Shown here in pieces: positions 1 to 64,000 of a stretch of 64,000 bases of DNA; the stretch's first letter is position 1; each line of letters begins with the position of its first letter. The position numbers and the translations under genes are program-made. The notes under the pieces are model-generated. The model ran no database searches. It saw nothing but the letters and a program-made list of their open reading frames with translations, and was not told where the DNA came from. Location: positions 4,416,915 to 4,480,914 of the forward strand of contig OZ244804.1 of the NCBI GenBank assembly GCA_965220065.1, in the 5' to 3' direction. The stretch comes from Candidatus Poribacteria bacterium. GTDB taxonomy: Bacteria; Poribacteria; WGA-4E; WGA-3G.

Positions 1-1289
1 ACTGTCGCCAACATATCGTGCGGATTGACATAGTAAATCTCATGAGGTGTGCCGAGTTCCGCTCGGACACGGGTGATCGCAAAGGAGAGTAGGAAATAGA
101 CACCAAAGAAGATGCCCGCAACCCATAAGGACATCCCTGCGATAGAGGAAAAGACACCGAGCGCGACAAGTGAACCGAGAATCCCTAAGAAAGCGGCACG
201 ATACGGCATCGGTTCGTCCGAATCATCGAGACGCGATTTGAATCCAAGCACCTTTTTCATGACCTCAGTCAGATGCCGCCGTGTGACCCAGACAGCAAGT
301 AAAAAGAGCGCAATCCACGCCCCGTATGCTTGTTCGTTGAGGGCAGGGAAATAGCGCGTGCCGAGTGCCGCCCCAATGACAAATTCTGCTAAGCGAACAA
401 CAAAGAAAAACCAGCACGAAAACGAGAGATCCAACGGCAGGAAAAACGCCAATCCTACTGCGAATGGATAAACGGAGATACGGGTACCACGAATAACATT
501 CCATGGACGGTCGGTGAAGATGTCTCGGAAAACGGCTGTCCGTTTAATATAAGGGATCTCTGGGAATTGTGGGAAGAGGTAGTGAACCCCGTTAATCACA
601 CCGATAGCGACGGCGATACTGAATCCGATCCACATCATCCGATTTTTGAGGAGACTGATGCCGCCATCCTCCGAGAGCCGAAGGGGGAGTTGGATAATCG
701 GATACGCCAACTTTTCCTGTTCTGCCCACCGCTTTCGGACGAGCGTGTTGATGCAGAGCATCATGAACATCATAATCAGGAAGAAGAGTCCCCAAAACAG
801 TAACGGCTTTGTCCAGACTGTAAAGTTGTGGTTTGTGTAGAAGGTGGATTCCCCTTCATAAAACCCCTGTAAACTTTGCGCGTCAGAAACCGTAAGCCAC
901 GCGGGTAGATACCGAAAAAAGAGGGTCTGCCACTCGTTCTCTTCAGTCGCGAATCGGAACGGATGCGCGATACTGCCGAACATATTTTGCATCGTGTCGT
1001 GCCCCGCAAACGTGCAGGAGATCGCGACCATAATGTAGATCGCGAGCAGTTCCCCTTGCTGGAGCATCTGTCGCGGTGCGATGCGTTTCAATGCAAGGTT
1101 GGCGACGACACAGACGAACATGATGAAAACAGGTTGGATAAAGAGTGGAAGGCACGAACCGTCAAGGGAGTAATACTTCACCTCAACAAGTGTCATCCAG
1201 TAGACATTGACTGGAATGAGTAGGACACCTAAAAGAAGCGAGCGCCCTGTAACGCGTGACGATGAGATTGAGGTTTCACGATTCTTCAT
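1..1289 (-). CDS. Polytopic integral membrane protein of unknown function. It is partial: the C-terminus runs off the window start.
   Basis: Translating the minus strand from the ATG at 1289 by hand gives an open frame all the way to position 1 (MKNRETSISSSRVTGRSLLLGVLLIPVNVYW...), with many hydrophobic helices. It is absent from the ORF track only because there is no stop inside the window. Confidence 0.6.
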   Translation of the reverse strand, partial: MKNRETSISSSRVTGRSLLLGVLLIPVNVYWMTLVEVKYYSLDGSCLPLFIQPVFIMFVCVVANLALKRIAPRQMLQQGELLAIYIMVAISCTFAGHDTMQNMFGSIAHPFRFATEENEWQTLFFRYLPAWLTVSDAQSLQGFYEGESTFYTNHNFTVWTKPLLFWGLFFLIMMFMMLCINTLVRKRWAEQEKLAYPIIQLPLRLSEDGGISLLKNRMMWIGFSIAVAIGVINGVHYLFPQFPEIPYIKRTAVFRDIFTDRPWNVIRGTRISVYPFAVGLAFFLPLDLSFSCWFFFVVRLAEFVIGAALGTRYFPALNEQAYGAWIALFLLAVWVTRRHLTEVMKKVLGFKSRLDDSDEPMPYRAAFLGILGSLVALGVFSSIAGMSLWVAGIFFGVYFLLSFAITRVRAELGTPHEIYYVNPHDMLAT

Positions 1290-1296
1290 AGTGAAT

Positions 1297-1530
1297 GTAG
1301 GTTGGGTTGAGTCGTAAAAGACTAAGAGTCCTATAATTTGAACCAAGAATGCTGATTGTCAACCCCCTATTCTTGAAGATAGGCATAGCGAAATCCAACA
1401 AATCAAATGCTATGGGGCTAAGAATATGTTGGGTTTCACTTGGGTCTTGGGCATATCAGGTTTCTATCTGTCGGTTGCCAGTCTTCTGCCTTCTCCTGTT
1501 TTGAGTTTGTTCTCGTTCAACCCAACCTAC
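1297..1530. repeat. MITE-like dispersed element, copy 1, bounded by 18-bp terminal inverted repeats GTAGGTTGGGTTGA(ACGA).
   Basis: The left end is gtaggttgggttga at 1297-1310 and the right end is tcgttcaacccaacctac at 1513-1530. The internal motif gttgggtttcac is shared with copies at 6883-6970 and 14537-14805. Confidence 0.7.
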
Positions 1531-1591
1531 AAGAATCTGTTTCTTTTATCAAACTCACGTTAATTTAGGAGTAGCGGGCGCGGAGAAATCG

Positions 1592-3457
1592 TTAACGGTA
1601 GGCTTTAACGATTTCTGAGATGACACTGGCTCTGTTTTTCCAATTCATACGAGCAGGCGGAATCAGATAGATGCCATCGATTGCGCATTCATCTTGATTA
1701 CGGATCTCCTGAACCAATTCCAAGCACAGTCTCATACCAAGTTCATGTCCAGTGGTGTCTCCAAGATCCCGGAATTTGTCAACAATAAACTGCGGGATGT
1801 AAAGCCCCAAATTATCGCGTAGATAGGATGCGCTTCGGAAACTCGTGAGTGGTAGGATACCGTAGAGGATCTTTATATCGAGATGTTCCGTTGCTTGCTG
1901 GGCGCGTAAAATATCCTCATAGGTCCAGACGGGTTGTGTGTATGCAAACTTCGCGCCATGTGCCACTTTATTTGCAAGGTGCTTGACGTGTGGCTGTAGC
2001 TTCTCTGCAATCGTGAAGCCACCGCCATAATAGAAACTGCACGGCTCCCCGATCGACGAGCCATCGGCGAGTTCGCCTTGGTTCAGTCGGGCAATGAGCC
2101 TCATCAATTGAACCGCACCGCGAACATCCGGGACGAGACTGGCGGTCTCATAAGGTCCGGCTTTCGGATGGTCCCCGGATAGAGCAACAATGCCTCGGAT
2201 TCCCAATGCCTCCGCTTCCAGAAGATGAGATTGCATACTGATGAGATTACGGGATCGGGTCGTCCAATGGATGAGCGTCGGAATCTGGGTCGCCTGCTGG
2301 AGTCGATATGCTGTGGCAATAGCCCCAATGTTCACTGCGGCACCAGAATTGTCGGTTACGTCAAATAAGTCTACACCGGTTGCCGCGAGGTTTTTCGCTT
2401 CTTTCAGCATTGCTCGCAATTGCGGAAAAGTATTGGCGCGCATTTCTACACTTACAATGTGTTCGCGCGTTTCAAATACTTGTTGGACAGGATTATCGGT
2501 TGGTGCTTTAGACGTTGACGTAATTTTTGGGAGGACGAAAATGCGTTGCTCCCGTTGAACAGGTTCGCGTCCTACGAGAGCCTGTCGGATTTTTGCCGTA
2601 TAGGCAGGGGTCGTACCGCAACAGCCGCCGATCATGTTCGCGCCGAGTTCAACTAATTTTCCAACATAGTCGCTGAAAACCTCTGCCTCGACTGTGTAAG
2701 AGACGGCAATTTCACCCTGTTCTACTCTCGGATTTCCAGCGTTCGGTTGTACGGCAATAGGGACTTTGATAACGGGGGCAAGCAACTCCATCGCCTCAAC
2801 GAGATCATGCGGTCCTCTGCAATTGATGCCGACTGCGTGCGCGCCGAGTTGTTCTAACGTTTGTGCAAAAACGCGCACATCTAATCCTGCGCCTACAGTT
2901 CCTCCTGAAACCCCGCTGATTTCAACGACGACAGGGACATCATAGGTGAGTGCTTGCTTTGTAGCGATTTCTGCTTGTTTGGGGGAGACAAAAGTTTCGA
3001 GTACGAGAAGATCAACGCCTTCATCGACGAGCGCGTCCATCTGCTCCTTGAAAAGCCGTCGGAGTGCCTTCGTGGATGGAATCGGCGTATCTAAAGTTTG
3101 AAACGGAATTTGACCAACGGAGCCAGCAACATAGCATGTCTCTTGTGCCGCCGCTCGTGCCAGTGACACGCCTGTTCTGTTAATCTCTTCAACCTGTTCA
3201 GCCAAGCCGTGGACTGCTAATGCTTCTCTGTTTGCTTGATAGGTATTCGTCTGAATGACATCGGCACCCGCATCGATATAGGCGCGATGAACCGCTACAA
3301 CCCTCTCAGCATGCTCTGTAGAAATATTGCAGGCATCGATGCACTGTAAATGTGATGGGATCCGTTTGCGGAGTTCGGTTCCGATAGCACCGTCACACAC
3401 CAGAATCTGGCGGGCGAGGGCTTCCATAAAGTTATCTGGTCTTGAGTTAATAGCCAT
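1592..3457 (-). CDS. yitJ: Bifunctional homocysteine S-methyltransferase / 5,10-methylenetetrahydrofolate reductase (YitJ-like fusion).
   Basis: The N-terminal half has the Hcy-binding (Pfam S-methyl_trans) motifs: GAIGTEL, GADVIQTNTY, and a CCGTTP zinc ligand. The C-terminal half is an MTHFR (MetF) TIM-barrel. At 621 aa it matches the known Bacillus-type fusion. Confidence 0.8.
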   Translation of the reverse strand: MAINSRPDNFMEALARQILVCDGAIGTELRKRIPSHLQCIDACNISTEHAERVVAVHRAYIDAGADVIQTNTYQANREALAVHGLAEQVEEINRTGVSLARAAAQETCYVAGSVGQIPFQTLDTPIPSTKALRRLFKEQMDALVDEGVDLLVLETFVSPKQAEIATKQALTYDVPVVVEISGVSGGTVGAGLDVRVFAQTLEQLGAHAVGINCRGPHDLVEAMELLAPVIKVPIAVQPNAGNPRVEQGEIAVSYTVEAEVFSDYVGKLVELGANMIGGCCGTTPAYTAKIRQALVGREPVQREQRIFVLPKITSTSKAPTDNPVQQVFETREHIVSVEMRANTFPQLRAMLKEAKNLAATGVDLFDVTDNSGAAVNIGAIATAYRLQQATQIPTLIHWTTRSRNLISMQSHLLEAEALGIRGIVALSGDHPKAGPYETASLVPDVRGAVQLMRLIARLNQGELADGSSIGEPCSFYYGGGFTIAEKLQPHVKHLANKVAHGAKFAYTQPVWTYEDILRAQQATEHLDIKILYGILPLTSFRSASYLRDNLGLYIPQFIVDKFRDLGDTTGHELGMRLCLELVQEIRNQDECAIDGIYLIPPARMNWKNRASVISEIVKAYR

Positions 3458-3461
3458 CTAA

Positions 3462-3492
3462 GAGAAAAGCGCGCTTAGAAAGCGCGCCTTCC
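3462..3492 (-). terminator. Rho-independent terminator-like hairpin (GCGCGCTT-TCT-AAGCGCGC followed by TTTTCTCTT) between the stop of the 3512..5146 gene and the yitJ-like start.
   Basis: There is a perfect 8-bp GC-rich stem with a 3-nt loop, followed by a U-run on the minus strand. It sits 11 nt upstream of the yitJ-like ATG. Confidence 0.5.
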
Positions 3493-3511
3493 TATGTTTA
3501 TGAGGGAATTT

Positions 3512-5146
3512 CTATTTAATTATTTCTCCCGCACTTTCGGTTGGGATATAATAATAGCCAAAGATAATACACATCTCATCTTCAGACGTGAGTCCAAATA
3601 TAAGGGGTTCGTCCGTGTCGTAGTTGTTATGGGTACACTCGAACTTGAGTGTGTCGGCTGCATCTAAGCGAAGAACCGGATCGAAAGGGGTAATCGGGGC
3701 ATCATCATAAGAGATACTCCGATGTAGCAGATCGCCTGTTGAACCCTGAAAAATCTCGAACAGTTCCCCGTGCCGATGCATGTGAGATGTCAGCAGAAAG
3801 ACGTTCAAAGCTGTTCCTGCATCGTGTCCACGACGCTCCAACTCATCTTCAACGTACCACGTCATTTTAGCGACACGTGTTGTTCCGGGTGGGACGTTAA
3901 TTGACCGATTAGAAACGAAGATTTCAACGGCTTCGTATTGGACTTCCGCCTCCGGAATCGTGTAGATATTAACGTAAGTTTCACCAAGCAGCGTTTCGTC
4001 GCCGAGCAGATTGATGTAGTGGGAATTCAGATCGTAAATGGTATCACCGGGGAGCCGTAACCCTACACCCTCCGGGAACGCAAAGAGGGTGTCATCTGTT
4101 TGTGTTCCGACGACGAAAAGTCTGTCAACCCCGAAATTCCCAAGTACCAGCGGATCTTCAGTATCAAGTTCACGGAACTCATCTTCCGAATTAACACCGA
4201 TTCCGGGTGTAATGCCTCTCTCTGGCACACCTTGTGCCAAACCTTCTTCCGTGAATCGATATAAGATGAAGTGATGGCTACCCGCAGGATAGAAAATCTC
4301 TACTCTATTGATAAAGATATCTCCCTCTACGGGATCCCCATTTTCATCTCTGATTTGGGTGGCGTAGTAAATTTCCCGTTCGGTGCCGGGTTCAATTTTG
4401 AACGGCGGCAAATGGAGTTGATAGCCTTCCCCAGGCGCGGGAGGCGCAGGGGGTTCAAAGACTTCATCAGGATCGCGTAAAACACCAAGATCTCCAATAC
4501 CTGCTATTTTACCGGTCTGTGGTGCCCCTGCCTCGATCCATGTCCGAACCGCATCTATCTTACCATTGTGGAGTACGCCGCCACCGAACGGCATCCGCTG
4601 ACCCTGTTCCGCCACTGTCGGTCCCATCAATTTCGTCAAAAGAAAACTGTTCTCTGGGTTCCCTGGGTCAACGAGTTTCATACCCGCCGCTGCCGCCGCG
4701 GGATTCTGTGGCACAACTCCCACCAACTCTTCGTAGGAGAGACCATAGGTGAGATTCAAACCGAGGGCGTTTGCAGGCGCGGCATGGCAAGCACTGTTCG
4801 CACAGCTCTTATCAAAGAGGGCCTCCTGAATATCATGATACGTGGAGTTTTCATCCGGGGCAGTTTGTCCAAAACTGCTGCTCACGCGAACGAGGTCCAA
4901 GACGTTGACAATCCCGTCGCGGTTCACATCAGGATCCTGTTCTGCATTGCGATCCCTGGGTTGTCCGAAAGAACCAGCGACAAGCACCAAATCTTGGATG
5001 TTCACGACACCATCTTTATTAACGTCTTCCAGCAAGGTAGGGAGATTGCTGTGTCCGAACACCAGGAGCGATACGCCACCTACCAGTACAAGAACGAGTG
5101 CGGAATAAACTATTTTTTTTAACATAATTAGTAATTTAACCTCCAA
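3512..5146 (-). CDS. Secreted protein with two dockerin-like repeats and a planctomycete-type cytochrome-c-like (PSCyt-like) domain.
   Basis: The N-terminus is a hydrophobic signal/anchor. The dockerin-like repeats are DVNKDGVVNIQDLVLVAGSFGQ and DVNRDGIVNVLDLVRVSSSFGQ. The segment SCANSACHAA...NPENSFLLTKLMG...RMPFGG...WIEAGAP resembles the PSCyt family but has a CX4CH rather than a CXXCH motif. The C-terminal ~330 aa are unassigned. Confidence 0.55.
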   Translation of the reverse strand: MEVKLLIMLKKIVYSALVLVLVGGVSLLVFGHSNLPTLLEDVNKDGVVNIQDLVLVAGSFGQPRDRNAEQDPDVNRDGIVNVLDLVRVSSSFGQTAPDENSTYHDIQEALFDKSCANSACHAAPANALGLNLTYGLSYEELVGVVPQNPAAAAAGMKLVDPGNPENSFLLTKLMGPTVAEQGQRMPFGGGVLHNGKIDAVRTWIEAGAPQTGKIAGIGDLGVLRDPDEVFEPPAPPAPGEGYQLHLPPFKIEPGTEREIYYATQIRDENGDPVEGDIFINRVEIFYPAGSHHFILYRFTEEGLAQGVPERGITPGIGVNSEDEFRELDTEDPLVLGNFGVDRLFVVGTQTDDTLFAFPEGVGLRLPGDTIYDLNSHYINLLGDETLLGETYVNIYTIPEAEVQYEAVEIFVSNRSINVPPGTTRVAKMTWYVEDELERRGHDAGTALNVFLLTSHMHRHGELFEIFQGSTGDLLHRSISYDDAPITPFDPVLRLDAADTLKFECTHNNYDTDEPLIFGLTSEDEMCIIFGYYYIPTESAGEIIK

Positions 5147-5156
5147 ACATTGGATA

Positions 5157-5882
5157 TTAACGCAGTTGATTCTGCGTCATATTTTTAAAAAGTTCAGTTT
5201 CTGATATAAAACGGTATTTTAGAAGTGTCCATGCGGCAGAAAATCCATCTGACCAGAATCGGAGTTTCTTGCCCTCCTTCTTCGTGCGCGGGAAATAGGA
5301 AACCGGTACCTCGTAGATACGATAACCCGCACGCAAAATCTTTGCTGTGACCTCCGGACAGAATTCAAATCCTTCACACGTTAAATCTAAACGTGTGATG
5401 AGTTCTGTGGAGAAGGCTTTGTAGCCTGTTGATTCATCGGTAATTCGGCATCCGTAAAGGAGATTTGTGTAGATAGCGAGAATACGATTCGCTATGAAAT
5501 TATGAAGACTGGCGTTCCCTCGCCCATTCAGAAACCTTGATCCGTAGACGACGTGAATGTTCTCCTTTTCCAGTGGTCCCACAAGTTCAGGTAGATCTGC
5601 CGGAGTCAATTCCATGTCTGCATCTTGAATAACGACTACTTCTCCCTTCGCGTATGGAAGCCCGCTCCGAATTGCGAAACCCTTGCCTCTGTTCTCTTGG
5701 CAATGCACGACGGTCAGTTCATAAGTCGCACGCAATTCCTCAAGCACCTTGTAAGTTCCGTCGGTGGAACCGTCGTTGACAACAATCAATTGTTTCTCAA
5801 GTGGCAGGGTACATAGTGCCTCCAGCACCTGTCCGATTGTCTGCTCTTCGTTGAACGCAGGAACGATTACGGATATTAACAT
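5157..5882 (-). CDS. Family 2 glycosyltransferase (DPM1-like / polyprenyl-phosphate sugar synthase-like).
   Basis: It has the GT2 motifs ISVIVPAFNEE, VVNDGSTDGT and VIQDADMEL (DxD). Confidence 0.8.
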   Translation of the reverse strand: MLISVIVPAFNEEQTIGQVLEALCTLPLEKQLIVVNDGSTDGTYKVLEELRATYELTVVHCQENRGKGFAIRSGLPYAKGEVVVIQDADMELTPADLPELVGPLEKENIHVVYGSRFLNGRGNASLHNFIANRILAIYTNLLYGCRITDESTGYKAFSTELITRLDLTCEGFEFCPEVTAKILRAGYRIYEVPVSYFPRTKKEGKKLRFWSDGFSAAWTLLKYRFISETELFKNMTQNQLR

Positions 5883-5909
5883 CGTTCATCATGCCTCCGT
5901 TCAAGTGTA

Positions 5910-6701
5910 TCAGAGTAATGATTTTACCATGCCGCCGTCTACCTGAATCGTAGTGCCGGTGATGTAACTGGCGCGTTCCGATGCCAGAAAAACGACTAAG
6001 GTTGCAAACTCGTCTGGGTCGCCGATTCTACCGAGCGGAATATCTGCAGTCATATTTGCGAGTGCCTCATCAAACGTGATGCCACCCTCTTCTGCACGGA
6101 CGGTCGCGAGTTGTCGGATACGGTCGGTGAAGATAATACCGGGACAGACGTTGTTAACGAGAATTTTATCTGGTGCTAATTCTGTCGCGAGGGTCTTCGC
6201 GAATCCAATCACGCCTGTCCGTGCCATATTGGATAACATAAGTCCATCGACAGGTTGTTTGACAGAGACAGAAGTAAGATTGATAATCCGTCCACCACCA
6301 CGCACCCGCATCGTCGGGACAACAGCGCGACAGAGGTTTATCGTGCTCATCAGGTTCAATTGGACGGCGTCTTGATAGTCCTGTGCCTCCAAGTCATCGA
6401 ACCGTCCGGCTCTGGGTCCACCGGCATTGTTAACCAATATATCAATACCACCGAAGTGCTCTATCGCTGTGCTAATGAGATTTTCAACCTGATCTGGTTG
6501 GCTGACGTCGGTCGGTACCGCTAAAACTTCGGTGTCGGTCTGATTGCGAATGTCATCTGCTGTTGCTTCCAAAGCCTCTTTGTCTCTTGCGCAGATAGTG
6601 ACCTTCGCGCCTTCGTGTGCTAACCCAAGAGCGATCGCGCGCCCAAGTCCTTTGCTTGAGGCACCTACAACTGCAATTTTATCCGTGAGTCCAAGGTTCA
6701 T
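5910..6701 (-). CDS. SDR-family NAD(P)-dependent oxidoreductase (FabG-like).
   Basis: It has the glycine-rich KIAVVGASSKGLGRAIA motif, the NNAG motif and a YxxxK-type catalytic region. Length is 263 aa. Confidence 0.8.
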   Translation of the reverse strand: MNLGLTDKIAVVGASSKGLGRAIALGLAHEGAKVTICARDKEALEATADDIRNQTDTEVLAVPTDVSQPDQVENLISTAIEHFGGIDILVNNAGGPRAGRFDDLEAQDYQDAVQLNLMSTINLCRAVVPTMRVRGGGRIINLTSVSVKQPVDGLMLSNMARTGVIGFAKTLATELAPDKILVNNVCPGIIFTDRIRQLATVRAEEGGITFDEALANMTADIPLGRIGDPDEFATLVVFLASERASYITGTTIQVDGGMVKSLL

Positions 6702-6882
6702 TATGTTATGTTAATATGGGCTTACAAACTACGCCCTACATCCTTTCAAAAATAGAATCAATGTTACGCGATTAAGTATAACACTATGGTGGTGTAATGT
6801 CAAAGGTAATTTCTGTTGGCTGAAAACAGTAGTCGCAGTTTCATGAAAATTAAGGATTTAATTGGAGAATGTTGTGATCCTG

Positions 6883-6970
6883 TAGGTTGGGTTGAACGAG
6901 ACAGAAAACGGACGTTCCCTGTATTGGTCTTTTGCTGGATAATTTAGCGTGAAACCCAACTTATATTAGG
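6883..6970. repeat. Truncated copy of the MITE-like element: one terminal inverted repeat plus the internal gtgaaacccaac motif.
   Basis: gtaggttgggttgaacga occupies 6883-6899, and gtgaaacccaac follows about 45 nt later in the orientation of the right half of copy 1. Confidence 0.6.
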
Positions 6971-7110
6971 ACTTACTGACAATTACATAGATCTCTACTC
7001 TTTAACAAACAGCCGTTCGTAGTAGTGCGATTCATCGACATCGTGCCAAAAAGCACCAAATATTTTCAGACTTCACTATATGTGATATGTGCCGAAAGCG
7101 TTTCCAGACG

Positions 7111-9684
7111 CTACTTCTTTATCAACATTTTGCGTGTCATTGAGAAGTCTCCTACCGATAATGTAGAGAAATAAACGCCACTCGCCATGGGTTCACCGTG
7201 TTGATTTCTGCCATCCCAATACGCTGCGCGGCTTTTGCTGTGATACGTTCCTGCAGGTTGATGTCCCAACGCCAAGGTCCGCACCAGTGTTCCATCTATA
7301 GAGCGGATGTGCAACGTCACTTCCGCAGGCTTAGATAACTGATAGGGTATCCACGTCTCAGGGTTAAAAGGGTTCGGATAGTTTGCTAAGAGATGGGTTT
7401 CTGTTGGAATAGTTAAGGTTGCAAGGAGTTGTTCAAGCACAACAATCCCTCTTTTTGCAACCTCAACATTGGGGTGTGAAGAACCAACGTGGAGGTCATA
7501 GTCTTTCGCTTGTCTTATCCACTTCTGTAAGTCTGCGGTTGTAAACGCAGGCATTTCTTGGATATGTAACGCCGGTGCTGCCCGTACATCACTTAACAAA
7601 CTGGCAACTAAGAGGAGATCGGCAATATTGACAATCCCATCTCCGTTAACATCCGGATTTGGATGAACCCTGCCAACGATCGTTTTGCCGAAATTGGAAG
7701 CAACCAATACGAGGTCTGCTATGTTGACCGCTCCATCTCTGTTGACATCGGCGTTGTTTCCAGATACTAAGGCGTTCACTGCTCTGAGTGTGTAGTCCTG
7801 CCGTGTAATATTTCCGTGGACATCAATCACTTGGAGGACGACATTGTTGATTTGCTGTGCCGTTAAGGTCGGCGTGCTGAATTTAAGGAGACTGCTTGGC
7901 GTGTGTAAGTCCTTACAACTGTGTAACTTGACACCGGACGCTGGGTCCAACACGGTCGTCGGCACCAGTAACTGCGCTTGGTGGATACCGTCTACATCAC
8001 TGACGGAAAATTGGAGTGTAAAATTTCTCGCGTTTCGGGAGTACCTTGAAGGCGTGAGCATCTGAATCGTTGTCGGTTCATTGAAGGCGGTTTGACCGGT
8101 GTTAAAAAAGCGATTGGCGTTCAGCCAACTGGCGGCACACTTAGACAGTTGATTTGGTGCTACTCCGTATGACATGATGTATGTCGGATCTCGAAAGTCG
8201 TGCTCTAAACCGAAAGCGTGTCCGAGTTCGTGCGCTGTTACAACGACGCCATACGCCCCCTCGAAACACACACCCGAGGCAGGGATCACCGCGCGGCCCC
8301 CTCGAGCCCTGACCGAGGGTTCATTTTCAAACCAATTGCCGCCACCAACCCCGCATTTGTCTGTTGCACCAATGAACTCACTACTGATGTCTGCGACAAT
8401 GAGATAGACGTGTTTTTCCGTGTCAAACAGAGACGCGACTTCATCGTAGACCTTGTTTGCAGTATCCGTATGGTAATATTGGTCTCTGAACTGCCCCTCA
8501 ACTCGGTATGCAAGCATCTGACCATTTGCATCGGTTTCATACGTGAAGGTTTTTCGACCGAATCCATTAATTTGCATCTGGTCTGCATAAAAACGTTGAA
8601 CGCGCCTTATGAGTGTATCCACCTTCGTCCAGATGCTCGGTTGCATGTTCCGATCGCGCGGGAGGAAATAGATAATCCGCACCATATCCGGAGTGATAGA
8701 ACGATAGGGTGTGACATCCCAGAGTCGGAGTGTGCTGTCCGTACCACCGCTGATCAGCGAACTTCCGTCTGGAGAAAAGGCGGTACCCCTGACCCAATCT
8801 GTGTGTCCCATGAGCGTGCCGATATTCTCGCCGATGTTAACCCTCCATAGATTGACAGATGTATAGCCTGTGGTGGCAAGCGTGCTGCTATCGGGTGAGA
8901 AACTCATATTGGAGATTGTGCCGTTGGTGGTAAGCGTGCCATGGGGTATCCAATTCGGTGCTTTCCATAATTTCACTTTCCCTTCGTATCCCGCACCCGC
9001 AAGGATTTGGGCATCCGGAGAGAACTGAACGGTATAGACGGCCTCCGAATCAGCATGAAGTTGCGTAACAGCCTGTTGGCTTTGAACATCCCAGACGGTA
9101 ACCTGACCACTGTTATCTCCCGTGGCGAGTAGCCTGCCATCGTTGGAAAACGCAACTGCCCAGACCCAGTCGATATGTCTGAGCGTAACGATCTCGTTGT
9201 AGGTGCGTGCGTTCCAGAGCTTCGCATGTCTACCGCCAGTCGCTATCATGCTGCCGTTTGGAGAGAAGGTAACCGCTTTGACTTGTGAACGAGCGCGGTC
9301 AGTAATATGCTCATGGATTACGATATGGCGTTTGTGGTTGACATTCCACAATTTGAGGACATAATCGTCACCACCGCTGGCGAGAAACCTGCCGTCTGGG
9401 GAAAAAGCGATGGAATTGACAGTATCATCGTGGTGACCTAATGTTGCCACGGTCCCGTTCCGCAGATTCCACAACTTTATTACCCCATTATCGCCAGCAC
9501 TGGCAATCAGGAAAGGATTCACCGGGGAATATGCAACCGTTAGGACGCTACTGCCGTGTTTAAGTAAGGTGTGTTCTGTTTGAGCGACGGCGGTGAGTGA
9601 CAGCGTCAGCAAGAGGGGTATTATGAGAGATAGACGCTTGAATTGCATATTTCTAACGATTGGTTTCTGGGGCCTCTCCGTCAC
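7111..9684 (-). CDS. Secreted multidomain protein with WD40 beta-propeller, metzincin-type zinc metalloprotease, dockerin-like repeats and a T9SS C-terminal sorting domain.
   Basis: There is a signal peptide, and the real start is probably the internal ATG at 9648 (MQFKRLSLIIPLLLTLSLTAVA). About 7 WD40 repeats are present (WNxxxG, LWD, WDV). The HELGHAFGLEHD motif is HExxHxxGxxH. The two dockerin repeats are DVNRDGAVNIADLVLVASNFG and DVNGDGIVNIADLLLVASLL. The C-terminus NYPNPFNPETWIPYQL...SGVYFSTL...KMLIKK matches the TIGR04183-type Por secretion sorting domain. Confidence 0.7.
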   Translation of the reverse strand: MTERPQKPIVRNMQFKRLSLIIPLLLTLSLTAVAQTEHTLLKHGSSVLTVAYSPVNPFLIASAGDNGVIKLWNLRNGTVATLGHHDDTVNSIAFSPDGRFLASGGDDYVLKLWNVNHKRHIVIHEHITDRARSQVKAVTFSPNGSMIATGGRHAKLWNARTYNEIVTLRHIDWVWAVAFSNDGRLLATGDNSGQVTVWDVQSQQAVTQLHADSEAVYTVQFSPDAQILAGAGYEGKVKLWKAPNWIPHGTLTTNGTISNMSFSPDSSTLATTGYTSVNLWRVNIGENIGTLMGHTDWVRGTAFSPDGSSLISGGTDSTLRLWDVTPYRSITPDMVRIIYFLPRDRNMQPSIWTKVDTLIRRVQRFYADQMQINGFGRKTFTYETDANGQMLAYRVEGQFRDQYYHTDTANKVYDEVASLFDTEKHVYLIVADISSEFIGATDKCGVGGGNWFENEPSVRARGGRAVIPASGVCFEGAYGVVVTAHELGHAFGLEHDFRDPTYIMSYGVAPNQLSKCAASWLNANRFFNTGQTAFNEPTTIQMLTPSRYSRNARNFTLQFSVSDVDGIHQAQLLVPTTVLDPASGVKLHSCKDLHTPSSLLKFSTPTLTAQQINNVVLQVIDVHGNITRQDYTLRAVNALVSGNNADVNRDGAVNIADLVLVASNFGKTIVGRVHPNPDVNGDGIVNIADLLLVASLLSDVRAAPALHIQEMPAFTTADLQKWIRQAKDYDLHVGSSHPNVEVAKRGIVVLEQLLATLTIPTETHLLANYPNPFNPETWIPYQLSKPAEVTLHIRSIDGTLVRTLALGHQPAGTYHSKSRAAYWDGRNQHGEPMASGVYFSTLSVGDFSMTRKMLIKK

Positions 9685-9830
9685 ATTACGCGGGGGTTTT
9701 CGTTAAAGTCGCACTCCTTCTTGATGTTGAAAAGGGTTAGAGTTAACCGGAAACCGTTGTGTAATGAAGTGGAGCGACACCCAGGAGCCGATAAATTAAA
9801 AAAGATAACATGCTGCCCTTACAAACGAGA

Positions 9831-10868
9831 TTATTGGGTTTGTGCCATGGGCACATTCCATTTTTCGGCGCATTCGCGAAGCTGCTGGTAGATGGAGTCG
9901 GGGATATCAATCCCGTTTGCGAGGCGGCGTGCGCGAGTATTCGCTTCAAAATCCCCGGGGACTAACACCGCGTCGAAGCCGGGCGCGGGGGGTATCGTCT
10001 TGATTGCGTCTAAAAATGCCCGAACCCCTTTTTGGTACTCAGCAAGCGATGTGAACGCGTTGACATCAATCACTTGCATGTAGAGACCGCCTATCTGTCC
10101 AGTCTCGATGTTAAATGTTCCTGCCAATCCACCGAGTAGACAGACGAAGAGGGAGAGCGCATAGCCTTTATGCCTTCCAAAAGCAAGAAGATGTCCACCA
10201 TCGCGATACTCGGCAGTTTTGACAGTGGGATTTCCGTCTTTGTCAACAACACATCCTTCCGGCAAATCTCTATTTTCGCTGTCGGCAACGTAGGTTTTAC
10301 CGTTTGCGATCATACTGGTTGCGAAGTCGATGAGAAATGGAGTATCATCGCCTGTAGGGACACCGATGGCGATCGGATTCGTCCCGAGTGCGCCAACCGC
10401 ACCACCGAAGGGGAGGATGCGTCCACCGCCTTTTGAACCGCCACCGACGGTGATAATTCCAATATATCCGGATTCCGCGGCTTCTTGTGCGTATTCACCG
10501 ACCCTGCCGATATGTCCCGTCCGAGTAAGTGTCGCGAAGCAGGTGCGCGCAGTTTTCGCTTTTTCGATCGCACGCCGGACGGTGTATCGGGCAGTATAGT
10601 GCCCAAAACCGTTTCCACCATCAATATGGAGCGTGTTGTTGGTTTCTCGTAGCACATCCGGTTCGGCATCCGGACGGATACCGCCGCCCTCAATTCCGTC
10701 GAGGTAGGAGGGAATCCGAAGCACACCGTGCGAATCGTGTCCAGCGAGATTCGCTTTTATCAAAATCTCGGCAACGTTATCCGCGATGTGCTGCGGTGTG
10801 CCTGCCGCCACAAATATGGCGTTTGTAAATGCCTGAAGATGTGCGGCTTCAAATATGTGCCTCTTCAC
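9831..10868 (-). CDS. Ldh_2 family (malate/L-lactate dehydrogenase family 2) NAD(P)H-dependent oxidoreductase, paralog 1.
   Basis: The GHDSHGV motif and overall similarity to ComC/AllD/DpkA-type enzymes support the call. A GGAGG Shine-Dalgarno lies 8 nt upstream. Confidence 0.75.
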   Translation of the reverse strand: MKRHIFEAAHLQAFTNAIFVAAGTPQHIADNVAEILIKANLAGHDSHGVLRIPSYLDGIEGGGIRPDAEPDVLRETNNTLHIDGGNGFGHYTARYTVRRAIEKAKTARTCFATLTRTGHIGRVGEYAQEAAESGYIGIITVGGGSKGGGRILPFGGAVGALGTNPIAIGVPTGDDTPFLIDFATSMIANGKTYVADSENRDLPEGCVVDKDGNPTVKTAEYRDGGHLLAFGRHKGYALSLFVCLLGGLAGTFNIETGQIGGLYMQVIDVNAFTSLAEYQKGVRAFLDAIKTIPPAPGFDAVLVPGDFEANTRARRLANGIDIPDSIYQQLRECAEKWNVPMAQTQ

Positions 10869-10904
10869 GATGCGTTCCCTCCTATCTTATTCTCGTAAGC
10901 GCGG

Positions 10905-11984
10905 TTATGAAAGCGGACTATAGTGTGCCTTGTCGTCTTCCTCGACAGTGTCCTCACCGATGGAAATGCCGAGTTTGTCTGCGCATTCTTGAAGTTGATT
11001 GTAGATGGTGTCGGGGATCTCAATCCCATCCACTAACCGTTGTGTGCGGAATTGGTGTTCAAAATCACCGGGGACAAGGACTTCGTCGAAGCCGGGGGCT
11101 GGCGGTGTAGATTTAATGCCGTCTAAGAAGGCGCGCACACCTTTCTGGTATTCATCAACCGGTGTGAAGGCGTTGACATCGATGGCTTGCATGAAAATGC
11201 CGTTCATGGTGCCCTGCTCTACATCATAAGTTCCTGCCAAGCCACCAAGGAGGCATGTGAGCATAGCGAGTGCGTAGCCTTTATGTTTCCCAAACGCGAG
11301 AAGCGAACCGCCATCGTAGAAATCAGCGGGTTTGACGCTCGGCATTCCGTTTTTATCAAGAATACAACCTTCCGGTAAGTCGATGCCTTTGCTCCGTGCG
11401 ACCTGTATCTTACCTTCGGCAACCATACTCGTGGCATAGTCAACGATAAACGGACTGTCATCGCCGGTCGGCACACCGATGGCGATCGGGTTCGTCCCGA
11501 AAGCACCTTCCGCGCCACCAAAGGGGACAGTGGGTCCTCTGCCTCTACCGCCGCCACCGGTGGTAACAATTGAGATACATCCGGCTCTCGCCGCCGCTTC
11601 TGCATACTCACCCAAACGTCCAATATGTCCAGTGTTAATGATACTGATAGAACAAGAGATAGCGGTTTTTGCCTTTTCTATCGCTTTACTCATAGACCAG
11701 CGTGAGACGTAGTGTCCGAAGCCGCGTTGTCCATCGACACGTAAGGTATTCGCTGTCTCTGCGAGAACTTTGGGTTCCGCGGTCGGATCGAGTTGTTTGG
11801 TATCAATGCCGCGTAAATACGCAGGAACGCGCAGCACGCCGTGTGAGTCGTGACCCGCAAGGTTGGCATTGACGAGGATTTCGGAGACATCCTCTGCGAT
11901 GTGCCGCGATCCGCCAGCGGCGACAAAAATATTACGCGCAATTGCGTGGAGATGTGGTGCCTGAAGTAGATGCGTTTTTTCCAT
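10905..11984 (-). CDS. Ldh_2 family oxidoreductase, paralog 2, in tandem with paralog 1.
   Basis: It has the same GHDSHGV core and is collinear with the 9831..10868 product. I chose the internal start at 11984 (MEKTHLL...) because it aligns with the paralog's N-terminus. The ORF-track start at 12017 is the alternative. Confidence 0.7.
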   Translation of the reverse strand: MEKTHLLQAPHLHAIARNIFVAAGGSRHIAEDVSEILVNANLAGHDSHGVLRVPAYLRGIDTKQLDPTAEPKVLAETANTLRVDGQRGFGHYVSRWSMSKAIEKAKTAISCSISIINTGHIGRLGEYAEAAARAGCISIVTTGGGGRGRGPTVPFGGAEGAFGTNPIAIGVPTGDDSPFIVDYATSMVAEGKIQVARSKGIDLPEGCILDKNGMPSVKPADFYDGGSLLAFGKHKGYALAMLTCLLGGLAGTYDVEQGTMNGIFMQAIDVNAFTPVDEYQKGVRAFLDGIKSTPPAPGFDEVLVPGDFEHQFRTQRLVDGIEIPDTIYNQLQECADKLGISIGEDTVEEDDKAHYSPLS

Positions 11985-12145
11985 TTTTTTAACTATTGCT
12001 CCTGGACTGCCCTCCATTTCATTATGGGCAGGTTTCTGGTCAATTCGCGACTGTGTTTGCTAAAGTTGAAAGTCGTAGAAGAAATATGCACCCTATCTTA
12101 TCGGATTCGCTTTTTTTGTCAATTGAATTATGCGTCCAATCCGTA

Positions 12146-12166
12146 GCCTGCAACATCGGCGCAGGG
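12146..12166. repeat. REP-like palindromic element GCCTGCAACATCGGCGCAGG, followed by a T-run.
   Basis: It is a perfect 6-bp stem GCCTGC/GCAGGC with a 9-nt loop. The same 21-mer recurs at 61047 and 61133. Confidence 0.6.
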
Positions 12167-12245
12167 TTTTTGCTTGGGTGTTTCCTCAAGAGATGAAGAA
12201 CGCCCGTCAAAGTTCAAACGTCCGTTGTTCCTCCGCAAGGTAAAA

Positions 12246-13214
12246 TTAAAAAGCCATTTCAACGAGGGTACCCAATCCTTTGGCTTCTGCTTCTACAAGC
12301 ACCGCGGCTCCCGCGACCGCATCTTGCACCGCCACGCCGACCGATTTAAAGAATGTGATTTCGTCGTTTGATTGGCGTCCCTGCTTGTCGCCGTTGATGA
12401 TTTCTCCGATTTCGGCATCAATTTCAACGTTCGGGATAATCAGGTCTCCTGCTTCCTCTAAGCAGGCTTCCCGCGAATCGACCACAATTCGATCAGCCTT
12501 TCTTAGTGTCGTCGTGTCAACTTCTCGTTTCTCTGGGACAAACGTGCCAACAGCTGTGATGTGTGTACCGGGACGCAGGGCATTTCCGTCGAAAAGTGGG
12601 GTTGCCGATGTCGTCGCACAAATGACAATGTCAGCGTCCTCTACGGCCTGTTGAGGGTTCGGGACGAGATGAACTGCTGGGGCATCTGTCCACGCTGAAA
12701 TTTCAGTGGCGAGTTGTTGTGCTGAGGCTTTTGTGCGACTGATGAGGTTGACGCGCTTGATGTCTCTGACCGCCATCACCGCCTGCAGTTGTGCTCTCGC
12801 CTGTACGCCTGCTCCGAATAAACCAACCGTTTTCGCGTCCTTTCGGGCAAGAAGATCCGCCGCCACACCACCACCGGCTCCCGTTCGGATAGCGGTGAGA
12901 CTACTGCCGTCCATGATTGCTTTTGGGAGTCCTGTCGCTGGGTCGAGCACCAAAACTGTCGCGGTGATGCGGGGCAAGTCGAGGTTTGGATTATCGTCAT
13001 AAACCGAGACGACTTTGATACCGAACTCACTGCGCTCAGGCAGATGCGCAGGCATTAGAAGCGTGACCCCTTTGTCAGTGGAGATATGTTGCCGTGGCGG
13101 TGCGGTCACTTTGCCTGCTGAAAGTTGACCGTAGGCGTGCCGCATCGCATCAATGGCTTTGGGCATCGGCAAGGCTGCTCGGACATCGGCGGCAGAAAGG
13201 ATTCTAATACGCAT
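12246..13214 (-). CDS. Ornithine cyclodeaminase / mu-crystallin family protein (possible ketimine or pyrroline-2-carboxylate reductase, or OCD).
   Basis: It is an OCD/mu-crystallin-like Rossmann protein of about 320 aa. The start at 13214 (MRIRIL...) has a GGAG Shine-Dalgarno 8 nt upstream. It overlaps the upstream enolase-family gene by 8 nt, suggesting translational coupling. Confidence 0.7.
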   Translation of the reverse strand: MRIRILSAADVRAALPMPKAIDAMRHAYGQLSAGKVTAPPRQHISTDKGVTLLMPAHLPERSEFGIKVVSVYDDNPNLDLPRITATVLVLDPATGLPKAIMDGSSLTAIRTGAGGGVAADLLARKDAKTVGLFGAGVQARAQLQAVMAVRDIKRVNLISRTKASAQQLATEISAWTDAPAVHLVPNPQQAVEDADIVICATTSATPLFDGNALRPGTHITAVGTFVPEKREVDTTTLRKADRIVVDSREACLEEAGDLIIPNVEIDAEIGEIINGDKQGRQSNDEITFFKSVGVAVQDAVAGAAVLVEAEAKGLGTLVEMAF

Positions 13215-13218
13215 TCGA

Positions 13219-14322
13219 TTACTCCACATGAACGACCGCTTCACCTAACACATCCATATCAGGAGTGATTCCCAAGCCCGGTTGCGTTGAGGCTGCCATC
13301 CTGCCGTTAGTGCGTTGCGGCGCGCCTGCCGCTGTGCTGACAGTGACGTAACTGTTGAAATCTGTCGCCGTGAAGAGGAACGCTGTCGGTGTACTGTGCG
13401 CGAGATGGGCAATGGCGGCGGTTGTAATATCGCCACCCCAGCTATCTTCGATGGTCATCGCAATTCCGAGTTCGACGCATAAATCTCTCGCAAGTTTCGC
13501 TTTGGTGAGTCCACCGAATTTGCTAATCTTAATGTTGACGACATCCATCGCCCGATCGGCATGACCGCGTAACAACGTGTGAATGCTGTCTATCGTCTCG
13601 TCAAGCACAAAGGGGTGACCCGTACGCTGACGGATGGCGAGGCATTCTTCGTAGGAGAGACAGGGTTGTTCAATGTAGACATCCACATCGTTCACGCCTT
13701 GCACGACACGGGCGGCTTCGTGCATCAACCAACCCGTATTCGCATCCGCAATGAGTACATCTCCGGGTTGCATCAGTTCGGCGACTGCTCGGATGCGTTC
13801 AATATCGGTGTTCGGATCGCTCCCCACTTTTAACTGGAATTTGCGGTACCCTTCCGCACGATAGGTGGCAACTTTCGCCGCCATCTCGTCGGGAGATTGT
13901 TGGGAAATCGCACGATACAGCATGAAATCTGAACCGTACCTACCGCCAAGAAGTGTACAGACCGATTGGTTAGCGACCTTACCGAGGATATCCCAACACG
14001 CCATGTCGATTGCTGATTTCACGTATGGATGTCCCTTGAGGGCAATGTCCATGCGTTGGTTGAGCGGGAGCAGTTGTGTCGGATCTTCGCCAATGAGGTG
14101 CGGACCGAGCTCGGTGATACCTGTGCGGGTGCCTGCCGCATAAGCGGGAAGATAGAACGGTCCCAGCGGACACACCTCGCCGTAGCCGGTGATGCCTTCG
14201 TCCGTTTCAATTGAGACGATGGTGCTGTCAAATACGGATACAGATTTCCCGCCCGACCAGTTGTAACTGCCTTCATAGAGTGGGAGATCGACTTGGTAGG
14301 CGTTGATATAGCGAATTTTCAT
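13219..14322 (-). CDS. Enolase-superfamily enzyme of the mandelate racemase / muconate lactonizing enzyme (MR/MLE) subgroup.
   Basis: The N-terminal capping domain is followed by a TIM-barrel region with metal-ligand acidic residues (e.g. ...VDVYIEQP..., ...LDETIDS...). Length is 367 aa. Confidence 0.7.
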
Positions 14323-14536
14323 TTTTTTAACTATGCGCCAAGCGTGAAACGACGCGGTTGGTGACTTAACGGTTGTTGCTCAGGTTTCGCAAGTGCCGTT
14401 GTTGCTTGCTCCCGGCATTTTACCTAAGCCGTTGTGAAGATAATAACATGTTTGACCAAAACCGTCAAGAAAAGATCGGTTTAATAGCAAGCACATGGTT
14501 CTCCGGCAGAGAATGTTCAAATTTGAGCATAGGAAA

Positions 14537-14805
14537 GGTAGGTTGGGTTGAACGAATAGGACCAGAGTGTTGGTAATTCAAAATAGGACCAGAGTGTTGG
14601 TAATTCAAAAAATCGCGTCGTTTCCATGCGACTTCTACTCCAGAGATACCGAGAGGAACCCAACACTTTTCGTATGAGGATTCGGGAATCTGGAGGTATA
14701 AAGTTGGGTTTCACTTCATCCTTGATGGGGTATAATGGCTATGAGGTTGATGTGCATTTGGAATGTTGGCATCGCACTTTTCAGTGTCGTTCAACCCAAC
14801 CTACA
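14537..14805. repeat. MITE-like element, copy 3 (full length, 269 bp), carrying an internal 27-bp tandem duplication.
   Basis: The terminal inverted repeats are gtaggttgggttgaacga at 14537-14554 and tcgttcaacccaacctac at 14788-14805. The internal unit aataggaccagagtgttggtaattcaa is repeated twice (14554-14580, 14581-14607). The internal gttgggtttcac is at about 14704. Confidence 0.75.
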
Positions 14806-14854
14806 GGCTAAGTCGGCACTTAATGAGTTGAGCGAAAATGAACCTAACAAATAA

Positions 14855-16321
14855 CTATTCAAAATCACCGACCTTCGCAGCGGCAGGTGCTTGTTTCGGG
14901 AGTGCTTTTTTGATTAGTGCGGACTCAGGAACATAGCCGGAATAGTCCGAAATTGAACCGTGCGTCAGCGCATACACGACAACGTTTGTCATGAAACGGT
15001 AGACCCCTGGGGAATAGTGGACGCTCCGCGTCGGGTAGCTGACGGTCTCCATGGCGCACATGTAATCACGACGGACAACGATAACCGCTAATTTCTCACC
15101 AACGGAGATACCTTCGAGAAAGTTCCGTTTCGGCGGGCGGGTGCCCCACCAGAAAATGTCGAAACCGACAGGGGGACCCGCCATCGCATAGAAGTTATTA
15201 TAGACTTCGTGGTTGTTGGAGATCCGCTCGACGTGATATTCAGGCATGACGTAACGCATCTGTGAGAGGAAGAGGCGCACCATCGCCTGCGCGGGAGCAT
15301 TCACACCACAATCATCAAAGACGAGAAACCCACCTTTTTCAACGAGATAGCGACGCAACCCTGCGGCTTCAGACTCGCTGAGGCGACCATCTATCCTACC
15401 GGTACCATACTTCCATCCATACATCTTCCGAGAACGGACGAGTCCCGGATCGTGTCCTGTCATAAAGGCGAGCGGCGTTTTAAAGAGATTGGCGTCGTTG
15501 AGTTTCACGGCACCGCCCTCAACGTTCATATCGGTTTTGATTTCGGTCCGCTCGTTGAGCCATTGCGTCAATGCGTTGAGCGCAGAAGCATCCGCCCACC
15601 AGTCAGAAAGCTCATGCCGGACGCGTGCAAAACGGAGAATACCTCGGATGTCCTTACCTTTACCAATGACGCGCCCACCCGGTTCGCCTCTGGGAAGGGG
15701 TGGTACGACATAACTGGAAAGCGTGATGTTCTCGACGACATCGCCGAGTGCATCGCGTGCCGCACCGACGTTTTCAACCATTGAAAGTCCCGGTGGACGC
15801 TCAAGGGTTACCTTCAAGTGTCCAACGATACCGCGAAAGGCGGTTCTCGTTCGGGCAAACGGGACTCTTACTATAGGCGCGGAGAACGCCAAGGCATCAG
15901 GAGCATCCGACACCAACAAATCCGCGTGTATCACATCTGTCATCCCGGCTGGATTCAGTGTGATGACTTTCGGTAGGTTCGGATCTGTTGATGGTTTTAC
16001 TTTAACGGTTCGGGTTGAAAACCCGGGGACCATTTGTGGTTGGAAATTTAACTCGCGGATAAACAGAGTCTTCACACGGGATTGTACCTGAATCTGTTCA
16101 ATGACAATGTCTCGTGTTGGAACAGTCGGCTTCATAACAGGTTTCACGACGAATTTCCCCGCTTTAAGCTTCGGGGGTTCTTTGGGATAGAGAATTTCGA
16201 CACCTATTAAATCTCTAAACCGCTCGGTTTGCACGAGTAGATAGAGTCCAGCCACAAGTGCTATGACGACGTGAAGCACCAGCGAGGTCATTAGGGCACC
16301 TGAGGTTATTTTTCCGCGCAT
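14855..16321 (-). CDS. Membrane-anchored hypothetical protein, possibly with a DUF4159-like C-terminal domain.
   Basis: A single N-terminal transmembrane helix (LVLHVVIALVAGLYLLV) is followed by a Pro/Lys-rich linker. The C-terminal region (...VYNNFYAMAGPPVGFDIFWW...) is weakly reminiscent of DUF4159, and that domain assignment is tentative. Confidence 0.4.
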   Translation of the reverse strand: MRGKITSGALMTSLVLHVVIALVAGLYLLVQTERFRDLIGVEILYPKEPPKLKAGKFVVKPVMKPTVPTRDIVIEQIQVQSRVKTLFIRELNFQPQMVPGFSTRTVKVKPSTDPNLPKVITLNPAGMTDVIHADLLVSDAPDALAFSAPIVRVPFARTRTAFRGIVGHLKVTLERPPGLSMVENVGAARDALGDVVENITLSSYVVPPLPRGEPGGRVIGKGKDIRGILRFARVRHELSDWWADASALNALTQWLNERTEIKTDMNVEGGAVKLNDANLFKTPLAFMTGHDPGLVRSRKMYGWKYGTGRIDGRLSESEAAGLRRYLVEKGGFLVFDDCGVNAPAQAMVRLFLSQMRYVMPEYHVERISNNHEVYNNFYAMAGPPVGFDIFWWGTRPPKRNFLEGISVGEKLAVIVVRRDYMCAMETVSYPTRSVHYSPGVYRFMTNVVVYALTHGSISDYSGYVPESALIKKALPKQAPAAAKVGDFE

Positions 16322-16649
16322 GCATCTTTACCTCCAAGGGAAAAAGGTGTTGATATGGAGATAAGAGCAATTCCCGTGCCGACGCAAAAAGTGCTGAATT
16401 TGCGGGTATCCGTGTGATTATCGGGGTTAAGCTGCACGAAAAGGGACAGTTGTCTGTTTAAGTTGCACAAAAAGGGGCTATTTTCGGCGTTTCTACAGGC
16501 ATGCCACTGTTATAGTGGATTGGAGTGAAGAGGTCTACAGGATGGAGAACCGATGCGGTTGGGTGAAGTTTCAATAAATATTTCGATTTAAGTGTAGAAC
16601 CCATTCAAGCATCATGCCGAAAATCACAGATAGATAAATGGGCAATCTT

Positions 16650-16679
16650 AGCCCCGTAGGGGCGGCATCTCTGTAGAAC
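16650..16679. repeat. Small dispersed repeat AGCCCCnnnGGGGCGGCATCTnTGTAnAAC (hairpin plus conserved tail).
   Basis: It is nearly identical to 47231-47257 (gccccagcggggcggcatctgtataac), which places a GCCCC/GGGGC hairpin directly at a gene boundary. Confidence 0.55.
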
Positions 16680-17839
16680 TATCCTCTATACAGGGTTCGC
16701 ATTTGCTGGATGACCTTCGGTAATTTGGCGATGACCTCATCAATCTCGGCTTCGGTTGTGTTCCTGCCCAAGGAAAAGCGGACTGTGCCTTGTGCCAAAC
16801 GTGGCGGTAAGCCGAGCGCGGCGAGCACGTGTGATGGTTCCATAGAGCCGGAGGTACACGCGGAACCCGTCGAGACACAGATACCCTCCATGTCCAAACG
16901 TAAAATGAGGCTTTCACCTTCCACCGATTCAAACGAAACATTGAGAGTGCCGGGAGCGCAGTGGTCGGGATGTCCGTTATAGTGCAGGCGATCAATGTGC
17001 GCATCCAAGCCCTCGCGAAGTCTTTGGGTTAAAGCGTGGAGATGCTGTGCATAGGCGTTCTGCTCCTGTTTCGCAAGATCAGCAGCAATGCCTAAGCCGA
17101 CAATGGCAGGGACGTTCTCAGATCCGGCGCGTCGGTTGCGTTCATGTGCTCCCCCGTGAACGAGGTTTGCGAGTCGCGTGCCGCGTCGAATATAGAGGAC
17201 ACCGATCCCTTTGGGGGCGTAAATCTTATGACCGGAAAACGCGAGGAGATTCACACCGAGTTCTTGTACGTTCACTTCTAACTTCCCAACCGATTGCACG
17301 GCATCGGTGTGGAGAGGGATCTCGTGTTCTTGGGCGATTTCACACATCTCCTCAAGGGGTTGGACGGTGCCGTTCTCGTTGTTGACGTGCATGATAGAGA
17401 TCAGGACTGTCGTATCGCGGATTACTTCACGAAGTTGTTCAATGCGAATCCGTCCGTATCTATCCACGGGGAGATAGGTTACCTCGAAACCGCGTTGCTC
17501 CAGATATTGACAGGTATGCAAAACGGCGTGATGCTCCACAGAGGAAGTGATAATATGGTTGCCTTTGCCTCGACTTTTTTGGAGTTCGGTCAGCCCTTTA
17601 ATGGCGTGGTTATCTGCTTCGGTGCCACTTCCAGTGAAAACAATCTCACTCGGGCTTTTGGCACCGATAAGATCGGCGACCTGCTCGCGTGCGGTGTCGA
17701 TAGCCGTACGTGCCTCGCGTCCGTAAGCGTGAATACTGGAACCGTTACCGAATGCCTCGGTAAGATACGGCATGATTGCGTCCCGGACTTCGGGACGAAG
17801 AGGTGTTGTGGCGTTGTAGTCTAAATAAATGCGTTGCAT
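16679..17839 (-). CDS. iscS: Cysteine desulfurase (class I NifS/IscS, PLP-dependent).
   Basis: The N-terminus IYLDYNATTP, the SSIHAYGREA region and the active-site loop ...VSTGSACTSGSMEPSHVL are all present. Length is 386 aa. Confidence 0.85.
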   Translation of the reverse strand: MQRIYLDYNATTPLRPEVRDAIMPYLTEAFGNGSSIHAYGREARTAIDTAREQVADLIGAKSPSEIVFTGSGTEADNHAIKGLTELQKSRGKGNHIITSSVEHHAVLHTCQYLEQRGFEVTYLPVDRYGRIRIEQLREVIRDTTVLISIMHVNNENGTVQPLEEMCEIAQEHEIPLHTDAVQSVGKLEVNVQELGVNLLAFSGHKIYAPKGIGVLYIRRGTRLANLVHGGAHERNRRAGSENVPAIVGLGIAADLAKQEQNAYAQHLHALTQRLREGLDAHIDRLHYNGHPDHCAPGTLNVSFESVEGESLILRLDMEGICVSTGSACTSGSMEPSHVLAALGLPPRLAQGTVRFSLGRNTTEAEIDEVIAKLPKVIQQMRTLYRG

Positions 17840-17869
17840 ATCTTTCGTCCATCTTGCTATCTGGAGTGC

Positions 17870-19204
17870 TCATTCGTACGTGCGGTGATTCCAAAAAGTT
17901 ATCCGATTCGGGTTAATCTTGATATCTGGTACGGAGTCGCCGCCGCGGACTCGCCCGTTCTCACCTAAGAAGGAGAGGTTGAGTGTATGGGTGCCAGCGG
18001 GGAGTGGCATCCGTACCATAAAAATTTGATTCGGAAGTGTTTGCCATGACCGCTTATCCGCCTGTTCCGTCACGACACCGGCAAGGTTTACAAGCAACCC
18101 CAAGGCTTCATTTTCCTTGTTTGCCTTTCGGTAGATCAAATATTTGCCTACAGCCCGGACTAAGGTTCGCAAGAGAATCCCAGTCCGCTGCGCATTAAAG
18201 GTTTCTATTGCGATGGTCTCTACATCTCCTACAAGCACACCGTTCGCTTTTGCCGCTCCGGCTGCAACTTCGATCCCTGAGAGAAGCGGGCGATTGGAGT
18301 CAATTTTCGGGATCGCTACGCGTAAGAGATATTCCAATTCCACCTTTTTATAGGTCCTGCCCGCGCGTCCCATAAGCGTCGGTACAAACTTTTCATCGTC
18401 CACATCGTCTGTTTTCAGGATCGGAAACGTCAAAGCGTCCTCACCTTTCGGTGGAACGTAGCCGCTTTCATAAAAAAGAATCAGTTCACCGGTGTTTTCA
18501 GGACGCGCGGAAAACTCGCCATACTGTTCCTGGTAACGCTCCAACTCGTCAATAAAACCGAGTTTACGTGCCAACCGGACCAGCGAACGACCGATGTCCT
18601 CAGGCATCTCTACGCCGGTTTTCTCCGCGGCGTTTCGGTAGTATTCTGCCGCCTGTTTGTAAGAGATATAAGCGTCATTCCATTCACCAGTGGCTTCAAA
18701 GAGAACACCGGAGAGGTATGCCAAAAAACCCGCTCCGAAGAAATCATAATCCTCGTCTTCACCCTTGAAATAGTTGATGAGAGCCGTGGCGCGGCGACAT
18801 TCTACCAGCGCACCGTCTAATTGACCTTGATAGACATAATTGAGTGCCCGATAATAGTGACTCAGAAGTCGTTCATATCGGGTCCCAGAATATGGACGCA
18901 ATGTATCGGAGGTGACCAGTGAACCTACCTCTTTTGAAACGCTTTTGGTATAACGGTCCTCAGCGATGTCTTCTGCTTGATCGAACGCCGTGTTGCTTTC
19001 TGGGAAGTGGTTGGCGTAATGGGCGACCAATCCTAATTCAAACAGAAATGGGATGTCAGGCTTTTTCGGTGAATTTTTCTGAAGCTTCGTATAGGCTTTT
19101 TCTGGTTCTCCCGCCTCCAATGCGATTTGGAGGTCTTGCATCTTATAGCCGCCACATCCTATTATCAGACAAGTAATGAGCAGAAAGGGGAGTATTTTAA
19201 TCAT
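17870..19204 (-). CDS. Hypothetical lipoprotein.
   Basis: The lipobox is MIKILPFLLITCLIIGC, and the start is taken at the internal ATG at 19204. The mature portion is about 420 aa with no motif I can recognise. Confidence 0.5.
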   Translation of the reverse strand: MIKILPFLLITCLIIGCGGYKMQDLQIALEAGEPEKAYTKLQKNSPKKPDIPFLFELGLVAHYANHFPESNTAFDQAEDIAEDRYTKSVSKEVGSLVTSDTLRPYSGTRYERLLSHYYRALNYVYQGQLDGALVECRRATALINYFKGEDEDYDFFGAGFLAYLSGVLFEATGEWNDAYISYKQAAEYYRNAAEKTGVEMPEDIGRSLVRLARKLGFIDELERYQEQYGEFSARPENTGELILFYESGYVPPKGEDALTFPILKTDDVDDEKFVPTLMGRAGRTYKKVELEYLLRVAIPKIDSNRPLLSGIEVAAGAAKANGVLVGDVETIAIETFNAQRTGILLRTLVRAVGKYLIYRKANKENEALGLLVNLAGVVTEQADKRSWQTLPNQIFMVRMPLPAGTHTLNLSFLGENGRVRGGDSVPDIKINPNRITFWNHRTYE

Positions 19205-19278
19205 TGATTTCCGTGAGTCTTGAAAAATCGCGGTGGGCAGGCACGGGGACCTGCCCAAACGGTCACATCTGGAGTACC

Positions 19279-19911
19279 CTACATTTTAAACTTGTCACGT
19301 CCGACAAACTTTTTGATTTTCTTGTTACCGATCCAAATCTTCTCGTTGGTTTCGATGTTCGTCAATGTCAGATCTGTCTGATAAAAGATGACTTGGTCTC
19401 CGCCTTCACGATCTTCAATGGTGTTAATTTCGCCGGTCATCATGTAATCAGCACCGAGTTCGCGTCCCATCCTTTTAACGGTTTCGATTGCGGCGAATTC
19501 GCCCTGGTCGGCACGTTCTTCGCGGATTTCGCCGCGCTCACTTGAGCTTGAGACAGTCCGCACTTTTCCAGAGTTGATGAAGGCACGTTCGATATCGGTG
19601 ATAAACGTAGCGACGGGGATATGTTCCATACTCTTGTTGCGGATACCACCGACGATCACAACCGGTTTCGCGCCGCTATTTATACCGTGATCATTGATCC
19701 AAGGGTGTGTTAGGCAATCCTGAATAATGTCATCGGCGACCATGCGAGAGTCGGTGTCGTTCCAGCGTCCAGACAGATCGATTGTGGTGTCGGCATCAAC
19801 GCGGGTGACCTGTTTAGAGGAACTGCAACTGCTGAAAATTGTGATACCAACGAAGAGAGTAAAAATTATAAGGCTATATATGGAAGGCTTGACTGTCAAA
19901 ATTTTATACAT
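19279..19911 (-). CDS. LpoB-like (penicillin-binding-protein activator-like, COG3417-like) lipoprotein.
   Basis: The lipobox is ...ITIFSSCSSS. The central core ...KPVVIVGGIRNKS...GADYMMTGEI...IFYQTDLTLTNIETNEKIW is reminiscent of the LpoB fold family. The assignment is tentative. Confidence 0.4.
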   Translation of the reverse strand: MYKILTVKPSIYSLIIFTLFVGITIFSSCSSSKQVTRVDADTTIDLSGRWNDTDSRMVADDIIQDCLTHPWINDHGINSGAKPVVIVGGIRNKSMEHIPVATFITDIERAFINSGKVRTVSSSSERGEIREERADQGEFAAIETVKRMGRELGADYMMTGEINTIEDREGGDQVIFYQTDLTLTNIETNEKIWIGNKKIKKFVGRDKFKM

Positions 19912-20041
19912 TCGGTGTGCTCCTTTTTTATTCTTGTCGGCTCTCAGTTAATGGTTAAAGTTAGTTATCGGTTAAAGAGGAAGCTCTTGTAACCGATAAC
20001 TGATAACTGAAAGCCTGCGCAGCAGGCGAACCGACAACCAA

Positions 20042-21829
20042 TTAAAAGTCTAAGTCGGCTTCTTGAACAAATTTATCGACGAAGGTATCAAGTGCCATCG
20101 CACCGATGTCGCCTTCATCTCGGCTGCGGACACTGACTGTGCGGCTTTCCTGTTCACGTCCACCGATAATTAACATGTAGGGGACACGTTGTAAGCGGGC
20201 TTGGCGGATCTTCGCGCCAATCTTATCATCGCTATTGTCGAGTGTGACGCGACACCCTTTTTGCAACAGAAGTTGTTCGACCTCTCTGCCGTAATCAACG
20301 AAGCGTTGACTAATCGTCATCACAACGCACTGTACCGGTGAAAGCCATGTCGGAAATGCCCCGGCGTAATGCTCAATCAGCATCGCGATAAAACGTTCAA
20401 AACTCCCACAAATTGCACGATGGATAACCACCGGACGCTTCTCGGATCCATCTGGTGCGACGTAAATTAAATCAAATCGTTCTGGGAGTTGGAAGTCGAG
20501 TTGCACGGTGGCGCACTGAACGTCTCGATTGAGTGAATCCCGAACCTGAAAATCGAGTTTAGGACCGTAGAACGCGGCTTCGCCGGGATCGATGCTGTAC
20601 TCAATCTGATTATTTTTCAGGACATCTTCGAGTATCGTTTCGGCGCGATTCCAGACCTCTACATCACCCATAAACTTCTCAGGATTGCGTGTACTGAAAT
20701 CACATCGGAACGGCAGATCGAAAGTGCCATAGATGCGTTGGAAGAGTCCCAAGATACGCTCGTATTCATCGGCGATCTGATCTTCCGTGACAAAATTATG
20801 GGCATCGTCTTGGCACAGTTGGCGGACACGCGACAAGCCTGTCAACGTCCCCGTGGCTTCATTGCGATGCAACACCCCTTGGTCATGCAGGCGATAGGGT
20901 AGATCGCGATAACTGTGGCGCGCACTCTTATAGATTAACATGTGTGCGGGACAGTTCATCGGTTTCAAAGCGCTCGTCGGTTCGCCATCTTCATTTTCGA
21001 CGAGGAACATATCGTCTTTAAAATGTTCCCAATGCCCGGAGGTCTGCCAGAGACTGCTATCGTAGATGAGGGGTGTCCGCACCTCCTGATAGCCTTCACT
21101 GAGATAGAGTTTCCTTACCTTTTCGGAGAGGAGGTTATAGATGAGTGTGCCTTTGGGAAGCCAAAATGCACTGCCGGGGGATTCGGGATGCATCTGAAAG
21201 AGTTCCAACTCGCGTCCGAGTTTACGATGGTCGCGTTTGGCGGCTTCTTCGCGTTGTGTCAAGTATGCCTGAAGGTCGGCTTTGGTCTCCCATGCGGTGC
21301 CGTAAATTCGTTGCAACTGCTCACGGTTGCTATCACCGCGCCAATAGGCTCCTGAAACACGGAGCAGTTTGAAATATCGGCATTCGCTTGTTTTTTTAAC
21401 GTGTGGACCCTTGCAAAGGTCCGTGAAATCACCGTTGTGGTAGATGGAAACGCCTTCTTCATCGACACCCTCATCGGTCGCACTGACTTCACGATCCGAA
21501 ATCCCATCGATTAATTCGAGTTTGAATTTCTGATCTCGTTCGCCGAACCATGTACGAGCATCGTCGTAGGACCATGTCTCTTGCTCGAAAGGCACATTGG
21601 ATTTTATCATCGCCTTCATGTGCTTTTCGATTTCAGGGAAATCTTCGGGTGTAATCGGGCGTGGCACCTCCATATCGTAATAGAACTCGTTCTCAATCGG
21701 CGGTCCGATTGCGAGTCTAACGGTACGTTCGCCATCTGGGAATAGTTGTTGTACAGCATACGCCATGATATGCGCGGTTGAATGACGTAGGCGTTGTAAG
21801 TAATCTTCAGGTTGATTGGGTTCACGCAT
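20042..21829 (-). CDS. thrS: Threonine--tRNA ligase lacking the N-terminal TGS (N1) domain.
   Basis: It has the class II core motifs, the RHSTAHI zinc/editing-domain signature and an anticodon-binding C-terminus. The protein begins at the N2 editing domain and is 595 aa, compared with about 640 aa for typical enzymes. Confidence 0.9.
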   Translation of the reverse strand: MREPNQPEDYLQRLRHSTAHIMAYAVQQLFPDGERTVRLAIGPPIENEFYYDMEVPRPITPEDFPEIEKHMKAMIKSNVPFEQETWSYDDARTWFGERDQKFKLELIDGISDREVSATDEGVDEEGVSIYHNGDFTDLCKGPHVKKTSECRYFKLLRVSGAYWRGDSNREQLQRIYGTAWETKADLQAYLTQREEAAKRDHRKLGRELELFQMHPESPGSAFWLPKGTLIYNLLSEKVRKLYLSEGYQEVRTPLIYDSSLWQTSGHWEHFKDDMFLVENEDGEPTSALKPMNCPAHMLIYKSARHSYRDLPYRLHDQGVLHRNEATGTLTGLSRVRQLCQDDAHNFVTEDQIADEYERILGLFQRIYGTFDLPFRCDFSTRNPEKFMGDVEVWNRAETILEDVLKNNQIEYSIDPGEAAFYGPKLDFQVRDSLNRDVQCATVQLDFQLPERFDLIYVAPDGSEKRPVVIHRAICGSFERFIAMLIEHYAGAFPTWLSPVQCVVMTISQRFVDYGREVEQLLLQKGCRVTLDNSDDKIGAKIRQARLQRVPYMLIIGGREQESRTVSVRSRDEGDIGAMALDTFVDKFVQEADLDF

Positions 21830-22047
21830 TGCGGTTCACTCTCTATATGTCAATTCGTATAGGTTTCAAAATTGTTCTTAATAGACTTAACGTCTTTCTT
21901 ACGACACTGTTTACGAAATAATTCTACACGATTTAAACAGGGAATGCCAATAAAAAACGTGAGGATGGAAGTGTTTTGTGCTTGGAAAATATTATTTGGA
22001 GAAGATAATCCAAGTTTGAATGAGTTGGAGTAATAGTTTTGGGAGAA

Positions 22048-22121
22048 TGGGCGATGCTGGACTTGAACCAGCGACCTCTTGCATGTCAAGCAAACGCTCT
22101 AGCCACCTGAGCTAATCGCCC
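22048..22121 (-). tRNA. tRNA-Val (anticodon GAC).
   Basis: I folded the cloverleaf manually. The acceptor is GGGCGAT/ATCGCCC, the D-arm is GCTC...GAGC, the anticodon loop is TTGACAT and the T-loop is TTCAAGT. Confidence 0.85.
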
Positions 22122-22135
22122 ATCGGAGAAAAGAA

Positions 22136-22210
22136 TGGAGGTGGCGGTCGGAATCGAACCGACGAATAAGAGTTTTGCAGACTCTGGCCTTACCACTTGG
22201 CTACGCCACC
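22136..22210 (-). tRNA. tRNA-Cys (anticodon GCA), with encoded CCA.
   Basis: The acceptor is GGTGGCG/CGCCACC, the anticodon loop is CTGCAAA, the T-arm is GTCGG-TTCGATT-CCGAC and the discriminator is U. Confidence 0.85.
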
Positions 22211-22218
22211 ATAGAAGA

Positions 22219-22293
22219 TGGAGCGGGAGACGAGATTTGAACTCGCGACCTCCACCTTGGCAAGGTGGAGCTCTACCACTGAGCTACTCCCGC
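22219..22293 (-). tRNA. tRNA-Gly (anticodon GCC), with encoded CCA.
   Basis: The acceptor is GCGGGAG/CTCCCGC, the anticodon stem-loop is CCACC-TTGCCAA-GGTGG and the T-loop is TTCAAAT. Confidence 0.85.
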
Positions 22294-22479
22294 ATCATTT
22301 TGACAATTCTCACAGAAGAGATTGCACTTCTCAAAAACATATATAGTTTAATATATTTGCCTTTGAATGTCAAGTTAATTTTCGATTAAAATAGCAAAAA
22401 TGTGGATTCTTGTCAAAAAATTTTTGACAGCACTGAGACATCCCGCGGCTTCCGTTAAGTTTCACACCGCTCAACTTGT

Positions 22480-22893
22480 TCAGAGTTGCTCTTCGATCCA
22501 ATCATCTCCATGTGCGGGATTGTAGATGAGTCCCCTTTTCATATCGACGCAAAGATCCAGTTCTTCCAGTACCATGTGTCCAATGAGTACGGGTGAACCT
22601 TCTGGGAGATTGGTTACCCGGATGGCACTGCTTCGGTCTAAAAGGGTATATTCGACCTCGGAATAGGCGGTGCGCTCTACGATGCCGGCAGCGGTTCGGG
22701 CAGCCCTCACGCTGACAGGTGTGAGACCGAGGTGTTCAATGAGTGATGTGGGCATACAGAGACGCGTCGCACCAGTGTCGACGAGTGCATCTTCAACGGT
22801 GAGCCTCCTCACGTCTTCAGGGTTCATAGCACCCGTTTGCACCAAAAACAGATCTCTGAGATTTGCGAGTTTGATTTCAGCTGTGTGTCTCAT
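22480..22893 (-). CDS. Retropepsin-like (clan AA) aspartic peptidase domain protein.
   Basis: It has the DTGAT active-site motif (ALVDTGATRLCMP) in a ~137-aa single-domain protein typical of bacterial retropepsin-like proteins. Confidence 0.65.
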   Translation of the reverse strand: MRHTAEIKLANLRDLFLVQTGAMNPEDVRRLTVEDALVDTGATRLCMPTSLIEHLGLTPVSVRAARTAAGIVERTAYSEVEYTLLDRSSAIRVTNLPEGSPVLIGHMVLEELDLCVDMKRGLIYNPAHGDDWIEEQL

Positions 22894-22914
22894 TTTTTTC
22901 TTCTTCTTGTAACC

Positions 22915-24120
22915 TTATGTCCGGTAATCCGCATTAATCCGAATATAATCGTAGGAATAATCGCAAGTCCACATCGTTATCTCTGTGTCACCCGCACGGA
23001 GGTCAATCGTGATACGCACCGGATCTTGTGCGAACAGCGCGGTGGCTTTGTCTTCATCGTAGCCAGCGTCCATCCCGTTTTTGACGAGTCGATAATCCGC
23101 AAGCCAGACATCCACCTGATACGGATCGAATTCGGCATCCGATTTTCCGATTGCCATCATAATCCGTCCCCAGTTTGCATCGTTGGCGAAAACGGCGGTT
23201 TTGACGAGCGGTGATTCCGCAACGGCACGCGCCGCTTTTTCGGCATCGTCCCGATTTTTGGCATGTTTTACTATCACCTCGACGAGTTTCGTCGCACCCT
23301 CACCATCACGGGCGAGCATCTTCACCAATTCCGTGCAAACGAACTGCAATCCCTCACAAAAAGCGTCGTAATCTTCCCCGTCTGCGGCAACAATCTCGGT
23401 GTTGTCGGCATGACCGGTCGCGAGGATCAACACTGTATCGTTTGTGCTGCGATCGGTGTCAACCGTCAAAAGGTTATAGGTGTCGTCTACGACACGGTTT
23501 AGAGCGGTTTGGAGCGTCTCGGGGTTGATTCGAGCATCCGTGGTCAGATAGGAGAGCATCGTCGCCATATTCGGTGCGATCATCCCCGAACCTTTCGCAA
23601 TCCCGCCGATCCTCACGGGTGTCCCGTCGATTTCGATCTCTGCAGCGACAGATTTTGGGTGTGTATCCGTTGTCATAATCGCTTCGGCGGCATCGGCACC
23701 GCCTTCATTGCTAAGTGCGCTTGCGGCGGATTGGATCCCGTATTCGATTTTGTCCATCGGCAATTGCTGTCCAATAACACCAGTAGAGGAGACGAGGACG
23801 AGGTTTGCATCTATACCGAGCTGTTCGGCTGTTGCGGTAGCCATCTGTCGTGCGTTTGCCATGCCGATCTCGCCGGTGCATGCGTTGGCGTTTCCGCTAT
23901 TGACAATAACGGCTTGTGCGTATCCGTCGCTGAGATGCTCGCGGCATACAAGAACGGGTGCGGCGGTAACGCTGTTTTTTGTGAAGACTCCAGCGGCAGT
24001 CGCCGGGGAATCGGTAACGATGAGTGCCACGTCCTTCGCGTCTGGGGCTTTAATGCCTGCGTGGAGACCTGCTGCGCGGATACCGGCGACCGCGGTGATT
24101 CCTCCATCTATCTGTATCAT
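22915..24120 (-). CDS. argJ: Bifunctional glutamate N-acetyltransferase / amino-acid acetyltransferase ArgJ (ornithine acetyltransferase).
   Basis: The ...GIAKGSGMIAPNMATMLSYLTTDA... autoproteolysis/active-site region is present (ATML threonine). The start was moved to the internal ATG at 24120 (MIQIDGG...), which has a GGAG Shine-Dalgarno 7 nt upstream. The ORF-track start at 24231 would add 37 unconserved residues. Confidence 0.85.
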   Translation of the reverse strand: MIQIDGGITAVAGIRAAGLHAGIKAPDAKDVALIVTDSPATAAGVFTKNSVTAAPVLVCREHLSDGYAQAVIVNSGNANACTGEIGMANARQMATATAEQLGIDANLVLVSSTGVIGQQLPMDKIEYGIQSAASALSNEGGADAAEAIMTTDTHPKSVAAEIEIDGTPVRIGGIAKGSGMIAPNMATMLSYLTTDARINPETLQTALNRVVDDTYNLLTVDTDRSTNDTVLILATGHADNTEIVAADGEDYDAFCEGLQFVCTELVKMLARDGEGATKLVEVIVKHAKNRDDAEKAARAVAESPLVKTAVFANDANWGRIMMAIGKSDAEFDPYQVDVWLADYRLVKNGMDAGYDEDKATALFAQDPVRITIDLRAGDTEITMWTCDYSYDYIRINADYRT

Positions 24121-24424
24121 GAAACGCTCCTCGAGAAATAATGTAAACGCCAGTTTGATAAAAGTGGGATGTCGGGTTTCACTACCGCTACTTAGGCGAG
24201 AAGTGTCTTGAAAAACGCTGTATTTGTTCAACGCGTCCAGTTTTTCGTGTGTATTTACCGCTCTACCCGACCTACAGATTTATTTTCAAGCTCACGTTAA
24301 TGTAAAGAAAATATTATACTACGTCTTGAAGGGAATGTCAAAAGGTAAAATTAAGAAGCAAATAAAATGAAAATATGATATAATTTTTTTCAAAATCTAT
24401 ATCTGAGTTACGAGGTGAAAAAAG

Positions 24425-25771
24425 ATGCACACCATTTTAGAACGCTACCAAAAGACTTTCGCAAAAGATCGAGAGATGTCCGATGCCGCAAATCATCTCT
24501 TTCCAGATGGCGTAACGCACGATGGACGCTATATGTCCCCCTTTCCGGTTTATATCACGCGTGCCGATGGCTCGAAGAAATGGGGACTTGACGACAAGCA
24601 ATTTATTGACTATTGGGCGGGACACGGTGCCCTACTCCTCGGGCATAATCCCCCAGAGGTTGTCGAAGCGGTGACAGAACAGATGCATCGAGGAACGCAC
24701 TACGGCGCGTGCCATCCGTTGGAGATGGAATGGGGTTCGCTCGTGACGCAATTGATACCCTCAGCGGAACGCGTCCGATTCGTCAGTTCCGGGACAGAGG
24801 CGACACTGATGGCGATCCGGCTTGCACGCACGTATACGGGTAAGAATAAGGTGCTGAAATTTGCCGGACATTTCCACGGTTGGCATGACAGCGTCATCTT
24901 AGGCGCGTACCCGCCTTTTGATATGAACGTTCCTGGTATTCCTCAGGAGGTGCGTGAGACAACCCTGTTATGCCCACCGAACGACATTGATGCCGTTGAA
25001 ACACTCTTGAAAACGGACAAAGACATCGCTTGTATTATCCTCGAACCGACAGGCGCATCCTTCGGTATTGTCCCTACGAACGGTACTTTTTTAAAGCAAC
25101 TCCGTGAGTTGACGGAGGCACATGGGGTCCTGCTGATTTTCGACGAAGTTATCACAGGATTCCGGGTCTCACCCGGCGGTGCCCAAGCGCATTACAACGT
25201 CACACCAGATATGACGACGCTGGCGAAGATTTTGGCGGGTGGACTTCCCGGTGGGGCGCTTGCCGGCAAAACGGAGGTGCTTGAACTCATTTCCATGAAA
25301 TCGGAACGCGATGGCTTAAAAATGCCGCATCCTGGTACCTTTAATGCGAATCCACTCTCTGCCGCTGCAGGCATCGCGATGCTCAACATCGTCAAGACAG
25401 GCGAACCTCACAAGCGAGCACATCGAACTGCAGATCGACTTCGCACCGAACTGAACAGCATCATTGATGACTATGAGCTGGACTGGGTCGTTTACGGCGA
25501 GTTTTCAGGGCTTAGATTGCTCGTCGGACACGGTGAAAAGGGGATGCGGACTTCGGATTTCGATCCATACACATGGGATTACCGGAAACTGAAAGGGAGT
25601 AACGATGCCGACATGCTGATGCGTCTCCGGTGCGGTCTACTGCTCAACGGGATCGATCTCGCCAGTAATGGTGGGATGACAACCGCCGCGCACACAGAAG
25701 AAGATATTACAGAGACAGTTGCGGCATTTGAACAGACGCTTGAATGGCTAAAGGCGGAGAAAGCATTGTAA
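24425..25771 (+). CDS. Class III (GSA-like) PLP-dependent aminotransferase.
   Basis: It is similar to glutamate-1-semialdehyde aminomutase / acetylornithine aminotransferase-type enzymes (...VSSGTEATLMAIRLARTYTGKNKVLKF...IFDEVITGFR...). A GAGGTG Shine-Dalgarno is present. Confidence 0.75.
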   Translation: MHTILERYQKTFAKDREMSDAANHLFPDGVTHDGRYMSPFPVYITRADGSKKWGLDDKQFIDYWAGHGALLLGHNPPEVVEAVTEQMHRGTHYGACHPLEMEWGSLVTQLIPSAERVRFVSSGTEATLMAIRLARTYTGKNKVLKFAGHFHGWHDSVILGAYPPFDMNVPGIPQEVRETTLLCPPNDIDAVETLLKTDKDIACIILEPTGASFGIVPTNGTFLKQLRELTEAHGVLLIFDEVITGFRVSPGGAQAHYNVTPDMTTLAKILAGGLPGGALAGKTEVLELISMKSERDGLKMPHPGTFNANPLSAAAGIAMLNIVKTGEPHKRAHRTADRLRTELNSIIDDYELDWVVYGEFSGLRLLVGHGEKGMRTSDFDPYTWDYRKLKGSNDADMLMRLRCGLLLNGIDLASNGGMTTAAHTEEDITETVAAFEQTLEWLKAEKAL

Positions 25772-25899
25772 TTTTTGAACGTGCGATAAATCGCACTACT
25801 ACGAGCAGTCTCGTTGTAGTAGGGAGACCATGTGCAAATCGCGTGTGGACTTGCGGGACAATGCCCGTCGATTACCACATTTTACACAGAGGAGAATGA

Positions 25900-26883
25900 A
25901 TGAGAACGATTACGTATCGCGACGCGCTCAAGGAAGCACTCGTAGAGGAAATGGAACGCGATGATGCCGTCTTTTTGATGGGCGAGGATATCGCTGAATA
26001 CGGTGGTGCCTATAAAGTCACGGACGGACTGTTCCAAGAATTCGGGAAAGACCGAATCCGAAACACGCCGATCTCGGAAGCCGCTATCATCGGGACCGCG
26101 CTCGGCGCGGCAGTCACAGGCATGCGTCCCGTTGCGGAGTTGATGTACATCGACTTCACAGCCGTAGGCATGGACCAAATCGTGAACCAAGTCGCCAAGA
26201 TCCGTTATATGGTGGGTGGACAGTTGGATGTGCCACTCGTGATTCGGACGCAGGGCGGTGCGGGTCGATCCTCTGCGGCGCAACACGCACAGAGTCTTGA
26301 AGCATGGTTTGTGCATATCCCTGGGCTACTCGTCGTGATGCCCTCTACACCCTATGATGCGAAAGGCTTGCTGAAAACAGCCATCCGGGACGACAACCCG
26401 ATTATGTTTATTGAGCACAAACTTCTCTACACAGAGGAGGGAGAGATCCCTGAGGCAGAATATACCATTCCGTTGGGTGTGGCGGATGTTAAACGTGAGG
26501 GTGAAGACATTACGATTCTCGCGACATCGCGGATGGTCTTGAACGCGCTTATCGCCGCGGACACGCTTGCGGCTGAAGGTATCTCTGCTGAAATCATTGA
26601 TCCACGGACGTTGATGCCGCTCGACAAAGATAGTATTCTCGACTCTGTAAAGAAGACGAATCGGTTGCTGATCGCGCACGAAGCGGTCGGTAGGGCGGGG
26701 TTCGGGGCAGAAATCGCCGCATTGGTCGTCCGGGAGGCGTTTGACTATCTCGATGCCCCGATTGAGCGGGTCGCTGCGATACCGGTACCCGTTCCCTTCG
26801 CGCCGGTGATGGAAAATTTCGTTATCCCGAATGCAGAGCAGATCGCGGATGCCGCACGAAAACTTGTCCGATATGAAATCTAA
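25900..26883 (+). CDS. 2-oxoacid dehydrogenase E1 component beta subunit (transketolase-like pyrimidine-binding + C-terminal domain).
   Basis: The sequence FLMGEDIAEYGGAYKVTDGLFQEFG...NTPISEAAIIGTALGAAVTGMRPVAE is classical PdhB/AcoB/BkdA2. No alpha subunit gene is adjacent. Confidence 0.8.
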   Translation: MRTITYRDALKEALVEEMERDDAVFLMGEDIAEYGGAYKVTDGLFQEFGKDRIRNTPISEAAIIGTALGAAVTGMRPVAELMYIDFTAVGMDQIVNQVAKIRYMVGGQLDVPLVIRTQGGAGRSSAAQHAQSLEAWFVHIPGLLVVMPSTPYDAKGLLKTAIRDDNPIMFIEHKLLYTEEGEIPEAEYTIPLGVADVKREGEDITILATSRMVLNALIAADTLAAEGISAEIIDPRTLMPLDKDSILDSVKKTNRLLIAHEAVGRAGFGAEIAALVVREAFDYLDAPIERVAAIPVPVPFAPVMENFVIPNAEQIADAARKLVRYEI

Positions 26884-26943
26884 GCAATAGACCTCTGGCA
26901 CGCTTGTATAGTGTGCCAGCAAACGGCGGGATTCAGGTAAGAT

Positions 26944-28176
26944 TTAGGTCTCCTCTGTTTTCACCAACTTCTGGTACATCCGCGCCAAACCGAAAGCGAT
27001 GGGTCCCCACAACACCGCTACCACCATCGCCGTGATGGAATAGGCAACACCCGCAATTGTCCCAACGCCTAATCTCACCAATTCAATCACACCTGCGCTC
27101 CCACCTTTCGAGAAGCGGTATCCAAACGAATCAATAACCTGTTTCGCGCGATAGCGAGAATCGTAAGAGAGCGGCATATAGAACAATTCCTTTCCCGCCC
27201 GAAAAAGTGAGTAGTCTAAGGCTTTAAAAATCACATACGCCGCTGTTCCGGTTCGGAGTGAGGGAGAAACCGTTAATATAAGACTACTGACGAAGTGGAC
27301 TATCGGGATAGTGAGATGGATATACCGGAGCGCGATGAATCTGAGTGCGAGGGGTACAGCTACCAGTTGCAAAATACCCGCCGCCAGTCCGAGGTTCCCA
27401 TAGACCGAACCGAAAAATGCAGTCCGCATATCCGTGTCAGGTCTCTCCATTTCAGCCAACATATTGAACCGCAGATCCAGCACGGTGGACACTATCTGCG
27501 TGCTTATGATTAGCACCCCGATAAAAATCAGGTATCTGGAACGAAAGAGTGTTTTTATGCCGATGTGTCCGAGTCTACCCCCCGCCTCTTCTGCGCTGGG
27601 TTTAGGTTCTCCGCCAAACTTGTAGGCAATTACTCCGAGAATCGCCGTTGGGACGAGAGATCCTGCTGTGAACAGCAATAATGCTTCAGTGCCTAATACA
27701 GGTGCCAATTTGCTCACAAGTGTGCCACCGAGAAACGAACCCATAGACGCTACGGCACAGAAAGGTCCGTTAATACGCTTCGCCTGTTCAGTTGTCAGCA
27801 CGCTGTTCACAAACGACCAGAACTGTTCAATGACGATCACGATGTATGCTTCGCGGAATACGTAGATGATCGCCGCTGCGAGATTCATACCGCGAGACAG
27901 CGCAATATAACAACCAAGAATTAAGATGGCAGAAAAAAGCGAAGTTATCACCAAAGCACGAGTTGCCCCCTGCCACGAGAGCAGACGACCGTAGCAGTAT
28001 AGCATCACGATCATACTCGGTGGTACCGCCACCATACCGCGCGGGAGATTCTCAGCACCATACGCTTCAATAAACAGAGACGAGGACACGGAACGGATAA
28101 ATTCGTAACCGAATAGCACAAAAAGGGCGGCACTACTGATTGAAATCGCCGCGAAGATAAGTCGTCGTGAAAACAT
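26944..28176 (-). CDS. TLC (ATP:ADP antiporter / nucleotide transporter family)-like multi-pass membrane transporter.
   Basis: It has about 11-12 predicted helices. The motif AGKELFYMPLSYDSRYRAKQVIDSFGYRFSKGGSAGV resembles the conserved K-E-x-L-Y-x-P...K-A-x-I-D...R-x-G-K-x-G signature of PF03219 proteins. It is shorter than canonical NTTs at 410 aa. Confidence 0.5.
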   Translation of the reverse strand: MFSRRLIFAAISISSAALFVLFGYEFIRSVSSSLFIEAYGAENLPRGMVAVPPSMIVMLYCYGRLLSWQGATRALVITSLFSAILILGCYIALSRGMNLAAAIIYVFREAYIVIVIEQFWSFVNSVLTTEQAKRINGPFCAVASMGSFLGGTLVSKLAPVLGTEALLLFTAGSLVPTAILGVIAYKFGGEPKPSAEEAGGRLGHIGIKTLFRSRYLIFIGVLIISTQIVSTVLDLRFNMLAEMERPDTDMRTAFFGSVYGNLGLAAGILQLVAVPLALRFIALRYIHLTIPIVHFVSSLILTVSPSLRTGTAAYVIFKALDYSLFRAGKELFYMPLSYDSRYRAKQVIDSFGYRFSKGGSAGVIELVRLGVGTIAGVAYSITAMVVAVLWGPIAFGLARMYQKLVKTEET

Positions 28177-28202
28177 AGGTAGGATTGCCCCTCAAAAAAT
28201 TT

Positions 28203-29030
28203 TTATCGTTCTGGAATGCTATCCTCAGCTGGACGGAGGTTATGCACCCAGTGTCCACTCGGATCGCTGCCTCTGGCGACAATTGCACGTCGGTTCCAGT
28301 CGTTTGCGGCGCGGACTTCAGGCGGCACGAACCGCATCGTCAACCCACAACGCCGTCGATCTGAGGTGTTCGGTTCAGAACCGTGCAATAGCAGATCCGA
28401 ATGCAGCGACATCTGCCCGGCTTTCATCTCGAATGGGAACGGTGCGTCCCCGTATTGCGTAGCCCCATGCACCGTCTGACCCAGCACATTCTTTTCCTCG
28501 GCAGTGCTCGGCTCAAATGCGATTTGCCCGTGCAGGTGCGATTTGGGGATAACGGTCATTGCACCATTTTCGACCGCCGCATCGTCAATCGCGAGCCATA
28601 CGGTAACCGTCTTGCTCGGAGAGAGGGGCCAATAGGAAGCATCCTGATGCCAACTCACCTGTTTCACATCGCCTGGTAATTTGCAAAAGTAGTGCGTTCC
28701 CCAACAGATGAGCGTTTCACCGAGTAGGTCTTGCACGTAATCGAGAATTCTGCCTTCAGTAATCAGATCATGGATACCCGGACAGGTAGTATGCCATCCG
28801 TTAATGGAGTAGCTATTCATCCCTGCTGCGAATGCTTTCTCCATGAGCTGATCGAAATAGGCGCGGTGTTCCACCATCTCCGATTCGGAAAAGACATCCA
28901 AAGGTGAGATAAAACCTCTCTCATTAAAGTGGTCAATTTGGGCATGCGTTAGGGTTGATGGATTTTCGTTTTCAACCGGAAAAAACTGAAGTGTTCGATT
29001 GAGTTCCGGCATTGCATCCGTAATTGGCAT
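28203..29030 (-). CDS. Phytanoyl-CoA dioxygenase (PhyH) family Fe(II)/2-oxoglutarate-dependent oxygenase.
   Basis: The HxD...H facial triad context (WHQDASYWPL...; ...HSDLLLHGSEPNTSDRRR) is present in a 275-aa protein. Confidence 0.75.
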   Translation of the reverse strand: MPITDAMPELNRTLQFFPVENENPSTLTHAQIDHFNERGFISPLDVFSESEMVEHRAYFDQLMEKAFAAGMNSYSINGWHTTCPGIHDLITEGRILDYVQDLLGETLICWGTHYFCKLPGDVKQVSWHQDASYWPLSPSKTVTVWLAIDDAAVENGAMTVIPKSHLHGQIAFEPSTAEEKNVLGQTVHGATQYGDAPFPFEMKAGQMSLHSDLLLHGSEPNTSDRRRCGLTMRFVPPEVRAANDWNRRAIVARGSDPSGHWVHNLRPAEDSIPER

Positions 29031-29082
29031 CGGCGTGTCCTCTTTTCTCCACGTAGGTTAGAAGTTTATTGTTTCCTGTTCG

Positions 29083-29751
29083 CTACTGACTCCGAACATC
29101 TGCTTTCAACTGTCCCCAGCGAGTGGCGAGTTTGCCATTCGGTTCGACAGCGAAGGCGGGGATCTCCTCTCCGTCGATAATCAGATTGTCGTAATGGGCG
29201 TTTGCCTCGTATGTAATGAAACCGATACGTCCGCTGTCACGAAATTTCGCATCATCGTCACCCTCGAACAGGAGTTCATCATCGACAAAGCATTCGTAAT
29301 TCTGTCCCTCTGAGATGACCTTAAGACGATAGGTTTCGCCGACTTCCGGTTCAAGGGGTAGAGGGGTAGCGATGTGATCCCATTGATTCTCTCTCCATCG
29401 GGAGAATTGGCATTTGTGCTGATCTGTACGAATCCAGAATCGCATGCCGTTGTCTCCCTCCGCGTCAGCACGGATTAACAAACCCGCGGCATTCACCCCC
29501 ACGTCTTTCACCAGTGTCAGGTCCACCTCAATAGTGTAATCCGTCCAATCTTCATCACCGAACATCGTCTTGGCGTACTGTCCGCCAGAGGTCTCGGCAT
29601 AGGCATCCTTCACAATCTTCCACTCGCCACTGACATCGTTCCAGCCATCGGGCAATCCTTTATCGAAATTTTCCTGCCATACCCCTGCCGAAGCAATAGA
29701 TGTTAGTGTGGTGACCATGAGTATGACAGATACAATATATGAATAGCGCAT
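29083..29751 (-). CDS. Secreted DUF1080 (LamG-like jelly-roll, 3-keto-disaccharide hydrolase-like) domain protein.
   Basis: A signal peptide precedes the W...G.W motif; the region YTIEVDLTLV...AGLLIRA...GYEANAHYDNLIIDG is typical of PF06439. Confidence 0.65.
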   Translation of the reverse strand: MRYSYIVSVILMVTTLTSIASAGVWQENFDKGLPDGWNDVSGEWKIVKDAYAETSGGQYAKTMFGDEDWTDYTIEVDLTLVKDVGVNAAGLLIRADAEGDNGMRFWIRTDQHKCQFSRWRENQWDHIATPLPLEPEVGETYRLKVISEGQNYECFVDDELLFEGDDDAKFRDSGRIGFITYEANAHYDNLIIDGEEIPAFAVEPNGKLATRWGQLKADVRSQ

Positions 29752-29952
29752 CGGTTCCTCCAGTCTATCGGATCATCATCCTACAAATCCTGACTCAGAC
29801 AACTAAACACAACTGCCGATAATTATATTTATATTGCTTGGTAAGTCAAGTTAAACCTGCTGATAAACACAGATATGCGGGATTTGGGAGTTTACTGACT
29901 GCTGACCGCTGATTGCTGACGGCTAAAAGGTTTTACCCCGTTTCCCCGAAAA

Positions 29953-29987
29953 CTTGACATAAAAGAGGCTCTATGATAAGATGCAAC
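29953..29987 (+). promoter_or_regulatory. Sigma70-like promoter (TTGACA - 17 nt - TAAGAT) upstream of the methyltransferase gene.
   Basis: ttgacat aaaagaggctctatga taagat lies about 95 nt upstream of the 30084 ATG. Confidence 0.45.
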
Positions 29988-30083
29988 ACTGAACTTTGTT
30001 ATGTTATGCCATGTGAACCTAAATTTTGAACAAAAGAACAGACATCTCTACAAAGACCTACCTATTAGATAAACACTAAGCAA

Positions 30084-31091
30084 ATGGACGAAAAACGAGC
30101 GAGTGGACGCTACTATACACGCGGAAATCCGTTTCAGTTGGAACCGTTCCAGACGTGGGCAACCGCCTCCAATTTAGAACAGCAAATGGTTTTAGAACCC
30201 TTTGCAGGTGCGAGAGATATTCCACGTTTGATCGACGCAGCGCATTTGCAGTGCCGAGATTGGGCATTTTTTGACATCGAGCCGGGTGCGAAAGGGATCG
30301 TGCAACGCGATACACTCGCCGATTTTCCCAAGGGGTTCGATGTCTGCATCACCAATCCGCCGTGGTTGGCACGCAACTCGGCAACGCGCCGCGGCTTACC
30401 TTTCCCAGAAGCGACCCGTTACGATGACCTCTACAAATACGCCCTTGAGCAGTGCTTGACGCATTGTGGGTGGGTCGCCGCAATTATTCCAGAGGCATTT
30501 ATTCGGAGCGGTCTGTTTCTGGAACGGCTGTGCGATTTCATCTCTTTAGTCCCACAAGAACAAGATAAGACAAATTATCCCCCTGATAAGGGGGACAGGG
30601 GGGTTTCGGTTATGTTTGAGGACACCGAACATCCCGTAGGGCTTGCTCTATTCGCATCGGACGCGACATCGGACGTTAGGATCTGGCGCAACAATCAGTT
30701 TCTCGGCACCATGCGTGAACTACGCAGACACCTTCCACAACCCTCCTCCAATCGTAACATTGTGTTCAACGACCCACACGGAAATCTCGGGCTCATTGCT
30801 ATAGACAATACCGTCTCTGCCTCTATTCGCTTTTGTCCAGCAGAAGAGCTGAAAGACTATCCTATCCGTGTCCATTGCCGTTCCATTACAAAGATTGGCG
30901 TGCCGTGGCGTGTGGATATCGATATGCTCAATACCCGTTTGGCAAGAATCCGCGAAAAAACCCACGATGTTTTTCTGACAGCGTTCAAGGGTATACGCCG
31001 TGATGGACACTACCGACGACGGTTGGATTGGGCTTTGACGCGAGCAATTGTTGACGCGCAGCATCTACAACTTAAAATAAACATGGAGTAA
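30084..31091 (+). CDS. Gamma-class N6-adenine-specific DNA methyltransferase (M.TaqI-like architecture), apparently orphan.
   Basis: Motif I is EPFAGAR (compare EPACAHG in M.TaqI) and motif IV is NPPW. The motif order I then IV, with the target-recognition region C-terminal, indicates the gamma class. No restriction endonuclease-like ORF is adjacent. Confidence 0.7.
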   Translation: MDEKRASGRYYTRGNPFQLEPFQTWATASNLEQQMVLEPFAGARDIPRLIDAAHLQCRDWAFFDIEPGAKGIVQRDTLADFPKGFDVCITNPPWLARNSATRRGLPFPEATRYDDLYKYALEQCLTHCGWVAAIIPEAFIRSGLFLERLCDFISLVPQEQDKTNYPPDKGDRGVSVMFEDTEHPVGLALFASDATSDVRIWRNNQFLGTMRELRRHLPQPSSNRNIVFNDPHGNLGLIAIDNTVSASIRFCPAEELKDYPIRVHCRSITKIGVPWRVDIDMLNTRLARIREKTHDVFLTAFKGIRRDGHYRRRLDWALTRAIVDAQHLQLKINME

Positions 31092-31095
31092 GAAA

Positions 31096-31398
31096 ATGAA
31101 CATCCAAAAATTAATTTGTCTACTGCTATTGATAGCCATCATCACCATCGTGGGGTGTGTGCCCGGCGATGGAAATCACACTGCTGATGAACCCGCTGGG
31201 TTTTTCTGGGGTGTTTGGCACGGATTGATCGCGCCGATCTCACTCATCTGGGGACTGTTTAACTCAGAAATTCGTCTCTATGAACCCCAAAACACTGGCT
31301 GGGCTTATGATCTCGGATTCTATCTCGCTGTTATCGGCGGTTTCAGCGGTTTTTCCTCTTCGAGTGGTAGCAAAGGACGGAAGAAGGCTGAAACATAG
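31096..31398 (+). CDS. Small lipoprotein / membrane protein of unknown function.
   Basis: The lipobox is LIAIITIVGC, followed by two hydrophobic helices and a Ser/Gly/Lys-rich tail. The gene starts 5 nt after the methyltransferase stop. Confidence 0.45.
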   Translation: MNIQKLICLLLLIAIITIVGCVPGDGNHTADEPAGFFWGVWHGLIAPISLIWGLFNSEIRLYEPQNTGWAYDLGFYLAVIGGFSGFSSSSGSKGRKKAET

Positions 31399-31605
31399 GA
31401 AAGTAGTGGTGCTGAATAGAGATTTTCAGAAGAGATTTGAATATTTATGGTGAATTACGGGAGTAAGTTTAAATCTTGTAGAGGCACCTCTTGTGGGTGC
31501 CCACAAATGCACCAACCGCGATGTTAAAGTAATTCTAAAATCTACCGTAGAATAACACAAATTAACGACCGCAGAGATCGCCTTAGTAGAGAAAGGAAAT
31601 AACCA

Positions 31606-32598
31606 ATGAAAATCTTAGTCATCGGTGGGACGGGCAACATCAGTCGTGGGATTGTTGCCGCGCTGCAAAACCAGAACCATGAAGTCGTCCTATTCAACCG
31701 CGGACAACACGCCGATCCGCCACCTCCAGATGTCCGTGTCATTCATGGCGACCGAAAGAATCGTGAGGATTTCGAGGCGAAAGTCGGTGCCGAAGAATGG
31801 GGTGCAGTGATTGATATGATTAGTTTCAACGCCGAGGATGCCGCCTCCGCGCTCCGCGCATGTCAGGGACGCGTTGGACATTTCGTTCACTGCTCGACGG
31901 TGATGACCTACGGACCGCCGTTCAGCGGGATTAATCTCCCAGAGACGGCACCGTTGCAAGGCACATCGGGCTATGGACTCGGCAAAATCGAAGCGGATAA
32001 CCTCCTATTGGACGCTCACACGCGCGACGGGTTTCCCGTAACCATTTTCAAGCCGTCCTATACACACGGTCCGGGCATGAACCTACATCGACAGGTGGGT
32101 GGAGACGGCAGTTGGATTGATCGGTTACGGAAGGGGAAACCGATCCTCTCCGCAGGTGATGGACTGAATTATTTTCAATTCCTGTCATCTCGCGACGCCG
32201 GAATTGCGTTTACAGAAGTACTCGGTAGATCTGACTGCTTCGGTGAAATATACAACATCGTTCATCCGCAGGCGCGAACGTGGGACGAGTGGCACCGTGC
32301 CGCGGCGGCGGCACTCGGCGTTGACATAGAGATTGTGCATGTATCCCAAGAGACACTCATCGCGATGGCACCTGAACGGTTTAGCGGTTTGCGGGGCAAC
32401 TTCGGGCATACCCAAATCTATAGCCACGAGAAACTCGCAACAGTATTATCTGAATTTACGCCACAGGTTCCGGTTACAGAAAGTGTCGCGGAAAACATCG
32501 CGTGGATGGACAAACACAATCTGGTTCCAGATAGCGATGCAGACGATCTGGAGGATCAGGTTATTGAGACGGTTCGCAATCTACCGCGTATTCGGTAG
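31606..32598 (+). CDS. NAD-dependent epimerase/dehydratase (extended SDR) family protein.
   Basis: It has the MKILVIGGTGNISRGIV Rossmann motif in a 330-aa protein. Confidence 0.75.
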   Translation: MKILVIGGTGNISRGIVAALQNQNHEVVLFNRGQHADPPPPDVRVIHGDRKNREDFEAKVGAEEWGAVIDMISFNAEDAASALRACQGRVGHFVHCSTVMTYGPPFSGINLPETAPLQGTSGYGLGKIEADNLLLDAHTRDGFPVTIFKPSYTHGPGMNLHRQVGGDGSWIDRLRKGKPILSAGDGLNYFQFLSSRDAGIAFTEVLGRSDCFGEIYNIVHPQARTWDEWHRAAAAALGVDIEIVHVSQETLIAMAPERFSGLRGNFGHTQIYSHEKLATVLSEFTPQVPVTESVAENIAWMDKHNLVPDSDADDLEDQVIETVRNLPRIR

Positions 32599-32612
32599 GA
32601 CAGAGGTGAAAC

Positions 32613-33425
32613 ATGATACAAATCAAATCAGCGTTGGATTCAGAGAGGCTTGATGTTGTCGAAAACGACCTCCGCGAAGTCGGTTTCCATGTCATTGAGA
32701 ATGTGATTACCGACGAAGAGGCAGACGCAGCGCGCGAGGTAATCTGGAAATTAATCGAAGAGGATATTGCCAACGGATATGACCACAGTTACGGCGACGG
32801 CAAAATCCGTCGTGTCTGGGCAATCGTTGGGAAATCCCCAATCTTCCGCTATTTCATCCAGCACCCGACCGTCGTGGCAGTATGGAAACGGATGCTCGGT
32901 GAGGATGTCATCGCTTCCACATTTACAGCGAATATCGTTGGACCCGGTGCACCCGCAGGCGGTTGGCATATCGACTATCCGTATTGGGCGATGCAATCGC
33001 CGTTCCCGTCCGGTTCGTTGACGGGACAGACGGTCTGGATGTTAGACGATTTCACGGAAGAGAACGGGGCAACGGCGTGTATTCCAGAGTCACACAAAAC
33101 GCTCCGTCGTCCGGAGTTGGGAGAAGCCGAGGGACTTGAGATGAGCATCGCTGTTGCACCGAAAGGCTCTATCATGTTCACGAACGGTGCGATCTGGCAT
33201 CAGTCGCGGGCGAACCTAACGGACACACCCCGCGTCGGACTGCTCGGTATGTATAACAGATCGGTCATTTACCCGCAGGAGGATATGCCTCGGCAGTTGA
33301 CTGATGCCGAGTTAGCAGGTGAGAGCGATGTCTTAAAGCAGTTGTTGGGCAGAAATATCCAGTTTCGCGATCCAGATCACGCGCAAAATTGGCATCGCAC
33401 GGACGCAGGGTTTCGCGAAGCGTAG
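32613..33425 (+). CDS. Phytanoyl-CoA dioxygenase (PhyH) family oxygenase, second copy.
   Basis: The iron-binding context is ...GGWHIDYPYW... and ...GAIWHQSRANL.... Length is 270 aa. Confidence 0.7.
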   Translation: MIQIKSALDSERLDVVENDLREVGFHVIENVITDEEADAAREVIWKLIEEDIANGYDHSYGDGKIRRVWAIVGKSPIFRYFIQHPTVVAVWKRMLGEDVIASTFTANIVGPGAPAGGWHIDYPYWAMQSPFPSGSLTGQTVWMLDDFTEENGATACIPESHKTLRRPELGEAEGLEMSIAVAPKGSIMFTNGAIWHQSRANLTDTPRVGLLGMYNRSVIYPQEDMPRQLTDAELAGESDVLKQLLGRNIQFRDPDHAQNWHRTDAGFREA

Positions 33426-33470
33426 GGACAAGCGTTCGGTTCCCTGTAGGAGGGATCTCCGAATCCCGAC
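33423..33470. repeat. Small dispersed repeat TAGGGACA...GGAGGRATCTCCGAATCCCGAC, overlapping the stop codon.
   Basis: A second copy lies at 57543-57587, also overlapping a + strand stop codon (TAG). It contains a GGAG-n-CTCC hairpin. Confidence 0.55.
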
Positions 33471-33619
33471 TTCTTCTATGGGAACGATTTCCTGATCGCG
33501 ACTCACGGTTTCATGAAATGGGAACTCAGATCGGAAACTGGATTCTCTAATAATATAGATAGGTTTCGCTGAACACTTTGCTATAATGTATTATTGTTTC
33601 AGATGTAAGGAGGGCATTT

Positions 33620-34666
33620 ATGCCAGTTGTATCTCATGATGTTTTGAGAAAGTTTGTGTATGACATATATCGCGGGGCGGGTGGTACGGAGGAAGATGCC
33701 CGTATCGTCAGTGACCACGTTGTCGATTCTAATCTCGTCGGACACGATTCACACGGCGTCATCAACGCGCCGAACTACATCGGGGGGATGGAAGGCGGTC
33801 CCGCCGCAGATAAGATGGAGATTGTCAGAGAAAGTGGTGCCGCCACCGTCATCAATGCCAACGGCGCACTCGGGATGGTTGCCGCCCGTAAAGCGATGGA
33901 GATGGCTATTGAAAAAGCGGAAAGTTGCACGATCGGTGCGGTCGGCTTGCATCGGTGTGGGCACGCAGGACGGATGGGAGAATATCCGCCAATCGCTGCC
34001 CGTGCTGGCATGATCGGGATCGTTCTGCTCAACGGTGGTGGACGTTTCATGCATCCGCACGGTGGTACCTCTCGGAGACTGCCCCCGAATCCGATTGCGA
34101 TCTCAGTGCCGCGTCAGGGGGGTGAACCGCTTCTCCTTGATATGACACTCAGCGTTGTCGCGGGTGGAAAACTGCTCGTCCAGACGGCGCGCGGTGAGCC
34201 GATACCGGAAGGCTGGATGATAGATGCCGAAGGTCAACCGCTCACAGATCCGAATGCGTTTCGTGAACGTCCGCAGGACACAGCCGTTATGCCACTCGGT
34301 GGTTTTCAGTTCGGGCATAAAGGGTTCGGACTCGGTGTGATGATAGATGCTATCGCTGGCGGACTTTCTTGGGCAGGATGTAGTCGTGAACAACCGACCC
34401 GCGGCGCAAGTGGCATTGTGATGTTCGCAATTAAAATCGGGGATTTCATCGATTTAGCAGACTATGAACAGGAGATCGCATATCTTGCGGAGTGGGTGAA
34501 GTCATCCGCTCGGTTGCCCGGTGTTGATGAAATCTATGTACCTGGAGAGTTTGAGGAACGGAGCCGTGAGAAACGCCTGTGTGAAGGGATACCCATAGAG
34601 GAGCCGACTTGGAATCGCCTCGTTGAAGCCGCAGAACGTTTTGATGTTGCGGTACCCAGTTTCTAA
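33620..34666 (+). CDS. Ldh_2 family oxidoreductase, paralog 3.
   Basis: It has the VGHDSHGV motif and is collinear with the other two paralogs at 9831-11984. Confidence 0.75.
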   Translation: MPVVSHDVLRKFVYDIYRGAGGTEEDARIVSDHVVDSNLVGHDSHGVINAPNYIGGMEGGPAADKMEIVRESGAATVINANGALGMVAARKAMEMAIEKAESCTIGAVGLHRCGHAGRMGEYPPIAARAGMIGIVLLNGGGRFMHPHGGTSRRLPPNPIAISVPRQGGEPLLLDMTLSVVAGGKLLVQTARGEPIPEGWMIDAEGQPLTDPNAFRERPQDTAVMPLGGFQFGHKGFGLGVMIDAIAGGLSWAGCSREQPTRGASGIVMFAIKIGDFIDLADYEQEIAYLAEWVKSSARLPGVDEIYVPGEFEERSREKRLCEGIPIEEPTWNRLVEAAERFDVAVPSF

Positions 34667-34778
34667 TGTAAGTCAACGCGAGTGGTTATCATAGACCAAT
34701 AACTGACAACCGAAAGGAAATCTGTGTAGTAGATTTCCGTACTGACTGCTGATTGCTAATACGCAACAGGAGAAAAAA

Positions 34779-35378
34779 ATGAGAATCTACGGTTTGTTTG
34801 TTTTGCTTATCGGCATTACGGGGTGTGCTGCACTGAATCAGCCTATTGGTGAAATGCCAGTCTCACGCCTCACTTGTGAGTCTAACCCGGAATTTGTAGA
34901 TGGGAATCTGGAGACAGAGAGTACATTCGCAGTGAGGGGGTTTGTCCGAAAAGCGTATCTACTGCACGAGGGTGAGGGACGGCGGCTCGCCTATGCACAA
35001 CAGCGTTATATAACGCAGGTTGAAGGGCAACGCCGTACGGAGGCGATTATCAAACTGGACGTGCCTACCTATATTGCGTATGTGGAAGTCTATCCCGGCT
35101 CACGGCGGATCCAGAATTTCGCGATGATGACGACGACCGATGATCCGCCACGCTTTGATGTCGCCTTTGAACGAGTATCCGATAAGCAGCATCAGGACAT
35201 AGAAGGGTTAAACCCCGTGCGTTTTCGCATCGAGCGAGAAGTACTTTATCTACGAATGAGCGCAGACGGAATAGAGGACAGACAGAATTCCGTCCGAACC
35301 GCAAACTCAGGCGTTGAGATTCCACTGAAAGGTGCTTCCATCCGCGAAGTCAAATTTTACATCCGGCAGACGCCGTAA
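34779..35378 (+). CDS. Lipoprotein, member 1 of a tandem four-gene paralogous family; possibly a discoidin-like (galactose-binding-like) fold.
   Basis: The lipobox is LLIGITGCAAL. All four genes share the blocks SRLTCESNPEFVDGNLET, IKLDVPTYIAYVEVYPGS, PVRFRIEREVLYLRMSA and IPLKGASIREVKFY. An AGGAG Shine-Dalgarno is present. Confidence 0.65.
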   Translation: MRIYGLFVLLIGITGCAALNQPIGEMPVSRLTCESNPEFVDGNLETESTFAVRGFVRKAYLLHEGEGRRLAYAQQRYITQVEGQRRTEAIIKLDVPTYIAYVEVYPGSRRIQNFAMMTTTDDPPRFDVAFERVSDKQHQDIEGLNPVRFRIEREVLYLRMSADGIEDRQNSVRTANSGVEIPLKGASIREVKFYIRQTP

Positions 35379-35396
35379 CTAATAAGGAGTAAAAAA

Positions 35397-36089
35397 ATGA
35401 ATAAATGGGTTTTCAGCATTCTATTATTTTTGTCGTTCAGCCTCGCGGGTTGTGTGGGACTTCAAGGGAAATCGGGAACGGAAATTCTGCCATCGCGTTT
35501 GTCTTGGCTTCAGGACACGCCTATTGAGCAAATCGTATCTTCACGGTTGACCTGCGACACTCATCCCGAAATAGTCGATGGTAATTTGGAAACAGTCGGA
35601 ACTTTTGAAGTGCACGGAGATGTGAAAAAGCAGCATGATATCGTGGAGGGCGAGACGCGTTTCTACGGCAAAAGCCAGTATGTAACGAATCTGGGCGGAA
35701 CCATTCGAGGCGAGATTTTGGTTAAGCTGGAAAAGCCGATGTACGTAAGTATTGTTGAAGTCTACCCTGCGTCGCGCATCTCCAATTTGGCACTGAGCAC
35801 AGCCTTGGATGAATCCGAACGTCACTTCGGCCAATCCGGTACGGGATTCAAGCCTGTGCATGACAAACAGTATAGAGATATAGAAGGCACAAAACCGGTG
35901 AAATTCCAAGTGGGACGGGAACTGCTTTACCTACGCGTGACAGCAGATACAATGGCGGATCGGCGGAATGCCACGCGGTTTGATGACAGAGTCAGTGACG
36001 AAGGAATAGACATTCCTTTGAAAGGTGGTTCCATCCGTGAGATTAAACTCTACGGGCGACAACCGTTATATGGTAAAACCGAAAAATGA
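35397..36089 (+). CDS. Lipoprotein, member 2 of the tandem family.
   Basis: The lipobox is SLAGCVGL. Its blocks are SRLTCDTHPEIVDGNLETVGTFEV, VKLEKPMYVSIVEVYPAS, PVKFQVGRELLYLRVTAD and IPLKGGSIREIKLY. Confidence 0.65.
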   Translation: MNKWVFSILLFLSFSLAGCVGLQGKSGTEILPSRLSWLQDTPIEQIVSSRLTCDTHPEIVDGNLETVGTFEVHGDVKKQHDIVEGETRFYGKSQYVTNLGGTIRGEILVKLEKPMYVSIVEVYPASRISNLALSTALDESERHFGQSGTGFKPVHDKQYRDIEGTKPVKFQVGRELLYLRVTADTMADRRNATRFDDRVSDEGIDIPLKGGSIREIKLYGRQPLYGKTEK

Positions 36090-36691
36090 AGATGCGAATG
36101 TTCGGCGTTCTCTTGTTTTTGTTGTTCGGCGTTCTCGGATGCGCGCTGTTGCAAGGGTCTCCATCCGTCGAAATACCGGCTTCGCGCCTTTTCTGTGCAC
36201 AAAATCCTGAGATGGTGGATGGCGACTTGTCGACGATAGGTGCCTTTGCTCCACAGGGTTCAATCACAAAAGAGTTTGTGGTAAACAGGGTAAACAGAAG
36301 GTCCGCGCCTCGACAGTATCAGCGTCGAGTGAGAGGCAGTCTCAAAACGGAAACATTGATTAAACTGGACGCGCCAACCTATATCAAGTATATCGAAGTC
36401 TACCCCGCATCAACCATCCCCAACTTTGCTCTGGATACCACTGCCGAAGAGAAATCCCCGAAGTGGATGCTTTCGTTTGCGGCTGTGGAAGACAAACGTA
36501 CCCAGAGAGTGGAAGGTACATTGCCAGTAAGATTCCAAATTGAACGGGAAGTCCTTTATGTGCGATTGACGGCTAACGCATTGGAAGATTTAGATAATGT
36601 CGCGCACGGTAACGAAACAGGCGAATTGCGAATTCCGCTCAAAGGTGCCTCGATTCGAGAAGTTAAGTTTTTCGAGCGGCAGTCCTTTTGA
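36086..36691 (+). CDS. Lipoprotein, member 3 of the tandem family.
   Basis: The lipobox is GVLGCALL. Its blocks are SRLFCAQNPEMVDGDLSTIGAFA, IKLDAPTYIKYIEVYPAS, PVRFQIEREVLYVRLTA and IPLKGASIREVKFF. Its start overlaps the stop of member 2 by 4 nt (ATGA). Confidence 0.65.
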   Translation: MKMRMFGVLLFLLFGVLGCALLQGSPSVEIPASRLFCAQNPEMVDGDLSTIGAFAPQGSITKEFVVNRVNRRSAPRQYQRRVRGSLKTETLIKLDAPTYIKYIEVYPASTIPNFALDTTAEEKSPKWMLSFAAVEDKRTQRVEGTLPVRFQIEREVLYVRLTANALEDLDNVAHGNETGELRIPLKGASIREVKFFERQSF

Positions 36692-36738
36692 ATGTGTAAT
36701 GGCATCTTACAAGCGGCTGTCCGTGACGGAGGAATATC

Positions 36739-37455
36739 GTGAACGGAAAATGGACAACCTATAACTTTAGACGTATCTTGGAGAGGTCCCACTGTCTTGT
36801 GGGACTTGCGTTAATCTTCGGTCTTGCGGGATGTGCGATATTGCAAGAGACACCATCCATTGAAATAGCGTCTTCGCGTCTTTCCTGTGAGAGAAATCCT
36901 GAAATGGTAGATGGTAAATTGGAAACGGTAAGTGTCTTTGAGACAAGTGGAACTATCCGAAAAGGATTCGAGAGAGGTGGGAGCCAACGGCAGTATCAAC
37001 GTGAAGTGATAGGCAACTTGAAGACGGAAACCTTAATCAAATTGGACGCGCCGACATACATTGATTATATCGAAATCTATCCCGCCTCAACTATCCCTCG
37101 TTTGATTTTAGATACCACTACTGAAGAGAAGTCATCAAAGTGGTTGCTCTCGTTTGAGGCTGTTGAAGACCAGCGCGGCGAAAAGATCGTAGGCACGCAG
37201 CCAGTGAGGTTCCGGATTGGACGAAAGATGCTTTATCTGCGGTTAACGGCTTACGCATTGCAAGACTCGGAGAGTGTGGCGGTCTACAGCGAGGCTGCTA
37301 TTGAAGAGATGGAGGCTTCCCTCAAAGAGATGAACACGAGTCCAGAGATGACCGAGAGGGCGCGTCAACAGTGGCAGAAGCAGAGGAGAGAAGGGGAGAT
37401 GCAAATTCCACTTAAAGGGGCGGCGATCCGAGAAATTAAATTCTATGCAAGGTAA
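36739..37455 (+). CDS. Lipoprotein, member 4 of the tandem family, with a ~35-aa charged insertion.
   Basis: It uses a GTG start with a GGAGG Shine-Dalgarno, and the lipobox is GLAGCAIL. Its blocks are SRLSCERNPEMVDGKLETVSVFE, IKLDAPTYIDYIEIYPAS, PVRFRIGRKMLYLRLTA and IPLKGAAIREIKFY. The insertion EAAIEEMEASLKEMNTSPEMTERARQQWQKQRREGEM sits before the last block. Confidence 0.65.
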   Translation: MNGKWTTYNFRRILERSHCLVGLALIFGLAGCAILQETPSIEIASSRLSCERNPEMVDGKLETVSVFETSGTIRKGFERGGSQRQYQREVIGNLKTETLIKLDAPTYIDYIEIYPASTIPRLILDTTTEEKSSKWLLSFEAVEDQRGEKIVGTQPVRFRIGRKMLYLRLTAYALQDSESVAVYSEAAIEEMEASLKEMNTSPEMTERARQQWQKQRREGEMQIPLKGAAIREIKFYAR

Positions 37456-37684
37456 TAAAATTCGCTTGACTTTTGTTTTAGGTTCTTGTAAAATAAAAGT
37501 GATTAATGGGATTTATTCACAACAATTTCTGCTGGTACTGTTTGAAAATTTGCCAGTCGAGAAAGCAAATTGTGTGTAACTCCTAAAATTTGACATTTTT
37601 TCACAATTGCGTTAAGGTTAGACAGAACATACAAGGTGAAACCTATAGGTTTCCCATTTAAAAAGCCGGAGGATTAGAATCCGA

Positions 37685-38701
37685 TTGCAAAAACAAGAAT
37701 CGAAGGGTGTTCCCATACAGAGCAATGCTGAAGTGCAAGCCCTCTTCGGGCAGAGTGATGCCTTCTTGAAAATCATTGAAGATGGATTTGATGTTCGCGT
37801 TGTTTTGAAAAGTGATAGCGTTGCTGTCGTTGGTGAAGATGCCACAGAAGTTAACCGGGTGACAGCGGTTCTCGAATCACTACTTCACCGCATCCGGAAA
37901 GGAGAACGTATTCAGGCAACCGATGTCAACTATGTAATTCGAGCGTCGGGTGCTGGTGAACGAGACACTTTAGGTGAGACTGGTGCTGAGTCTATTCCAG
38001 TATTCTCAAAACGTGGCGTCATTCGTCCGAAAACCGCTGGACAGAAAAGGTATGTTGAGGCAATTAAGCATAACGACTTGGTCTTCGGCATCGGACCGGC
38101 GGGAACAGGAAAGACGTATCTCGCGATGGCGATGGCAGTTTCCGCACTCAAAAGCGGACAAGTGAGTCGTATTATTCTCACACGCCCGGCTGTTGAAGCC
38201 GGTGAACGTCTCGGTTTTTTACCCGGTGACATCGCAGACAAGGTCCATCCATATCTACGTCCGTTATACGATGCCCTCTACGATATGATGCCGCCAGAGG
38301 CACTCGACAAATATATTGAGCGAAATGTTATTGAAGTCGCACCTATCGCTTTCATGCGAGGCAGGACACTCAATAATTCGTTTGTCGTCCTTGATGAAGC
38401 ACAAAACGCCACTATTGAGCAGATGAAGATGTTTTTGACTCGACTCGGTTTCGATTCAAAAGCTGTGGTGACCGGCGATATTACGCAGACGGATCTTCCG
38501 AACCATAAGGTCTCAGGGCTCGCGGACGCACAAGAAGTGCTTTCGGACATCAAAGGAATCCAGTTCGTCTATTTTTCTAAAGTTGATGTCGTACGGCATG
38601 AACTGGTCCAACGGATTGTCGAGGCTTATGAACAAGCATCGCCCCACAATACGAGACGGAACGGGATAGATCCATCGGATGTCTCCAGTAGAGAAGGATA
38701 A
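37685..38701 (+). CDS. ybeZ: PhoH-like ATPase (PhoH/YbeZ) with an N-terminal KH-like domain.
   Basis: The Walker A is GPAGTGKTYLA and the conserved ...ILTRPAVEAGERLGFLPGD... region is present. It uses a TTG start after a GGAGGA Shine-Dalgarno. Confidence 0.85.
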   Translation: MQKQESKGVPIQSNAEVQALFGQSDAFLKIIEDGFDVRVVLKSDSVAVVGEDATEVNRVTAVLESLLHRIRKGERIQATDVNYVIRASGAGERDTLGETGAESIPVFSKRGVIRPKTAGQKRYVEAIKHNDLVFGIGPAGTGKTYLAMAMAVSALKSGQVSRIILTRPAVEAGERLGFLPGDIADKVHPYLRPLYDALYDMMPPEALDKYIERNVIEVAPIAFMRGRTLNNSFVVLDEAQNATIEQMKMFLTRLGFDSKAVVTGDITQTDLPNHKVSGLADAQEVLSDIKGIQFVYFSKVDVVRHELVQRIVEAYEQASPHNTRRNGIDPSDVSSREG

Positions 38702-38706
38702 CCGTT

Positions 38707-39159
38707 TTGATTCGGGTTACCAATACGAGTCGCAACACCGCTTTTGATATAGAAGTGGTTTACAGTGCCGTGCGTGCAACGTTAAAGGCGCATGACGCAG
38801 AACCGTGTGAGGTCAGCGTCCTTTTAACAGATGATGTTGATATTAGACAACTCAACCGTGACTATCGTGGCATCGATGCACCGACGGATGTGTTAGCGTT
38901 TTCAATGCGTGAAGGTGAAGATGGTGATGTGAACCCAAGTTTGCTCGGAGATCTCGTCGTATCCCTTGAAACCGCAGCGCGACAAGCATCGACAAGGGAC
39001 GGACTCGCTGGCGTTTGCGGTAACCTTGAAACCGAAATCGCGTTGCTCACAGTACACGGCGTGTTACACCTGCTCGGTTACGACCATCAAACGCAAAAAG
39101 AAGCCGAAGTTATGTTTGAAAAGCAGGAGAGTATTTTCCGTCTACTGCAGGAACCGTAG
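38707..39159 (+). CDS. ybeY: Endoribonuclease YbeY (rRNA maturation factor).
   Basis: It has the HGVLHLLGYDH metal-binding motif in a 150-aa protein. Confidence 0.85.
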   Translation: MIRVTNTSRNTAFDIEVVYSAVRATLKAHDAEPCEVSVLLTDDVDIRQLNRDYRGIDAPTDVLAFSMREGEDGDVNPSLLGDLVVSLETAARQASTRDGLAGVCGNLETEIALLTVHGVLHLLGYDHQTQKEAEVMFEKQESIFRLLQEP

Positions 39160-39211
39160 TTTGTTGTCTGTTATCTTCTAAACACCGCGAAATTGGTCCG
39201 TTATTAGGAGT

Positions 39212-40498
39212 GTGATTTTACGTTTGGACGACCTAGACTTAGTCATCAAACTCGTTAGCTTAGGTATACTTTTAATCCTCAATGCGCTGTTTTCAGCTGC
39301 CGAAGCGTTACTCGCTCGGTTAACGCGAGATGATATTCTCAGGTTTGCCGAGGAAGGGGGTAAACGCTACGAGCTACTGACCTCCCTATTGCGCAACCCA
39401 CGCCGCTACTCGCTGACTATTATCACGGCAAAAACTATTCTGATAGTGGTAAGCGTTATGATATTTATAACGTTTTGGGAATACCAATATCCAGTGGCAA
39501 ATGCGGCACTCGCAGTCGCATGCTTCGTTGTCTTTACTGAATTGTTTCCCAAAAATTATGTACAGGGCAGTACAGGGGAAGCAACGATTCGAGCACTCAG
39601 CGTACTCCGCGTCATCTATTGGGGCGGATTTTTGGTTTTAATCCCATTGAATTTCCTCGCAAATCTCATTGTCCGTGTCTTTGGGGGCAAGGTTACCTCA
39701 GCACAAGACAGCCTTGTATCCCCAGAGGTTTTGGAGACACTCGACAACGTCGCCGATAGCCAAGAACTTTTAGAACCAGATGACCGAGAAATGATCTCTC
39801 GGATTTTAGATTTGCCAGACAAAGTCGTCCGAGAAATCATGGTCGCGCGAACCGATATGGTTTGCCTTGAAGTCGACACACCCGGCACCGAGGTTCTACA
39901 GACAACGATTACCTGCCGACACACCCGTATTCCCATCTACGAAGAAACCATCGACCGCATTATCGGGATCTTGCACGTTAAAGATATGTTGGATTGTTGG
40001 GAGGAAGACCAGCCAATCAATCTCAGGGAGTTAATCGTCGGTCGGAGCCCTTTTTTCACACCAGAGAGCAAGAATATTTCAGAACTCTTCCGAGAACTTC
40101 GGGCGCATAAGCAACACATCGCGATCGTTGTGGATGAATACGGTGGCACCGCTGGGATTGTGACCTTAGAAAACATCATCGAAGAGATCGTCGGTGAAAT
40201 CCATGATGAAGACGAAATGGATGAGCAGGATGACTATATTCAGATGGATGCCAACACCTATTCGGTGGATGCGAGGCTAAATCTTGTCGAGTTAAACGAA
40301 AGACTTGGAACGGAACTTGAGGCAGAGAACATTGACACAATCGGTGGGTTCGTTGTCGATCATCGCGGGCGCGTGCCTGAACAGGGCGATCAATTTACTT
40401 ACCGCGGGATCCGTTTTGCTGTATTTGAGGCAGACGAACGACGTATCCATAGGATTCATATCCAGATGCCGGATATCGATATCGATGATGCATCTTAA
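39212..40498 (+). CDS. corC: CorC/HlyC (TlyC) family protein with DUF21 membrane domain, CBS pair and CorC_HlyC domains.
   Basis: It has an N-terminal multi-helix membrane domain followed by CBS-type segments and a C-terminal transporter-associated domain. The gene sits in the conserved phoH-ybeY-corC order. Confidence 0.8.
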   Translation: MILRLDDLDLVIKLVSLGILLILNALFSAAEALLARLTRDDILRFAEEGGKRYELLTSLLRNPRRYSLTIITAKTILIVVSVMIFITFWEYQYPVANAALAVACFVVFTELFPKNYVQGSTGEATIRALSVLRVIYWGGFLVLIPLNFLANLIVRVFGGKVTSAQDSLVSPEVLETLDNVADSQELLEPDDREMISRILDLPDKVVREIMVARTDMVCLEVDTPGTEVLQTTITCRHTRIPIYEETIDRIIGILHVKDMLDCWEEDQPINLRELIVGRSPFFTPESKNISELFRELRAHKQHIAIVVDEYGGTAGIVTLENIIEEIVGEIHDEDEMDEQDDYIQMDANTYSVDARLNLVELNERLGTELEAENIDTIGGFVVDHRGRVPEQGDQFTYRGIRFAVFEADERRIHRIHIQMPDIDIDDAS

Positions 40499-40600
40499 AA
40501 AGTAGGAATTGCTGACATCCATTCCACTAACGGACTTTTGAAGGGGACCCGTTTCCGAAGGGAATGCAATTTGTCCGAACGTTGCAATTTTGAAATTAAT

Positions 40601-40629
40601 TTGACAACACCGAACAAGCACGGTATAAT
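40601..40629 (+). promoter_or_regulatory. Consensus sigma70 promoter (TTGACA - 17 nt - TATAAT) driving tRNA-Pro.
   Basis: TTGACA is at 40601-40606 and TATAAT at 40624-40629, both perfect hexamers with a 17-nt spacer. The tRNA begins 13 nt downstream. Confidence 0.65.
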
Positions 40630-40641
40630 TAAACATAAGAA

Positions 40642-40716
<75 letters not shown>

Positions 40717-40758
40717 TTCTATTCCTTCAAGAAAAGCACAGCCATCACAGTTAAAACC

Positions 40759-41523
40759 ATGGCAGCTCAAAAGACCCAAGCGATTGTCATTCGCACCTTT
40801 CCCCTTCAAGAATTCCATAAAATCATTACCTTCTACACGCCTGACTTCGGGAAAGTTAAAGCAGTCGCTTACGGCGTAAAAAGTCCAAAGAGTCGCCTCG
40901 GTGGAAGCTTAGAACTTCTCAATCACGGGACACTCCTCTTTCAGCATCGCGAAAATCGGGAATTGCAGAACATTACTGACTTCAATCTGATTGACGGGTT
41001 TGACGCAATTCGCTCCGATTTCACACGCATCACCTACGGGTGCTATTTCGCCGAATTGGTGGATAGCATTGCATCAGAGGGCATCGCCAGTCCTGAAATT
41101 TTCAATCTCCTCCACACCACTTACCAATCTTTAGCTCATGCGGAGGATGTCCCGTTGCTTGCACGAGGATTTGAGATCAAATTCCTTGATTGTGCGGGAT
41201 ACGGACCGGAACTTTCTCGGTGTGTGCATTGTGGTTCAGCTGTGGAAGGCGGAACCACAGATAAATTCGGCATCGCCTTCAGCGTCCGGTACGGCGGTGT
41301 GTTTTGTGGCGAGTGCGAAAATCGAGACGGTGCTGCCTTTACAATTGCACTCGGTAGTTGCGAATTGCTGAAAGTACTTCGGAGGTCTGAATGGGAGCGG
41401 TTCAACCGGATCCGAGCCTCTACCCGCAATCATCAGGAACTTAAGCGTCTTCTCGGAAACTTCATTGAATATCATACCGAACGGAAATTAAAAAGCCTCA
41501 AATTCATTGAGAATGTTTTGTAG
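40759..41523 (+). CDS. recO: DNA repair protein RecO.
   Basis: An N-terminal OB-fold region (AIVIRTFPLQEFHKIITFYTPDFGKV) is followed by a C-terminal zinc-finger with CVHCGS...CGEC. Length is 254 aa. Confidence 0.8.
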   Translation: MAAQKTQAIVIRTFPLQEFHKIITFYTPDFGKVKAVAYGVKSPKSRLGGSLELLNHGTLLFQHRENRELQNITDFNLIDGFDAIRSDFTRITYGCYFAELVDSIASEGIASPEIFNLLHTTYQSLAHAEDVPLLARGFEIKFLDCAGYGPELSRCVHCGSAVEGGTTDKFGIAFSVRYGGVFCGECENRDGAAFTIALGSCELLKVLRRSEWERFNRIRASTRNHQELKRLLGNFIEYHTERKLKSLKFIENVL

Positions 41524-41604
41524 ACCCTAAGCAGTTTAGCGTTTAGGTCTCTCGCTTCAAGATTCATACCGTGTCTGGAAACATTCAGAACATATTAAGG
41601 AGTC

Positions 41605-44600
41605 ATGAAATTGAAAAAATATAACCCCTTGCAATCTTTGAGTCGTAAGTATCCGAAACTTGCGAGTTTCACCAAAGTAGCATCTTTCTTCTTCGTTGCT
41701 GTGTATATGGCAATAGTGGTTAACTTTGATGTCTCTGCGGCGATCACCGGAAAAATTTCTGGGGTAATCACCGCTGAAGAAACGGATTCCCCGCTTGCGA
41801 CTGTCACGGTAACACTCGTTGGTACAAGCACTACCGCGACAACGAACAGTGCTGGCTATTATGTTATGACCAACGTCCCACCCGGAAGTTATGATGTAAA
41901 GGTCGAGCTCACGGGTTATGCGGCAGAAACTGTAGCGGCGACAAGCGTGCTCGCCGGTCTTACGACAACGTTGGACTTTACCCTAAAGAGTACGGCTGTG
42001 CAACTTGAAGGTATAACGGTAACGGCTGTTAAGCCGCTAATTAAGAAAGATGTCACGCAGTCGACAAGAATCATTGAATCAGATAATATTGAGGCTATGC
42101 CCCGCGATACCGTGAATGGGATTTTACAAACCCTTCCTGGGGTTGCGGTGCTGAACTCAACCGGTTCAACGCATGTTCGCGGGGGTAGGTCAATGGAGAT
42201 TCGGTATCTCATTGATGGTATCCCGATTAATAATCCGATCAGCAGAAGTTTGGGGTTGAGTATCGGCACGAATTCCCTTGAGCAGATGGAGGTCATCACC
42301 GGTGGATTTAATGCGGAGCACGGTGATGCGCAATCCGGTATTGTGAATCTCATCACGAAGGTTGGAACGAATAAATTTTCTGGTAGAGTCCGATACCGAG
42401 TTGGACAGTGGGGGACGCACCACGGCGATCCGTTGTACGGTCCATGGCTTGATCCAGATAATGGATTTCGACCCGTTGCGATTGAACCCTTCAGAGGTAT
42501 CTTTTTTGGGCAACCCTACGACTATCAAAAGCCGTATCGCGGACGGGATGTCACGGTTGCAGAGTTAGCGGAACGCGAAGGCGACGAACAGGTCGTCTTT
42601 ACGGAGATTTTCCCCGGCGTATATGCCGACAGGACAGAAAACCCGCTCCAGCCCGTGATGGACCCAGAAACGGGTGAACCGCAGGTTAACCCCGATACGG
42701 GTGAACCGATTATGACGCGTCAACCTTATAAGGATGCCGATGGTACTGTTATCGACTATGAGAAGAAACAGGTTACTTTGTTAGACGGCTACGTCGTGGA
42801 TCTCGAACAGTATAAGGGATTGTTCAACGACACGAAAAAGTACGAGCTGTCTCCGAGCCATATCGGTGAATTCGCGCTCAGCGGACCGATATGGGGAAAT
42901 CGGTTGACGTTCGCTGTCTCCAGTCAGCTAAGTCGGAATCACAGTTTTTTTCCGAATAGTGGGGGAACGGGATATATCTTCCAAGGAAAGCTGAAGTTTG
43001 AAGTAACACCGAGTCTCAAACTCACTACAAGTGGGCTTTTCAATAGGTCGGAAGGTTACTCCTATGGGGGTTCGCTGCGCTTTTGGCCCAGTGCCGTTCC
43101 GGAGTCAAATTCAAACGCTCGGAATATGTCCGTGCGACTCTCACATAATATCAACTCTGGTACTTTCTATACGTTGACACTTGGGCAATTTCATCGTTCT
43201 GGTGAGGCACATCAACCCGGAAAGGTGTGGGATCCGTTGGAGAAGACGTTTGATGAAAACGCTTGGGATCCCGATAAATCCTTTGAGCAGAATCAGGAAG
43301 AAGGCAGAATCAGGAACCCACCCCAACAGGCATATAACGATACAACCTATTTAGTCGCCGGGGACAGCAATTCTTGGGGAACCAGCACTGCGACAACCTC
43401 AATCGCAAGAGCGGATTTTTCCAGCCAAGTTACGGCGAACCACCTGATCCAGACAGGCGTTGAGTTCTTGGGATACGATCTCTATAATCTCAGCACGACG
43501 AATTACGGAAGCTCCAACCTTTACATGGAGTACTACGATGTCCAACCGCAATCCTTGAGTATGTATCTCCAAGACAAGATGGAGTATGAAGGCATGATCG
43601 TCAACGCCGGGTTACGATATGACCTGTATAATCCATCTGGTGTTTCACCCCAAGACCCGTTTGATCCGCTCGAATTGAACGACGATGGCACCATCAAACT
43701 CGATAAAAGCACCCATAAAGTCGGACTCCCTATCATCAAAGATCCTGTTCAGGCTTCCACCAAACACATGATCGCCCCACGTCTCGGCATCTCCTTCCCG
43801 GTTACCGACCGATCGAAGTTGCACTTCACGTACGGGCATTACTATCAGATTCCACGAGGTGATGATCTCTACGAAAACCTCAATTTTGACATGCGGGGCG
43901 CAATCCGAAGAAGAGGGAATCCTGACTTAGATCCAGAGCGGACGATCGCTTATGAAGTCGGTATCATACGTCAATTCACCGATGACTTGACGATTGACAT
44001 CACCGGATTCACCAAGGATATTGACAAACTCGTCAATAGCGTACACGTTGACATTACCAACGATTATAGCTACTTCCTCAATAGTGAATTCGAGGGAATG
44101 CTCCACGGCATCTATGGTCGGGTGCAAGGGTTTGAACTCACGATTCGCAAATGGCGCACAGGTGGAAGTCCGGTTTCTGGACTGCTCAGTTATACCTATT
44201 CCGTCGCGAAGGGAAAAGGTTCCAGCCGAAATCTGGGCTATCTCACCTACTACCGGCAACAGCCTGACGTAACCGAAAGCCACCCGTTGGCATGGGATCA
44301 ACGTCACATTTTCTCTGGAATGTTGGACATCCAATTGCCATTTGATTCCTCTGTCAATCTGATTGGCAGGTATGGGAGCGGTTTGCCCTACACGCCGAAT
44401 CCGAGAGCACCCGTCAAACCCGACATCAACTCGAAGCGTTACCCGCCGACCTACAATGTGGATGCCCTTATCAGCAAACGGAGTCGGATTGGTGGGTTGA
44501 CTTATACCTTCTTTGCCGACATTCGGAACATCTTCAATACGAAGAATCTCGACGATATCTTAGATGCGGTGACCTATGACCGATACGGTATCCCGCTCAA

Positions 44601-44676
44601 CAGCCAAAAACATTCGCATCCGCTGTCGTGGAGTTCACCACGGTTGATTATGATGGGCGTGAGTCTGGATTTTTAG
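41605..44676 (+). CDS. TonB-dependent receptor-like outer-membrane beta-barrel with an N-terminal carboxypeptidase-regulatory-like domain.
   Basis: A signal/anchor is followed by a CarbopepD_reg-like segment (GVITAEETDSPLATVTVTLVG...GYYVMTNVPPGSYDV), a plug-like region and a long barrel ending in ...GVSLDF (terminal aromatic). Confidence 0.7.
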   Translation: MKLKKYNPLQSLSRKYPKLASFTKVASFFFVAVYMAIVVNFDVSAAITGKISGVITAEETDSPLATVTVTLVGTSTTATTNSAGYYVMTNVPPGSYDVKVELTGYAAETVAATSVLAGLTTTLDFTLKSTAVQLEGITVTAVKPLIKKDVTQSTRIIESDNIEAMPRDTVNGILQTLPGVAVLNSTGSTHVRGGRSMEIRYLIDGIPINNPISRSLGLSIGTNSLEQMEVITGGFNAEHGDAQSGIVNLITKVGTNKFSGRVRYRVGQWGTHHGDPLYGPWLDPDNGFRPVAIEPFRGIFFGQPYDYQKPYRGRDVTVAELAEREGDEQVVFTEIFPGVYADRTENPLQPVMDPETGEPQVNPDTGEPIMTRQPYKDADGTVIDYEKKQVTLLDGYVVDLEQYKGLFNDTKKYELSPSHIGEFALSGPIWGNRLTFAVSSQLSRNHSFFPNSGGTGYIFQGKLKFEVTPSLKLTTSGLFNRSEGYSYGGSLRFWPSAVPESNSNARNMSVRLSHNINSGTFYTLTLGQFHRSGEAHQPGKVWDPLEKTFDENAWDPDKSFEQNQEEGRIRNPPQQAYNDTTYLVAGDSNSWGTSTATTSIARADFSSQVTANHLIQTGVEFLGYDLYNLSTTNYGSSNLYMEYYDVQPQSLSMYLQDKMEYEGMIVNAGLRYDLYNPSGVSPQDPFDPLELNDDGTIKLDKSTHKVGLPIIKDPVQASTKHMIAPRLGISFPVTDRSKLHFTYGHYYQIPRGDDLYENLNFDMRGAIRRRGNPDLDPERTIAYEVGIIRQFTDDLTIDITGFTKDIDKLVNSVHVDITNDYSYFLNSEFEGMLHGIYGRVQGFELTIRKWRTGGSPVSGLLSYTYSVAKGKGSSRNLGYLTYYRQQPDVTESHPLAWDQRHIFSGMLDIQLPFDSSVNLIGRYGSGLPYTPNPRAPVKPDINSKRYPPTYNVDALISKRSRIGGLTYTFFADIRNIFNTKNLDDILDAVTYDRYGIPLNSQKHSHPLSWSSPRLIMMGVSLDF

Positions 44677-44703
44677 TCGAATAAGATAATATGGAGGCGA
44701 ACA

Positions 44704-44952
44704 ATGCGAATACAAGAAATCGCAGAAGCCATAGAAACGTTAAGTCCCACTGATCGGTCCCACTTACGGAGACTATTAAAAGCGCAGGACGAAGCCGATA
44801 AACTGGAAATATTTCATCAAGTCTTGCTGTCGAAAGGCTTAGTTAAAGAAGTGAAAAAGCCTCCTGTCCCTGACACGATTGAACGGCAACTCATTGAGGT
44901 CAACGGGAAACCTGTCTCACAAACAATTATTGAAGAACGGAATAGGCGATGA
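44704..44952 (+). CDS. Putative type II antitoxin (VapB-like), partner of the downstream PIN toxin.
   Basis: It is an 82-aa protein whose stop overlaps the start of the PIN gene by 4 nt (ATGA). Confidence 0.5.
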   Translation: MRIQEIAEAIETLSPTDRSHLRRLLKAQDEADKLEIFHQVLLSKGLVKEVKKPPVPDTIERQLIEVNGKPVSQTIIEERNRR

Positions 44953-45410
44953 TCTACTATATGGATAGTAGTTGTCTTGTTAAACGTTATGTCAGTGAAG
45001 TTGGTTCAGGATGGGTTCTCAGTATCACTAACCCTGTTGCAGGAAACGAAATTTACACTGTCCGCATTACAAGTGTTGAGATTGTTTCTGCCATCTCGCG
45101 GCGGAAACGGGATGGCACAATTATCTCTGCTGATGCAGCAATGGTAATTGCCACCTTGAAAAATGACTTACTGAACGAGTATCAGATTATTGAAGTGACT
45201 GAGCCGCTGGTTAATCGGGCGATGACCTTAGCTGAAACTTATGGTTTACGCGGCTTTGATGCTGTACAGCTTGCAGCAGCATGTGAAGTTCAAGCACTTT
45301 GCATCGCAAGTGGAATTCCGCCGCTCTCTTTTCTCTCAGCAGATAAGGTGCTCAATGCCGCAGCTACAGCTGAAGGACTGTCAGTGGATGATCCAAATGA
45401 CCACCCTTAA
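44949..45410 (+). CDS. vapC: PIN-domain ribonuclease toxin (VapC-like).
   Basis: It has an N-terminal Asp cluster (MIYYMDSSCLVKRY), conserved acidic residues and a ...GFDAVQLAAA segment in a 153-aa protein. Confidence 0.7.
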   Translation: MIYYMDSSCLVKRYVSEVGSGWVLSITNPVAGNEIYTVRITSVEIVSAISRRKRDGTIISADAAMVIATLKNDLLNEYQIIEVTEPLVNRAMTLAETYGLRGFDAVQLAAACEVQALCIASGIPPLSFLSADKVLNAAATAEGLSVDDPNDHP

Positions 45411-45454
45411 ATACAATAAATGTGGGTTTGGATTTTTAAGAAGGAAAATACTGA

Positions 45455-46240
45455 ATGAAGAAAATCAACATTGCAGAGGCTGATGTGATCACTGTGGCGA
45501 CGCGGCTAAAACAGTTATCACCTAATATCCCCGGATTCGGATCCGTCGATCCTGCATGGACGCGCCCCCCTGCTGTTCTTGTCATTGACTGTGTCCTTTC
45601 GCTCAACAGGAATTACGACACGTTCTTAGTTCCACGTCTGAAAACTTTCATGAGTAACCATCCTGAGACACAGCGGATAACCGACTTGGCTAAGTTGATG
45701 GCGAGTTACCCAACGCCCCATGCGTTCGTGCAACAGGAACTCAATTACAAGCACGAAAGCCGCGCAAGGACACTTCAGGCTGTCGTGGACTTCGTGTGCC
45801 AAATCGTTGAGGGAACACAAACTATTCAGGCAGAAAAAGAGGTTCTTAAACAGTGGGCAATTCTGGCTAAACCGTCGGACTACCAAACGCTAAACATCCG
45901 GGGTTTTGGGATCGCCGGTTTTCAGTACCTTCGAATGCTCTTTGGCGCGGACACTACAAAACCTGATGTACACATTATTGGATTTCTATCTGAGCTCTTG
46001 AACCGGAGGATCTCGGAGGTTGAGGCACTTCGCCTTTTGGAAGCAGCGTCTGAAAGTGTAGGGCTTTCTGTCCGGGACGTTGACACATACGTCTGGCAAA
46101 TTAGGGCGCGTGGAGAGCAAAATGCTGATGAGACAAACGCTGTTCGACTTGATCCAGACATTGCCGCCGCTTTTCCTACTGCAAAAGCCGTTAATGAAGC
46201 TTTGCGATCTGTGTTGAAAGAGAGAGGTAAGAAGAAATAA
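45455..46240 (+). CDS. Hypothetical protein with a divergent helix-hairpin-helix (HhH-GPD-like) segment.
   Basis: The segment LNIRGFGIAGFQYLRMLFGADTTKPDVHIIGFL resembles the HhH-GPD motif of EndoIII/DNA-glycosylase superfamily proteins (LpGVG...vDtHV). I recognise nothing else in the protein. Confidence 0.35.
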   Translation: MKKINIAEADVITVATRLKQLSPNIPGFGSVDPAWTRPPAVLVIDCVLSLNRNYDTFLVPRLKTFMSNHPETQRITDLAKLMASYPTPHAFVQQELNYKHESRARTLQAVVDFVCQIVEGTQTIQAEKEVLKQWAILAKPSDYQTLNIRGFGIAGFQYLRMLFGADTTKPDVHIIGFLSELLNRRISEVEALRLLEAASESVGLSVRDVDTYVWQIRARGEQNADETNAVRLDPDIAAAFPTAKAVNEALRSVLKERGKKK

Positions 46241-46274
46241 CTGTGTCTGTAACGATTGAGGGCATAACAGTCAA

Positions 46275-47105
46275 ATGAAGCATCAGGAAACAATACCGTT
46301 ATCAAATATTTACAATCGAGAAGAAGATTTCTCTACAGATCTTGCTAATAATCTTGATATTCTCAAAGTTGGCAGTTTTGAAGACGTGGAGACGGAATCC
46401 AACGTCGGGACACGCAGAGCAGATATTGTCGCTGTCGGTGAGGATGGCATCCTCGTGGTTGAAAATCAGTTTGGGAAGGCAGATTGGGATCATTGGGGCA
46501 GACTTGAGGCTTACGCCCGATTGAAAAAAGCCAATGTTGCTGTGCTGGTAGCTGAAGACTTTGAGGAAGTAATGATTGTTACTTGCAATCTACGCAATGA
46601 AGACAGCAGAATTGACTGGTATCTCATTCAAGCACAGGCGAATGGACACAAAGAACTTTCATTTCATCACGTTGCTCGACCTGCAATAGATATTCAAACC
46701 GAGAGACAACTGGACACTGAATATGATGAATTCTGGGCACCGATTCGCAGTGGTGAACTCGGAAAAGTGTTTATGGGACCACCTATGTCTGATCACAATA
46801 ACGGCTGGATGGGTAATAAAACTATTCCCGGTGTAGAAGTGTGGCTTAGACTTATTAACCAGAAATGCTATGTTCGATTGTACTTTCTGAAACCTAACCC
46901 CTTTGAACGCCGAGACAAGATCATGGAGTTATTTCCGGGATCGGAATACGATTACGAATACAAGGATACACCCACCCGTACAACGGTGATTTTTCCTGTC
47001 ATTAACAAAGGCAAAAACGACCGCGATGATTGGGATGAAATTCGCGAGAAATTAGTTGCCACGGGCACCGATATCTACAATAAAATCAACGAATCTAACC
47101 TATAG
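46275..47105 (+). CDS. Paralog A: NucS/PD-(D/E)xK-like N-terminal domain fused to a conserved ~140-aa C-terminal domain of unknown function.
   Basis: The N-terminal RRADIVAVGEDGILVVENQFGKAD resembles the GEIDLLA..G.LVVIElK core of NucS/RecB-like nucleases, but the canonical Lys is not in place. The C-terminal blocks HHVARPAIDIQTE, EFWAPIRSG, ERRDKIMELFP, VIFPVINKGKNDRDDWDEIRE and GTDIYNKINESNL are shared with the downstream paralog. Confidence 0.5.
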   Translation: MKHQETIPLSNIYNREEDFSTDLANNLDILKVGSFEDVETESNVGTRRADIVAVGEDGILVVENQFGKADWDHWGRLEAYARLKKANVAVLVAEDFEEVMIVTCNLRNEDSRIDWYLIQAQANGHKELSFHHVARPAIDIQTERQLDTEYDEFWAPIRSGELGKVFMGPPMSDHNNGWMGNKTIPGVEVWLRLINQKCYVRLYFLKPNPFERRDKIMELFPGSEYDYEYKDTPTRTTVIFPVINKGKNDRDDWDEIREKLVATGTDIYNKINESNL

Positions 47106-47230
47106 CCACTAAAGTTTGAATGATTCGTATTGCGTGCATATTGAGTTTTCAAGGCGTTCTCTATTTTTCTGTGAGTTTTGCACAAAGCGGTAACTCATAA
47201 ACAAAAAGATTTCAAGCAGAGAGAAGCGCA

Positions 47231-47257
47231 GCCCCAGCGGGGCGGCATCTGTATAAC
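47231..47257. repeat. Second copy of the GCCCCnnnGGGGCGGCATCTGTATAAC repeat.
   Basis: It matches 16650-16679 and lies about 25 nt upstream of the paralog-B start. Confidence 0.55.
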
Positions 47258-47281
47258 GTAAAACACTAAAAGGAAATCGAA

Positions 47282-48250
47282 ATGCTAAATGTAGGCGAAC
47301 AACTTGTATCTTCATACCTACGATACATCCGGGGTTGTGATTTTATCCAAACGAATTTGTACACGATCGAATCCCAAGGCGAAATTGACGTTGTCGGATT
47401 GAACATGGTGGAACAACAAGTCTACATTTGTGAGGTAGCCATTCACCTAACAACTGGACTCCAGTACGTCAAAAACAAGAGACCCAACAATGTGCAGAAA
47501 CTTACCGATAAGTTCTCCAGAGACATTGAATACGCACAAAAATACTTTGATAAACACAATCAACATTTTATGCTTTGGAGCCCGATAGTTAAAGACACAA
47601 AAGGAAAGCCTGAATACAATCAAATGCGGCATCTCGCAGAAATTAAAGCAAATATCAAAAGGCAGTATGACGTTGATATTGAATGCATAGTTAACGAAAA
47701 GTTTTACGCCTGTTTAGAAGAGTTAAGACTTCATGCAGCGGCCCAAACTGTCGCACTCCAATGTCCCTTGATGCGTTTAATGCAAATAGAGGAACTTTTG
47801 GGTAAACATGTATCAAATCATCACGCCACGCGACCGGCAATGAATATCCAAACTCAGAAGAAAACCGAGCGGGAATACAGTGAATTCTGGGCCCCGATTC
47901 GCTCTGGAGACAGTTTATTTGCGGGAAAGCCTGTCCCTATCCGAGACGAAGGTTGGGTACGTAAGAATATCCGCAATATCGGTGTGACACTCTTTCTTAA
48001 CAACCAACAATGCTATATTTTGTTGTACTTTGAAGGAGAAAATCCCTTAGAGCGTAGGGACCGGATCATGACGCTATTTCCAAAATCAGATTATATTTGG
48101 GAATGTAAGGATTCACCTAAGGAGACAAAAGTTATATTCCCAGTCCTTGACAAAGGTAAGAAGAATCGAGACGATTGGGATGAGATTCGAGAAACATTAG
48201 TCAACATGGGCACCGACATTTACAGTAAAATCAACGAGTCTGACTTATAG
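47282..48250 (+). CDS. Paralog B: NucS/PD-(D/E)xK-like N-terminal domain plus the same conserved C-terminal domain as paralog A.
   Basis: The N-terminal core is GEIDVVGLNMVEQQVYICEVAIH. The C-terminal blocks are HHATRPAMNIQTQ, EFWAPIRSG, ERRDRIMTLFP, VIFPVLDKGKKNRDDWDEIRE and GTDIYSKINESDL. Confidence 0.5.
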   Translation: MLNVGEQLVSSYLRYIRGCDFIQTNLYTIESQGEIDVVGLNMVEQQVYICEVAIHLTTGLQYVKNKRPNNVQKLTDKFSRDIEYAQKYFDKHNQHFMLWSPIVKDTKGKPEYNQMRHLAEIKANIKRQYDVDIECIVNEKFYACLEELRLHAAAQTVALQCPLMRLMQIEELLGKHVSNHHATRPAMNIQTQKKTEREYSEFWAPIRSGDSLFAGKPVPIRDEGWVRKNIRNIGVTLFLNNQQCYILLYFEGENPLERRDRIMTLFPKSDYIWECKDSPKETKVIFPVLDKGKKNRDDWDEIRETLVNMGTDIYSKINESDL

Positions 48251-48260
48251 TACACGACTT

Positions 48261-48749
48261 ATGGATTATACCATTATAGAAGCCGGTATTGACGATGTCG
48301 AAGCCATCGTGGATGTGACATTCCAAAGTTTTGAGGACGCGTTCAACAAACTGTTCTACATGGAACGTGAAGTCGCTGTCCACAGATGGAAAGCGTATAT
48401 GCGAAAGGAGCATCATCCGCGAGACGCAAAAGACCCTCGGATTGTTTACATCGCAATCGCCGATGGAAAGATAGTAGGTTTCGTTGCGGGACATCTGACA
48501 AAACGGCTCGGATTGGAAGGTGAACTCCAATCTATCTATGTTCTCCCGAAGTTCCAGGGACAGGGACTCGGAACGCAATTAGTCATTGTCCTTGCGAAGT
48601 GGTTCAAAAAGTGGGATGCGAAAGAGGTCTGTGTCGATCACAAGAACGGTAGTGAGGGTTTTTACATCAAACTGGGGGCGAGGTTCAACGATCACGGATG
48701 GTTGGTATGGGACAATTTTTTTGATGTCCTTGCGTATGAGAAAGCATAA
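48261..48749 (+). CDS. GNAT-family N-acetyltransferase.
   Basis: It has the acetyl-CoA binding region ...IYVLPKFQGQGLGTQLV... in a 162-aa protein. Confidence 0.7.
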   Translation: MDYTIIEAGIDDVEAIVDVTFQSFEDAFNKLFYMEREVAVHRWKAYMRKEHHPRDAKDPRIVYIAIADGKIVGFVAGHLTKRLGLEGELQSIYVLPKFQGQGLGTQLVIVLAKWFKKWDAKEVCVDHKNGSEGFYIKLGARFNDHGWLVWDNFFDVLAYEKA

Positions 48750-48788
48750 GGGACGACTACGAAATGATATCTGTTAAAGAGGTTATGT

Positions 48789-49418
48789 ATGCCGTTTGTT
48801 GCTGAATTGTATTTTGATCCCGCAACCGAGGAGTGCATTCGCGATGCGTGGAAAGCCATTGATGAAGCAGGAATTAGTGATTCTATGCCCAAAGGTGGTT
48901 ATCGCCCACATATATCGCTTGGGATTTGCGAGCATCTTGAACTCGAGGCGTTTGCGAAGGAACTTTCAACCTTTGCGGCGGGTATTACGCCGTTTCGATT
49001 GTCGTTCCCCAATATAGGTATTTTTTCTACATCGGAAGGGGTCGTTTACTTGGGCGCAACGGCAACCAAGCAATTGCTGAATCTACACACGAAATTTCAT
49101 GAAATCTTCAAGAAATACGCAAAGGAGCAACGCGAATATTACACTGTTGGACAGTGGGTGCCGCACTGCACACTCGCTTTTGGTTTGTCAGAGGACCAGA
49201 TCGCTGAAGCAGTAAACGTTTGTCGGCAGATTGATTTACCCGTTTCCACGGAAATCAAGGAGATTGGAGTGATGGAGGTTTCTCCTACGGATTGTCGCAC
49301 GCTATCTTCGTTTAGTCTCAAAACGAGTGATAGCATTGAACTGGATGACGAATTACGCCCCGAATACGACGAAACACTGCTAAAAAACGGCATTCAGGGG
49401 AAATACGCGAAACAGTAA
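48789..49418 (+). CDS. 2H phosphoesterase superfamily protein (LigT / 2'-5' RNA ligase-like).
   Basis: It has two H-x-S/T-x motifs (PHISLG and PHCTLA) with the spacing typical of the 2H fold. Confidence 0.6.
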   Translation: MPFVAELYFDPATEECIRDAWKAIDEAGISDSMPKGGYRPHISLGICEHLELEAFAKELSTFAAGITPFRLSFPNIGIFSTSEGVVYLGATATKQLLNLHTKFHEIFKKYAKEQREYYTVGQWVPHCTLAFGLSEDQIAEAVNVCRQIDLPVSTEIKEIGVMEVSPTDCRTLSSFSLKTSDSIELDDELRPEYDETLLKNGIQGKYAKQ

Positions 49419-49443
49419 ATGATCAATAAGGGAAAAATTTACC

Positions 49444-49839
49444 ATGAGAATATATGAATTCACACTCATTTTAACAGTCGACCCAAATGAAGAAGAAACC
49501 GATCGGCTCTACAGTATCTTTGACGATGGGACAATTGCCACGATTGGCGGGGTGCCGCGGATTCATTTTCACCGTGAGGCATTTTCGTTGGAGTCCGCAG
49601 TTGTTTCGGCACTCTTGGATATTCAAAAGGCAGGTTTTGATGCTGACCATGTGCATATTAAACCGAAGGTTGTCCTTGGCACAGTAGGCAGTATAGATTT
49701 ACGCGAGCGCGGTATTGACGAAGCACAGGCGGCAGAAATGCGGGCACGTCTCGCTTCCTTTGCCGAAGATTGGGAAAGTCCCGAGATGGATGCCTATGAC
49801 AACTATGACGAGGAAAAAGCCAAGTTACAAACGCGGTGA
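49444..49839 (+). CDS. Hypothetical acidic-tailed protein, a candidate antitoxin for the downstream MazF/PemK-like toxin.
   Basis: It is a 131-aa protein with a C-terminal acidic stretch DWESPEMDAYDNYDEEKAK. Its 3' end overlaps the toxin gene start region. Confidence 0.4.
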   Translation: MRIYEFTLILTVDPNEEETDRLYSIFDDGTIATIGGVPRIHFHREAFSLESAVVSALLDIQKAGFDADHVHIKPKVVLGTVGSIDLRERGIDEAQAAEMRARLASFAEDWESPEMDAYDNYDEEKAKLQTR

Positions 49840-50164
49840 TGTCATTCTATCACGTTTTCCGGATTCCAATTTGCATACAGCCAAACTACGTCCGGGATTA
49901 ATCGTTCAAGCGGACAATCTTCAAACCAATTTGCCGCAACTGATTGTAGCGATGATTACCAGCAAGATGTTCCGTGCTAATCACCTGAGCCGTGTTACCA
50001 TTTTAGTTTCCACACCGGAGGGGCAACAATCTGGATTAATCATGGACTCGGTAGTGATGACTGATAATCTTGCCACAGTTGTTGAAGCAACCATTGAACG
50101 GGTTGTTGGCTCGATTCCAATGAAAAAAATTAACATAGCTTTGCGGCATACCTTGAATCTATAA
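49805..50164 (+). CDS. MazF/PemK-family endoribonuclease toxin.
   Basis: The region ...KRGDVILSRFPDSN....RPGLIVQADNLQ...LIVAMITSK...IMDSVVMTDNLATV follows the PemK/MazF pattern. The start was chosen at the internal ATG at 49805 to give the usual ~119 aa. The ORF-track start at 49715 is the alternative. Confidence 0.6.
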   Translation: MTRKKPSYKRGDVILSRFPDSNLHTAKLRPGLIVQADNLQTNLPQLIVAMITSKMFRANHLSRVTILVSTPEGQQSGLIMDSVVMTDNLATVVEATIERVVGSIPMKKINIALRHTLNL

Positions 50165-50170
50165 CCGTTG

Positions 50171-51976
50171 ATGGATATTGACGGAGCACGCTTAAACAGC
50201 GAATTTACACTCGTAAAAATCGTCCTACTCTGTATTCTGATTGCCTCAGCGGTTTTAGTGCTGCGGAATCTCGGACATAGTGGGATTACGTATTGGGACG
50301 AAGGGTTTCACGCCGTCGTTGCACGGAATTTGACGAAACATCCGCTCAAATTCACGCTCTACGATCAACCGTGGCTCCCTTATGACTACAAAGGTTGGGG
50401 TGAGAACCATATCTGGCTCCATAAACCGCCTGTCGCCATGTGGACGATCTGGCTCTCGCACCTTCTTTTCGGTATCAATACGTTCGCGCTCCGGTTGCCA
50501 TCTGCAATCAGTTTGGTTGTGACGACGTGGTTGACATTCCGAATTGCTGCGGATCTCTTTGACAAACGGGCAGGACTCATTGCGGCATTCCTCCAGGCGT
50601 TTAACCCGTTTCTCTTTGAGTCCGTTCACGGCTATCGTTATTCGGATCACATCGACATCGCTTTGTTGCTCTGGGTACAGGTTTCGTGTTGGTTCCTGCT
50701 CCGTGCGATTCGGACAGGCAAACGGCGAAATTACATCTTATCCGGCGTTGCAATGGGTGTTGCGTATCTGTCGAAAAGCTACCTCGCACTCATCACTTTT
50801 GGCATCGCGCTTGTCGTTTGGTGTGTTAAGTGGGCCAGGCAAATCTATCGCGAGAGATGTGTCTCGGATAATAGCGCGCAAAACGAGGTGCAAGAAGCAA
50901 AAATTCGTCTCAGGGACATCGGTTTACAACTCTTAGCCGCACTTGCGACGGTGGCACCGTGGGTCATCTATTGCCTGATTTACTATCGCAAGGAATTCCT
51001 TTGGGAACATAAACGCGTGTTGGATCACCTCAACACCGATGTCGAGAGTTGGGGAGCAAGTTGGGACCGACCGTTGTTTGATTACATGCCGCTGTTTTAT
51101 CCGGTGTTCTATGCCGCACTCATTGCGGCGGTGTTGTGTCTGATAGTCGTCCTGTTCAAACGGTGGCAGTTAGCAGAACTTTTCGTGTTAGCGTGGGGTA
51201 TCGGCGTGATTGTCCCGCATACACTCGCAGAGACGAAAACGCCATCGGCGACGATGATTGCCGTGCCACCGCTACTGATGTGTCTCGCCGCGGTCATCAG
51301 CCGAGCATGGCAACGACGGGATTGGGTTTACACCTCTATTTGGATGGCGGGAATGCTTGCGGTGACTATCATCTCTGGTGGACGTACGCTCGTCCAGAGT
51401 CGTGACCAGTTTGATGGACTCAAAAAGATCGCACCCTTTATCCAAACGAATTTCTGGATTGTTGAGCAACTGATCGGATTTGGCGTACTATTGGCAATTT
51501 TCGCGGGTGTGTACATGCTGGTTCGCCACCGCAATGTGCAAAGATGGATATGGTTTGGTCTCCGAACCGTGGCACTGATAATTGCGTTATTCTATGCAGG
51601 ACGCTATGTGCATGCCGCTTACAGCGTCACAGAACGGAATAGTCAAGTCCCTCTATATGAAACGAGTGGACCACGTCTCCAACGTGAAATGCCAGAGAAC
51701 GCCTGTTTCTTTCTTGACGATGAGCGTGTTGGGGCACATTTCGATTTGATGTATTACGCAGATCGGTCAACGTATCAGATTTACAATAAGCACATGAAGA
51801 AGCCTCGCGATTTCAAGAGCCAAGCCAAGATAGCTCGTGAAGCCGGTGCAATTCCCTATCTTTTCTCTGTCAAAGAGACAGTCTACAATTATCCGCTGTT
51901 CATTGAAGATGAAGTGGACATCGGGAATGGAAAAATGCAACAGTATCGGGTTTTTGAAATTACGGAAACCCGATGA
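50171..51976 (+). CDS. GT-C fold glycosyltransferase (ArnT / PMT-like, GT39/83-type) integral membrane protein.
   Basis: It has about 12+ transmembrane helices. A DEG motif with an acidic first loop (YWDEGFHAV) sits near the N-terminus, as in ArnT/PMT lipid-linked sugar transferases. Length is about 600 aa. Confidence 0.65.
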   Translation: MDIDGARLNSEFTLVKIVLLCILIASAVLVLRNLGHSGITYWDEGFHAVVARNLTKHPLKFTLYDQPWLPYDYKGWGENHIWLHKPPVAMWTIWLSHLLFGINTFALRLPSAISLVVTTWLTFRIAADLFDKRAGLIAAFLQAFNPFLFESVHGYRYSDHIDIALLLWVQVSCWFLLRAIRTGKRRNYILSGVAMGVAYLSKSYLALITFGIALVVWCVKWARQIYRERCVSDNSAQNEVQEAKIRLRDIGLQLLAALATVAPWVIYCLIYYRKEFLWEHKRVLDHLNTDVESWGASWDRPLFDYMPLFYPVFYAALIAAVLCLIVVLFKRWQLAELFVLAWGIGVIVPHTLAETKTPSATMIAVPPLLMCLAAVISRAWQRRDWVYTSIWMAGMLAVTIISGGRTLVQSRDQFDGLKKIAPFIQTNFWIVEQLIGFGVLLAIFAGVYMLVRHRNVQRWIWFGLRTVALIIALFYAGRYVHAAYSVTERNSQVPLYETSGPRLQREMPENACFFLDDERVGAHFDLMYYADRSTYQIYNKHMKKPRDFKSQAKIAREAGAIPYLFSVKETVYNYPLFIEDEVDIGNGKMQQYRVFEITETR

Positions 51977-52077
51977 ACATTTTTGATATTTACTGGAATC
52001 ATTTCTTGCCTATATTTTCCAGCAAGAACGCTTTGTTATTGCAACATTCAATAAATATATGAGGTGAAACGTAACCT

Positions 52078-55053
52078 ATGAAATTATTACGATATATTTA
52101 TCTATCCACAATTTTAGCACTCGTAGCACTACCCACAAGTGCACAAGTGGATTGGAAAGCACTCGATGTGGGTAACCTATCGTCTGCTATCTATAACACC
52201 GCGGTTGTCGGGTTTCCGAGTAACCCTACCGCGAACCCATCGGGATGGTGGCCCGCGGGCACAAACGATTCCTATATCTTCGAGGGAGATATCTGGATCG
52301 GTGCCAAAAAGAACGGTGAGGTCGGTGTGTCTGCCTCAGATGGCAGGCACAGCGAAATTTGGCCCACCGACGACGCGCCAGAGGTTATCTCAGACAAACC
52401 CGGTGTAACGACGAAGGGAACCCCCACCAACCAAGCACTCATGTTCAAATGCTCGGACACAAATCCCGAAGCAAATAAAGATTTGATCCTCGGTTTAGAA
52501 CTCGTAGTCAACGGCTTCCAATGGAGTTACGCACCCCTCTACGACTTCTTTATTCTCGAGTATAACGTCAAGAATGTCGGTAGCGACACGCTTGAAGACG
52601 TATTTATGGCGTTCCGATACGACGTGGACATCTCCAGTAACGAGACGGGGACAGCGAGTTACTCCGCTGATGACTTTGTTGCCTTGGATCAAACACCGGA
52701 TGCGCTCAATCCAGTGGATCACCCAAACCGTTACCTCTCTTACGGATTCTCCAACGCCTCCGCACCCGGGTATATCGGCTTGCGGGTATTAGATGCGTAT
52801 ATCGGGGAAAACGCGGACGACCCTGCGGCAAAAATTCCTTTCACAGCACACAAACGGATTACGATCACCACCGACCCAACCACGGATGCGGAGATGTACG
52901 CCCTCATCAGCACCCCCGGTGTTGAACCGCTCCCCGCAAACTACGATGATCAACGTTTTATCCAATCCTATGGACCTGTTGAATCCTTTGCTCCCGGTGA
53001 GTCATTCAACGTCATTATCGCTGTGGCAATCGGTGAGGGACTTGCGGGTTTGCAAGCGTCGTCCGACTGGGCACAGAAGTTATATGACGATGGCTACGTC
53101 GCACCGGCACCGCCGCCATCCCCGTTGGTAACGGCTTATCCTGCTGATAAACAGGTGACACTCGTCTGGGAGAGCGAGGGACGCTGGGTTGACGCTGGGG
53201 AGAGCAAGCGCATTGAGGAATACATTGATGTGACCGACCCAGAAAAAATCTTTGAAGGCTATCGGGTTTATAGACGCGATGTCTCTTATGATGAATCCAC
53301 TGGCGATCCGGTCGAGGATTGGACGATGCTCATGGAGTTCGACAAGCCGAGTGCAACGGGTAATTTCTTTACGGTCTCGCATGTCGGTAAGCAGTCGGAT
53401 GCCACCATCGAAAGCGAGGGGGATGAACCCTTCTTCGCCGATTTCTTCAAAAACGCTGTCTACGTCATCAAATTTAACTCCAGCACAGAGTTTGAAGTGG
53501 TTAACACGACGCTATGGGAAGTTATGGCGTATAACCCCGCCTTTCCAGCAAACGGCGGCGGATACGTCATCATCAAAGATCCGAATACAGGTGAACCGTA
53601 TCCGGACGGTGCCTATCGTTCCGGTGCTCGAATCTATTTTGGTGGACTCTACGTGCAAATTGCCGATGGACCTTCAGGACCGCCTGTCGCTGGCGACATC
53701 TTCCAAGTCGTCTCGACCCCTTCGCAAGCACTCGGTGAGGACGCAGGTATCAAGAATTTCTACACCGATGAAGGCTTAACCAACGGACTTGAATACACCT
53801 ATGCGGTGACCTCGTATGATACAGGCAACCCGAAAACGGGGCTGATCGCGATGGAGAGCAGCCAGATCGAGACGATGGTACACGTTGTGCCACGCGCCCA
53901 ACCCGCAGGATACCGCGGACCTACTGCTGATATAGAACAGCAGGGACAAGGAATCGTTACCGTTGAACCGATGGTGCTCGCACCGAACAAGGTAACGGGG
54001 CATCAATACAAAATGGTCTGGTACGGTGCAAAGCAAATAGGTCCCGCCGCATACATCACAGGTCCCGGATATCAGCCACCCGCTTATGAGATCGTCGATA
54101 TGACGACCGACCAGACTGTTGTTGAGCTACAATCCTTTGATTGGTATGACCCGGAGCATCAAGAGGCTATTGAAGTTCTTTCACCGATGTTTGATGGCGT
54201 AGTTCTGAGGATAACAGGTGTTAATGTATCCTACGGCACGCCCATGGAAAATCCGATTAACGACGTTAAACTGACAGCAGGCACAGTCACAGATTGGTCG
54301 GTAGATATCCAATCCCCCGGGTTTGGTGAGAATACATGGCCCAACGTCTGGTGGTCGACGTATTATCGTCCACATACCTACTCGATCACATTTGTTGATG
54401 ATACCCACGTCAAAGTGGTCGATGAAGATACGGGTGAGGAAATTCAATTCAGTGACCAGCGTGCCGCTGGATACGCGATCCTGACAGCCACAGGCTGGCG
54501 TGATACATATAATCCTGCAGAGACCCCAGGGTTCTTCCGTATTTACATCCGAGGCGGCTACGTCTTTATAAAGGATCCGAATGGCGAAGTCTCTGCCGGA
54601 GATGTCTTCACTGTTGAAATGGGTGGGGTCAGCGCACCACAGGACGGGGATCAGTTTCTTCTCAATACAAAAGGGGAGAGCCTCTCACCTGAAGACATTG
54701 AAGCCGATCTTGGAAAAATTCGGGTCGTTCCCAATCCTTATTTCGTCACAAATAGAGCGGTACTTTCCGAAGGAACAGACAAAATTTTCTTCACACATCT
54801 CCCACCGCGGTGTACAATACGGATTTATACGTTAGCCGGTGAATTGGTCCGAACCCTTGAACACGAGAGCACTGCCCTTTTCAATCCTGGTGAACGGACA
54901 CAGGGCGACAAGGGCGGGACAGAGACATTTGAACTCCTCAATCGCTACAATCAAGCACTCGCAAGTGGTGTTTATATCTATCATGTTGAAGCCAGAGACG
55001 AAAGTGATGAAGTCGTCGGTAACAAAATCGGCAGATTTGCAATCATTCGGTAA
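52078..55053 (+). CDS. Large secreted protein with a T9SS C-terminal sorting domain.
   Basis: A signal peptide (MKLLRYIYLSTILALVALPTSAQ) precedes a ~990-aa body with no motif I can name. The C-terminus IRVVPNPYFV...IYTLAGELVRTLEH...ASGVYIYHVEA...KIGRFAIIR matches the Por-secretion C-terminal-domain pattern. Confidence 0.6.
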   Translation: MKLLRYIYLSTILALVALPTSAQVDWKALDVGNLSSAIYNTAVVGFPSNPTANPSGWWPAGTNDSYIFEGDIWIGAKKNGEVGVSASDGRHSEIWPTDDAPEVISDKPGVTTKGTPTNQALMFKCSDTNPEANKDLILGLELVVNGFQWSYAPLYDFFILEYNVKNVGSDTLEDVFMAFRYDVDISSNETGTASYSADDFVALDQTPDALNPVDHPNRYLSYGFSNASAPGYIGLRVLDAYIGENADDPAAKIPFTAHKRITITTDPTTDAEMYALISTPGVEPLPANYDDQRFIQSYGPVESFAPGESFNVIIAVAIGEGLAGLQASSDWAQKLYDDGYVAPAPPPSPLVTAYPADKQVTLVWESEGRWVDAGESKRIEEYIDVTDPEKIFEGYRVYRRDVSYDESTGDPVEDWTMLMEFDKPSATGNFFTVSHVGKQSDATIESEGDEPFFADFFKNAVYVIKFNSSTEFEVVNTTLWEVMAYNPAFPANGGGYVIIKDPNTGEPYPDGAYRSGARIYFGGLYVQIADGPSGPPVAGDIFQVVSTPSQALGEDAGIKNFYTDEGLTNGLEYTYAVTSYDTGNPKTGLIAMESSQIETMVHVVPRAQPAGYRGPTADIEQQGQGIVTVEPMVLAPNKVTGHQYKMVWYGAKQIGPAAYITGPGYQPPAYEIVDMTTDQTVVELQSFDWYDPEHQEAIEVLSPMFDGVVLRITGVNVSYGTPMENPINDVKLTAGTVTDWSVDIQSPGFGENTWPNVWWSTYYRPHTYSITFVDDTHVKVVDEDTGEEIQFSDQRAAGYAILTATGWRDTYNPAETPGFFRIYIRGGYVFIKDPNGEVSAGDVFTVEMGGVSAPQDGDQFLLNTKGESLSPEDIEADLGKIRVVPNPYFVTNRAVLSEGTDKIFFTHLPPRCTIRIYTLAGELVRTLEHESTALFNPGERTQGDKGGTETFELLNRYNQALASGVYIYHVEARDESDEVVGNKIGRFAIIR

Positions 55054-55065
55054 CAGGAGAAATGC

Positions 55066-56130
55066 ATGCAACGTATAATTTATATGCTATTATTCATATT
55101 TCTTTTACTCTGGGATGTTCCCAGTCATGCCACAACCAATGTTGGCACGGCGGGTGCCCAGTTTCTGAAAATCGGTCCCGGTGCACGGGTAGACAGTCTT
55201 GGAGGGGCGTTTGGCGCGCTCGCCGACGACGTAACCAGTATCTACTGGAACCCAGCAGGGATAAGCCAACTCGAAAAAACCAGTTTTTCGGACACACATA
55301 CCGTCTGGCTTGCCGATGTCCGTTATAACTATCTGGCGTTCGCTACACCGATAAAAAACATCGGCACTGTGGGCGCGAGCGTCACATTCCTCAATGTCCC
55401 GGATACGGAGATTACCACACTGGCAAAACCCGATGGGACGGGTCTCTGGTATTCTGCTTATGATACCGCTGTCTCGTTGGCGTATGCCCGTCAACTTTAC
55501 GAACAGGAATCCGGCGTTAAATTATCTGTCGGTATTAATGCCAAATACATCCACCAGCAGATCCATAGAGAAAGTGCCAGAGGCGTTGCTATTGATGTCG
55601 GCACCCTGTACCATACCGGCTGGCGCAGTCTACGAATCGGGATGTGTTTCTCGAACTTTGGACCGGAAATGCGCTTCGGCGGTCCTGATTTAGAGAGTGG
55701 GGCAGAAGTTGCAGGAGACCCACGGATAGGGAGTTACCGCCCGTTTCCAGACACAACGAATCCGGCACGGAAAGCAGAATTAGAGACGATTGAGTTCCCG
55801 CTACCCTCCAATTTCCGACTCGGACTCGCCTATGACATTATTGATTCTGGTAGCAATCTCCTCACGCTTGCCCTTGACGCCAACCATCCCAACGATAATA
55901 GTGAACGGTTGAACATCGGCATGGAGTACTGGTACAGAAAAATGGCAGCAATTCGGGGCGGTTACAAATTCCGATTAGGAGAAGACCGCACCGACGATGA
56001 AGAGGGGCTTACACTCGGTTTAGGCATCCACCTGAACCTTGGCAGAAGGGTCCTTTCTCTCGATTATGCCTATGCTGATTTCGGACGCCTACAACAGGTA
56101 CACCGAGTGAGTTTGGGATTACAGTTCTAA
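55066..56130 (+). CDS. PorV/PorQ-family outer-membrane beta-barrel protein (T9SS-associated, FadL-like).
   Basis: After a signal peptide, GTAGAQFLKIGPGARVDSLGGAFGALADDVTSIYWNPAGIS is a strong match to the conserved N-terminal signature of PorV/PorQ-like proteins. The gene sits immediately downstream of the T9SS cargo gene (12-nt gap, AGGAG Shine-Dalgarno). Confidence 0.6.
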   Translation: MQRIIYMLLFIFLLLWDVPSHATTNVGTAGAQFLKIGPGARVDSLGGAFGALADDVTSIYWNPAGISQLEKTSFSDTHTVWLADVRYNYLAFATPIKNIGTVGASVTFLNVPDTEITTLAKPDGTGLWYSAYDTAVSLAYARQLYEQESGVKLSVGINAKYIHQQIHRESARGVAIDVGTLYHTGWRSLRIGMCFSNFGPEMRFGGPDLESGAEVAGDPRIGSYRPFPDTTNPARKAELETIEFPLPSNFRLGLAYDIIDSGSNLLTLALDANHPNDNSERLNIGMEYWYRKMAAIRGGYKFRLGEDRTDDEEGLTLGLGIHLNLGRRVLSLDYAYADFGRLQQVHRVSLGLQF

Positions 56131-56141
56131 GGACACCAAAT

Positions 56142-57545
56142 ATGACAGACAAACCAAACATCGTTTATCTTCTGGCGGATCAAATTCGTGCGTGCTCGTT
56201 GCCGGTATATGGCGATACACAGATCGAAACGCCGCACATTGATCGACTCGCACAGGAGGGCACGGTCTTTTCAAATGCAATCGCTACCGCGCCCGTCTGC
56301 ACCCCTTACCGTTCTATGATGCTCACGGGACGGCATCCACAGACGACTGGACATCTCATTAATTTCGTCAGAACCCGACACGACGAAATCGGACTCGGTG
56401 ACGTTTTCAACAGAAACGGCTATCGGACGGCATGGGTCGGCAAATGGCATCTCCACACCGGTTCGTTCCCGGAAATCGGTGGTCGAGACTATGTTCCCGA
56501 AGGGCGTGACCGTCTCGGATTCCAACACTGGCGCGGCTATAACTTCCACACCGACTATTTCAACGGCACAGTAAACCTTGACGACTGGCGGAACGAAACG
56601 TGGGAAGGTTACGAAACCGATGCGTTAAACCGATACGCCTTCCAGTTTATGGATGACATGGACGATGATACCCCATTCTGTCTATTTATCTCTCCACACC
56701 AAGCGCACTCCACGCCTTATGAATTTGCACCATCGGAATACTACGACCGGCTCCCTAATGAACTCCAACTACCAGAAAATGTTCCAGATTCGCTCAAAGA
56801 ACAATCGTTAGAAATTTACCGACACTATCTCGCAATGACACTAACAGTGGACGATATGCTCGGTGAACTGATGGCGTATCTCGAAAGGACGGGACGTGTC
56901 GAAAACACGTTGCTCGTTTTCGGATCCGACCACGGAACGCAGGGCGGCGGACAAGGCATCAATTTCTGGGCGAAGCGCGAACCTTACGAAGAATCCATCA
57001 AGGTGCCACTGATTATGCGTCTGCCCGGCGTTTTCGATGGAAATCGCACCTGTGACACGCTCACCTCCCCCGTTGATCTGTTCCCATCGCTTTGCGGTTT
57101 ATGTGGCATCCAACCACCCCGCACCGTTGAAGGTTATGACCTTTCTGCCTCTTGGCGCGGTAATGCTGATGCATTTGAACAGGATGCCGTCTTAACGATG
57201 AACTTCGGATCGACCTACGATTACCTCATTGATGGTAACGAGTGGCGTGGCGTGCGTACAAAAACGCATAGTTACGCACGTTGGCTCGGTGGCAAACGGA
57301 TGTTATACGATGTGGAAGCAGACCCGCTGCAGATGAAGAATCTGATTGACGCATCCGAAGCAGAGTCGTTAGCGGGCGAAATGGAGAACACCCTCACAAA
57401 TTTGATGGATGCCCGGAACGATAGACTCCAACCCGCGACCGGTTATACAGATTGGTATGATGCGCAACGTCGTATTGTGCGTAACGCCCACGGTCCCCTC
57501 GGTGATCCCGAAGATGAACCCGATTGGTCGCTCTTAAAGAGTTAG
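56142..57545 (+). CDS. Sulfatase (formylglycine-dependent arylsulfatase family).
   Basis: It has the C-x-P-x-R signature (APVCTPYRSMMLTGR), the N-terminal LLADQ metal-binding region and the downstream GKWHLH motif. Length is 467 aa. Confidence 0.85.
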   Translation: MTDKPNIVYLLADQIRACSLPVYGDTQIETPHIDRLAQEGTVFSNAIATAPVCTPYRSMMLTGRHPQTTGHLINFVRTRHDEIGLGDVFNRNGYRTAWVGKWHLHTGSFPEIGGRDYVPEGRDRLGFQHWRGYNFHTDYFNGTVNLDDWRNETWEGYETDALNRYAFQFMDDMDDDTPFCLFISPHQAHSTPYEFAPSEYYDRLPNELQLPENVPDSLKEQSLEIYRHYLAMTLTVDDMLGELMAYLERTGRVENTLLVFGSDHGTQGGGQGINFWAKREPYEESIKVPLIMRLPGVFDGNRTCDTLTSPVDLFPSLCGLCGIQPPRTVEGYDLSASWRGNADAFEQDAVLTMNFGSTYDYLIDGNEWRGVRTKTHSYARWLGGKRMLYDVEADPLQMKNLIDASEAESLAGEMENTLTNLMDARNDRLQPATGYTDWYDAQRRIVRNAHGPLGDPEDEPDWSLLKS

Positions 57546-57587
57546 GGACATTTGGTTCTTGTGTCGGAGGAATCTCCGAATCCCGAC
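57543..57587. repeat. Second copy of the TAGGGACA...GGAGGAATCTCCGAATCCCGAC repeat, overlapping the sulfatase stop codon.
   Basis: It matches 33423-33470. Confidence 0.55.
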
Positions 57588-57943
57588 GCTACTTTTCGCA
57601 GAATCATATCACTTCAGCAAGAACGCTCAAAAAATGTTACGCTTTCCGTCAAATTATTTTTTTTCAACAGAAAATCTCAACCGAGAAATACACAAGAAAC
57701 CCACGTCCCCACTGCGTTCTCAACCGAAAACCTGCACACAAATGCCAATTTAAAAATGTTATAAAAATGTAACATTTTAGCGAAATCCGTGTCATCCGCG
57801 TCAATCCGCGATTTGCGACTTACTCGTCCAAATGCGACGTGCATTCAGACAAACACCCACCAACTGCCTAATCCTGAAAATCCGTTGAATTAAAAATATC
57901 TATTGTGATACAATAACTACTTGAATTAATCAATCCAAACGGA

Positions 57944-60900
57944 GTGTACGAACAAAAAACAGATATGACTCTTCAAGAAATAATTTTAGCGTTAGAGAAA
58001 TTTTGGGCAGATCACGGGTGCGTCATCCAGCAACCGTGCGATATAGAAGTCGGCGCAGGCACATTTAACCCCGCAACATTTTTGCGATGCCTCGGTCCAG
58101 AACCGTGGCGAGTCGCCTACGTAGAGCCTGTGCGGCGTCCAACCGATGGCAGATATGCCGAAAACCCTTTCCGTGTCGGAGCGTATTACCAGTATCAGGT
58201 GATACTCAAACCTGCCCCTGAGAATGTGCTTCCCCTCTACCTTGAAAGCCTCTATAGTCTCGGTATCTCTCCCCGCAAGAACGACATCCGATTTGTGGAA
58301 GACGATTGGGAATCACCAACACTCGGTGCCTCTGGACTCGGTTGGGAAGTCTGGTGGAACGGTGCAGAAGTTACACAGTTTACCTACTTCCAACAGATGG
58401 GAAGCATAGACCTTGATCCCGTATGTGCTGAGATTACCTATGGGCTTGAGCGCATTGCTCTCTATTTGCAAGATGTTGACGACTTTTTTGACATCCGCTG
58501 GAACGAACAGGTCAATTACGGTGATGTTCACCGGCAGAGCGAGATAGAATACTCGATTTACAACTTCGAGCGCGCGGATGTAGACATGCTTTTTGAGTTG
58601 TTTAGCACGTATGAGAGGGAAACCCACGCATGCTTGGATGCAGGGTTAGTGCTACCGGCAACCGATCATGTCTTGAAATGCTCACATACCTTCAACATGT
58701 TAGACGCGCGCGGGGTCATCAGCGTCACGGAGCGGGTGAGTTACATTGAGCGCGTACGGCGGCTTGCTCAACGGATAGCACGCGCCTACGTCAAACAGCG
58801 TGAGGAGATGGAACATCCCCTCATGGGACGTTTTAATATAGAGACGATCCCCACCGCGGTAGGTGCGGTTTCTAACCGCACTGAATCTGACAAGGAACAA
58901 GAGACCACTGATCTCCTATTTGAAATCGGCACGGAAGAGATACCCGCGGGTTATGTCCCGCCTGTTCTTGAACAACTGAGCAAGCTCGCAACCGAATCCC
59001 TGACGAACCACAGAATCCCATTTGGCGATGTTGACACTCTCGGCACACCGCGTCGTATCACGCTCAGTATCAAGGACATAAAGATGCTTCAAGAAAGCCA
59101 GGAGACAGAGGTCGTAGGACCCCCGAAACGTATCGCCTATGATGAGAACGGCGAACCGACAAAAGCCGCAATCGGTTTCGCAAAGACGCAGGGTGTTGAT
59201 CTCAGTGCACTCCGCATCGTTGAAACCGAACGAGGGGAGTATGTCGCCGCCTCCAAACTCGAAACAGGAGTTCCAACACGAGAGATCTTGACAACGTTGC
59301 TAACTGAATGGATCGAAGCACTCCGTTTTCCGAAAACCATGCGCTGGGAGACCGAATCCGAAGAACCGAGTGCGTTCGCTCGATTTGCGCGTCCCATCCG
59401 ATGGCTCGTGGCATTATTGGGCGATGCGGTCGTCAATTGCACTTATGGTGCGGCACACGCAGGACGGTTAACCTACGGGCATCGCGCCTTACATCCTGAA
59501 CCGATAACTTTGACTTCCGCTGACTTAAGCACCTATATTGAAAAACTACGCGCTGTTGGTGTTGTCGTCTGTCCAAAGGAGCGTAGGAACACAATCGAGA
59601 AACAGGTGAGAGACGTTTTAGAGGTCGAAAGATGCCTTCCGAGGTTGGATGAAGAATTGCTGGATACAGTGAATTATCTCGTGGAGAACCCGCAACCGAT
59701 CGTCGGCAATTTTAGTGAGTCGCATTTGGAGATACCGTCAGAAGTGCTGATTACTGCAATGAAGACACATCAACGCTATTTTCCGATGTGGAAGAGTGAA
59801 TCCGAACTCACCGCGAAATTTATTACAATTTCCAACGGGACAGACGGCAATTTTGACGGAGTTCGACACGGGAATGAACGCGTCCTCCACGCAAGACTCA
59901 ATGATGCTGAGTTCTTCTACAGCGAAGACCAGAAAACCAGCCTCGCCGATAAAGTTGAACGCTTGGGCGCGGTTGTCTTCCACGCAAAGCTCGGTTCACT
60001 CTTGGATAAAGCGGAGCGACTTAAAGCGTTAGTTCAGTTCATCGGTACGGAACTGCAAGTGCCGGAAACAACTGCCTCTCAGGCAGAACGCGCAGCGTGG
60101 CTCTGTAAAGCAGATCTGACGACACACATGGTAATTGAATTCCCATCATTGCAGGGAATTACGGGGAAATATTACGCACAGAATAGTGGAGAAGCGGAAC
60201 CTGTCGCGGCTGCTATTGCTGAGCATTACCAACCGCTCGGTGCCGATACGCCACTACCCGAAACCGATGTCGGTGTCCTTGTTGCGATCGCCGATAAGCT
60301 CGACACGATTGTCGGATATTTCGGTATAGAAGAACGTCCCACAGGTTCGCAAGATCCATACTCGTTACGACGGCATGTCCTCGGCACAATTCGTATTCTC
60401 CAGCATCAACAGTTGTCAATCTCAATGGATGCAGTCGTTGAGAAGGCTATTTCCCTGTATGCTGTAGAATTAGCGGCAGATACAAAAGCGAGCGTCCTCA
60501 GTTTTATCAAGGAGCGTCTACGGAGCGTCTTGATTTTGCCGGAATTGGCAATCCAATATTTAAACTTACAGACACAGCATTACACGCCCGATCTTATTGA
60601 TGCGGTCTTGGAAGTCGGTGATGTGGATGTTATTGATATCCTCAAGCGCGTCAGGGCACTTGCCGAATTTCGCTTGACACCAAATTTTGAGGAAATATAT
60701 AATGCACTCAATCGGGTCCTGAGAATTTTACCGCCAGATGCTCCAGAAACTGTAGACGCTGCGTTCCTACGCGACGATGCTGAAAAGCAATTATATACCT
60801 GTATTACCGAAGCGGAACTTGGTTTCCAACAAAGTATTCGGGAACGCGACTACGCTAAACTGCTGACGCAACTTGCCGCTTTACAACCCGCGATCGACGC

Positions 60901-61033
60901 ATTCTTTGACGATGTTTTAGTGATGGCGGAGGAGCCGGCACTACGCGCCAACAGATTGGCTTTATTGAACCAGATCGGACGGAATATCTACGCCGTCGCG
61001 GACCTGACGAAACTTGTAATTGCTGGGAATTAA
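57944..61033 (+). CDS. glyQS: Fused glycine--tRNA ligase alpha+beta subunits (GlyQ-GlyS fusion).
   Basis: The N-terminal ~290 aa are GlyQ ([22 protein letters not shown]...GAGTFNP...). The remainder is GlyS with its HD-like and anticodon-binding regions. The real start is likely the ATG at 57965 (MTLQEII...). Length is 1029 aa. Confidence 0.85.
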
Positions 61034-61046
61034 TAAAGTTCCTGTC

Positions 61047-61218
61047 GCCTGCAACATCGGCGCAGGCGGGTATATGGGCAGGCACGTTATTTTCAGAACT
61101 AACCTGACCGAACCGCAAGGAAAAATTAGAAAGCCTGCAACATCGGCGCAGGCGGATATACGTCGAGAATCCTTCTTCCTTCAACATGCTTGACCGAACC
61201 GCAAGGAAAAATTTAAAA
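61047..61218. repeat. Tandem ~86-bp duplication, each unit starting with the REP-like palindrome GCCTGCAACATCGGCGCAGGCGG and ending with TGACCGAACCGCAAGGAAAAATT.
   Basis: The units are 61047-61132 and 61133-61218. The palindrome is identical to 12146-12166. Confidence 0.7.
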
Positions 61219-61293
61219 ATGAAGCAACACCTGAAAAATAACGTTCGGATCTCAGACGCAGTTGGGATTCACTGGAAACCACCGCGAACTGTA

Positions 61294-64000
61294 ATGGAGC
61301 GGTGCTCAGATTTAATAATTAAAAAAATCCATCTCTCACTCATTGTGACAATTGTCCTCGCGATAGGCTGTGGTGAGAAGGAGAACAGGGACATTATTGA
61401 AGCGCGAGCCGCTATTGTTCGCGGAGATTATGCTGCCGCACAAACGGCGGTTCAGAAGACAGACGCCGGGAATCAGGAGGCGCGACATCTGAAAGCGTTC
61501 CTACAAAATCGGACGCGCACGGAGGCAGAAAGTTGGCACCAAGCGATTGCGCAATCGAACGCTTATCTTGAGACCTTAGCGACAGACATCCTTGCTATCT
61601 CGTTGCAGGAAGATCCGGATTCTGACGAACTTGATCGACAGGAAAGACTCGTCCGCTCGCAGAACTCCATCTCTGGACTCTTTGCTCTATCGCTTGCTGA
61701 AGCGGTCGAAAAACGCTCAGGATTGCTCTCTGAACTCGTAGCGTATCCGGATGCCGCTGTCGTTATAGGGATTTTAGCCGCGGAAAAATGCTATCAACCC
61801 AACGCCCTCGCAGCAGTCTCGGAACTCAGGGCAAAACTCGGAGATGGGGAAGCAGTTGTTGAACTGTTACAGCAGGCGATGCATCATAAAGATACAGCCA
61901 TACAAAAAGAGGCTGTCCGTTATCTCGGTGCGATGCGAAACCCTGAACTCATCCCAATTTTTGAGGAAACGCTTGCCACAACCACGAGTGCCCCTGAAGT
62001 TGCCTATAGAGCAATTGTCGCACTTGAACAATCAATCGGTTCAGGTGCTGAGATTACAGCCATTGTGCCGGGACTCCAACTCGCCCTCAGAAACAACAGC
62101 GCGCAGGTCCGGATGCACGCCGCTAAGCTCCTCGGGAACATACAAGCAGAAACGGCTATTCCTGATCTTGTCCGGCTTCTCTCAGATCCGAACAGTTACG
62201 TCAAGGATACCGCCATAGATGCGCTGAATCGTATTGGGGAACCCGCTGTTGCGCCGCTCCTTGAGGTGTTGGACACGGGCGCGCGAAACCTCATTCCCGA
62301 TGAGGACACCGGCTTCGCCACAGAATACCAATACATCGCGAGTGCTTATATTGATGGTTTGTGGATGAAAAAATATAGGATCGGAACCTTATCAGCCGCG
62401 ATCCAAGCACTCGGGTTGCTCAAATCGGGAGACGGGGTAGAAACGCTCATAGATGCGTTAGCAAACGAGGAATTACAGGATGAAGCATTGGCGGCACTCG
62501 TTGAGATGCGCGGTGTTGCTGTTCCGCCGATGATCGATGCGCTCAAAAGCAGCACAGATGAAATTCGGGTGAAGGTCGCTGATGCGCTTGGGCAAATCGG
62601 TGACCGGCGCGCAATTGTTCCGCTCATTGAAGCATTGGACAGCGATCCATATAAAGAGGTAAAAGCACTCGCAGCGGTTGGGCTTGGTAATATACATGCA
62701 CGTGGTGAGAATAACAGGGCGGTCATCGCCCTCACGAACGCGCTCTCCTATGACGACACTACTGCAACAAATGCCGCAGAGGCACTCGGAAAAATCGCGG
62801 TAACCACGGAAGATACCGTTCAGAAGTTAAATATCGTAGCGATGGATAAAAATATGCGTGAGACCTTACGCATTGCGGCTCTTACGGCACTCTGGCGACT
62901 CAAACCTGAAGCCGCAACACAACCGATGTTACTCCTGATGTTCAGTGACGAAACCAGTCCCGTCCTACGCGCAAACGCCGTCAAGGTGTTGAGCCGAATC
63001 CAAGCCCCTGAATCTGTGTCTGTGTTACTTTGGGTGCTTTCTACACAATTTGACGAAATTTCGGATTTTCAACGGCACATGAAACGGGAGTACAAAACGC
63101 TGGATGCACTCCGCGCACAGGTTGATTCCTTCCAGATTCAGTGGACGCCTGACTATCCACGCGCAAACTATCGGACATGGGGTGAACTCAAACCGATCCC
63201 GAGTCTTGTCCGAAGTGAGGTCGCTCGAGCATTGGGTATTATTAAGGGGGAGACTGTCGTAGAGCCTCTGGCAAATGCACTCCGGGACGATGGACGCGCA
63301 ACCGTGCGACAAAGTGCAGCGTGGGCACTCGGTGAAGTCAAGGGTGATGACGCAATTCCGCCGTTGGTTACTGCGTTGAGAAAAGATAAACAGGGGGCTG
63401 TCCGACAGGAAGCGGCGATCGCACTTGGGAAAATAAAGGGGCCGAAGGTTGTTGATCCGCTGGTGGACGTTCTGAAAAACGATAAGTATGAAACGACGCG
63501 CTTTCAAGCCGCAAAGGCACTCCTGGAGATTCAAGCCGGAGATAAAGGGCTTGTTGATATTATCAAGAAGGGCTTGGGGAGTTTTGATGATGGATACGAG
63601 GTGCAATCTGTCCAAGACCAGGTCATTGCCTCATTAATCAAAGATAACAACATTCCAACAGCCGAATTTGCACTTGATGCTCTGAAATCTGCGGATGATG
63701 AGTGGACGAGATGGGCACTCGTTCATGTCATCGGAGCGAGTGCGAAAAAGGTTGCCGTTGATGCAATGCTGGTGGAATTGGAAAATCCAAGTTATGTCGT
63801 TCGGAGACGCGCCGCGGAATCGTTAGGTGGGTTCAAAGAACGCCGGGTTGTTGATCCGTTAATTCCTGTTCTCGAAAACAGAGATGAGATGAAATCCGTT
63901 CGCGCAGCAGCAGCCGTATCCCTTGGTGTTCTCAAAGATGAACGGGCCTCTACCGCGTTGCTAACTGCACTCTCCGATGAAAATGCCGAAATCCGATTAA
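61294..64000 (+). CDS. HEAT-repeat (PBS-lyase/E-Z type HEAT-like) lipoprotein. It is partial: the ORF continues past the window end.
   Basis: Translating by hand from the ATG at 61294 gives more than 900 codons with no stop to the window end. The lipobox is IVLAIGCGEKE. There are many ~30-aa repeats of the form (A/V)R..AA.ALG.I....A...L..AL.D....VR; the ORF track lists only antisense fragments in this region. Confidence 0.7.
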   Translation, partial: MERCSDLIIKKIHLSLIVTIVLAIGCGEKENRDIIEARAAIVRGDYAAAQTAVQKTDAGNQEARHLKAFLQNRTRTEAESWHQAIAQSNAYLETLATDILAISLQEDPDSDELDRQERLVRSQNSISGLFALSLAEAVEKRSGLLSELVAYPDAAVVIGILAAEKCYQPNALAAVSELRAKLGDGEAVVELLQQAMHHKDTAIQKEAVRYLGAMRNPELIPIFEETLATTTSAPEVAYRAIVALEQSIGSGAEITAIVPGLQLALRNNSAQVRMHAAKLLGNIQAETAIPDLVRLLSDPNSYVKDTAIDALNRIGEPAVAPLLEVLDTGARNLIPDEDTGFATEYQYIASAYIDGLWMKKYRIGTLSAAIQALGLLKSGDGVETLIDALANEELQDEALAALVEMRGVAVPPMIDALKSSTDEIRVKVADALGQIGDRRAIVPLIEALDSDPYKEVKALAAVGLGNIHARGENNRAVIALTNALSYDDTTATNAAEALGKIAVTTEDTVQKLNIVAMDKNMRETLRIAALTALWRLKPEAATQPMLLLMFSDETSPVLRANAVKVLSRIQAPESVSVLLWVLSTQFDEISDFQRHMKREYKTLDALRAQVDSFQIQWTPDYPRANYRTWGELKPIPSLVRSEVARALGIIKGETVVEPLANALRDDGRATVRQSAAWALGEVKGDDAIPPLVTALRKDKQGAVRQEAAIALGKIKGPKVVDPLVDVLKNDKYETTRFQAAKALLEIQAGDKGLVDIIKKGLGSFDDGYEVQSVQDQVIASLIKDNNIPTAEFALDALKSADDEWTRWALVHVIGASAKKVAVDAMLVELENPSYVVRRRAAESLGGFKERRVVDPLIPVLENRDEMKSVRAAAAVSLGVLKDERASTALLTALSDENAEIRL

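Follow-up and report, generated by a model that had tools for sequence, protein, structure and literature searches.

Expanded GTAG-tagged hairpin repeats in a Candidatus Poribacteria genome, a probable REP/REPIN-type family

The dispersed repeats in a 64,000-nt stretch of a Candidatus Poribacteria genome (hereafter the window) probably belong to a GTAG-tagged REP/REPIN-type family, presumably copied by a RAYT, and the expanded unit from which they are built is best read as a new structural variant of that family and not as a DDE-type MITE. Half-site homology, hairpin covariation, linkage to RAYT genes outside Poribacteria, the absence of target-site duplications (TSDs) and related dimers at non-orthologous loci carry this reading. 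GTAG-tagged REPs and REPINs mobilised by RAYTs have been described previously (Nunvar 2010, PMC2817692; Bertels & Rainey 2011, PMC3116915; Di Nocera 2013, PMC3733652). A profile search located six repeat units at four intergenic sites, all inside the first 25 kb of the window, with unrelated housekeeping genes as neighbours; an earlier sequence-only reading had called the copies intergenic, and every copy in the window is. The features are:

1297-1399, plus strand: unit 1a of dimer copy 1, 103 nt (nhmmer E=2.2e-11)
1400-1427, no strand: copy 1 spacer, the tail-to-tail junction of two units, 28 nt
1428-1530, minus strand: unit 1b of dimer copy 1, 103 nt (nhmmer E=6.8e-13)
1545-1563, minus strand: outer motif TTAACGTGAGTTTGATAAA, 15 nt outside the GTAG of unit 1b
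6882-6960, plus strand: single short unit (the former half-copy), 79 nt, variable tract about 49 nt (nhmmer E=4.5e-5)
14538-14664, plus strand: unit 3a of dimer copy 3, 127 nt, i.e. 100 nt plus a 27-bp tandem duplication (nhmmer E=4.1e-7)
14665-14702, no strand: copy 3 spacer between its two units, 38 nt
14703-14804, minus strand: unit 3b of dimer copy 3, 102 nt (nhmmer E=1.6e-13)
24144-24162, plus strand: copy of the outer motif with 3 mismatches, TAAACGCCAGTTTGATAAA, flanking the single unit 24171-24275 towards argJ
24171-24275, minus strand: complete single unit, 105 nt (nhmmer E=1.8e-11)
24282-24300, minus strand: outer motif copy, TTAACGTGAGCTTGAAAAT, inverted relative to 24144-24162

The sequence-only reading rightly saw a genuine dispersed non-coding repeat family with inverted ends: the 18-mer GTAGGTTGGGTTGAACGA has four exact matches, at 1513-1530(-), 6882-6899(+), 14538-14555(+) and 14787-14804(-), against a chance expectation of 0.03. 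The left end of copy 1 (1297-1314, GTAGGTTGGGTTGAgtcg) agrees with the 18-mer at 14/18 positions. A second motif, GTTGGGTTTCAC, is exact at 1428(+), 6949(-) and 14703(+), with the variant GTCGGGTTTCAC at 24171(+), and the interiors of the copies resemble one another only slightly (a four-way alignment gives a mean column identity of 50%). The sequences reported as an 18-bp terminal inverted repeat and an internal motif are both real, but the anatomy is different, since they are the two halves of one GTAG-tagged hairpin. What had been taken for a full-length copy is not a single element but two units of roughly 102 nt placed tail to tail, and the supposed half-copy and remnant are each a single unit rather than a fragment. 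Copy 1 keeps its boundaries (units 1a and 1b, 1297-1530, 234 bp), those of copy 3 are refined to 14538-14804 (units 3a and 3b, 267 bp) and those of the half-copy to 6882-6960 (79 bp), and the remnant placed at 24261-24305 is the end of the complete 105-nt unit on the minus strand at 24171-24275. The right flank of copy 1, formerly explained as an extension of the element or a repeated target, is a separate motif, TTAACGTGAGTTTGATAA, which accompanies 5/68 unit ends and also occurs alone. The outer motif is likewise distinct from the units and recurs beside some of them; its inverted copies at 24144-24162 and 24282-24300 flank the 24171-24275 unit on both sides.

Unit 1a reads GTAG-GTTGGGTT-GAGT, then a variable tract (V) of about 72 nt, then GC-GA-AATCCAAC, with one G.T wobble in the stem, and unit 1b reads GTAGGTTGGGTTGAACGA-V-AGTGAAACCCAAC. 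The single short unit runs from GTAGGTTGGGTTGAACGA to GCGTGAAACCCAAC. Unit 3a has a degenerate 3' half-site (GAGAGGAACCCAAC) and unit 3b reads GTAGGTTGGGTTGAACGA-V-AAGTGAAACCCAAC. The unit at 24171-24275 reads GTAG-GTCGGGTA-GAGCGG-V-AGTGA-AACCCGAC and lies in a divergent intergenic region, with an aminotransferase gene on one side and, on the other, argJ, whose true start is the ATG at 24120 and not the TTG at 24231.

Each unit is a single hairpin that has the GTAG tag at its 5' end, followed by a stem of 8 bp (GTTGGGTT/AACCCAAC), a conserved tandem GA/GA and two covarying base pairs. In Poribacteria the hairpin base encloses about 70 nt of copy-specific, poorly conserved sequence in place of a tip. 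The Poribacteria set (33 genome blocks and the window) holds 44 full-length units; poribacterial units are 97-105 nt long (mode 102) and occur singly or as dimers of 229-267 bp joined tail to tail. Their loop of about 85 nt sets them apart from small palindromes of 20-40 bp closed by a short loop. GTAG stands before GTTGGGTT in 6/6 window units and in 30 aligned units (one reads GTTG), and the AACCCAAC partner is present. The pairs beyond GA/GA covary (AC/GT 34, GC/GC 26, AT/AT 9, GG/CC 3), and both form in 91.5% of 82 distinct expanded units versus 55% (maximum 65%) with partners shuffled. In the 24171-24275 unit a compensatory change (GTCGGGT/ACCCGAC, T>C with A>G) leaves the stem intact; a stem kept by compensatory change behaves as a real hairpin.

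Folded in silico as single-stranded DNA, the dimers have predicted energies of -34.1 kcal/mol (copy 1, z=-4.0) and -36.1 kcal/mol (copy 3, z=-3.8), with the outer ends pairing together and the inner motifs pairing together, and in these models each can fold into one long hairpin. Compact REPs, described below, are also predicted single-stranded DNA hairpins (z=-3.5 and -4.2). The expanded units are no more stable than shuffles (z=-0.6 to -2.0), and their loop adds no predicted structure (mean z=0.03 vs loop-only shuffles). Closing a loop of about 85 nt with a stem of 8+2 bp gives a thermodynamically weak hairpin, which counts against the RAYT reading.

The repeats also occur beyond the window: at least 119 stretches of public genomes contain the 18-mer. 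Since the scan was keyed on exact GTAGGTTGGGTTGAACGA, its site counts and the taxonomic proportions are lower bounds and biased. A compact version of the hairpin, common in cyanobacteria and present in scattered other phyla, has a GAA triloop as its tip and forms a 31-nt REP, usually in inverted doublets; the half-sites of the cyanobacterial compact REPs are identical to those of the Poribacteria units. Among the matches listed, the GTAG-to-AACCCAAC distance is 26-32 nt at 67/71 cyanobacterial sites and 29-36 nt at 16/18 sites in other non-poribacterial groups (the remaining two being one of 37-90 nt and one expanded unit in the unclassified MAG DOM43_bin32); among the matches listed for Poribacteria it is 97-104 nt at 22/34 sites, with 2/34 compact.

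At loci L120, L121, L185 and L235 a GTAG-GTTGGGTT hairpin borders the RAYT gene at one end and a GTTGGGTT...AACCCAAC-CTAC hairpin at the other, and at L075 the RAYT stop codon lies inside GTAG; these five loci are cyanobacterial and metagenomic. The RAYT clade flanked by the compact REP is annotated as "REP-associated tyrosine transposase" (PF01797) in many cyanobacteria. Because the same ends make up compact 31-nt REP doublets that flank RAYT (Y1/HUH) genes, the family goes with REP/REPIN elements and not with MITEs derived from DDE insertion sequences. No RAYT gene flanked by a GTAG-GTTGGGTT repeat was seen in the window or in the 33 poribacterial blocks, and the one poribacterial RAYT observed, of the L061 type and in conserved synteny, has another REP beside it, GTAGGGTG(C/G)GCA...; as the cognate RAYT was not found there, mobilisation of the units in Poribacteria is something we infer.

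The units share with GTAG REPs and REPINs the 5' GTAG tag, a short G+C-containing stem, an extragenic location, multiple copies, inverted doublets tens of bases apart, the lack of a TSD and, outside Poribacteria, identical hairpins that flank RAYT genes. They differ in lacking an observed cognate RAYT in the poribacterial blocks and window, and in a loop of about 85 nt, which makes 102-nt units, versus loops of 2-27 nt in the GTAG families described; the Di Nocera survey discarded repeats with unusual loop length or composition (PMC3733652). GTAG-tagged REPs and RAYTs as published, with cyanobacterial families and with dimers 20-100 bp apart among them, fit the present picture (PMC3733652, PMC5581495). 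The compact form of Nostoc, Calothrix, Microcystis and others, GTAG-GTTGGGTT-GAACGAAGTGA-AACCCAAC with an 11-nt "loop", fits families GTAG-12, -15 and -16 of Di Nocera 2013, the numbered family being unconfirmed. GTAG-15 is described there with 9-15-nt loops and dimers inside longer palindromes (PMC3733652), and some poribacterial and Nostocales copies likewise sit in an outer palindrome; the poribacterial units differ from these cyanobacterial families in being an expanded derivative.

It is very improbable that the repeats are classical MITEs, as the sequence-only reading had labelled them, i.e. internally deleted derivatives of a DDE-transposase insertion sequence moved (cut-and-paste or copy-and-paste) via 18-bp terminal inverted repeats. 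The dimers resemble such elements in being 229-267 bp, non-coding and intergenic with inverted ends of 14-18 bp, and cyanobacterial MITEs of this length class, such as Nezha, exist; Nezha, however, has terminal inverted repeats in common with ISNpu3 and flanking direct repeats (PMC3184786), whereas the poribacterial elements have RAYT-type ends and no TSD. Specifically, no TSD was found at 8/9 dimers, and the ninth (window copy 3) has only a 2-nt match, AG, consistent with chance. The supposed terminal repeat also recurs as a hairpin half-site inside the element and in single units with one such end, identical ends flank Y1 (RAYT) genes and not DDE genes, and the window has no transposase adjoining any copy and no DDE insertion sequence with matching ends. 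The PATEs of the IS200/IS605 family are likewise of Y1/HUH type, hairpin-dependent and without a TSD, but their two subterminal hairpins differ from each other and lie on one strand, whereas the poribacterial ends repeat a single GTAG hairpin in inverted orientation, as those of RAYT systems do.

Integron attC sites have an inverse core, RYYYAAC, at the 5' end and a core, GTTRRRY, at the 3' end, and lie in a cassette array next to intI. GTTGGGT fits the core and ACCCAAC the inverse core, but here the core precedes the inverse core on both strands, the reverse of attC, the units lie among unrelated housekeeping genes and not in a cassette array, and the same motif flanks RAYT genes; an attC-like identity is extremely improbable and was rejected on these grounds.

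Genome comparison points to past mobility. Dimers with recognisably related loops occupy non-orthologous loci in different Poribacteria (copy 1 versus L016/L028, copy 3 versus L060), and the related genome OZ242349.1 lacks a segment of roughly 265 bp (about 6848-7113) in which the 6882-6960 unit lies. Identity between the window and a Candidatus Poribacteria MAG is 86-94%. Loops of paralogous copies have diverged strongly and near-identical copies are few, so the data do not show recent activity, a point against the RAYT reading.

The elements might instead now be immobile and maintained by the host, with the hairpin bases acting as binding sites or as RNA/DNA structural signals and the roughly 102-nt spacing functionally constrained, although we consider this unlikely. 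E. coli REPs and BIMEs have been proposed to act as transcript-end stabilisers, terminators, and nucleoid-protein or topoisomerase sites. Host maintenance would suit half-sites that are near-invariant across at least 20 Poribacteria genomes with loops diverged almost to randomness, a tightly held unit length, orthologous copies that are 97.5-99.1% identical versus 81-96% for neighbouring genes, and the lack of a cognate RAYT in the window and 33 blocks. It would also suit copy 1, whose end is 7 nt from the ATG (1289) of a DUF6785 gene; abutting the start codon, this copy must form part of the DUF6785 5' region. Against this, the identity landscape of the two genomes is mosaic, with blocks of 99-100% also elsewhere, so selection on the elements is not established, and past mobility is evident from the related dimers at non-orthologous loci. 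The units have no consistent orientation with respect to genes, and one of them sits between divergent genes, making a terminator role ill-suited. Rfam gave no match when the window was searched at the gathering threshold or when 1200-1650 and 14450-14900 were searched at E<=1, and promoter and terminator scans were at chance level. Host maintenance is, moreover, compatible with a RAYT origin. BIMEs resemble the poribacterial units in their inverted REP pairs, spacing of constrained length and suggested host functions (transcript stability, protein binding; PMC2817692), and differ in that the constrained segment lies between complete hairpins in BIMEs and inside the hairpin in the poribacterial units.

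In the RAYT reading, a RAYT is predicted to recognise the GTAG tag and hairpin base, and units and dimers would be, or would have been, copied by it via single-stranded DNA, leaving no TSD. The hairpin base would persist through selection on RAYT recognition or host use while the loop drifts. Simple neutral drift of the loop does not account for the tight unit length (97-105 nt), which counts against the RAYT reading. The 70-nt tract may have arisen by insertion into the hairpin tip. A doubtful extension of this idea makes the REP hairpin tip a site of DNA insertion or capture, with the 102-nt units and the metagenomic REP-inside-REP families as products of a RAYT system carrying about 70 nt of cargo in its own recognition hairpin, or of a smaller element parasitic on the REP loop; the tight unit length would in that case stem from what the transposition complex, or a co-opting host protein, physically requires.

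Equally tentative is the proposal that the loop of roughly 70 nt is a second tiny mobile insertion (or a RAYT self-insertion product) targeting the REP hairpin tip, and the units nested composites. In metagenomic families of 96, 97, 105 and 107 nt an outer GTAG-GTTGGGTT...GAAACCCAAC hairpin holds an entire compact REP, inverted, within its loop; an inner GTTGGGTTTCG is kept mid-loop in L108 and another metagenomic family, and L028 has a unit nested inside another dimer. Read in the same orientation, the loops of the GAAC... and GAG... unit types show a weak but significant similarity (z=4.2 vs shuffles); however, so weak a likeness could also come from one expanded ancestor common to both types, and the poribacterial loops contain no recognisable inner REP.

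To our knowledge, REP/REPIN-RAYT systems have been studied almost entirely in Proteobacteria, as short hairpins. A REP that is identical base for base in cyanobacteria and an uncultured sponge-symbiont phylum would point to cross-phylum transfer of a RAYT system or extreme conservation. The base of the hairpin is able to persist around a 70-nt loop; surveys that filter unusual loops, like that of Di Nocera 2013, would miss such units, so REP content may be under-counted in poorly studied phyla. The strict length of about 102 nt and the nested REP-in-REP metagenomic families offer substrates for testing RAYT recognition and insertion site. If none of these wider points holds, the account would still correctly describe an ordinary selfish or commensal repeat family.

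Expanded units also generate spurious ORFs in annotation. The 27-bp tandem duplication noticed earlier in copy 3 is present (14555-14610, 2.1 copies, 100% matches), and the ORF at 14517..14714 attributed to it, on the minus strand and 65 aa long, does read through the duplicated segment, with FELPTLWSY appearing twice. A related genome has the orthologous copy without the duplication.

The window contains four exact matches to the 18-mer GTAGGTTGGGTTGAACGA where 0.03 are expected, six matches to the shorter string GTAGGTTGGGTTGA at no more than two mismatches where 0.41 are expected, and three exact matches to GTTGGGTTTCAC, with a variant, GTCGGGTTTCAC, at 24171. A profile made from related units detected exactly six units across the 64 kb, none of them past 25 kb (E 1.6e-13 to 4.5e-5), and reading the sequence itself confirmed repeats at the positions claimed in an earlier, sequence-only reading.

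Repeat units in the window, from the profile search (position, strand, description)
1297-1399, +, unit with a G.T wobble in the stem
1428-1530, -, unit
6882-6960, +, single unit
14538-14664, +, unit
14703-14804, -, unit
24171-24275, -, single unit, its stem preserved by the double change GTCGGGT/ACCCGAC

All copies are intergenic, as claimed: every site lies between ordinary genes (DUF6785, a MetH-like methyltransferase/MTHFR fusion, SDR, a WD40 protein, an enolase-superfamily protein, DUF4159, ArgJ, and an aminotransferase), the true start of argJ being the ATG at 24120. The 27-bp tandem duplication was confirmed at 14555-14610, as was the spurious ORF (65 aa, minus strand) that runs through it. 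The DUF6785 ATG (1289) is 7 nt from the end of copy 1 (1297-1530) and has no obvious Shine-Dalgarno sequence. A promoter-like TTGACA-18 nt-AATTAT inside copy 1 (1333-1362, minus strand) is directed at the DUF6785 gene; as a promoter it was rejected, being a single 10/12 match, as many as chance alone would give in this region.

The sequences previously described as a terminal inverted repeat and an internal motif are real, but they are the 5' and 3' halves of one hairpin and not separate features. Each "full copy" is likewise not one element, but two units placed tail to tail in the order half-site A, loop, half-site B, spacer, inverse B, loop, inverse A, with an inter-unit spacer of 28 nt in copy 1 and 38 nt in copy 3 (14538-14804), and the supposed half-copy (6882-6960) and remnant (24171-24275) are each a single unit. 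In Cyanobacteria, the 18-mer opens a 31-nt hairpin, GTAG-GTTGGGTT-GAACGAAGTGA-AACCCAAC, usually with an inverted partner, GTTGGGTT-TCGTTCCTC-AACCCAAC-CTAC, some 10-20 nt beyond it, and the two together are a GTAG-tagged REP doublet. The poribacterial units have the same half-sites with copy-specific sequence between them, and the tip that is compact in the cyanobacterial GTAG REPs is expanded: GTAG and AACCCAAC are 26-32 nt apart at 67 of the 71 sites in Cyanobacteria and 29-36 nt apart at 16 of the 18 in other groups outside Poribacteria (the exceptions being one site of 37-90 nt and an expanded unit in the unclassified MAG DOM43_bin32), versus 97-104 nt at 22 of the 34 sites in Poribacteria, with two of the 34 compact and nine without a partner.

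The 8-bp stem is followed by an invariant GA on either side and then by two covarying positions, read as AC/GT in 34 units, GC/GC in 26, AT/AT in nine, and GG/CC in three. Of 82 distinct expanded units, 91.5% form both pairs, versus 55% (maximum 65%) with shuffled partners, a control that overstates independence because the compared units are related sequences. The tip is GAA in the compact hairpin, and approximately 70 nt stand in its place in the expanded form. Folded as single-stranded DNA, the compact hairpins reach -6.8 and -7.0 kcal/mol, a significant stability (z=-3.5 and -4.2); in expanded units the terminal stem is present in the minimum-energy fold and the stability is not unusual. 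In folds of whole dimers (z=-4.0 and -3.8), the outer ends pair together and the inner motifs pair together.

The repeats are not confined to the window. When one genome per species was scanned, the 18-mer was present in at least 119 genome stretches, almost all from Cyanobacteria and Candidatus Poribacteria, with single matches among the stretches listed in Moraxella, Gallionella, Desulfobacter, Brocadia-group bacteria, and Nitrospirota; a search for phage carriage did not find it in viral contigs. Literature searches with the repeat sequence strings returned unrelated primers only, and no paper on REPs or RAYTs (REP-associated tyrosine transposases) in Poribacteria was found.

At four retrieved loci (L120, L121, L185, and L235), a gene of the RAYT type (Y1/HUH) is directly flanked by a GTAG-GTTGGGTT hairpin on one side and the inverted partner of that hairpin on the other. 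The RAYT stop codon falls within the GTAG at a fifth (L075), and a RAYT-type gene starts immediately past the repeat at L093 and L008. The clade has thousands of members, and the proteins that match best come from Cyanobacteria and carry the annotation "REP-associated tyrosine transposase". Published accounts of REPs and RAYTs, among them cyanobacterial GTAG families and RAYT Group 4, describe this gene-repeat arrangement (PMC3733652; PMC5581495).

A tblastn search for a RAYT in the window gave none even at E=5. Searches with cyanobacterial and poribacterial RAYT queries, combined with contig inspection, did not find a cognate RAYT in Poribacteria; they led only to RAYT loci of Cyanobacteria that have this repeat on their flanks and to a poribacterial RAYT whose REP is of another kind. 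Since no RAYT lies near any poribacterial unit in the sequences examined, it is by homology that the poribacterial units may be RAYT-dependent. The one poribacterial RAYT (L061:2654-3232) shares 42% identity with the cyanobacterial clade. Outside Poribacteria it is most closely related to cyanobacterial RAYTs (55-60% identity), and its locus is syntenic in several genomes (L061; L122-L126) as TPR - HD - RAYT - 166-aa gene - methyltransferase. The REPs flanking it are of another GTAG type, GTAGGGTG(C/G)GCAnnG(C/G)CCACC, which was not found in the window. This RAYT with its own REP is a second REP/RAYT link between Poribacteria and Cyanobacteria.

The repeats are best read as a real REP/REPIN-type family and not as a DDE-type MITE. 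The MITE reading gives way on the hairpin half-sites, the RAYT-flanking hairpins outside Poribacteria, and the lack of a target-site duplication in eight of nine dimers (229-267 bp), the ninth showing a 2-nt match consistent with chance. Integron attC sites were rejected because the core sites stand in the wrong order. What is new is that an uncultured phylum has tip-expanded units, about 102 nt long, whose recognition half-sites are exactly those of cyanobacterial REPs.

Alignment of 30 non-redundant units showed near-invariant ends and a middle with very little information. Loops of the GAAC type nevertheless match each other at z=16 over shuffles and match GAG-type loops in the same orientation at z=4.2, loop subfamilies can be discerned, and the loops are homologous despite their low conservation. 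Unit length is tightly held. Three readings of the loop were rejected. It adds no predicted structure (mean z=0.03 against loop-only shuffles), and an Rfam search matched it to no family. By inspection of 100-105-nt units, no frame is kept between an ATG-like start and an NPTY-like end, and the loop is not a conserved reading frame because unit length differs by 1-5 nt. A tRNA-like nature of the 72-75-nt loop was tested with ARAGORN and Rfam, which identified only the window's four true tRNAs.

A metagenome scan for expanded units yielded at least 120 stretches, with poribacterial-type units in L147 and L244 and, among the stretches listed, other families of 96, 97, 100, 105, and 107 nt. In several abundant families of 96-107 nt (L128-L246), the loop of an outer GTAG-GTTGGGTT...GAAACCCAAC hairpin contains either an entire compact REP in inverted orientation, GTTGGGTTTCGTT..CTCAACCCAACCTAC, or an inner GTTGGGTTTCG. 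Together with a nested unit in the poribacterial locus L028, these families suggest the hairpin tip as a recurrent insertion point and possibly also as the source of the poribacterial loop, an account that we consider rather unlikely.

Copy 1 is homologous along its whole length, including both loops, the spacer, and seven bases outside GTAG, to dimers of another poribacterial species (L016 and L028), and copy 3 is homologous to the L060 dimer. The genes flanking these homologous dimers are not orthologous, so the dimers must have moved as units. The window is 86-94% identical in DNA to the chromosome of OZ242349.1 (L019 and L083), a MAG of the same sponge-symbiont candidate phylum, across approximately 16 kb. 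OZ242349.1 lacks a window segment of about 265 bp in which unit 6882-6960 lies; the segment is composite, and its edges differ from those of the unit. Between the two genomes, copy 1 is 99.1% identical to its ortholog and copy 3 is 97.5% identical, with neighboring genes at 81-96%, which is suggestive of constraint on the elements but was rejected as proof of selection because identity between the two genomes is mosaic. Along window positions 1200-17000, blocks of 99-100% (approximately 3600-4400 and 12800-13300) stand beside blocks of 72-80%, which suggests recombination between lineages.

A flank motif, TTAACGTGAGTTTGATAA(A), lies 7-17 nt outside GTAG at five of 68 unit ends. It is present on both sides of unit 24171-24275 and of the L016 dimer, also occurs as solitary copies, and is a separate motif tied to one subfamily. 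A comparable arrangement is reported for A. variabilis, in which GTAG-15 dimers lie within longer palindromes (Di Nocera et al., PMC3733652).

Other repeats were noted. The short repeat TCGTAGTAGTGCGATT(C/T)ATCG occurs at 7017-7037 (+) and 25784-25804 (-), two matches against zero expected in the window, and similar GTTYGTAGTA..GCGATT sequences adjoin units in L025, L044, L070, and L082. A GTAG-tagged REP-like hairpin of a different family, GTAG-GTGCGGTT-TCT-AACCGCAC, lies at 58859-58885 and is also present at L061:928 and within the flanks of L049 and L115. An 86-bp tandem pair at 61047-61218 (76% identical) starts with GCCTGCAACATCGGCGCAGG, a third copy of this start lies at 12143-12165, and positions 12143-12251 match another poribacterial genome (L092). 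In L040, L079, and L082, poribacterial units have a repeat of approximately 150 bp (…ctgtcagaaattgcgtcttctgtaggagcgatctccaggtcgcgaccc…) inserted within or next to them. The window also contains tandem paralogous gene segments of 70-76% identity (families D1-D4; 9831-12017, 35037-37281, and 46896-48250), a tRNA cluster, Val(GAC)-Cys(GCA)-Gly(GCC), at 22047-22293 (-), and a tRNA-Pro(CGG) at 40642-40716.

Follow-up and report, generated by a model that had tools for sequence, protein, structure and literature searches.

Introduction

Poribacteria are known mainly as symbionts of sponges. The mechanisms by which sponges and their symbionts interact are largely unknown, and secretion systems occur in few lineages (Robbins et al., 2021). 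WD40 proteins of Poribacteria often bear a TIGR04183 domain, and their repeats have been regarded as possible host-interaction domains with an unexplained export route, no protease, dockerin or PorV-family gene being reported in that work (Kamke et al., 2014; PMC3909097). The locus described here, part of a 64-kb stretch of poribacterial DNA analysed as a whole (the window), raises the question of whether such repeats are joined to a secreted protease in one genuine gene and, if so, how the product would leave the cell and what its propeller would do there.

Results

A conserved, secreted multidomain protein

The open reading frame (Table 1) encodes, in this order, a signal peptide, a WD40 propeller, a metzincin with a beta-sandwich, a dockerin, a helical linker and a Por-type C-terminal domain (CTD). 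From orthologue lengths, their alignment and the upstream sequence, the real translation start is likely the ATG at 9648 (M13), which gives 845 aa and is preferred because most orthologues begin 12 residues downstream of the frame's first codon, at this same length. Read directly from the sequence, the signal peptide appears to be of the classical type, without a lipobox cysteine. The sequence-only reading of the locus had proposed a secreted multidomain metzincin with propeller, dockerin and Por-type CTD, and this is borne out by domain profiles: all four modules lie where they had been placed, with scores far beyond chance, and the two predictions that could have failed, the metzincin fold and the WD40 propeller, are both supported by profiles, the metzincin also by its fold.

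Table 1. Coordinates of the features of the protease gene and of the PorV/PorQ-family gene within the window.
Feature	Nucleotides	Residues	Strand	Basis or remark
Whole open reading frame	7111..9684		(-)	Uninterrupted; 857 codons plus stop at 7111..7113
Putative signal peptide, MQFKRLSLIIPLLLTLSLTAVA followed by Q	9580..9648	13-35	(-)	Read from sequence; kept in orthologue consensus
Predicted seven-bladed WD40 beta-propeller	8707..9579	36-326	(-)	Pfam PF00400, plus many propeller models
OgpA/AMUC_1438-type metzincin catalytic domain	8074..8685	334-537	(-)	phmmer, profile, AF2, Foldseek, PF12044
Zinc motif HELGHAFGLEHD	8197..8232	485-496	(-)	Ligands H485, H489, H495; catalytic base E486
Met-turn YIMSYG	8164..8181	502-507 (M504)	(-)	Sequence conservation
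Beta-sandwich of OgpA-type fold	7765..8073	538-640	(-)	AF2 strands at model residues 211-308
Type I dockerin	7585..7755	644-700	(-)	Dockerin_1 PF00404, 37.8 bits vs cutoff 22.9; motif scan
Two-helix linker	7390..7584	701-765	(-)	AF2 helices aa 716-728, 738-757
T9SS type A-kind sorting/anchor CTD	7114..7389	766-857	(-)	Begins NYPNPFNPETWIPY; TIGR04183
PorV/PorQ-family outer-membrane barrel	55066..56130		(+)	NCBIfam NF033709, 230.9 bits vs cutoff 90, full profile

An exact-sequence look-up found no identical protein sequence on record. At least 120 protein clusters match over the full length with 62-94% identity, uninterrupted and 831-870 aa long; the named full-length clusters all come from Candidatus Poribacteria, as do all full-length genome hits, complete chromosomes among them. 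The search for orthologues and their neighbourhoods that the earlier reading had suggested found the orthologues in Poribacteria, with conserved synteny around them. Identity among orthologues is even across the domains (0.65-0.76), the linker excepted. The gene is genuine and codes for a secreted zinc protease that is conserved in Poribacteria, an uncultured phylum. It is a member of an existing database family, is built from known types of domain, and does not stand alone but belongs to a large family of modular proteins.

This bears on the novelty that had been claimed for the combination. It cannot be called unusual, given the full-length clusters and 14 separate clusters at 50% identity among 150 family representatives, and the WD40 + TIGR04183 part had already been described (Kamke et al., 2014; PMC3909097). 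What is new is the fusion to a protease; WD40 together with a Por-type CTD in Poribacteria was noted in 2014. Two candidates for distant full-architecture orthologues (L025 and L028, 35-36% identity over ‘aa 19-845’) were rejected, L028 having WD40 repeats and a CTD with the protease absent, and the frame recovered for L025 being WD40-rich with no CTD at its end. Short WD40 + protease matches (P0010, P0031, P0047 and others) were likewise rejected as an architecture of their own; they seem to be truncated gene calls, because most open with WD40 at their first residues.

The protease belongs with the Akkermansia O-glycopeptidases

A motif scan found the HEXXHXXGXXH pattern as HELGHAFGLEH at aa 485-495. 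H485, E486, H489 and H495 are invariant in the 121 sequences of the orthologue set and in 74 members of the wider family, while G492 is kept in 119 and 59 of them, respectively. The Met-turn residues M504, S505, Y506 and G507 are likewise invariant in the orthologue set (121/121), with the methionine present in 58/74 family members, and three cysteines (C444, C473 and C590) are kept in all or nearly all of the orthologues.

The AF2 model of the protease (pLDDT 91.9, pTM 0.91) has solely OgpA and Amuc_1438 as its top Foldseek matches (E 4e-17 to 3.5e-13, TM 0.46-0.64; the next at 1e-4), in alignments of ~355-370 columns that cover both the catalytic domain and the beta-sandwich. Sequence searches agree: phmmer against the PDB gave E 2.3e-7 for AMUC_1438 and 2.2e-5 for OgpA, a family profile gave 1.3e-15 and 4e-16, and PF12044 was reached borderline (27.5 bits vs cutoff 27). 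By sequence and model, the protease and its beta-sandwich are thus assigned to the OgpA/AMUC_1438 O-glycopeptidase family (PF12044), whose architecture of catalytic domain and beta-sandwich has been described (PMC7518263, PMC9513282) and which is without a MEROPS family (PMC9513282). The beta-sandwich (aa ~538-640), part of the protease fold, was absent from the earlier reading.

That reading had offered M10, M12 or M43 as the protease family, and none of these held, the profiles being sub-threshold or confined to the zinc helix and the fold match being OgpA. Peptidase_M10 scored 19.7 bits over the zinc helix, under its cutoff of 24. For M12, Reprolysin_5 (27.6 vs 27) and Reprolysin_3 (24.3 vs 22.4) were marginal, the former limited to aa ~142-180 of the fragment searched, around the zinc helix; Reprolysin_4 and Reprolysin_2 fell under cutoff, and the best M12 structure, ecarin, reached only E 2.8e-4 and TM 0.30 in Foldseek. 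The Pfam scan gave no match to Peptidase_M43.

In the family consensus of the paralogues, the catalytic domain starts straight after the signal peptide, without a propeptide, and because of this the enzyme is probably active once exported. The family extends into a large environmental radiation of 723 clusters at 50% identity (E <= 1e-30).

The propeller and the modules that replace it

PF00400 matches seven stretches (167 bits, E 2.6e-50) and a whole-propeller model, WDHD1_1st, reaches 118.6 bits against a cutoff of 109.9. The repeats end at LWNL74, LWNV115, LWNA159, VWDV200, LWKA242, LWRV282 and LWDV324, and these seven consecutive WD40 repeats form a predicted seven-bladed beta-propeller, the last blade of which is joined to the first catalytic strand by a linker of only ~10 residues. 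The protein evidently belongs to the set of poribacterial WD40 + TIGR04183 proteins of Kamke et al. (2014).

Among the 150 family representatives, WD40 is found in 36, N-terminal to the protease in 31 and C-terminal only in 5, with some double propellers; a CTD is carried by 83 and a dockerin by 62. Many paralogues lack a propeller, or have LRR or NPCBM modules instead.

The dockerin and linker cassette

The two predicted calcium-binding loops of the dockerin, DVNRDGAVNIAD (aa 646-657) and DVNGDGIVNIAD (aa 678-689), follow the pattern DxNxDGxxNxxD, with D or N at positions 1, 3, 5, 9 and 12 of both; D646, D657, D678, D682 and D689 are invariant in the orthologue consensus, and AF2 predicts helices at aa 655-663 and 687-695. 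The two-helix linker (aa ~701-765) that leads from the dockerin to the CTD was absent from the earlier reading.

The dockerin-linker-CTD cassette is common to LRR, YWTD-propeller, trypsin-like and other cargo proteins, and in 14 of 120 orthologue clusters the dockerin and linker are precisely deleted (aa 651-745). CTD proteins of other Poribacteria genomes (L020 and L027) contain cohesin domains (PF00963, 42 and 41.6 bits against a cutoff of 24.1); none was found within the 64-kb window. A literature search gave nothing relevant that connects Poribacteria with dockerins, cohesins or a T9SS, or an O-glycopeptidase with a sponge symbiont.

The C-terminal domain and its possible export machinery

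TIGR04183 (Por_Secre_tail) matches aa 769-856 at a borderline 24.9 bits (cutoff 23), FlgD_ig scores 37.8 bits (cutoff 27) and Pfam PF18962 only 16.7 bits (cutoff 27). The start motif of the domain, NYPNPFNP, which is typical of type A CTDs, is invariant in the orthologue consensus, and the same CTD is found at the end of many further proteins of Poribacteria and of one from Ignavibacteria. The CTD model (pLDDT 70) was non-discriminating in Foldseek, FlgD Ig domains coming first (7e-4) and the CTDs of PorU and RgpB at ~0.02.

The PorV/PorQ-family barrel of the window falls below the equivalog cutoffs (PorV 88.2 vs 250, PorQ 104.9 vs 220), scores 26 bits with Pfam PorV (cutoff 27) and 38.5 bits with UPF0164 (cutoff 21.4), and matches F. 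johnsoniae PorV (6h3i_F) with E 3.8e-5 in a PDB search. It lies 45 kb from the protease gene, in no shared operon, and adjoins an upstream 991-aa gene that encodes another CTD protein, a pairing kept in other Poribacteria genomes. In this 991-aa protein the NCBIfam match is confined to the C-terminal CTD, Pfam was empty even at E 10 and a PDB sequence search was empty; its homologues are all hypothetical, the named ones being from Poribacteria. A PMT_2 glycosyltransferase gene adjoins the pair. The barrel is a candidate receptor or shuttle for the CTD.

Among the window's open reading frames scanned, SprA/Sov, PorK/L/M/N and PorU were not found, the PorV-family gene being the sole T9SS-related gene in the 64 kb. 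Por structural genes were also absent from single-cell genomes of Poribacteria (Kamke et al., 2014; PMC3909097). According to reviews, the T9SS is confined to the FCB superphylum; Poribacteria lie outside it.

Discussion

A proposed function

With moderate confidence, we propose that the gene encodes a core extracellular zinc endopeptidase, conserved in Candidatus Poribacteria, that is displayed on the surface and aimed by its propeller. The Sec signal peptide, as read from the sequence, would bring the protein into the periplasm, from where the Por-type CTD may direct its passage through the outer membrane, or its placement on it, along a T9SS-like path that uses the window's PorV/PorQ-family barrel. 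The dockerin, which is absent from some orthologues, may then dock the enzyme into the cohesins of other CTD-tagged surface proteins, in a cellulosome-like assembly. The metzincin with its beta-sandwich, for which homology and fold are established, would cleave, and the WD40 propeller on its short linker would recognise a substrate or partner, in parallel with the possible role of the CBM51-like module in AMUC_1438 or of the LRR and NPCBM modules in paralogues. The substrates are likely extracellular matrix or particle proteins, which would probably be glycosylated.

The sequence-only reading had suggested a protease tethered to the surface, with a propeller that recruits substrates or partners, and this is still the most economical reading, with recruitment as the presumed role of the propeller. 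It is strengthened because WD40 is fused recurrently on either side of the catalytic domain and because a PorV-family gene lies in the same window.

Alternative explanations

That the long frame might be an artefact of assembly or annotation, a decayed fusion of a WD40 gene with one for a protease, or an adhesin devoid of catalytic activity is suggested by those relatives that are ~500-aa pieces with WD40 and half a protease (e.g., P0010), but many assemblies yield the same uninterrupted architecture, in at least 120 independent clusters, identity is even across the domains and the catalytic residues are invariant; such an explanation is effectively refuted, and its probability is negligible. 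For a genuine protein, the propeller might instead cover the cleft and gate it or inhibit the enzyme intramolecularly, in the manner of prolyl oligopeptidase or DPP-IV, or it might stand in for a prodomain, so that only small or unfolded substrates gain entry. Peptidases gated by a propeller are well known, the linker to the catalytic domain is very short, and in a family without a propeptide another control of activity would be useful. However, WD40 stands solely C-terminal, distant in sequence, in five representatives, others have double propellers, and many paralogues are propeller-less or carry LRR or NPCBM, which leaves gating quite unlikely; because the placement and presence of WD40 vary across the family, interchangeable targeting modules fit better than an obligatory gate.

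The export of the protein admits an alternative as well, in which the CTD is merely an Ig-like, FlgD-type structural or adhesive domain, the protein stays in the periplasm or leaves the cell by another pathway, for example in vesicles or by type II secretion, and the PorV-family gene has no connection with it. The Pfam scores (FlgD_ig above cutoff, Por_Secre_tail below), the Foldseek ranking led by FlgD domains, and the single T9SS-related gene in 64 kb of a phylum for which no Por structural genes are reported (PMC3909097) all speak for it. On the other hand, the domain always forms the very C-terminal end of proteins that have a signal peptide and unrelated passengers, it has the NYPNPFNP start motif and passes TIGR04183, and an Ignavibacteria protein has a homologous CTD, while a full-length PorV/PorQ-family gene stands beside the gene of another CTD protein in a pair conserved in Poribacteria; an Ig-like role alone is accordingly considered unlikely. 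As for specificity, the enzyme could be a strict mucinase-like O-glycopeptidase that cuts N-terminal to O-glycosylated Ser/Thr in glycoproteins of the host's mesohyl or mucus; the propeller would then be an accessory module for binding. Its sole relatives of known function, by sequence and by structure, are the two Akkermansia O-glycopeptidases (PMC7518263, PMC9513282), some paralogues bear an NPCBM/CBM51-like PF08305 module as AMUC_1438 does, and sponge mesohyl holds sialylated glycoconjugates, with glycan-degrading enzymes enriched in Poribacteria (PMC8163846). Yet retention of the glycan-contacting aromatics is doubtful: in sequence alignments of 14-17% identity, where loops are unreliable, OgpA F166 and AMUC_1438 Y171 align to K443, OgpA W199 and AMUC_1438 Y217 to G479, and OgpA Y116 to T406. 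Y478, beside G479, is variable (69/121 orthologue-set sequences), W451, Y404 and Y506 are other invariant aromatics nearby, and the segment preceding the HELGH helix varies among family members. The spacing from third histidine to Met-turn is 9 residues against 16 in OgpA, and the wider family, mostly environmental, may have diverse roles (Medley et al.). Strict O-glycan dependence is thus possible though doubtful, and residue conservation lends it no support.

Implications

The fusion of the repeats to an OgpA-type protease suggests that they direct extracellular enzymes to glycoproteins of the host or of particles. The export of ‘eukaryote-like repeat’ proteins becomes testable through a WD40 protein that has both signal peptide and Por-type tail and through a PorV-family barrel encoded in the same window; the role of the repeats becomes testable through their repeated fusion, on either side, to a protease that has the Akkermansia mucin O-glycopeptidases as its sole characterised relatives. 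The OgpA/AMUC_1438 family is extended to a large environmental radiation with new partner modules, and reagents for glycoproteomics may be found in it, if glycan-dependent members exist.

A wider and rather improbable picture would be that Poribacteria run a divergent or reduced T9SS-like pathway. Besides the PorV/PorQ barrel it would comprise the 991-aa CTD protein, which is specific to the phylum, and the neighbouring PMT_2 glycosyltransferase, and it would export many CTD-tagged repeat proteins with signal peptides into a cohesin-dockerin, cellulosome-like surface complex. In this complex, an expanded family of OgpA-type proteases would be directed to glycoproteins of the host matrix by WD40, LRR or CBM modules that can replace one another. 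If true, sponge symbionts' WD40 and LRR repeat proteins would be the targeting arms of extracellular enzymes, and their exit route from the cell would be explained.

Comparison with known systems

OgpA (Amuc_1119, ‘OpeRATOR’, of Akkermansia muciniphila; PDB 6Z2D/6Z2O/6Z2P/6Z2Q) has the same metzincin and beta-sandwich (E 4e-17, TM 0.58-0.64), the HELGHxxxLxH zinc site, the catalytic Glu, the Met-turn, the lack of a propeptide and a conserved N-terminal strand and helix (VRIIYFLP...FYADQM). It differs in being a stand-alone enzyme of 385 aa from a gut Verrucomicrobium, with ~14% identity, without propeller, dockerin or CTD, with its Met-turn 16 residues past the third histidine rather than 9, and with a glycan pocket (Y116, F166, W199, N235, Y236) not recognisably conserved in the poribacterial protein. 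The Tn-antigen O-glycopeptidase AMUC_1438 (PDB 8DEK/8DF2; Medley et al., 2022), the top PDB sequence match (E 2.3e-7), shares the fold, has the motif HELGHSFGLPH and is modular, its catalytic unit being followed by an NPCBM/CBM51-like targeting module. This carbohydrate-binding module is C-terminal, in contrast to the N-terminal WD40 here; dockerin and CTD are lacking, and the residues aligned with its glycan-binding Y171 and Y217 are K443 and G479 in the poribacterial protein.

Matrix metalloproteinases (M10A) join a metzincin to a hemopexin beta-propeller for the recognition of substrates or partners, and have the Met-turn soon after the third histidine. The hemopexin propeller is four-bladed, C-terminal and unrelated to WD40, and these enzymes carry a cysteine-switch propeptide. 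The likeness to the poribacterial protease lies in the coupling of metzincin and propeller and in the close Met-turn, whereas the overall fold match is to OgpA.

Cargo proteases of the Bacteroidota T9SS (gingipains; karilysin and mirolysin of Tannerella forsythia) consist of signal peptide, protease and type A CTD, and their surface attachment or secretion depends on PorV. This T9SS is complete and demonstrated, and its cargo proteases, which come from different peptidase families, lack both propeller and dockerin. The signal peptide-protease-CTD layout is the same, although on the side of Poribacteria there is only the PorV/PorQ-family gene.

The WD40 + TIGR04183 proteins of Kamke et al. (2014; PMC3909097) come from the same phylum and show the same co-occurrence of WD40 and Por-type tail.

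Finally, the enzymes of clostridial cellulosomes bear type I dockerins with two canonical calcium-binding loops. The dockerin type is common to both systems, and cohesins occur within the phylum Poribacteria. The poribacterial case differs in being of Gram-negative type, in having a protease and not a glycoside hydrolase as cargo, and in placing cohesin and dockerin in the same CTD-tagged polypeptides.

Domain architecture of the target protein

The target gene forms one open reading frame, for which the start is likely the ATG at 9648, because the orthologues are mostly 845 aa long and lack its first 12 residues. From this start, the N-terminus (MQFKRLSLIIPLLLTLSLTAVA followed by Q) reads as a typical signal peptide and has no lipobox. 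The roughly seven WD40 repeats claimed in the sequence-only reading are present as seven stretches between aa 36 and 326 (Pfam, E 2.6e-50). Since WD40 models crowd the result table, the remainder of the protein was put through a Pfam scan of its own, which returned Dockerin_1 at 37.8 bits (cutoff 22.9), FlgD_ig at 37.8 bits (cutoff 27) and several metallopeptidase models, all of them marginal. The two dockerin-like Ca-binding repeats of that reading are also borne out, with both loops canonical and the loop Asp residues invariant, while its Por-type sorting domain corresponds to TIGR04183, the T9SS type A sorting domain (CTD; NCBIfam, 24.9 bits vs a cutoff of 23, aa 769-856). The zinc metalloprotease motif and the metzincin assignment likewise stood, with HELGHAFGLEHD at aa 485-496 and the Met-turn YIMSYG at aa 502-507.

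Features of the window discussed in the text
Feature	Position	Strand	Remarks
Target ORF	7111..9684	-	857 codons, single, uninterrupted
Second dockerin protein	3512..5146	-	signal peptide, then at once N-terminal dockerin (35.7 bits); C-terminal Cu2_monoox_C (copper monooxygenase-like) domain
Ldh_2-family gene	9831..10868	-	malate/L-lactate/ureidoglycolate dehydrogenase-like
Ldh_2-family gene	10905..12017	-	as above
Ldh_2-family gene	33620..34666	+	as above
tRNA cluster	22047..22293	-	Val-GAC, Cys-GCA, Gly-GCC
PhyH-like gene	28203..29030	-	Fe(II)/2-oxoglutarate-type hydroxylase or halogenase-like
PhyH-like gene	32613..33425	+	as above
tRNA-Pro-CGG	40642..40716	+	lone
TonB-dependent receptor	41605..44676	+	N-terminal CarboxypepD_reg domain
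Gene upstream of the 991-aa gene	50168..51976	+	-
991-aa protein	52078..55053	+	directly upstream of the PorV-like gene; signal peptide, divergent T9SS-like CTD
PorV/PorQ-family outer-membrane protein	55066..56130	+	full length; NF033709 230.9 bits vs cutoff 90
Glycyl-tRNA synthetase	57944..61033	+	alpha and beta subunits joined in a single chain of 1,029 aa

Assignment of the protease

The protease had been proposed to belong to M10, M12 or M43; its fold and profile matches go instead to the O-glycopeptidases OgpA (Amuc_1119) and AMUC_1438 of Akkermansia muciniphila. M10 was ruled out with Peptidase_M10 at 19.7 bits, under the cutoff of 24, and M43 by its absence from the Pfam scan of the remainder. 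M12 was ruled out as well: two Reprolysin models lie just above cutoff, with the Reprolysin_5 match limited to the zinc helix, and the best PDB structure of M12 reached only TM 0.30 in the fold search. PF12044 rose marginally above its cutoff (Pfam, 27.5 vs 27). By using phmmer, the top PDB matches were AMUC_1438 (8dek/8df2, E 2.3e-7) and OgpA (6z2d, E 2.2e-5), in alignments spanning the first strand (VRIIYFLPRD), then FYADQMQINGFG, up to the zinc motif. A profile built from 74 family members found both in the PDB, OgpA at 4e-16 and AMUC_1438 at 1.3e-15. For aa 329-645, AlphaFold gave a confident model (pLDDT 91.9, pTM 0.91), and its PDB fold search matched solely OgpA (E 4e-17, TM 0.58-0.64) and Amuc_1438 (E 3.3e-15 to 3.5e-13), the next structure following at 1e-4; the alignments, of about 355-370 columns, cover both the catalytic domain and the subsequent beta-sandwich. 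Taken together, phmmer, the 74-member profile and the fold search identify aa 334-640 as an OgpA/AMUC_1438-type unit. This group consists of metzincins without a MEROPS family, which cut N-terminal to O-glycosylated Ser/Thr (Medley et al., 2022, PMC9513282; Trastoy et al., 2020, PMC7518263).

Catalytic residues and glycan dependence

H485, E486, H489 and H495 are invariant in the 121 sequences of the orthologue set and in the 74 family members, as are M504, S505, Y506 and G507 across the orthologue set, and by this conservation the catalytic machinery is intact. C444 and C473 are invariant in the same set and C590 is found in 120 of the 121, consistent with an extracytoplasmic, disulfide-bonded protein. 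In the target, the Met-turn comes 9 residues after the third His, in comparison with 16 in OgpA.

The sugar is held by Y116, F166, W199, N235 and Y236 in OgpA and by Y171 and Y217 in AMUC_1438 (PMC7518263; PMC9513282). In loop alignments of about 15% identity, which are unreliable, the target has T406 at Y116 of OgpA, K443 at F166/Y171 and G479 at W199/Y217; Y478, beside G479, is kept in 69 of the 121 sequences. The sugar-holding residues do not appear to be clearly kept, and a dependence of cleavage on a glycan is considered possible but less likely than not.

Conservation and synteny

The architecture had been regarded as unusual, a judgement that has to be given up: the whole-protein search returned at least 120 clusters (90% identity level) sharing it full length (96-100% query cover, 62-94% identity, 831-870 aa), all named ones being Candidatus Poribacteria, annotated as 'hypothetical protein' or 'T9SS type A sorting domain-containing protein [Candidatus Poribacteria bacterium]'. 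Full-length relatives in the GTDB species set (55-85% identity) are all Candidatus Poribacteria MAGs, several of them on complete 5-7 Mb chromosomes. From domain to domain, identity varies little (WD40 0.68, protease 0.76, sandwich 0.71, dockerin 0.65, CTD 0.76), the helical linker alone being lower at 0.50. The comparison of neighbourhoods suggested by the sequence-only reading showed that the order Ldh_2, Ldh_2, target, SDR, GT2, dockerin-Cu2_monoox_C protein and MetH-like protein is identical in the window and at two orthologous loci, whose orthologues have 76% and 63% identity. By these measures, the target belongs to the conserved gene core of the phylum and is no chance fusion.

Two of the three Ldh_2 genes of the window form a tandem directly upstream of the target, and this tandem is kept in synteny. 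The second dockerin protein is encoded two genes downstream of the target, and its synteny is kept at the orthologous loci L001 and L002.

Modular protease family and possible role of the propeller

With the catalytic part as query, a search of 50% clusters of 1.84 billion proteins gave 1,826 representatives at E <= 1e-3 and 723 at E <= 1e-30, of which the best 150 were annotated with HMMs from the orthologue alignment. Among these 150, WD40 occurs in 36 (31 N-terminal to the protease, in some cases as double propellers, and 5 solely C-terminal), the CTD in 83 and the dockerin in 62; the complete target architecture is found in 14 distinct clusters. In P0110, too, WD40 comes after the protease. 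Precomputed Pfam lists add LRR and NPCBM as partners. That WD40 is fused repeatedly, on either side, and is interchangeable with LRR and CBM-like modules is the chief ground for reading the propeller as a probable targeting module. In paralogues without a propeller, the consensus passes from the signal peptide straight into the catalytic domain, so a propeptide is absent from the family. A 1,922-aa paralogue (L019:11092-16857) joins an OgpA-type protease, LRR, ten Big_1/invasin-like repeats, dockerin, linker and CTD.

Dockerin, linker and CTD cassette

Exactly aa 651-745 (dockerin and linker) are missing in 14 of 120 orthologue clusters while the CTD is retained, so some lineages can do without the dockerin cassette; this subgroup, of about 750 aa, includes P0139, P0166, P0180, P0192 and P0201, among others. 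The dockerin-linker-CTD cassette, or the CTD by itself, ends unrelated Poribacteria proteins such as YWTD propellers, LRR proteins, a trypsin-like protease and WD40-only proteins, and a homologous CTD is found in one Ignavibacteria protein. The C-terminal model, of moderate confidence (pLDDT 70), contains a beta domain and two helices each in the dockerin and the linker; its fold search was non-discriminating (FlgD Ig domains, E 7e-4; PorU and RgpB CTDs, about 0.02).

Cohesin domains occur in two CTD cargo types (42 and 41.6 bits, cutoff 24.1), and thus candidate dockerin partners exist in the phylum. The two chains in question, from other Poribacteria genomes (L020:6323-10600 and L027:8909-10603), each combine cohesin, dockerin and a target-type CTD, one with LRR repeats and a PSCyt1-like N-terminus and the other with a trypsin-like protease. 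Such chains suggest that cohesins and dockerins form a self-assembling network at the cell surface.

Candidate sorting machinery in the window

Kamke and others described TIGR04183 as frequent in poribacterial WD40 proteins and found no Por structural genes in Poribacteria (Kamke et al., 2014, PMC3909097), and according to reviews T9SS is restricted to the FCB superphylum. The mechanisms of interaction between eukaryote-like repeat proteins and sponge cells are largely unknown, and secretion systems are encoded by few lineages (Robbins et al., 2021, PMC8163846). The window contains a PorV/PorQ-family gene, in a phylum outside the FCB superphylum and reported without Por structural genes. Its product falls under the PorV and PorQ equivalog cutoffs and matches F. 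johnsoniae PorV (PDB, 6h3i_F) with E 3.8e-5.

The 991-aa protein has, apart from its CTD, no recognisable family in Pfam, NCBIfam and PDB sequence searches, and at least 120 clusters match it with 79-91% identity, those that bear a name all being Poribacteria. L032, L033 and L034, from other Poribacteria genomes, each show a PMT_2 glycosyltransferase gene, the 991-aa gene and the PorV-like gene in this order. The protein could be a PorU/PorZ-like partner: both PorU and PorZ carry CTDs of their own, and porU adjoins porV in P. gingivalis. The PorV-family gene was the only T9SS gene among the window ORFs scanned, and its pairing with a CTD-protein gene makes a T9SS-like route plausible, which is less than a complete T9SS.

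Proposed function and novelty

On balance, the reading that we favour, with some reserve, is that of an OgpA-type zinc endopeptidase which Poribacteria display on the cell surface. Export would proceed by Sec first and by a CTD/PorV-type step second; on the surface, the protein could optionally dock to cohesin-bearing surface proteins, and the propeller would pick substrates or partners for the protease. The earlier interpretation is thereby kept as to a secreted multidomain metzincin with propeller, dockerin and CTD, and dropped as to M10/M12/M43 and the unusual architecture. Every module is already known and many orthologues are in databases; the OgpA/AMUC_1438 peptidase family was recently defined, and the new part is its fusion to WD40, dockerin and CTD, of which no description was found in the literature searched.

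Other genes of the window

The fused glycyl-tRNA synthetase of the window corresponds in L032 to a region called as two overlapping genes. The TonB-dependent receptor is conserved beside RecO in L032, and its combination with CarboxypepD_reg is a SusC-like architecture typical of Bacteroidota. One tRNA cluster and a lone tRNA gene are also present. The PhyH-like pair matches 'chlorinating enzyme' and 'ectoine hydroxylase' weakly, and supplementary tables of phyH domains in Poribacteria were given by Kamke and others (Kamke et al., 2014, PMC3909097).

Follow-up and report, generated by a model that had tools for sequence, protein, structure and literature searches.

The stretch of DNA analysed here (the window, 64,000 nucleotides) comes from a sponge symbiont, a Candidatus Poribacteria bacterium, and carries, between an Ldh_2 gene and the phoH-ybeY-corC-recO genes, four consecutive lipoprotein genes laid out as follows.

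34667..34778, + strand: intergenic leader from Ldh_2 to gene 1, with the Shine-Dalgarno sequence GGAG at 34769-34772
34779..35378, + strand: gene 1 (G1 class), 199 aa, ITGC lipobox, Cys16 at 34824-34826, one CBM32-like domain
35397..36089, + strand: gene 2 (G2 class), 230 aa, LAGC lipobox, Cys19 at 35451-35453
36086..36691, + strand: gene 3 (G3 class), 201 aa, VLGC lipobox, Cys19 at 36140-36142
36739..37455, + strand: gene 4 (G4 class), 238 aa, GTG start, LAGC lipobox, Cys32 at 36832-36834
37456..37684, + strand: spacer of 229 bp before phoH, with TTGACT-17-TAAAAT at 37466-37494 (10/12 positions)

The four same-strand open reading frames of 199, 230, 201 and 238 aa appear in the ORF list at the positions given by a first-pass annotation, and the overlap it reported between genes 2 and 3 is read directly in the sequence at 36086-36089, where the ATG (36086-36088) and the TGA (36087-36089) share an ATGA; this overlap suggests that the two genes may be translationally coupled. 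A Shine-Dalgarno sequence (GGAG or GGAGG) precedes the start codon by 6-7 nt in genes 1, 2 and 4, with GGAGG standing upstream of the GTG of gene 4, and the arrangement of GGAG, 6-nt spacer and ATG at gene 1 is conserved in its orthologues. The gene 4 signal has a long n-region, and the GTG start is supported by the N-terminal extension kept in the orthologues P0069 and P0087. The promoter of the array probably lies in the 34667-34778 leader. The promoter scan found no consensus sigma-70 site in the gene 1 leader, and Rfam matched only tRNAs, none near the array and none in that leader. For the region as a whole, the promoter and terminator scan was at background (7 vs 4.9 expected and 5 vs 4.2, respectively). 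The best promoter-like site of the region is located in the spacer before phoH, so that phoH-ybeY-corC is probably a separate transcription unit. A functional link of the array to phoH-ybeY-corC was also considered and was rejected, since in divergent lineages the gene is found in three unrelated settings.

Each product consists of a signal peptide, a conserved tether of about 15 residues and a single domain about 165 residues long, and each begins with the lipoprotein signal and lipobox that had been described for it. Throughout the family, x-x-G-C follows a hydrophobic stretch in 180 of 180 copies (81 arrays); most copies fit [LVI][ASTVI][GAS]C, and in a minority position -2 is M, Q, P or F. 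The +2 residue of the 180 copies is A in 151, V in 21, T in 6, N in 1 and I in 1, and never Asp. In E. coli, the Lol rule states that a +2 residue other than Asp favours sorting to the outer membrane, and by analogy the +2 residues of the family would favour outer-membrane sorting under this rule, which is unvalidated for Poribacteria. The tether of gene 2 is lengthened by an extra segment of 17 aa, LQGKSGTEILPSRLSW, that was found in 12 of the 27 G2-class copies. An obligatory disulfide formed by the conserved extra Cys was rejected, as this residue is Ser in 19 of the 180 copies and most of the proteins have no partner Cys.

The proposed paralogy of the four copies was borne out, each scoring 228-270 bits against the family HMM, far above chance, and the alignment of the window proteins recovered the four conserved blocks in identical order in all four. 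Genes 2-4 share 46-49% identity with gene 1, with 60 invariant columns (alignment A1), and gene 4 is closest to gene 3 (63% identity). Insertions and deletions cluster in the stretches that separate block 1 from block 2 and block 3 from block 4; the indel-rich segments cover roughly mature residues 37-62 and 147-162. The mean column entropy is 1.64 outside the strands versus 1.22 inside. Class-specific positions are few (14), only 2 of them separate at least three classes, and the 14 are not enriched in loops. The charged insertion of gene 4, estimated earlier at about 35 aa, is present and measures 32 aa.

37297..37392, + strand: G4-specific charged insertion AIEEMEASLKEMNTSPEMTERARQQWQKQRRE, 32 aa, in the loop that joins block 3 to the last beta-hairpin

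The other three paralogues have a gap at this segment (A1), which is kept in the G4 orthologues of other species.

A search of 1.84 billion proteins yielded 53 representatives of the family, and every named member, as regards the lineage restriction that had been put up for checking, belongs to Candidatus Poribacteria. In 80 host-associated species the genes occupy one fixed slot, in which Ldh_2 is followed by 1-5 copies and then by phoH-ybeY-corC-recO. A gene-1-type (G1) copy is always the first in the array, the G2 class is optional and always second (26 copies), and each paralogue class is a stable lineage of orthologues, with the order of the classes fixed. A single copy is found in 15 of the host-associated species. 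The divergent members from outside sponges are single-copy genes with unrelated neighbours, in three different contexts. Within a lipoprotein family restricted to Poribacteria, the four genes are tandem paralogues. The ancestral form is the gene-1 type, which is present throughout the clade; the remaining types were produced by tandem duplications, at a single fixed locus, in the sponge- and coral-associated lineage. In two other species, mobile elements have inserted within the array. Our literature search found no account of this lipoprotein family.

The dN/dS of the four genes lies between 0.10 and 0.20 (median of 0.20 for gene 2 and 0.168 for gene 4), denoting purifying selection on each class, and the values for the flanking Ldh_2, PhoH, CorC and RecO are 0.03-0.07, so the array genes have a rate of evolution 2-6 times that of most flanking genes. 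The four genes are real and are kept by purifying selection. These data bear on the idea that the locus encodes a phase- or antigenically variable lipoprotein set, switched by slipped-strand mispairing or recombination. Such a set could be read from the several divergent lipoprotein paralogues in tandem, from an A7 tract that genes 1 and 2 have between Shine-Dalgarno sequence and ATG, and from the mobile elements in arrays elsewhere, but we regard it as highly improbable: the distance from Shine-Dalgarno sequence to ATG is constant in 78 G1 and 27 G2 orthologues (a comparison of species, not of populations), and across these 105 orthologues substitutions interrupt the A tract and its length stays unchanged. 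Moreover, the paralogue classes are stable, their order is fixed and each is under purifying selection, and we noticed no repeats or signatures of invertible elements. For the phase-specific surface decoration suggested in the first-pass annotation, we thus saw no sign of phase variation.

Structure prediction assigned to the proteins, with high confidence, an eight-stranded beta-sandwich (jelly-roll) of the galactose-binding-domain-like superfamily, which supports the F5/8 type C-like layout that had been recognised by eye. The fold resembles CBM32 and bacterial F5/8 type C domains, for example the NanJ CBM32 of C. perfringens (2v72), the GH31 CBM32-3 (4lks, 22% identity) and the LnbB-CBM32 of B. 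bifidum (9vak). By sequence, the family was undetectable as PF00754 with HMM or profile-profile comparison: PF00754 did not match the four window proteins or 35 diverse family members even at E<=10, and the proposed profile search, run with Pfam and NCBIfam on the same proteins, matched no characterised family and returned only noise (e.g. GrlR at E 0.2). Searches of PDB sequences with profiles A2 and A3 gave noise as well (NrdR 0.33, gamma carbonic anhydrase 2.1), and hhalign found no match to a single CBM32 sequence or to thin alignments of 2-7 sequences. Against a PF00754 domain profile of 119 sequences, a narrow one built from close relatives of one CBM32, the family alignments reached a probability of 2.1% (E 0.023), and the sole stretch aligned was PEiVDGdLxT with AvDGnxxT. 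Eukaryotic F5/8 C domains, the positive control, reached 95.5% against this bacterial profile. Since the family could be linked to PF00754 or CBM32 by none of the sequence methods, the homology rests on the predicted fold and on a three-residue motif.

That motif coincides with a putative calcium site, for which gene 3 provides the coordinates.

36218..36235, + strand: block-1 metal-site motif of gene 3, D27-G-D-L-S-T32 (mature numbering)
36659..36661, + strand: Glu174 (mature) of gene 3, IRE motif in the last beta-strand, proposed third calcium ligand

In the diverse alignment A3 the only invariant columns are P23, D27, T32 and E174, each kept in 179-180 of the 180 copies; D27 is present in 180 of 180 copies, T32 in 179 (with one Ser) and E174 in 179. 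The structural Ca2+ site of LnbB-CBM32 is formed by D804, T809 and E931, and its Thr is conserved across CBM32 (PMC12926856). The D-x4-T spacing of the family equals that of D804 and T809, and Glu174 corresponds by position to A930-E931 (PMC12926856). Judged from this correspondence of sequences, the Asp, Thr and Glu of the CBM32 structural Ca2+ site are invariant in the family and spaced as in CBM32, and the site itself is putative.

We consider a lipid-tethered, calcium-stabilised lectin-like binding module to be the most likely function of these proteins and give this reading about an even chance. After lipidation the proteins would be attached to a membrane face, either the periplasmic or the outer one, as Ca2+-stabilised lectin-like modules, and a ligand, most likely a glycan, would be bound by the variable loops opposite the Ca2+ site. 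These loops were placed at the apex from strand topology, not from coordinates; the sugar sites of CBM32 are made of variable apical loops (PMC5291390). As the paralogues differ mainly by loop indels, their multiplication would extend capture or adhesion to more ligands. A catalytic domain is absent from each protein and no CAZyme adjoins the genes in the window, in the 80 species or in the divergent lineages; lacking a catalytic domain and a fixed operon partner, the proteins would work by themselves, binding or tethering rather than serving as a component of an enzyme. In the host-associated clade the adjacent genes have housekeeping roles, and elsewhere the neighbours are unrelated; nothing among them points to glycans, and neither a CAZyme nor a SusC/D pair or transporter recurs beside the family in host-associated loci and divergent lineages. 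The nearest SusC-like TonB receptor lies 4 kb off, past recO, and has no link to the family in other lineages. A more specific version of the lectin reading, in which the family is a phylum-specific Ca2+-dependent outer-surface lectin, a fold-level relative of CBM32 past sequence detection, whose 2-5 ordered paralogues in the sponge- and coral-associated lineage serve as receptors for host-matrix glycans and so as a molecular determinant of host recognition or of retention in the sponge mesohyl, appears rather unlikely.

This fold is also used for binding between proteins: IFT25 (2yc2) and APC10/DOC (1jhj, 5a31_L) are such cases, and their structural scores are as good as those of the CBM32s. 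It is therefore possible, with a probability that we place well short of even, that the family consists of envelope-structural or protein-interaction lipoproteins docking in an IFT25- or APC10/DOC-like manner onto an envelope protein or a peptidoglycan-associated component, the gene-1 type being a phylum-specific housekeeping part and the extra copies its sub-functionalised variants. However, most of the top structural neighbours bind glycans, species carry anywhere from 1 to 5 copies, an unusual range for a structural part of fixed stoichiometry, and no conserved partner gene adjoins the family in any lineage. IFT25 and APC10/DOC are eukaryotic cytoplasmic protein-binding subunits of large complexes, have neither signal peptide nor lipid anchor and share 11-13% identity with the family. 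The proteins might also be host-matrix adhesins, in which surface discoidin-like domains attach to sponge collagen or spongin as eukaryotic discoidin-domain receptors do and the array has grown as an adaptation to sponge tissue. This is quite improbable in our estimate, because eukaryotic discoidin domains score below the bacterial CBM32s in the structural comparison, because 15 host-associated species manage with one copy, and because the family does not resemble eukaryotic F5/8 type C domains in sequence, which, with the control at 95.5%, leaves no sign of acquisition from the host. When all ORFs of the window and of the 80 loci were compared with a consensus F5/8 type C query, no ordinary discoidin domain turned up in the vicinity.

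For the lectin-like module that we favour, the known systems provide relatives that differ in several respects. Relative to CBM32, the Trp of DGxxxTxW is replaced (T-x3-F), an insertion of 20-30 residues separates blocks 1 and 2 except in short family members, and the proteins are stand-alone lipoproteins, not modules of a CAZyme, so that they fall outside the CAZy definition of a CBM, and sugar binding is a prediction. A non-enzymatic CBM32 that stands alone, YeCBM32 (2jd9), occurs in Yersinia enterocolitica; its sequence fits the bacterial F5/8 type C consensus. It is a soluble periplasmic protein that binds pectin fragments, is not known to have a lipid anchor and is encoded in a pectin-utilisation context, whereas the Poribacteria family carries a lipobox, is tandemly expanded and has no glycan-utilisation neighbours. 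The SusE/SusF-like lipoproteins of Bacteroidota, which bind glycans at the cell surface, such as BT2857 (7m1a/7m1b), are encoded in PULs beside SusC/SusD and usually have several tandem domains, in contrast to the single-domain Poribacteria proteins, which lie outside any PUL and are flanked by Ldh_2 and phoH-ybeY-corC-recO in 80 species. We describe a previously unnamed family whose predicted fold is of a familiar kind, and no new mechanism or kind of system.

A family labelled 'hypothetical' in every database thus gains a name and a testable hypothesis; it is conserved throughout an uncultivated phylum, one that dominates the microbiomes of many sponges. Its small, stable, single-domain proteins would suit expression and screening. 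Since a CBM32-type domain is recognisable here only by structure prediction, CAZy and Pfam censuses of glycan binding in symbionts miss the family. If the proteins are lectins, the 1-5 copies at a fixed locus would mark how the lineages engage host or dissolved glycans.

The four consecutive same-strand genes described in the first-pass annotation were found with exact coordinates in the ORF listing:

34779-35378, + strand: gene 1, 199 aa
35397-36089, + strand: gene 2, 230 aa
36086-36691, + strand: gene 3, 201 aa
36739-37455, + strand: gene 4, 238 aa, GTG start

Its further observations were fully reproduced in the DNA and in an alignment of the four paralogues. Each product carries a lipobox (ITGC, LAGC, VLGC and LAGC, respectively) closing a hydrophobic N-terminal signal, genes 2 and 3 share an ATGA at their junction, the four conserved blocks occur in the order described, and the charged insertion of gene 4, noted as ~35 aa, comprises 32 residues (37297-37392). 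Identity to gene 1 is 46-49% with 60 invariant columns, and genes 3 and 4 form the most similar pair (63% identity). A Shine-Dalgarno sequence (GGAG/GGAGG) lies 6-7 nt before the start of genes 1, 2 and 4. The tether of gene 2 has ~17 additional residues; this extra segment (16-17 residues, window 35460-35507, LQGKSGTEILPSRLSW) resembles the next one, LQDTPIEQIVSSRLTC. The coding stretches of the two match weakly (25/48 nt) and a repeated-SRL pattern occurs in 12 of 27 gene-2-type copies. By its sequence the segment looks like an old internal duplication doubling the tether length. The SRLxC motif contains a second Cys (mature Cys19 of gene 3, window 36194-36196, with an equivalent codon in genes 1, 2 and 4), which is kept in 160/180 copies and replaced by Ser in 19/180. 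Most mature family proteins lack a partner Cys, and the residue is probably a buried small residue, not part of a disulfide; a conserved unpaired Cys is unusual in an exported protein.

None of the four window proteins matched Pfam or NCBIfam even at E<=10, 35 diverse members scanned singly against Pfam gave no relevant match and profile searches of all PDB sequences returned noise only. Among 5.8 billion clustered proteins, a profile search retrieved 640 relatives; each is either unnamed or labelled 'hypothetical protein [Candidatus Poribacteria bacterium]', and a precomputed Pfam domain is absent from all of them. Furthermore, HMMER run exhaustively against 1.84 billion representatives clustered at 50% identity yielded only 53 proteins at E<=1e-3, the most divergent of which, where named, are from Poribacteria. 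The family is thus small and, to the extent of the public data, confined to one candidate phylum. This is a new sequence family, to which Pfam, NCBIfam and HH comparison are all blind.

The mature gene 3 protein was modelled with a pLDDT of 86.6 and a pTM of 0.79 (85-87 pLDDT for all five models); adding divergent members from the exhaustive HMMER search to the alignment much improved the model. Foldseek, an independent method, ranked CBM32s first (E 3e-6, probability 1.00), hence the discoidin-like jelly roll previously recognised by eye was right at the level of predicted structure. In the diverse alignment, the only invariant columns were P23, D27, T32 and E174 (mature gene-3 numbering). 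In a set of 180 copies from 81 arrays, P23 and D27 are kept in 180/180 and T32 and E174 in 179/180, the single exception at T32 being Ser. The structural Ca2+ of LnbB-CBM32 is hepta-coordinated; D804, T809 and E931 contribute through their side chains, N801, N806, T809 and A930 through their carbonyls, and the Thr of this site is conserved throughout CBM32, now and then as Ser (PMC12926856). The Poribacteria motif N-P-E-x-V-D-G-x-L-x-T has the identical D-x4-T spacing, and the invariant Glu lies in the last-strand IRE motif, like A930-E931 of LnbB-CBM32. We take this match, which is one of sequence pattern, to mean that the family has kept the canonical CBM32 metal site.

For comparison with PF00754, the seeds 4zxe DD1 and 2rva DD2 (PDB search) led to 120 annotated proteins, of which 118 were trimmed to the domain; the resulting profile of 119 sequences, including DD1, is narrow, consisting of relatives of a single CBM32. 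With hhalign the family alignments reached a probability of 2.1% (E 0.023) against this profile, only VDGxLxT being aligned, to AvDGnxxT, whereas in the positive control five C domains of eukaryotic factor V/VIII reached 95.5%. On sequence grounds the family cannot be filed under PF00754 with so narrow a profile, and full profile libraries might yet link the two. The family has the predicted fold, the metal-site residues and the order of the blocks in common with CBM32, but it falls outside the CAZy notion of a CBM because its proteins belong to no enzyme. CBM-like binders that stand alone or carry a lipid anchor are already known (YeCBM32, SusE/F), and the fold and general kind of the family are very familiar.

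In a scan of one genome per GTDB species, relatives were found solely in Poribacteria MAGs, at 80 loci. Every locus of sufficient extent shows the same slot on one strand: (epimerase-PhyH-)Ldh_2, 1-5 family copies, then phoH-ybeY-corC-recO. One copy was counted at 15 loci, two at 41, three at 16, four at 7 and five at 1, a few loci ending early at contig ends. Clustering of the 180 copies gave ordered classes: the gene-1 type is present as exactly one leading copy in 81/81 arrays, the gene-2 type is second wherever found (26 arrays), gene-3/4 types take the final position(s) (60 copies) and a fifth class is the second copy of a divergent sub-clade (12 copies). Written in cluster labels, the array of the window reads 1-2-4-4, an arrangement seen in 8 species. 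Mobile elements break the arrays of two species: copies 3 and 4 are separated by an RRXRR protein with a Tn5-type transposase in one (locus L043:10436-13009), copies 2 and 3 by an IS605 OrfB/TnpB in the other (L060:9459-10679, - strand); an FGE-sulfatase fragment lies between array and phoH at L027:10050-10616 (- strand). The array slot seems a plastic spot within an otherwise rigidly syntenic region. Around the array, the window contains:

22048-22293, - strand: cluster of three tRNA genes
31606-34666: NAD-dependent epimerase, PhyH-family dioxygenase and Ldh_2-family dehydrogenase, upstream of the array
34716-34738: hairpin with 8-bp stem (GGAAATCT...AGATTTCC) in the leader that separates Ldh_2 from gene 1
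40642-40716, + strand: single tRNA gene in the corC/recO gap
41605-44676: TonB-dependent receptor with N-terminal CarboxypepD_reg and Plug, of SusC-like architecture

The epimerase, PhyH, Ldh_2 order is kept in most host-associated loci, and PhyH is reported to outnumber every other Pfam family in the genomes of Poribacteria (PMC3909097). The terminator scan scored the leader hairpin on the minus strand only, where no gene ends. The SusC-like receptor lies 4 kb downstream of the array, past recO. Divergent members, from hydrothermal-vent and other non-sponge metagenomes, are single-copy and occur in three unrelated contexts (xseAB with FG-GAP/ASPIC; RNase J with a periplasmic binding protein; 2-hydroxyacid dehydrogenase). 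Two of the contexts from divergent Poribacteria, otherwise unrelated, have a DUF6785 protein of ~640-650 aa close to the single-copy member (L081:2220-4148, L086:14080-16032), which may be coincidence. That no neighbour is conserved argues against an operon partner or a link to phoH-ybeY-corC. We take a stand-alone lipoprotein gene to be ancestral to the phylum, with later tandem expansion at a single locus of the host-associated lineage.

Genes 1-4 are real and under purifying selection. Median Nei-Gojobori dN/dS between window genes and their orthologues was 0.105, 0.20, 0.147 and 0.168 for genes 1-4, respectively, compared with 0.030 (Ldh_2), 0.055 (PhyH), 0.056 (PhoH), 0.061 (CorC), 0.071 (RecO) and 0.135 (YbeY). 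The four genes thus evolve 2-6x faster than most neighbours, with no gene-wide positive selection by this measure. Conservation is concentrated in the strands (mean column entropy 1.22 versus 1.64 elsewhere), and indels fall between blocks 1 and 2, a segment of 20-30 residues in the window proteins that is nearly missing from short members, and between blocks 3 and 4, where the gene-4 insertion lies. Since the Ca2+-ligand residues stand just ahead of the first core strand and where the last one begins, both indel-rich loops should, given antiparallel topology, lie at the sandwich end opposite the Ca2+ site, the end at which variable loops make up CBM32 sugar sites (PMC5291390). The A7 tract between Shine-Dalgarno sequence and ATG of genes 1 and 2 was constant in length among 105 orthologues; the distance from Shine-Dalgarno sequence to ATG is fixed, and A-to-G substitutions interrupt the tract. 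Because of this fixed spacing and the stable classes in fixed order, a phase-variable surface set, or the phase-specific decoration suggested earlier, is unlikely, and we give phase variation very little weight.

Most structural neighbours are glycan binders, which speaks for a lectin-like, glycan-binding role; we give this role about an even chance. A protein-interaction or envelope-structural role is distinctly less probable; IFT25 and DOC domains score as well as CBM32s do, and the universal gene-1 type and the housekeeping context also speak for it. Adhesion to host-matrix proteins is improbable. In E. coli, a residue other than Asp at lipobox position +2 directs a lipoprotein to the outer membrane; this residue is never Asp in the family, which by that rule would be sorted there. 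The proteins would be lipidated and sit on a membrane face, attached through a conserved tether of ~15 residues; Ca2+ would stabilise them, a ligand would be bound through the variable apical loops, and the paralogues would differ in the surface they present for binding. Specialists in sponge symbiosis or in CBMs would find this useful but unsurprising: what it opens is not a long-standing question but a straightforward path for experiments (expression, addition of calcium, arrays).
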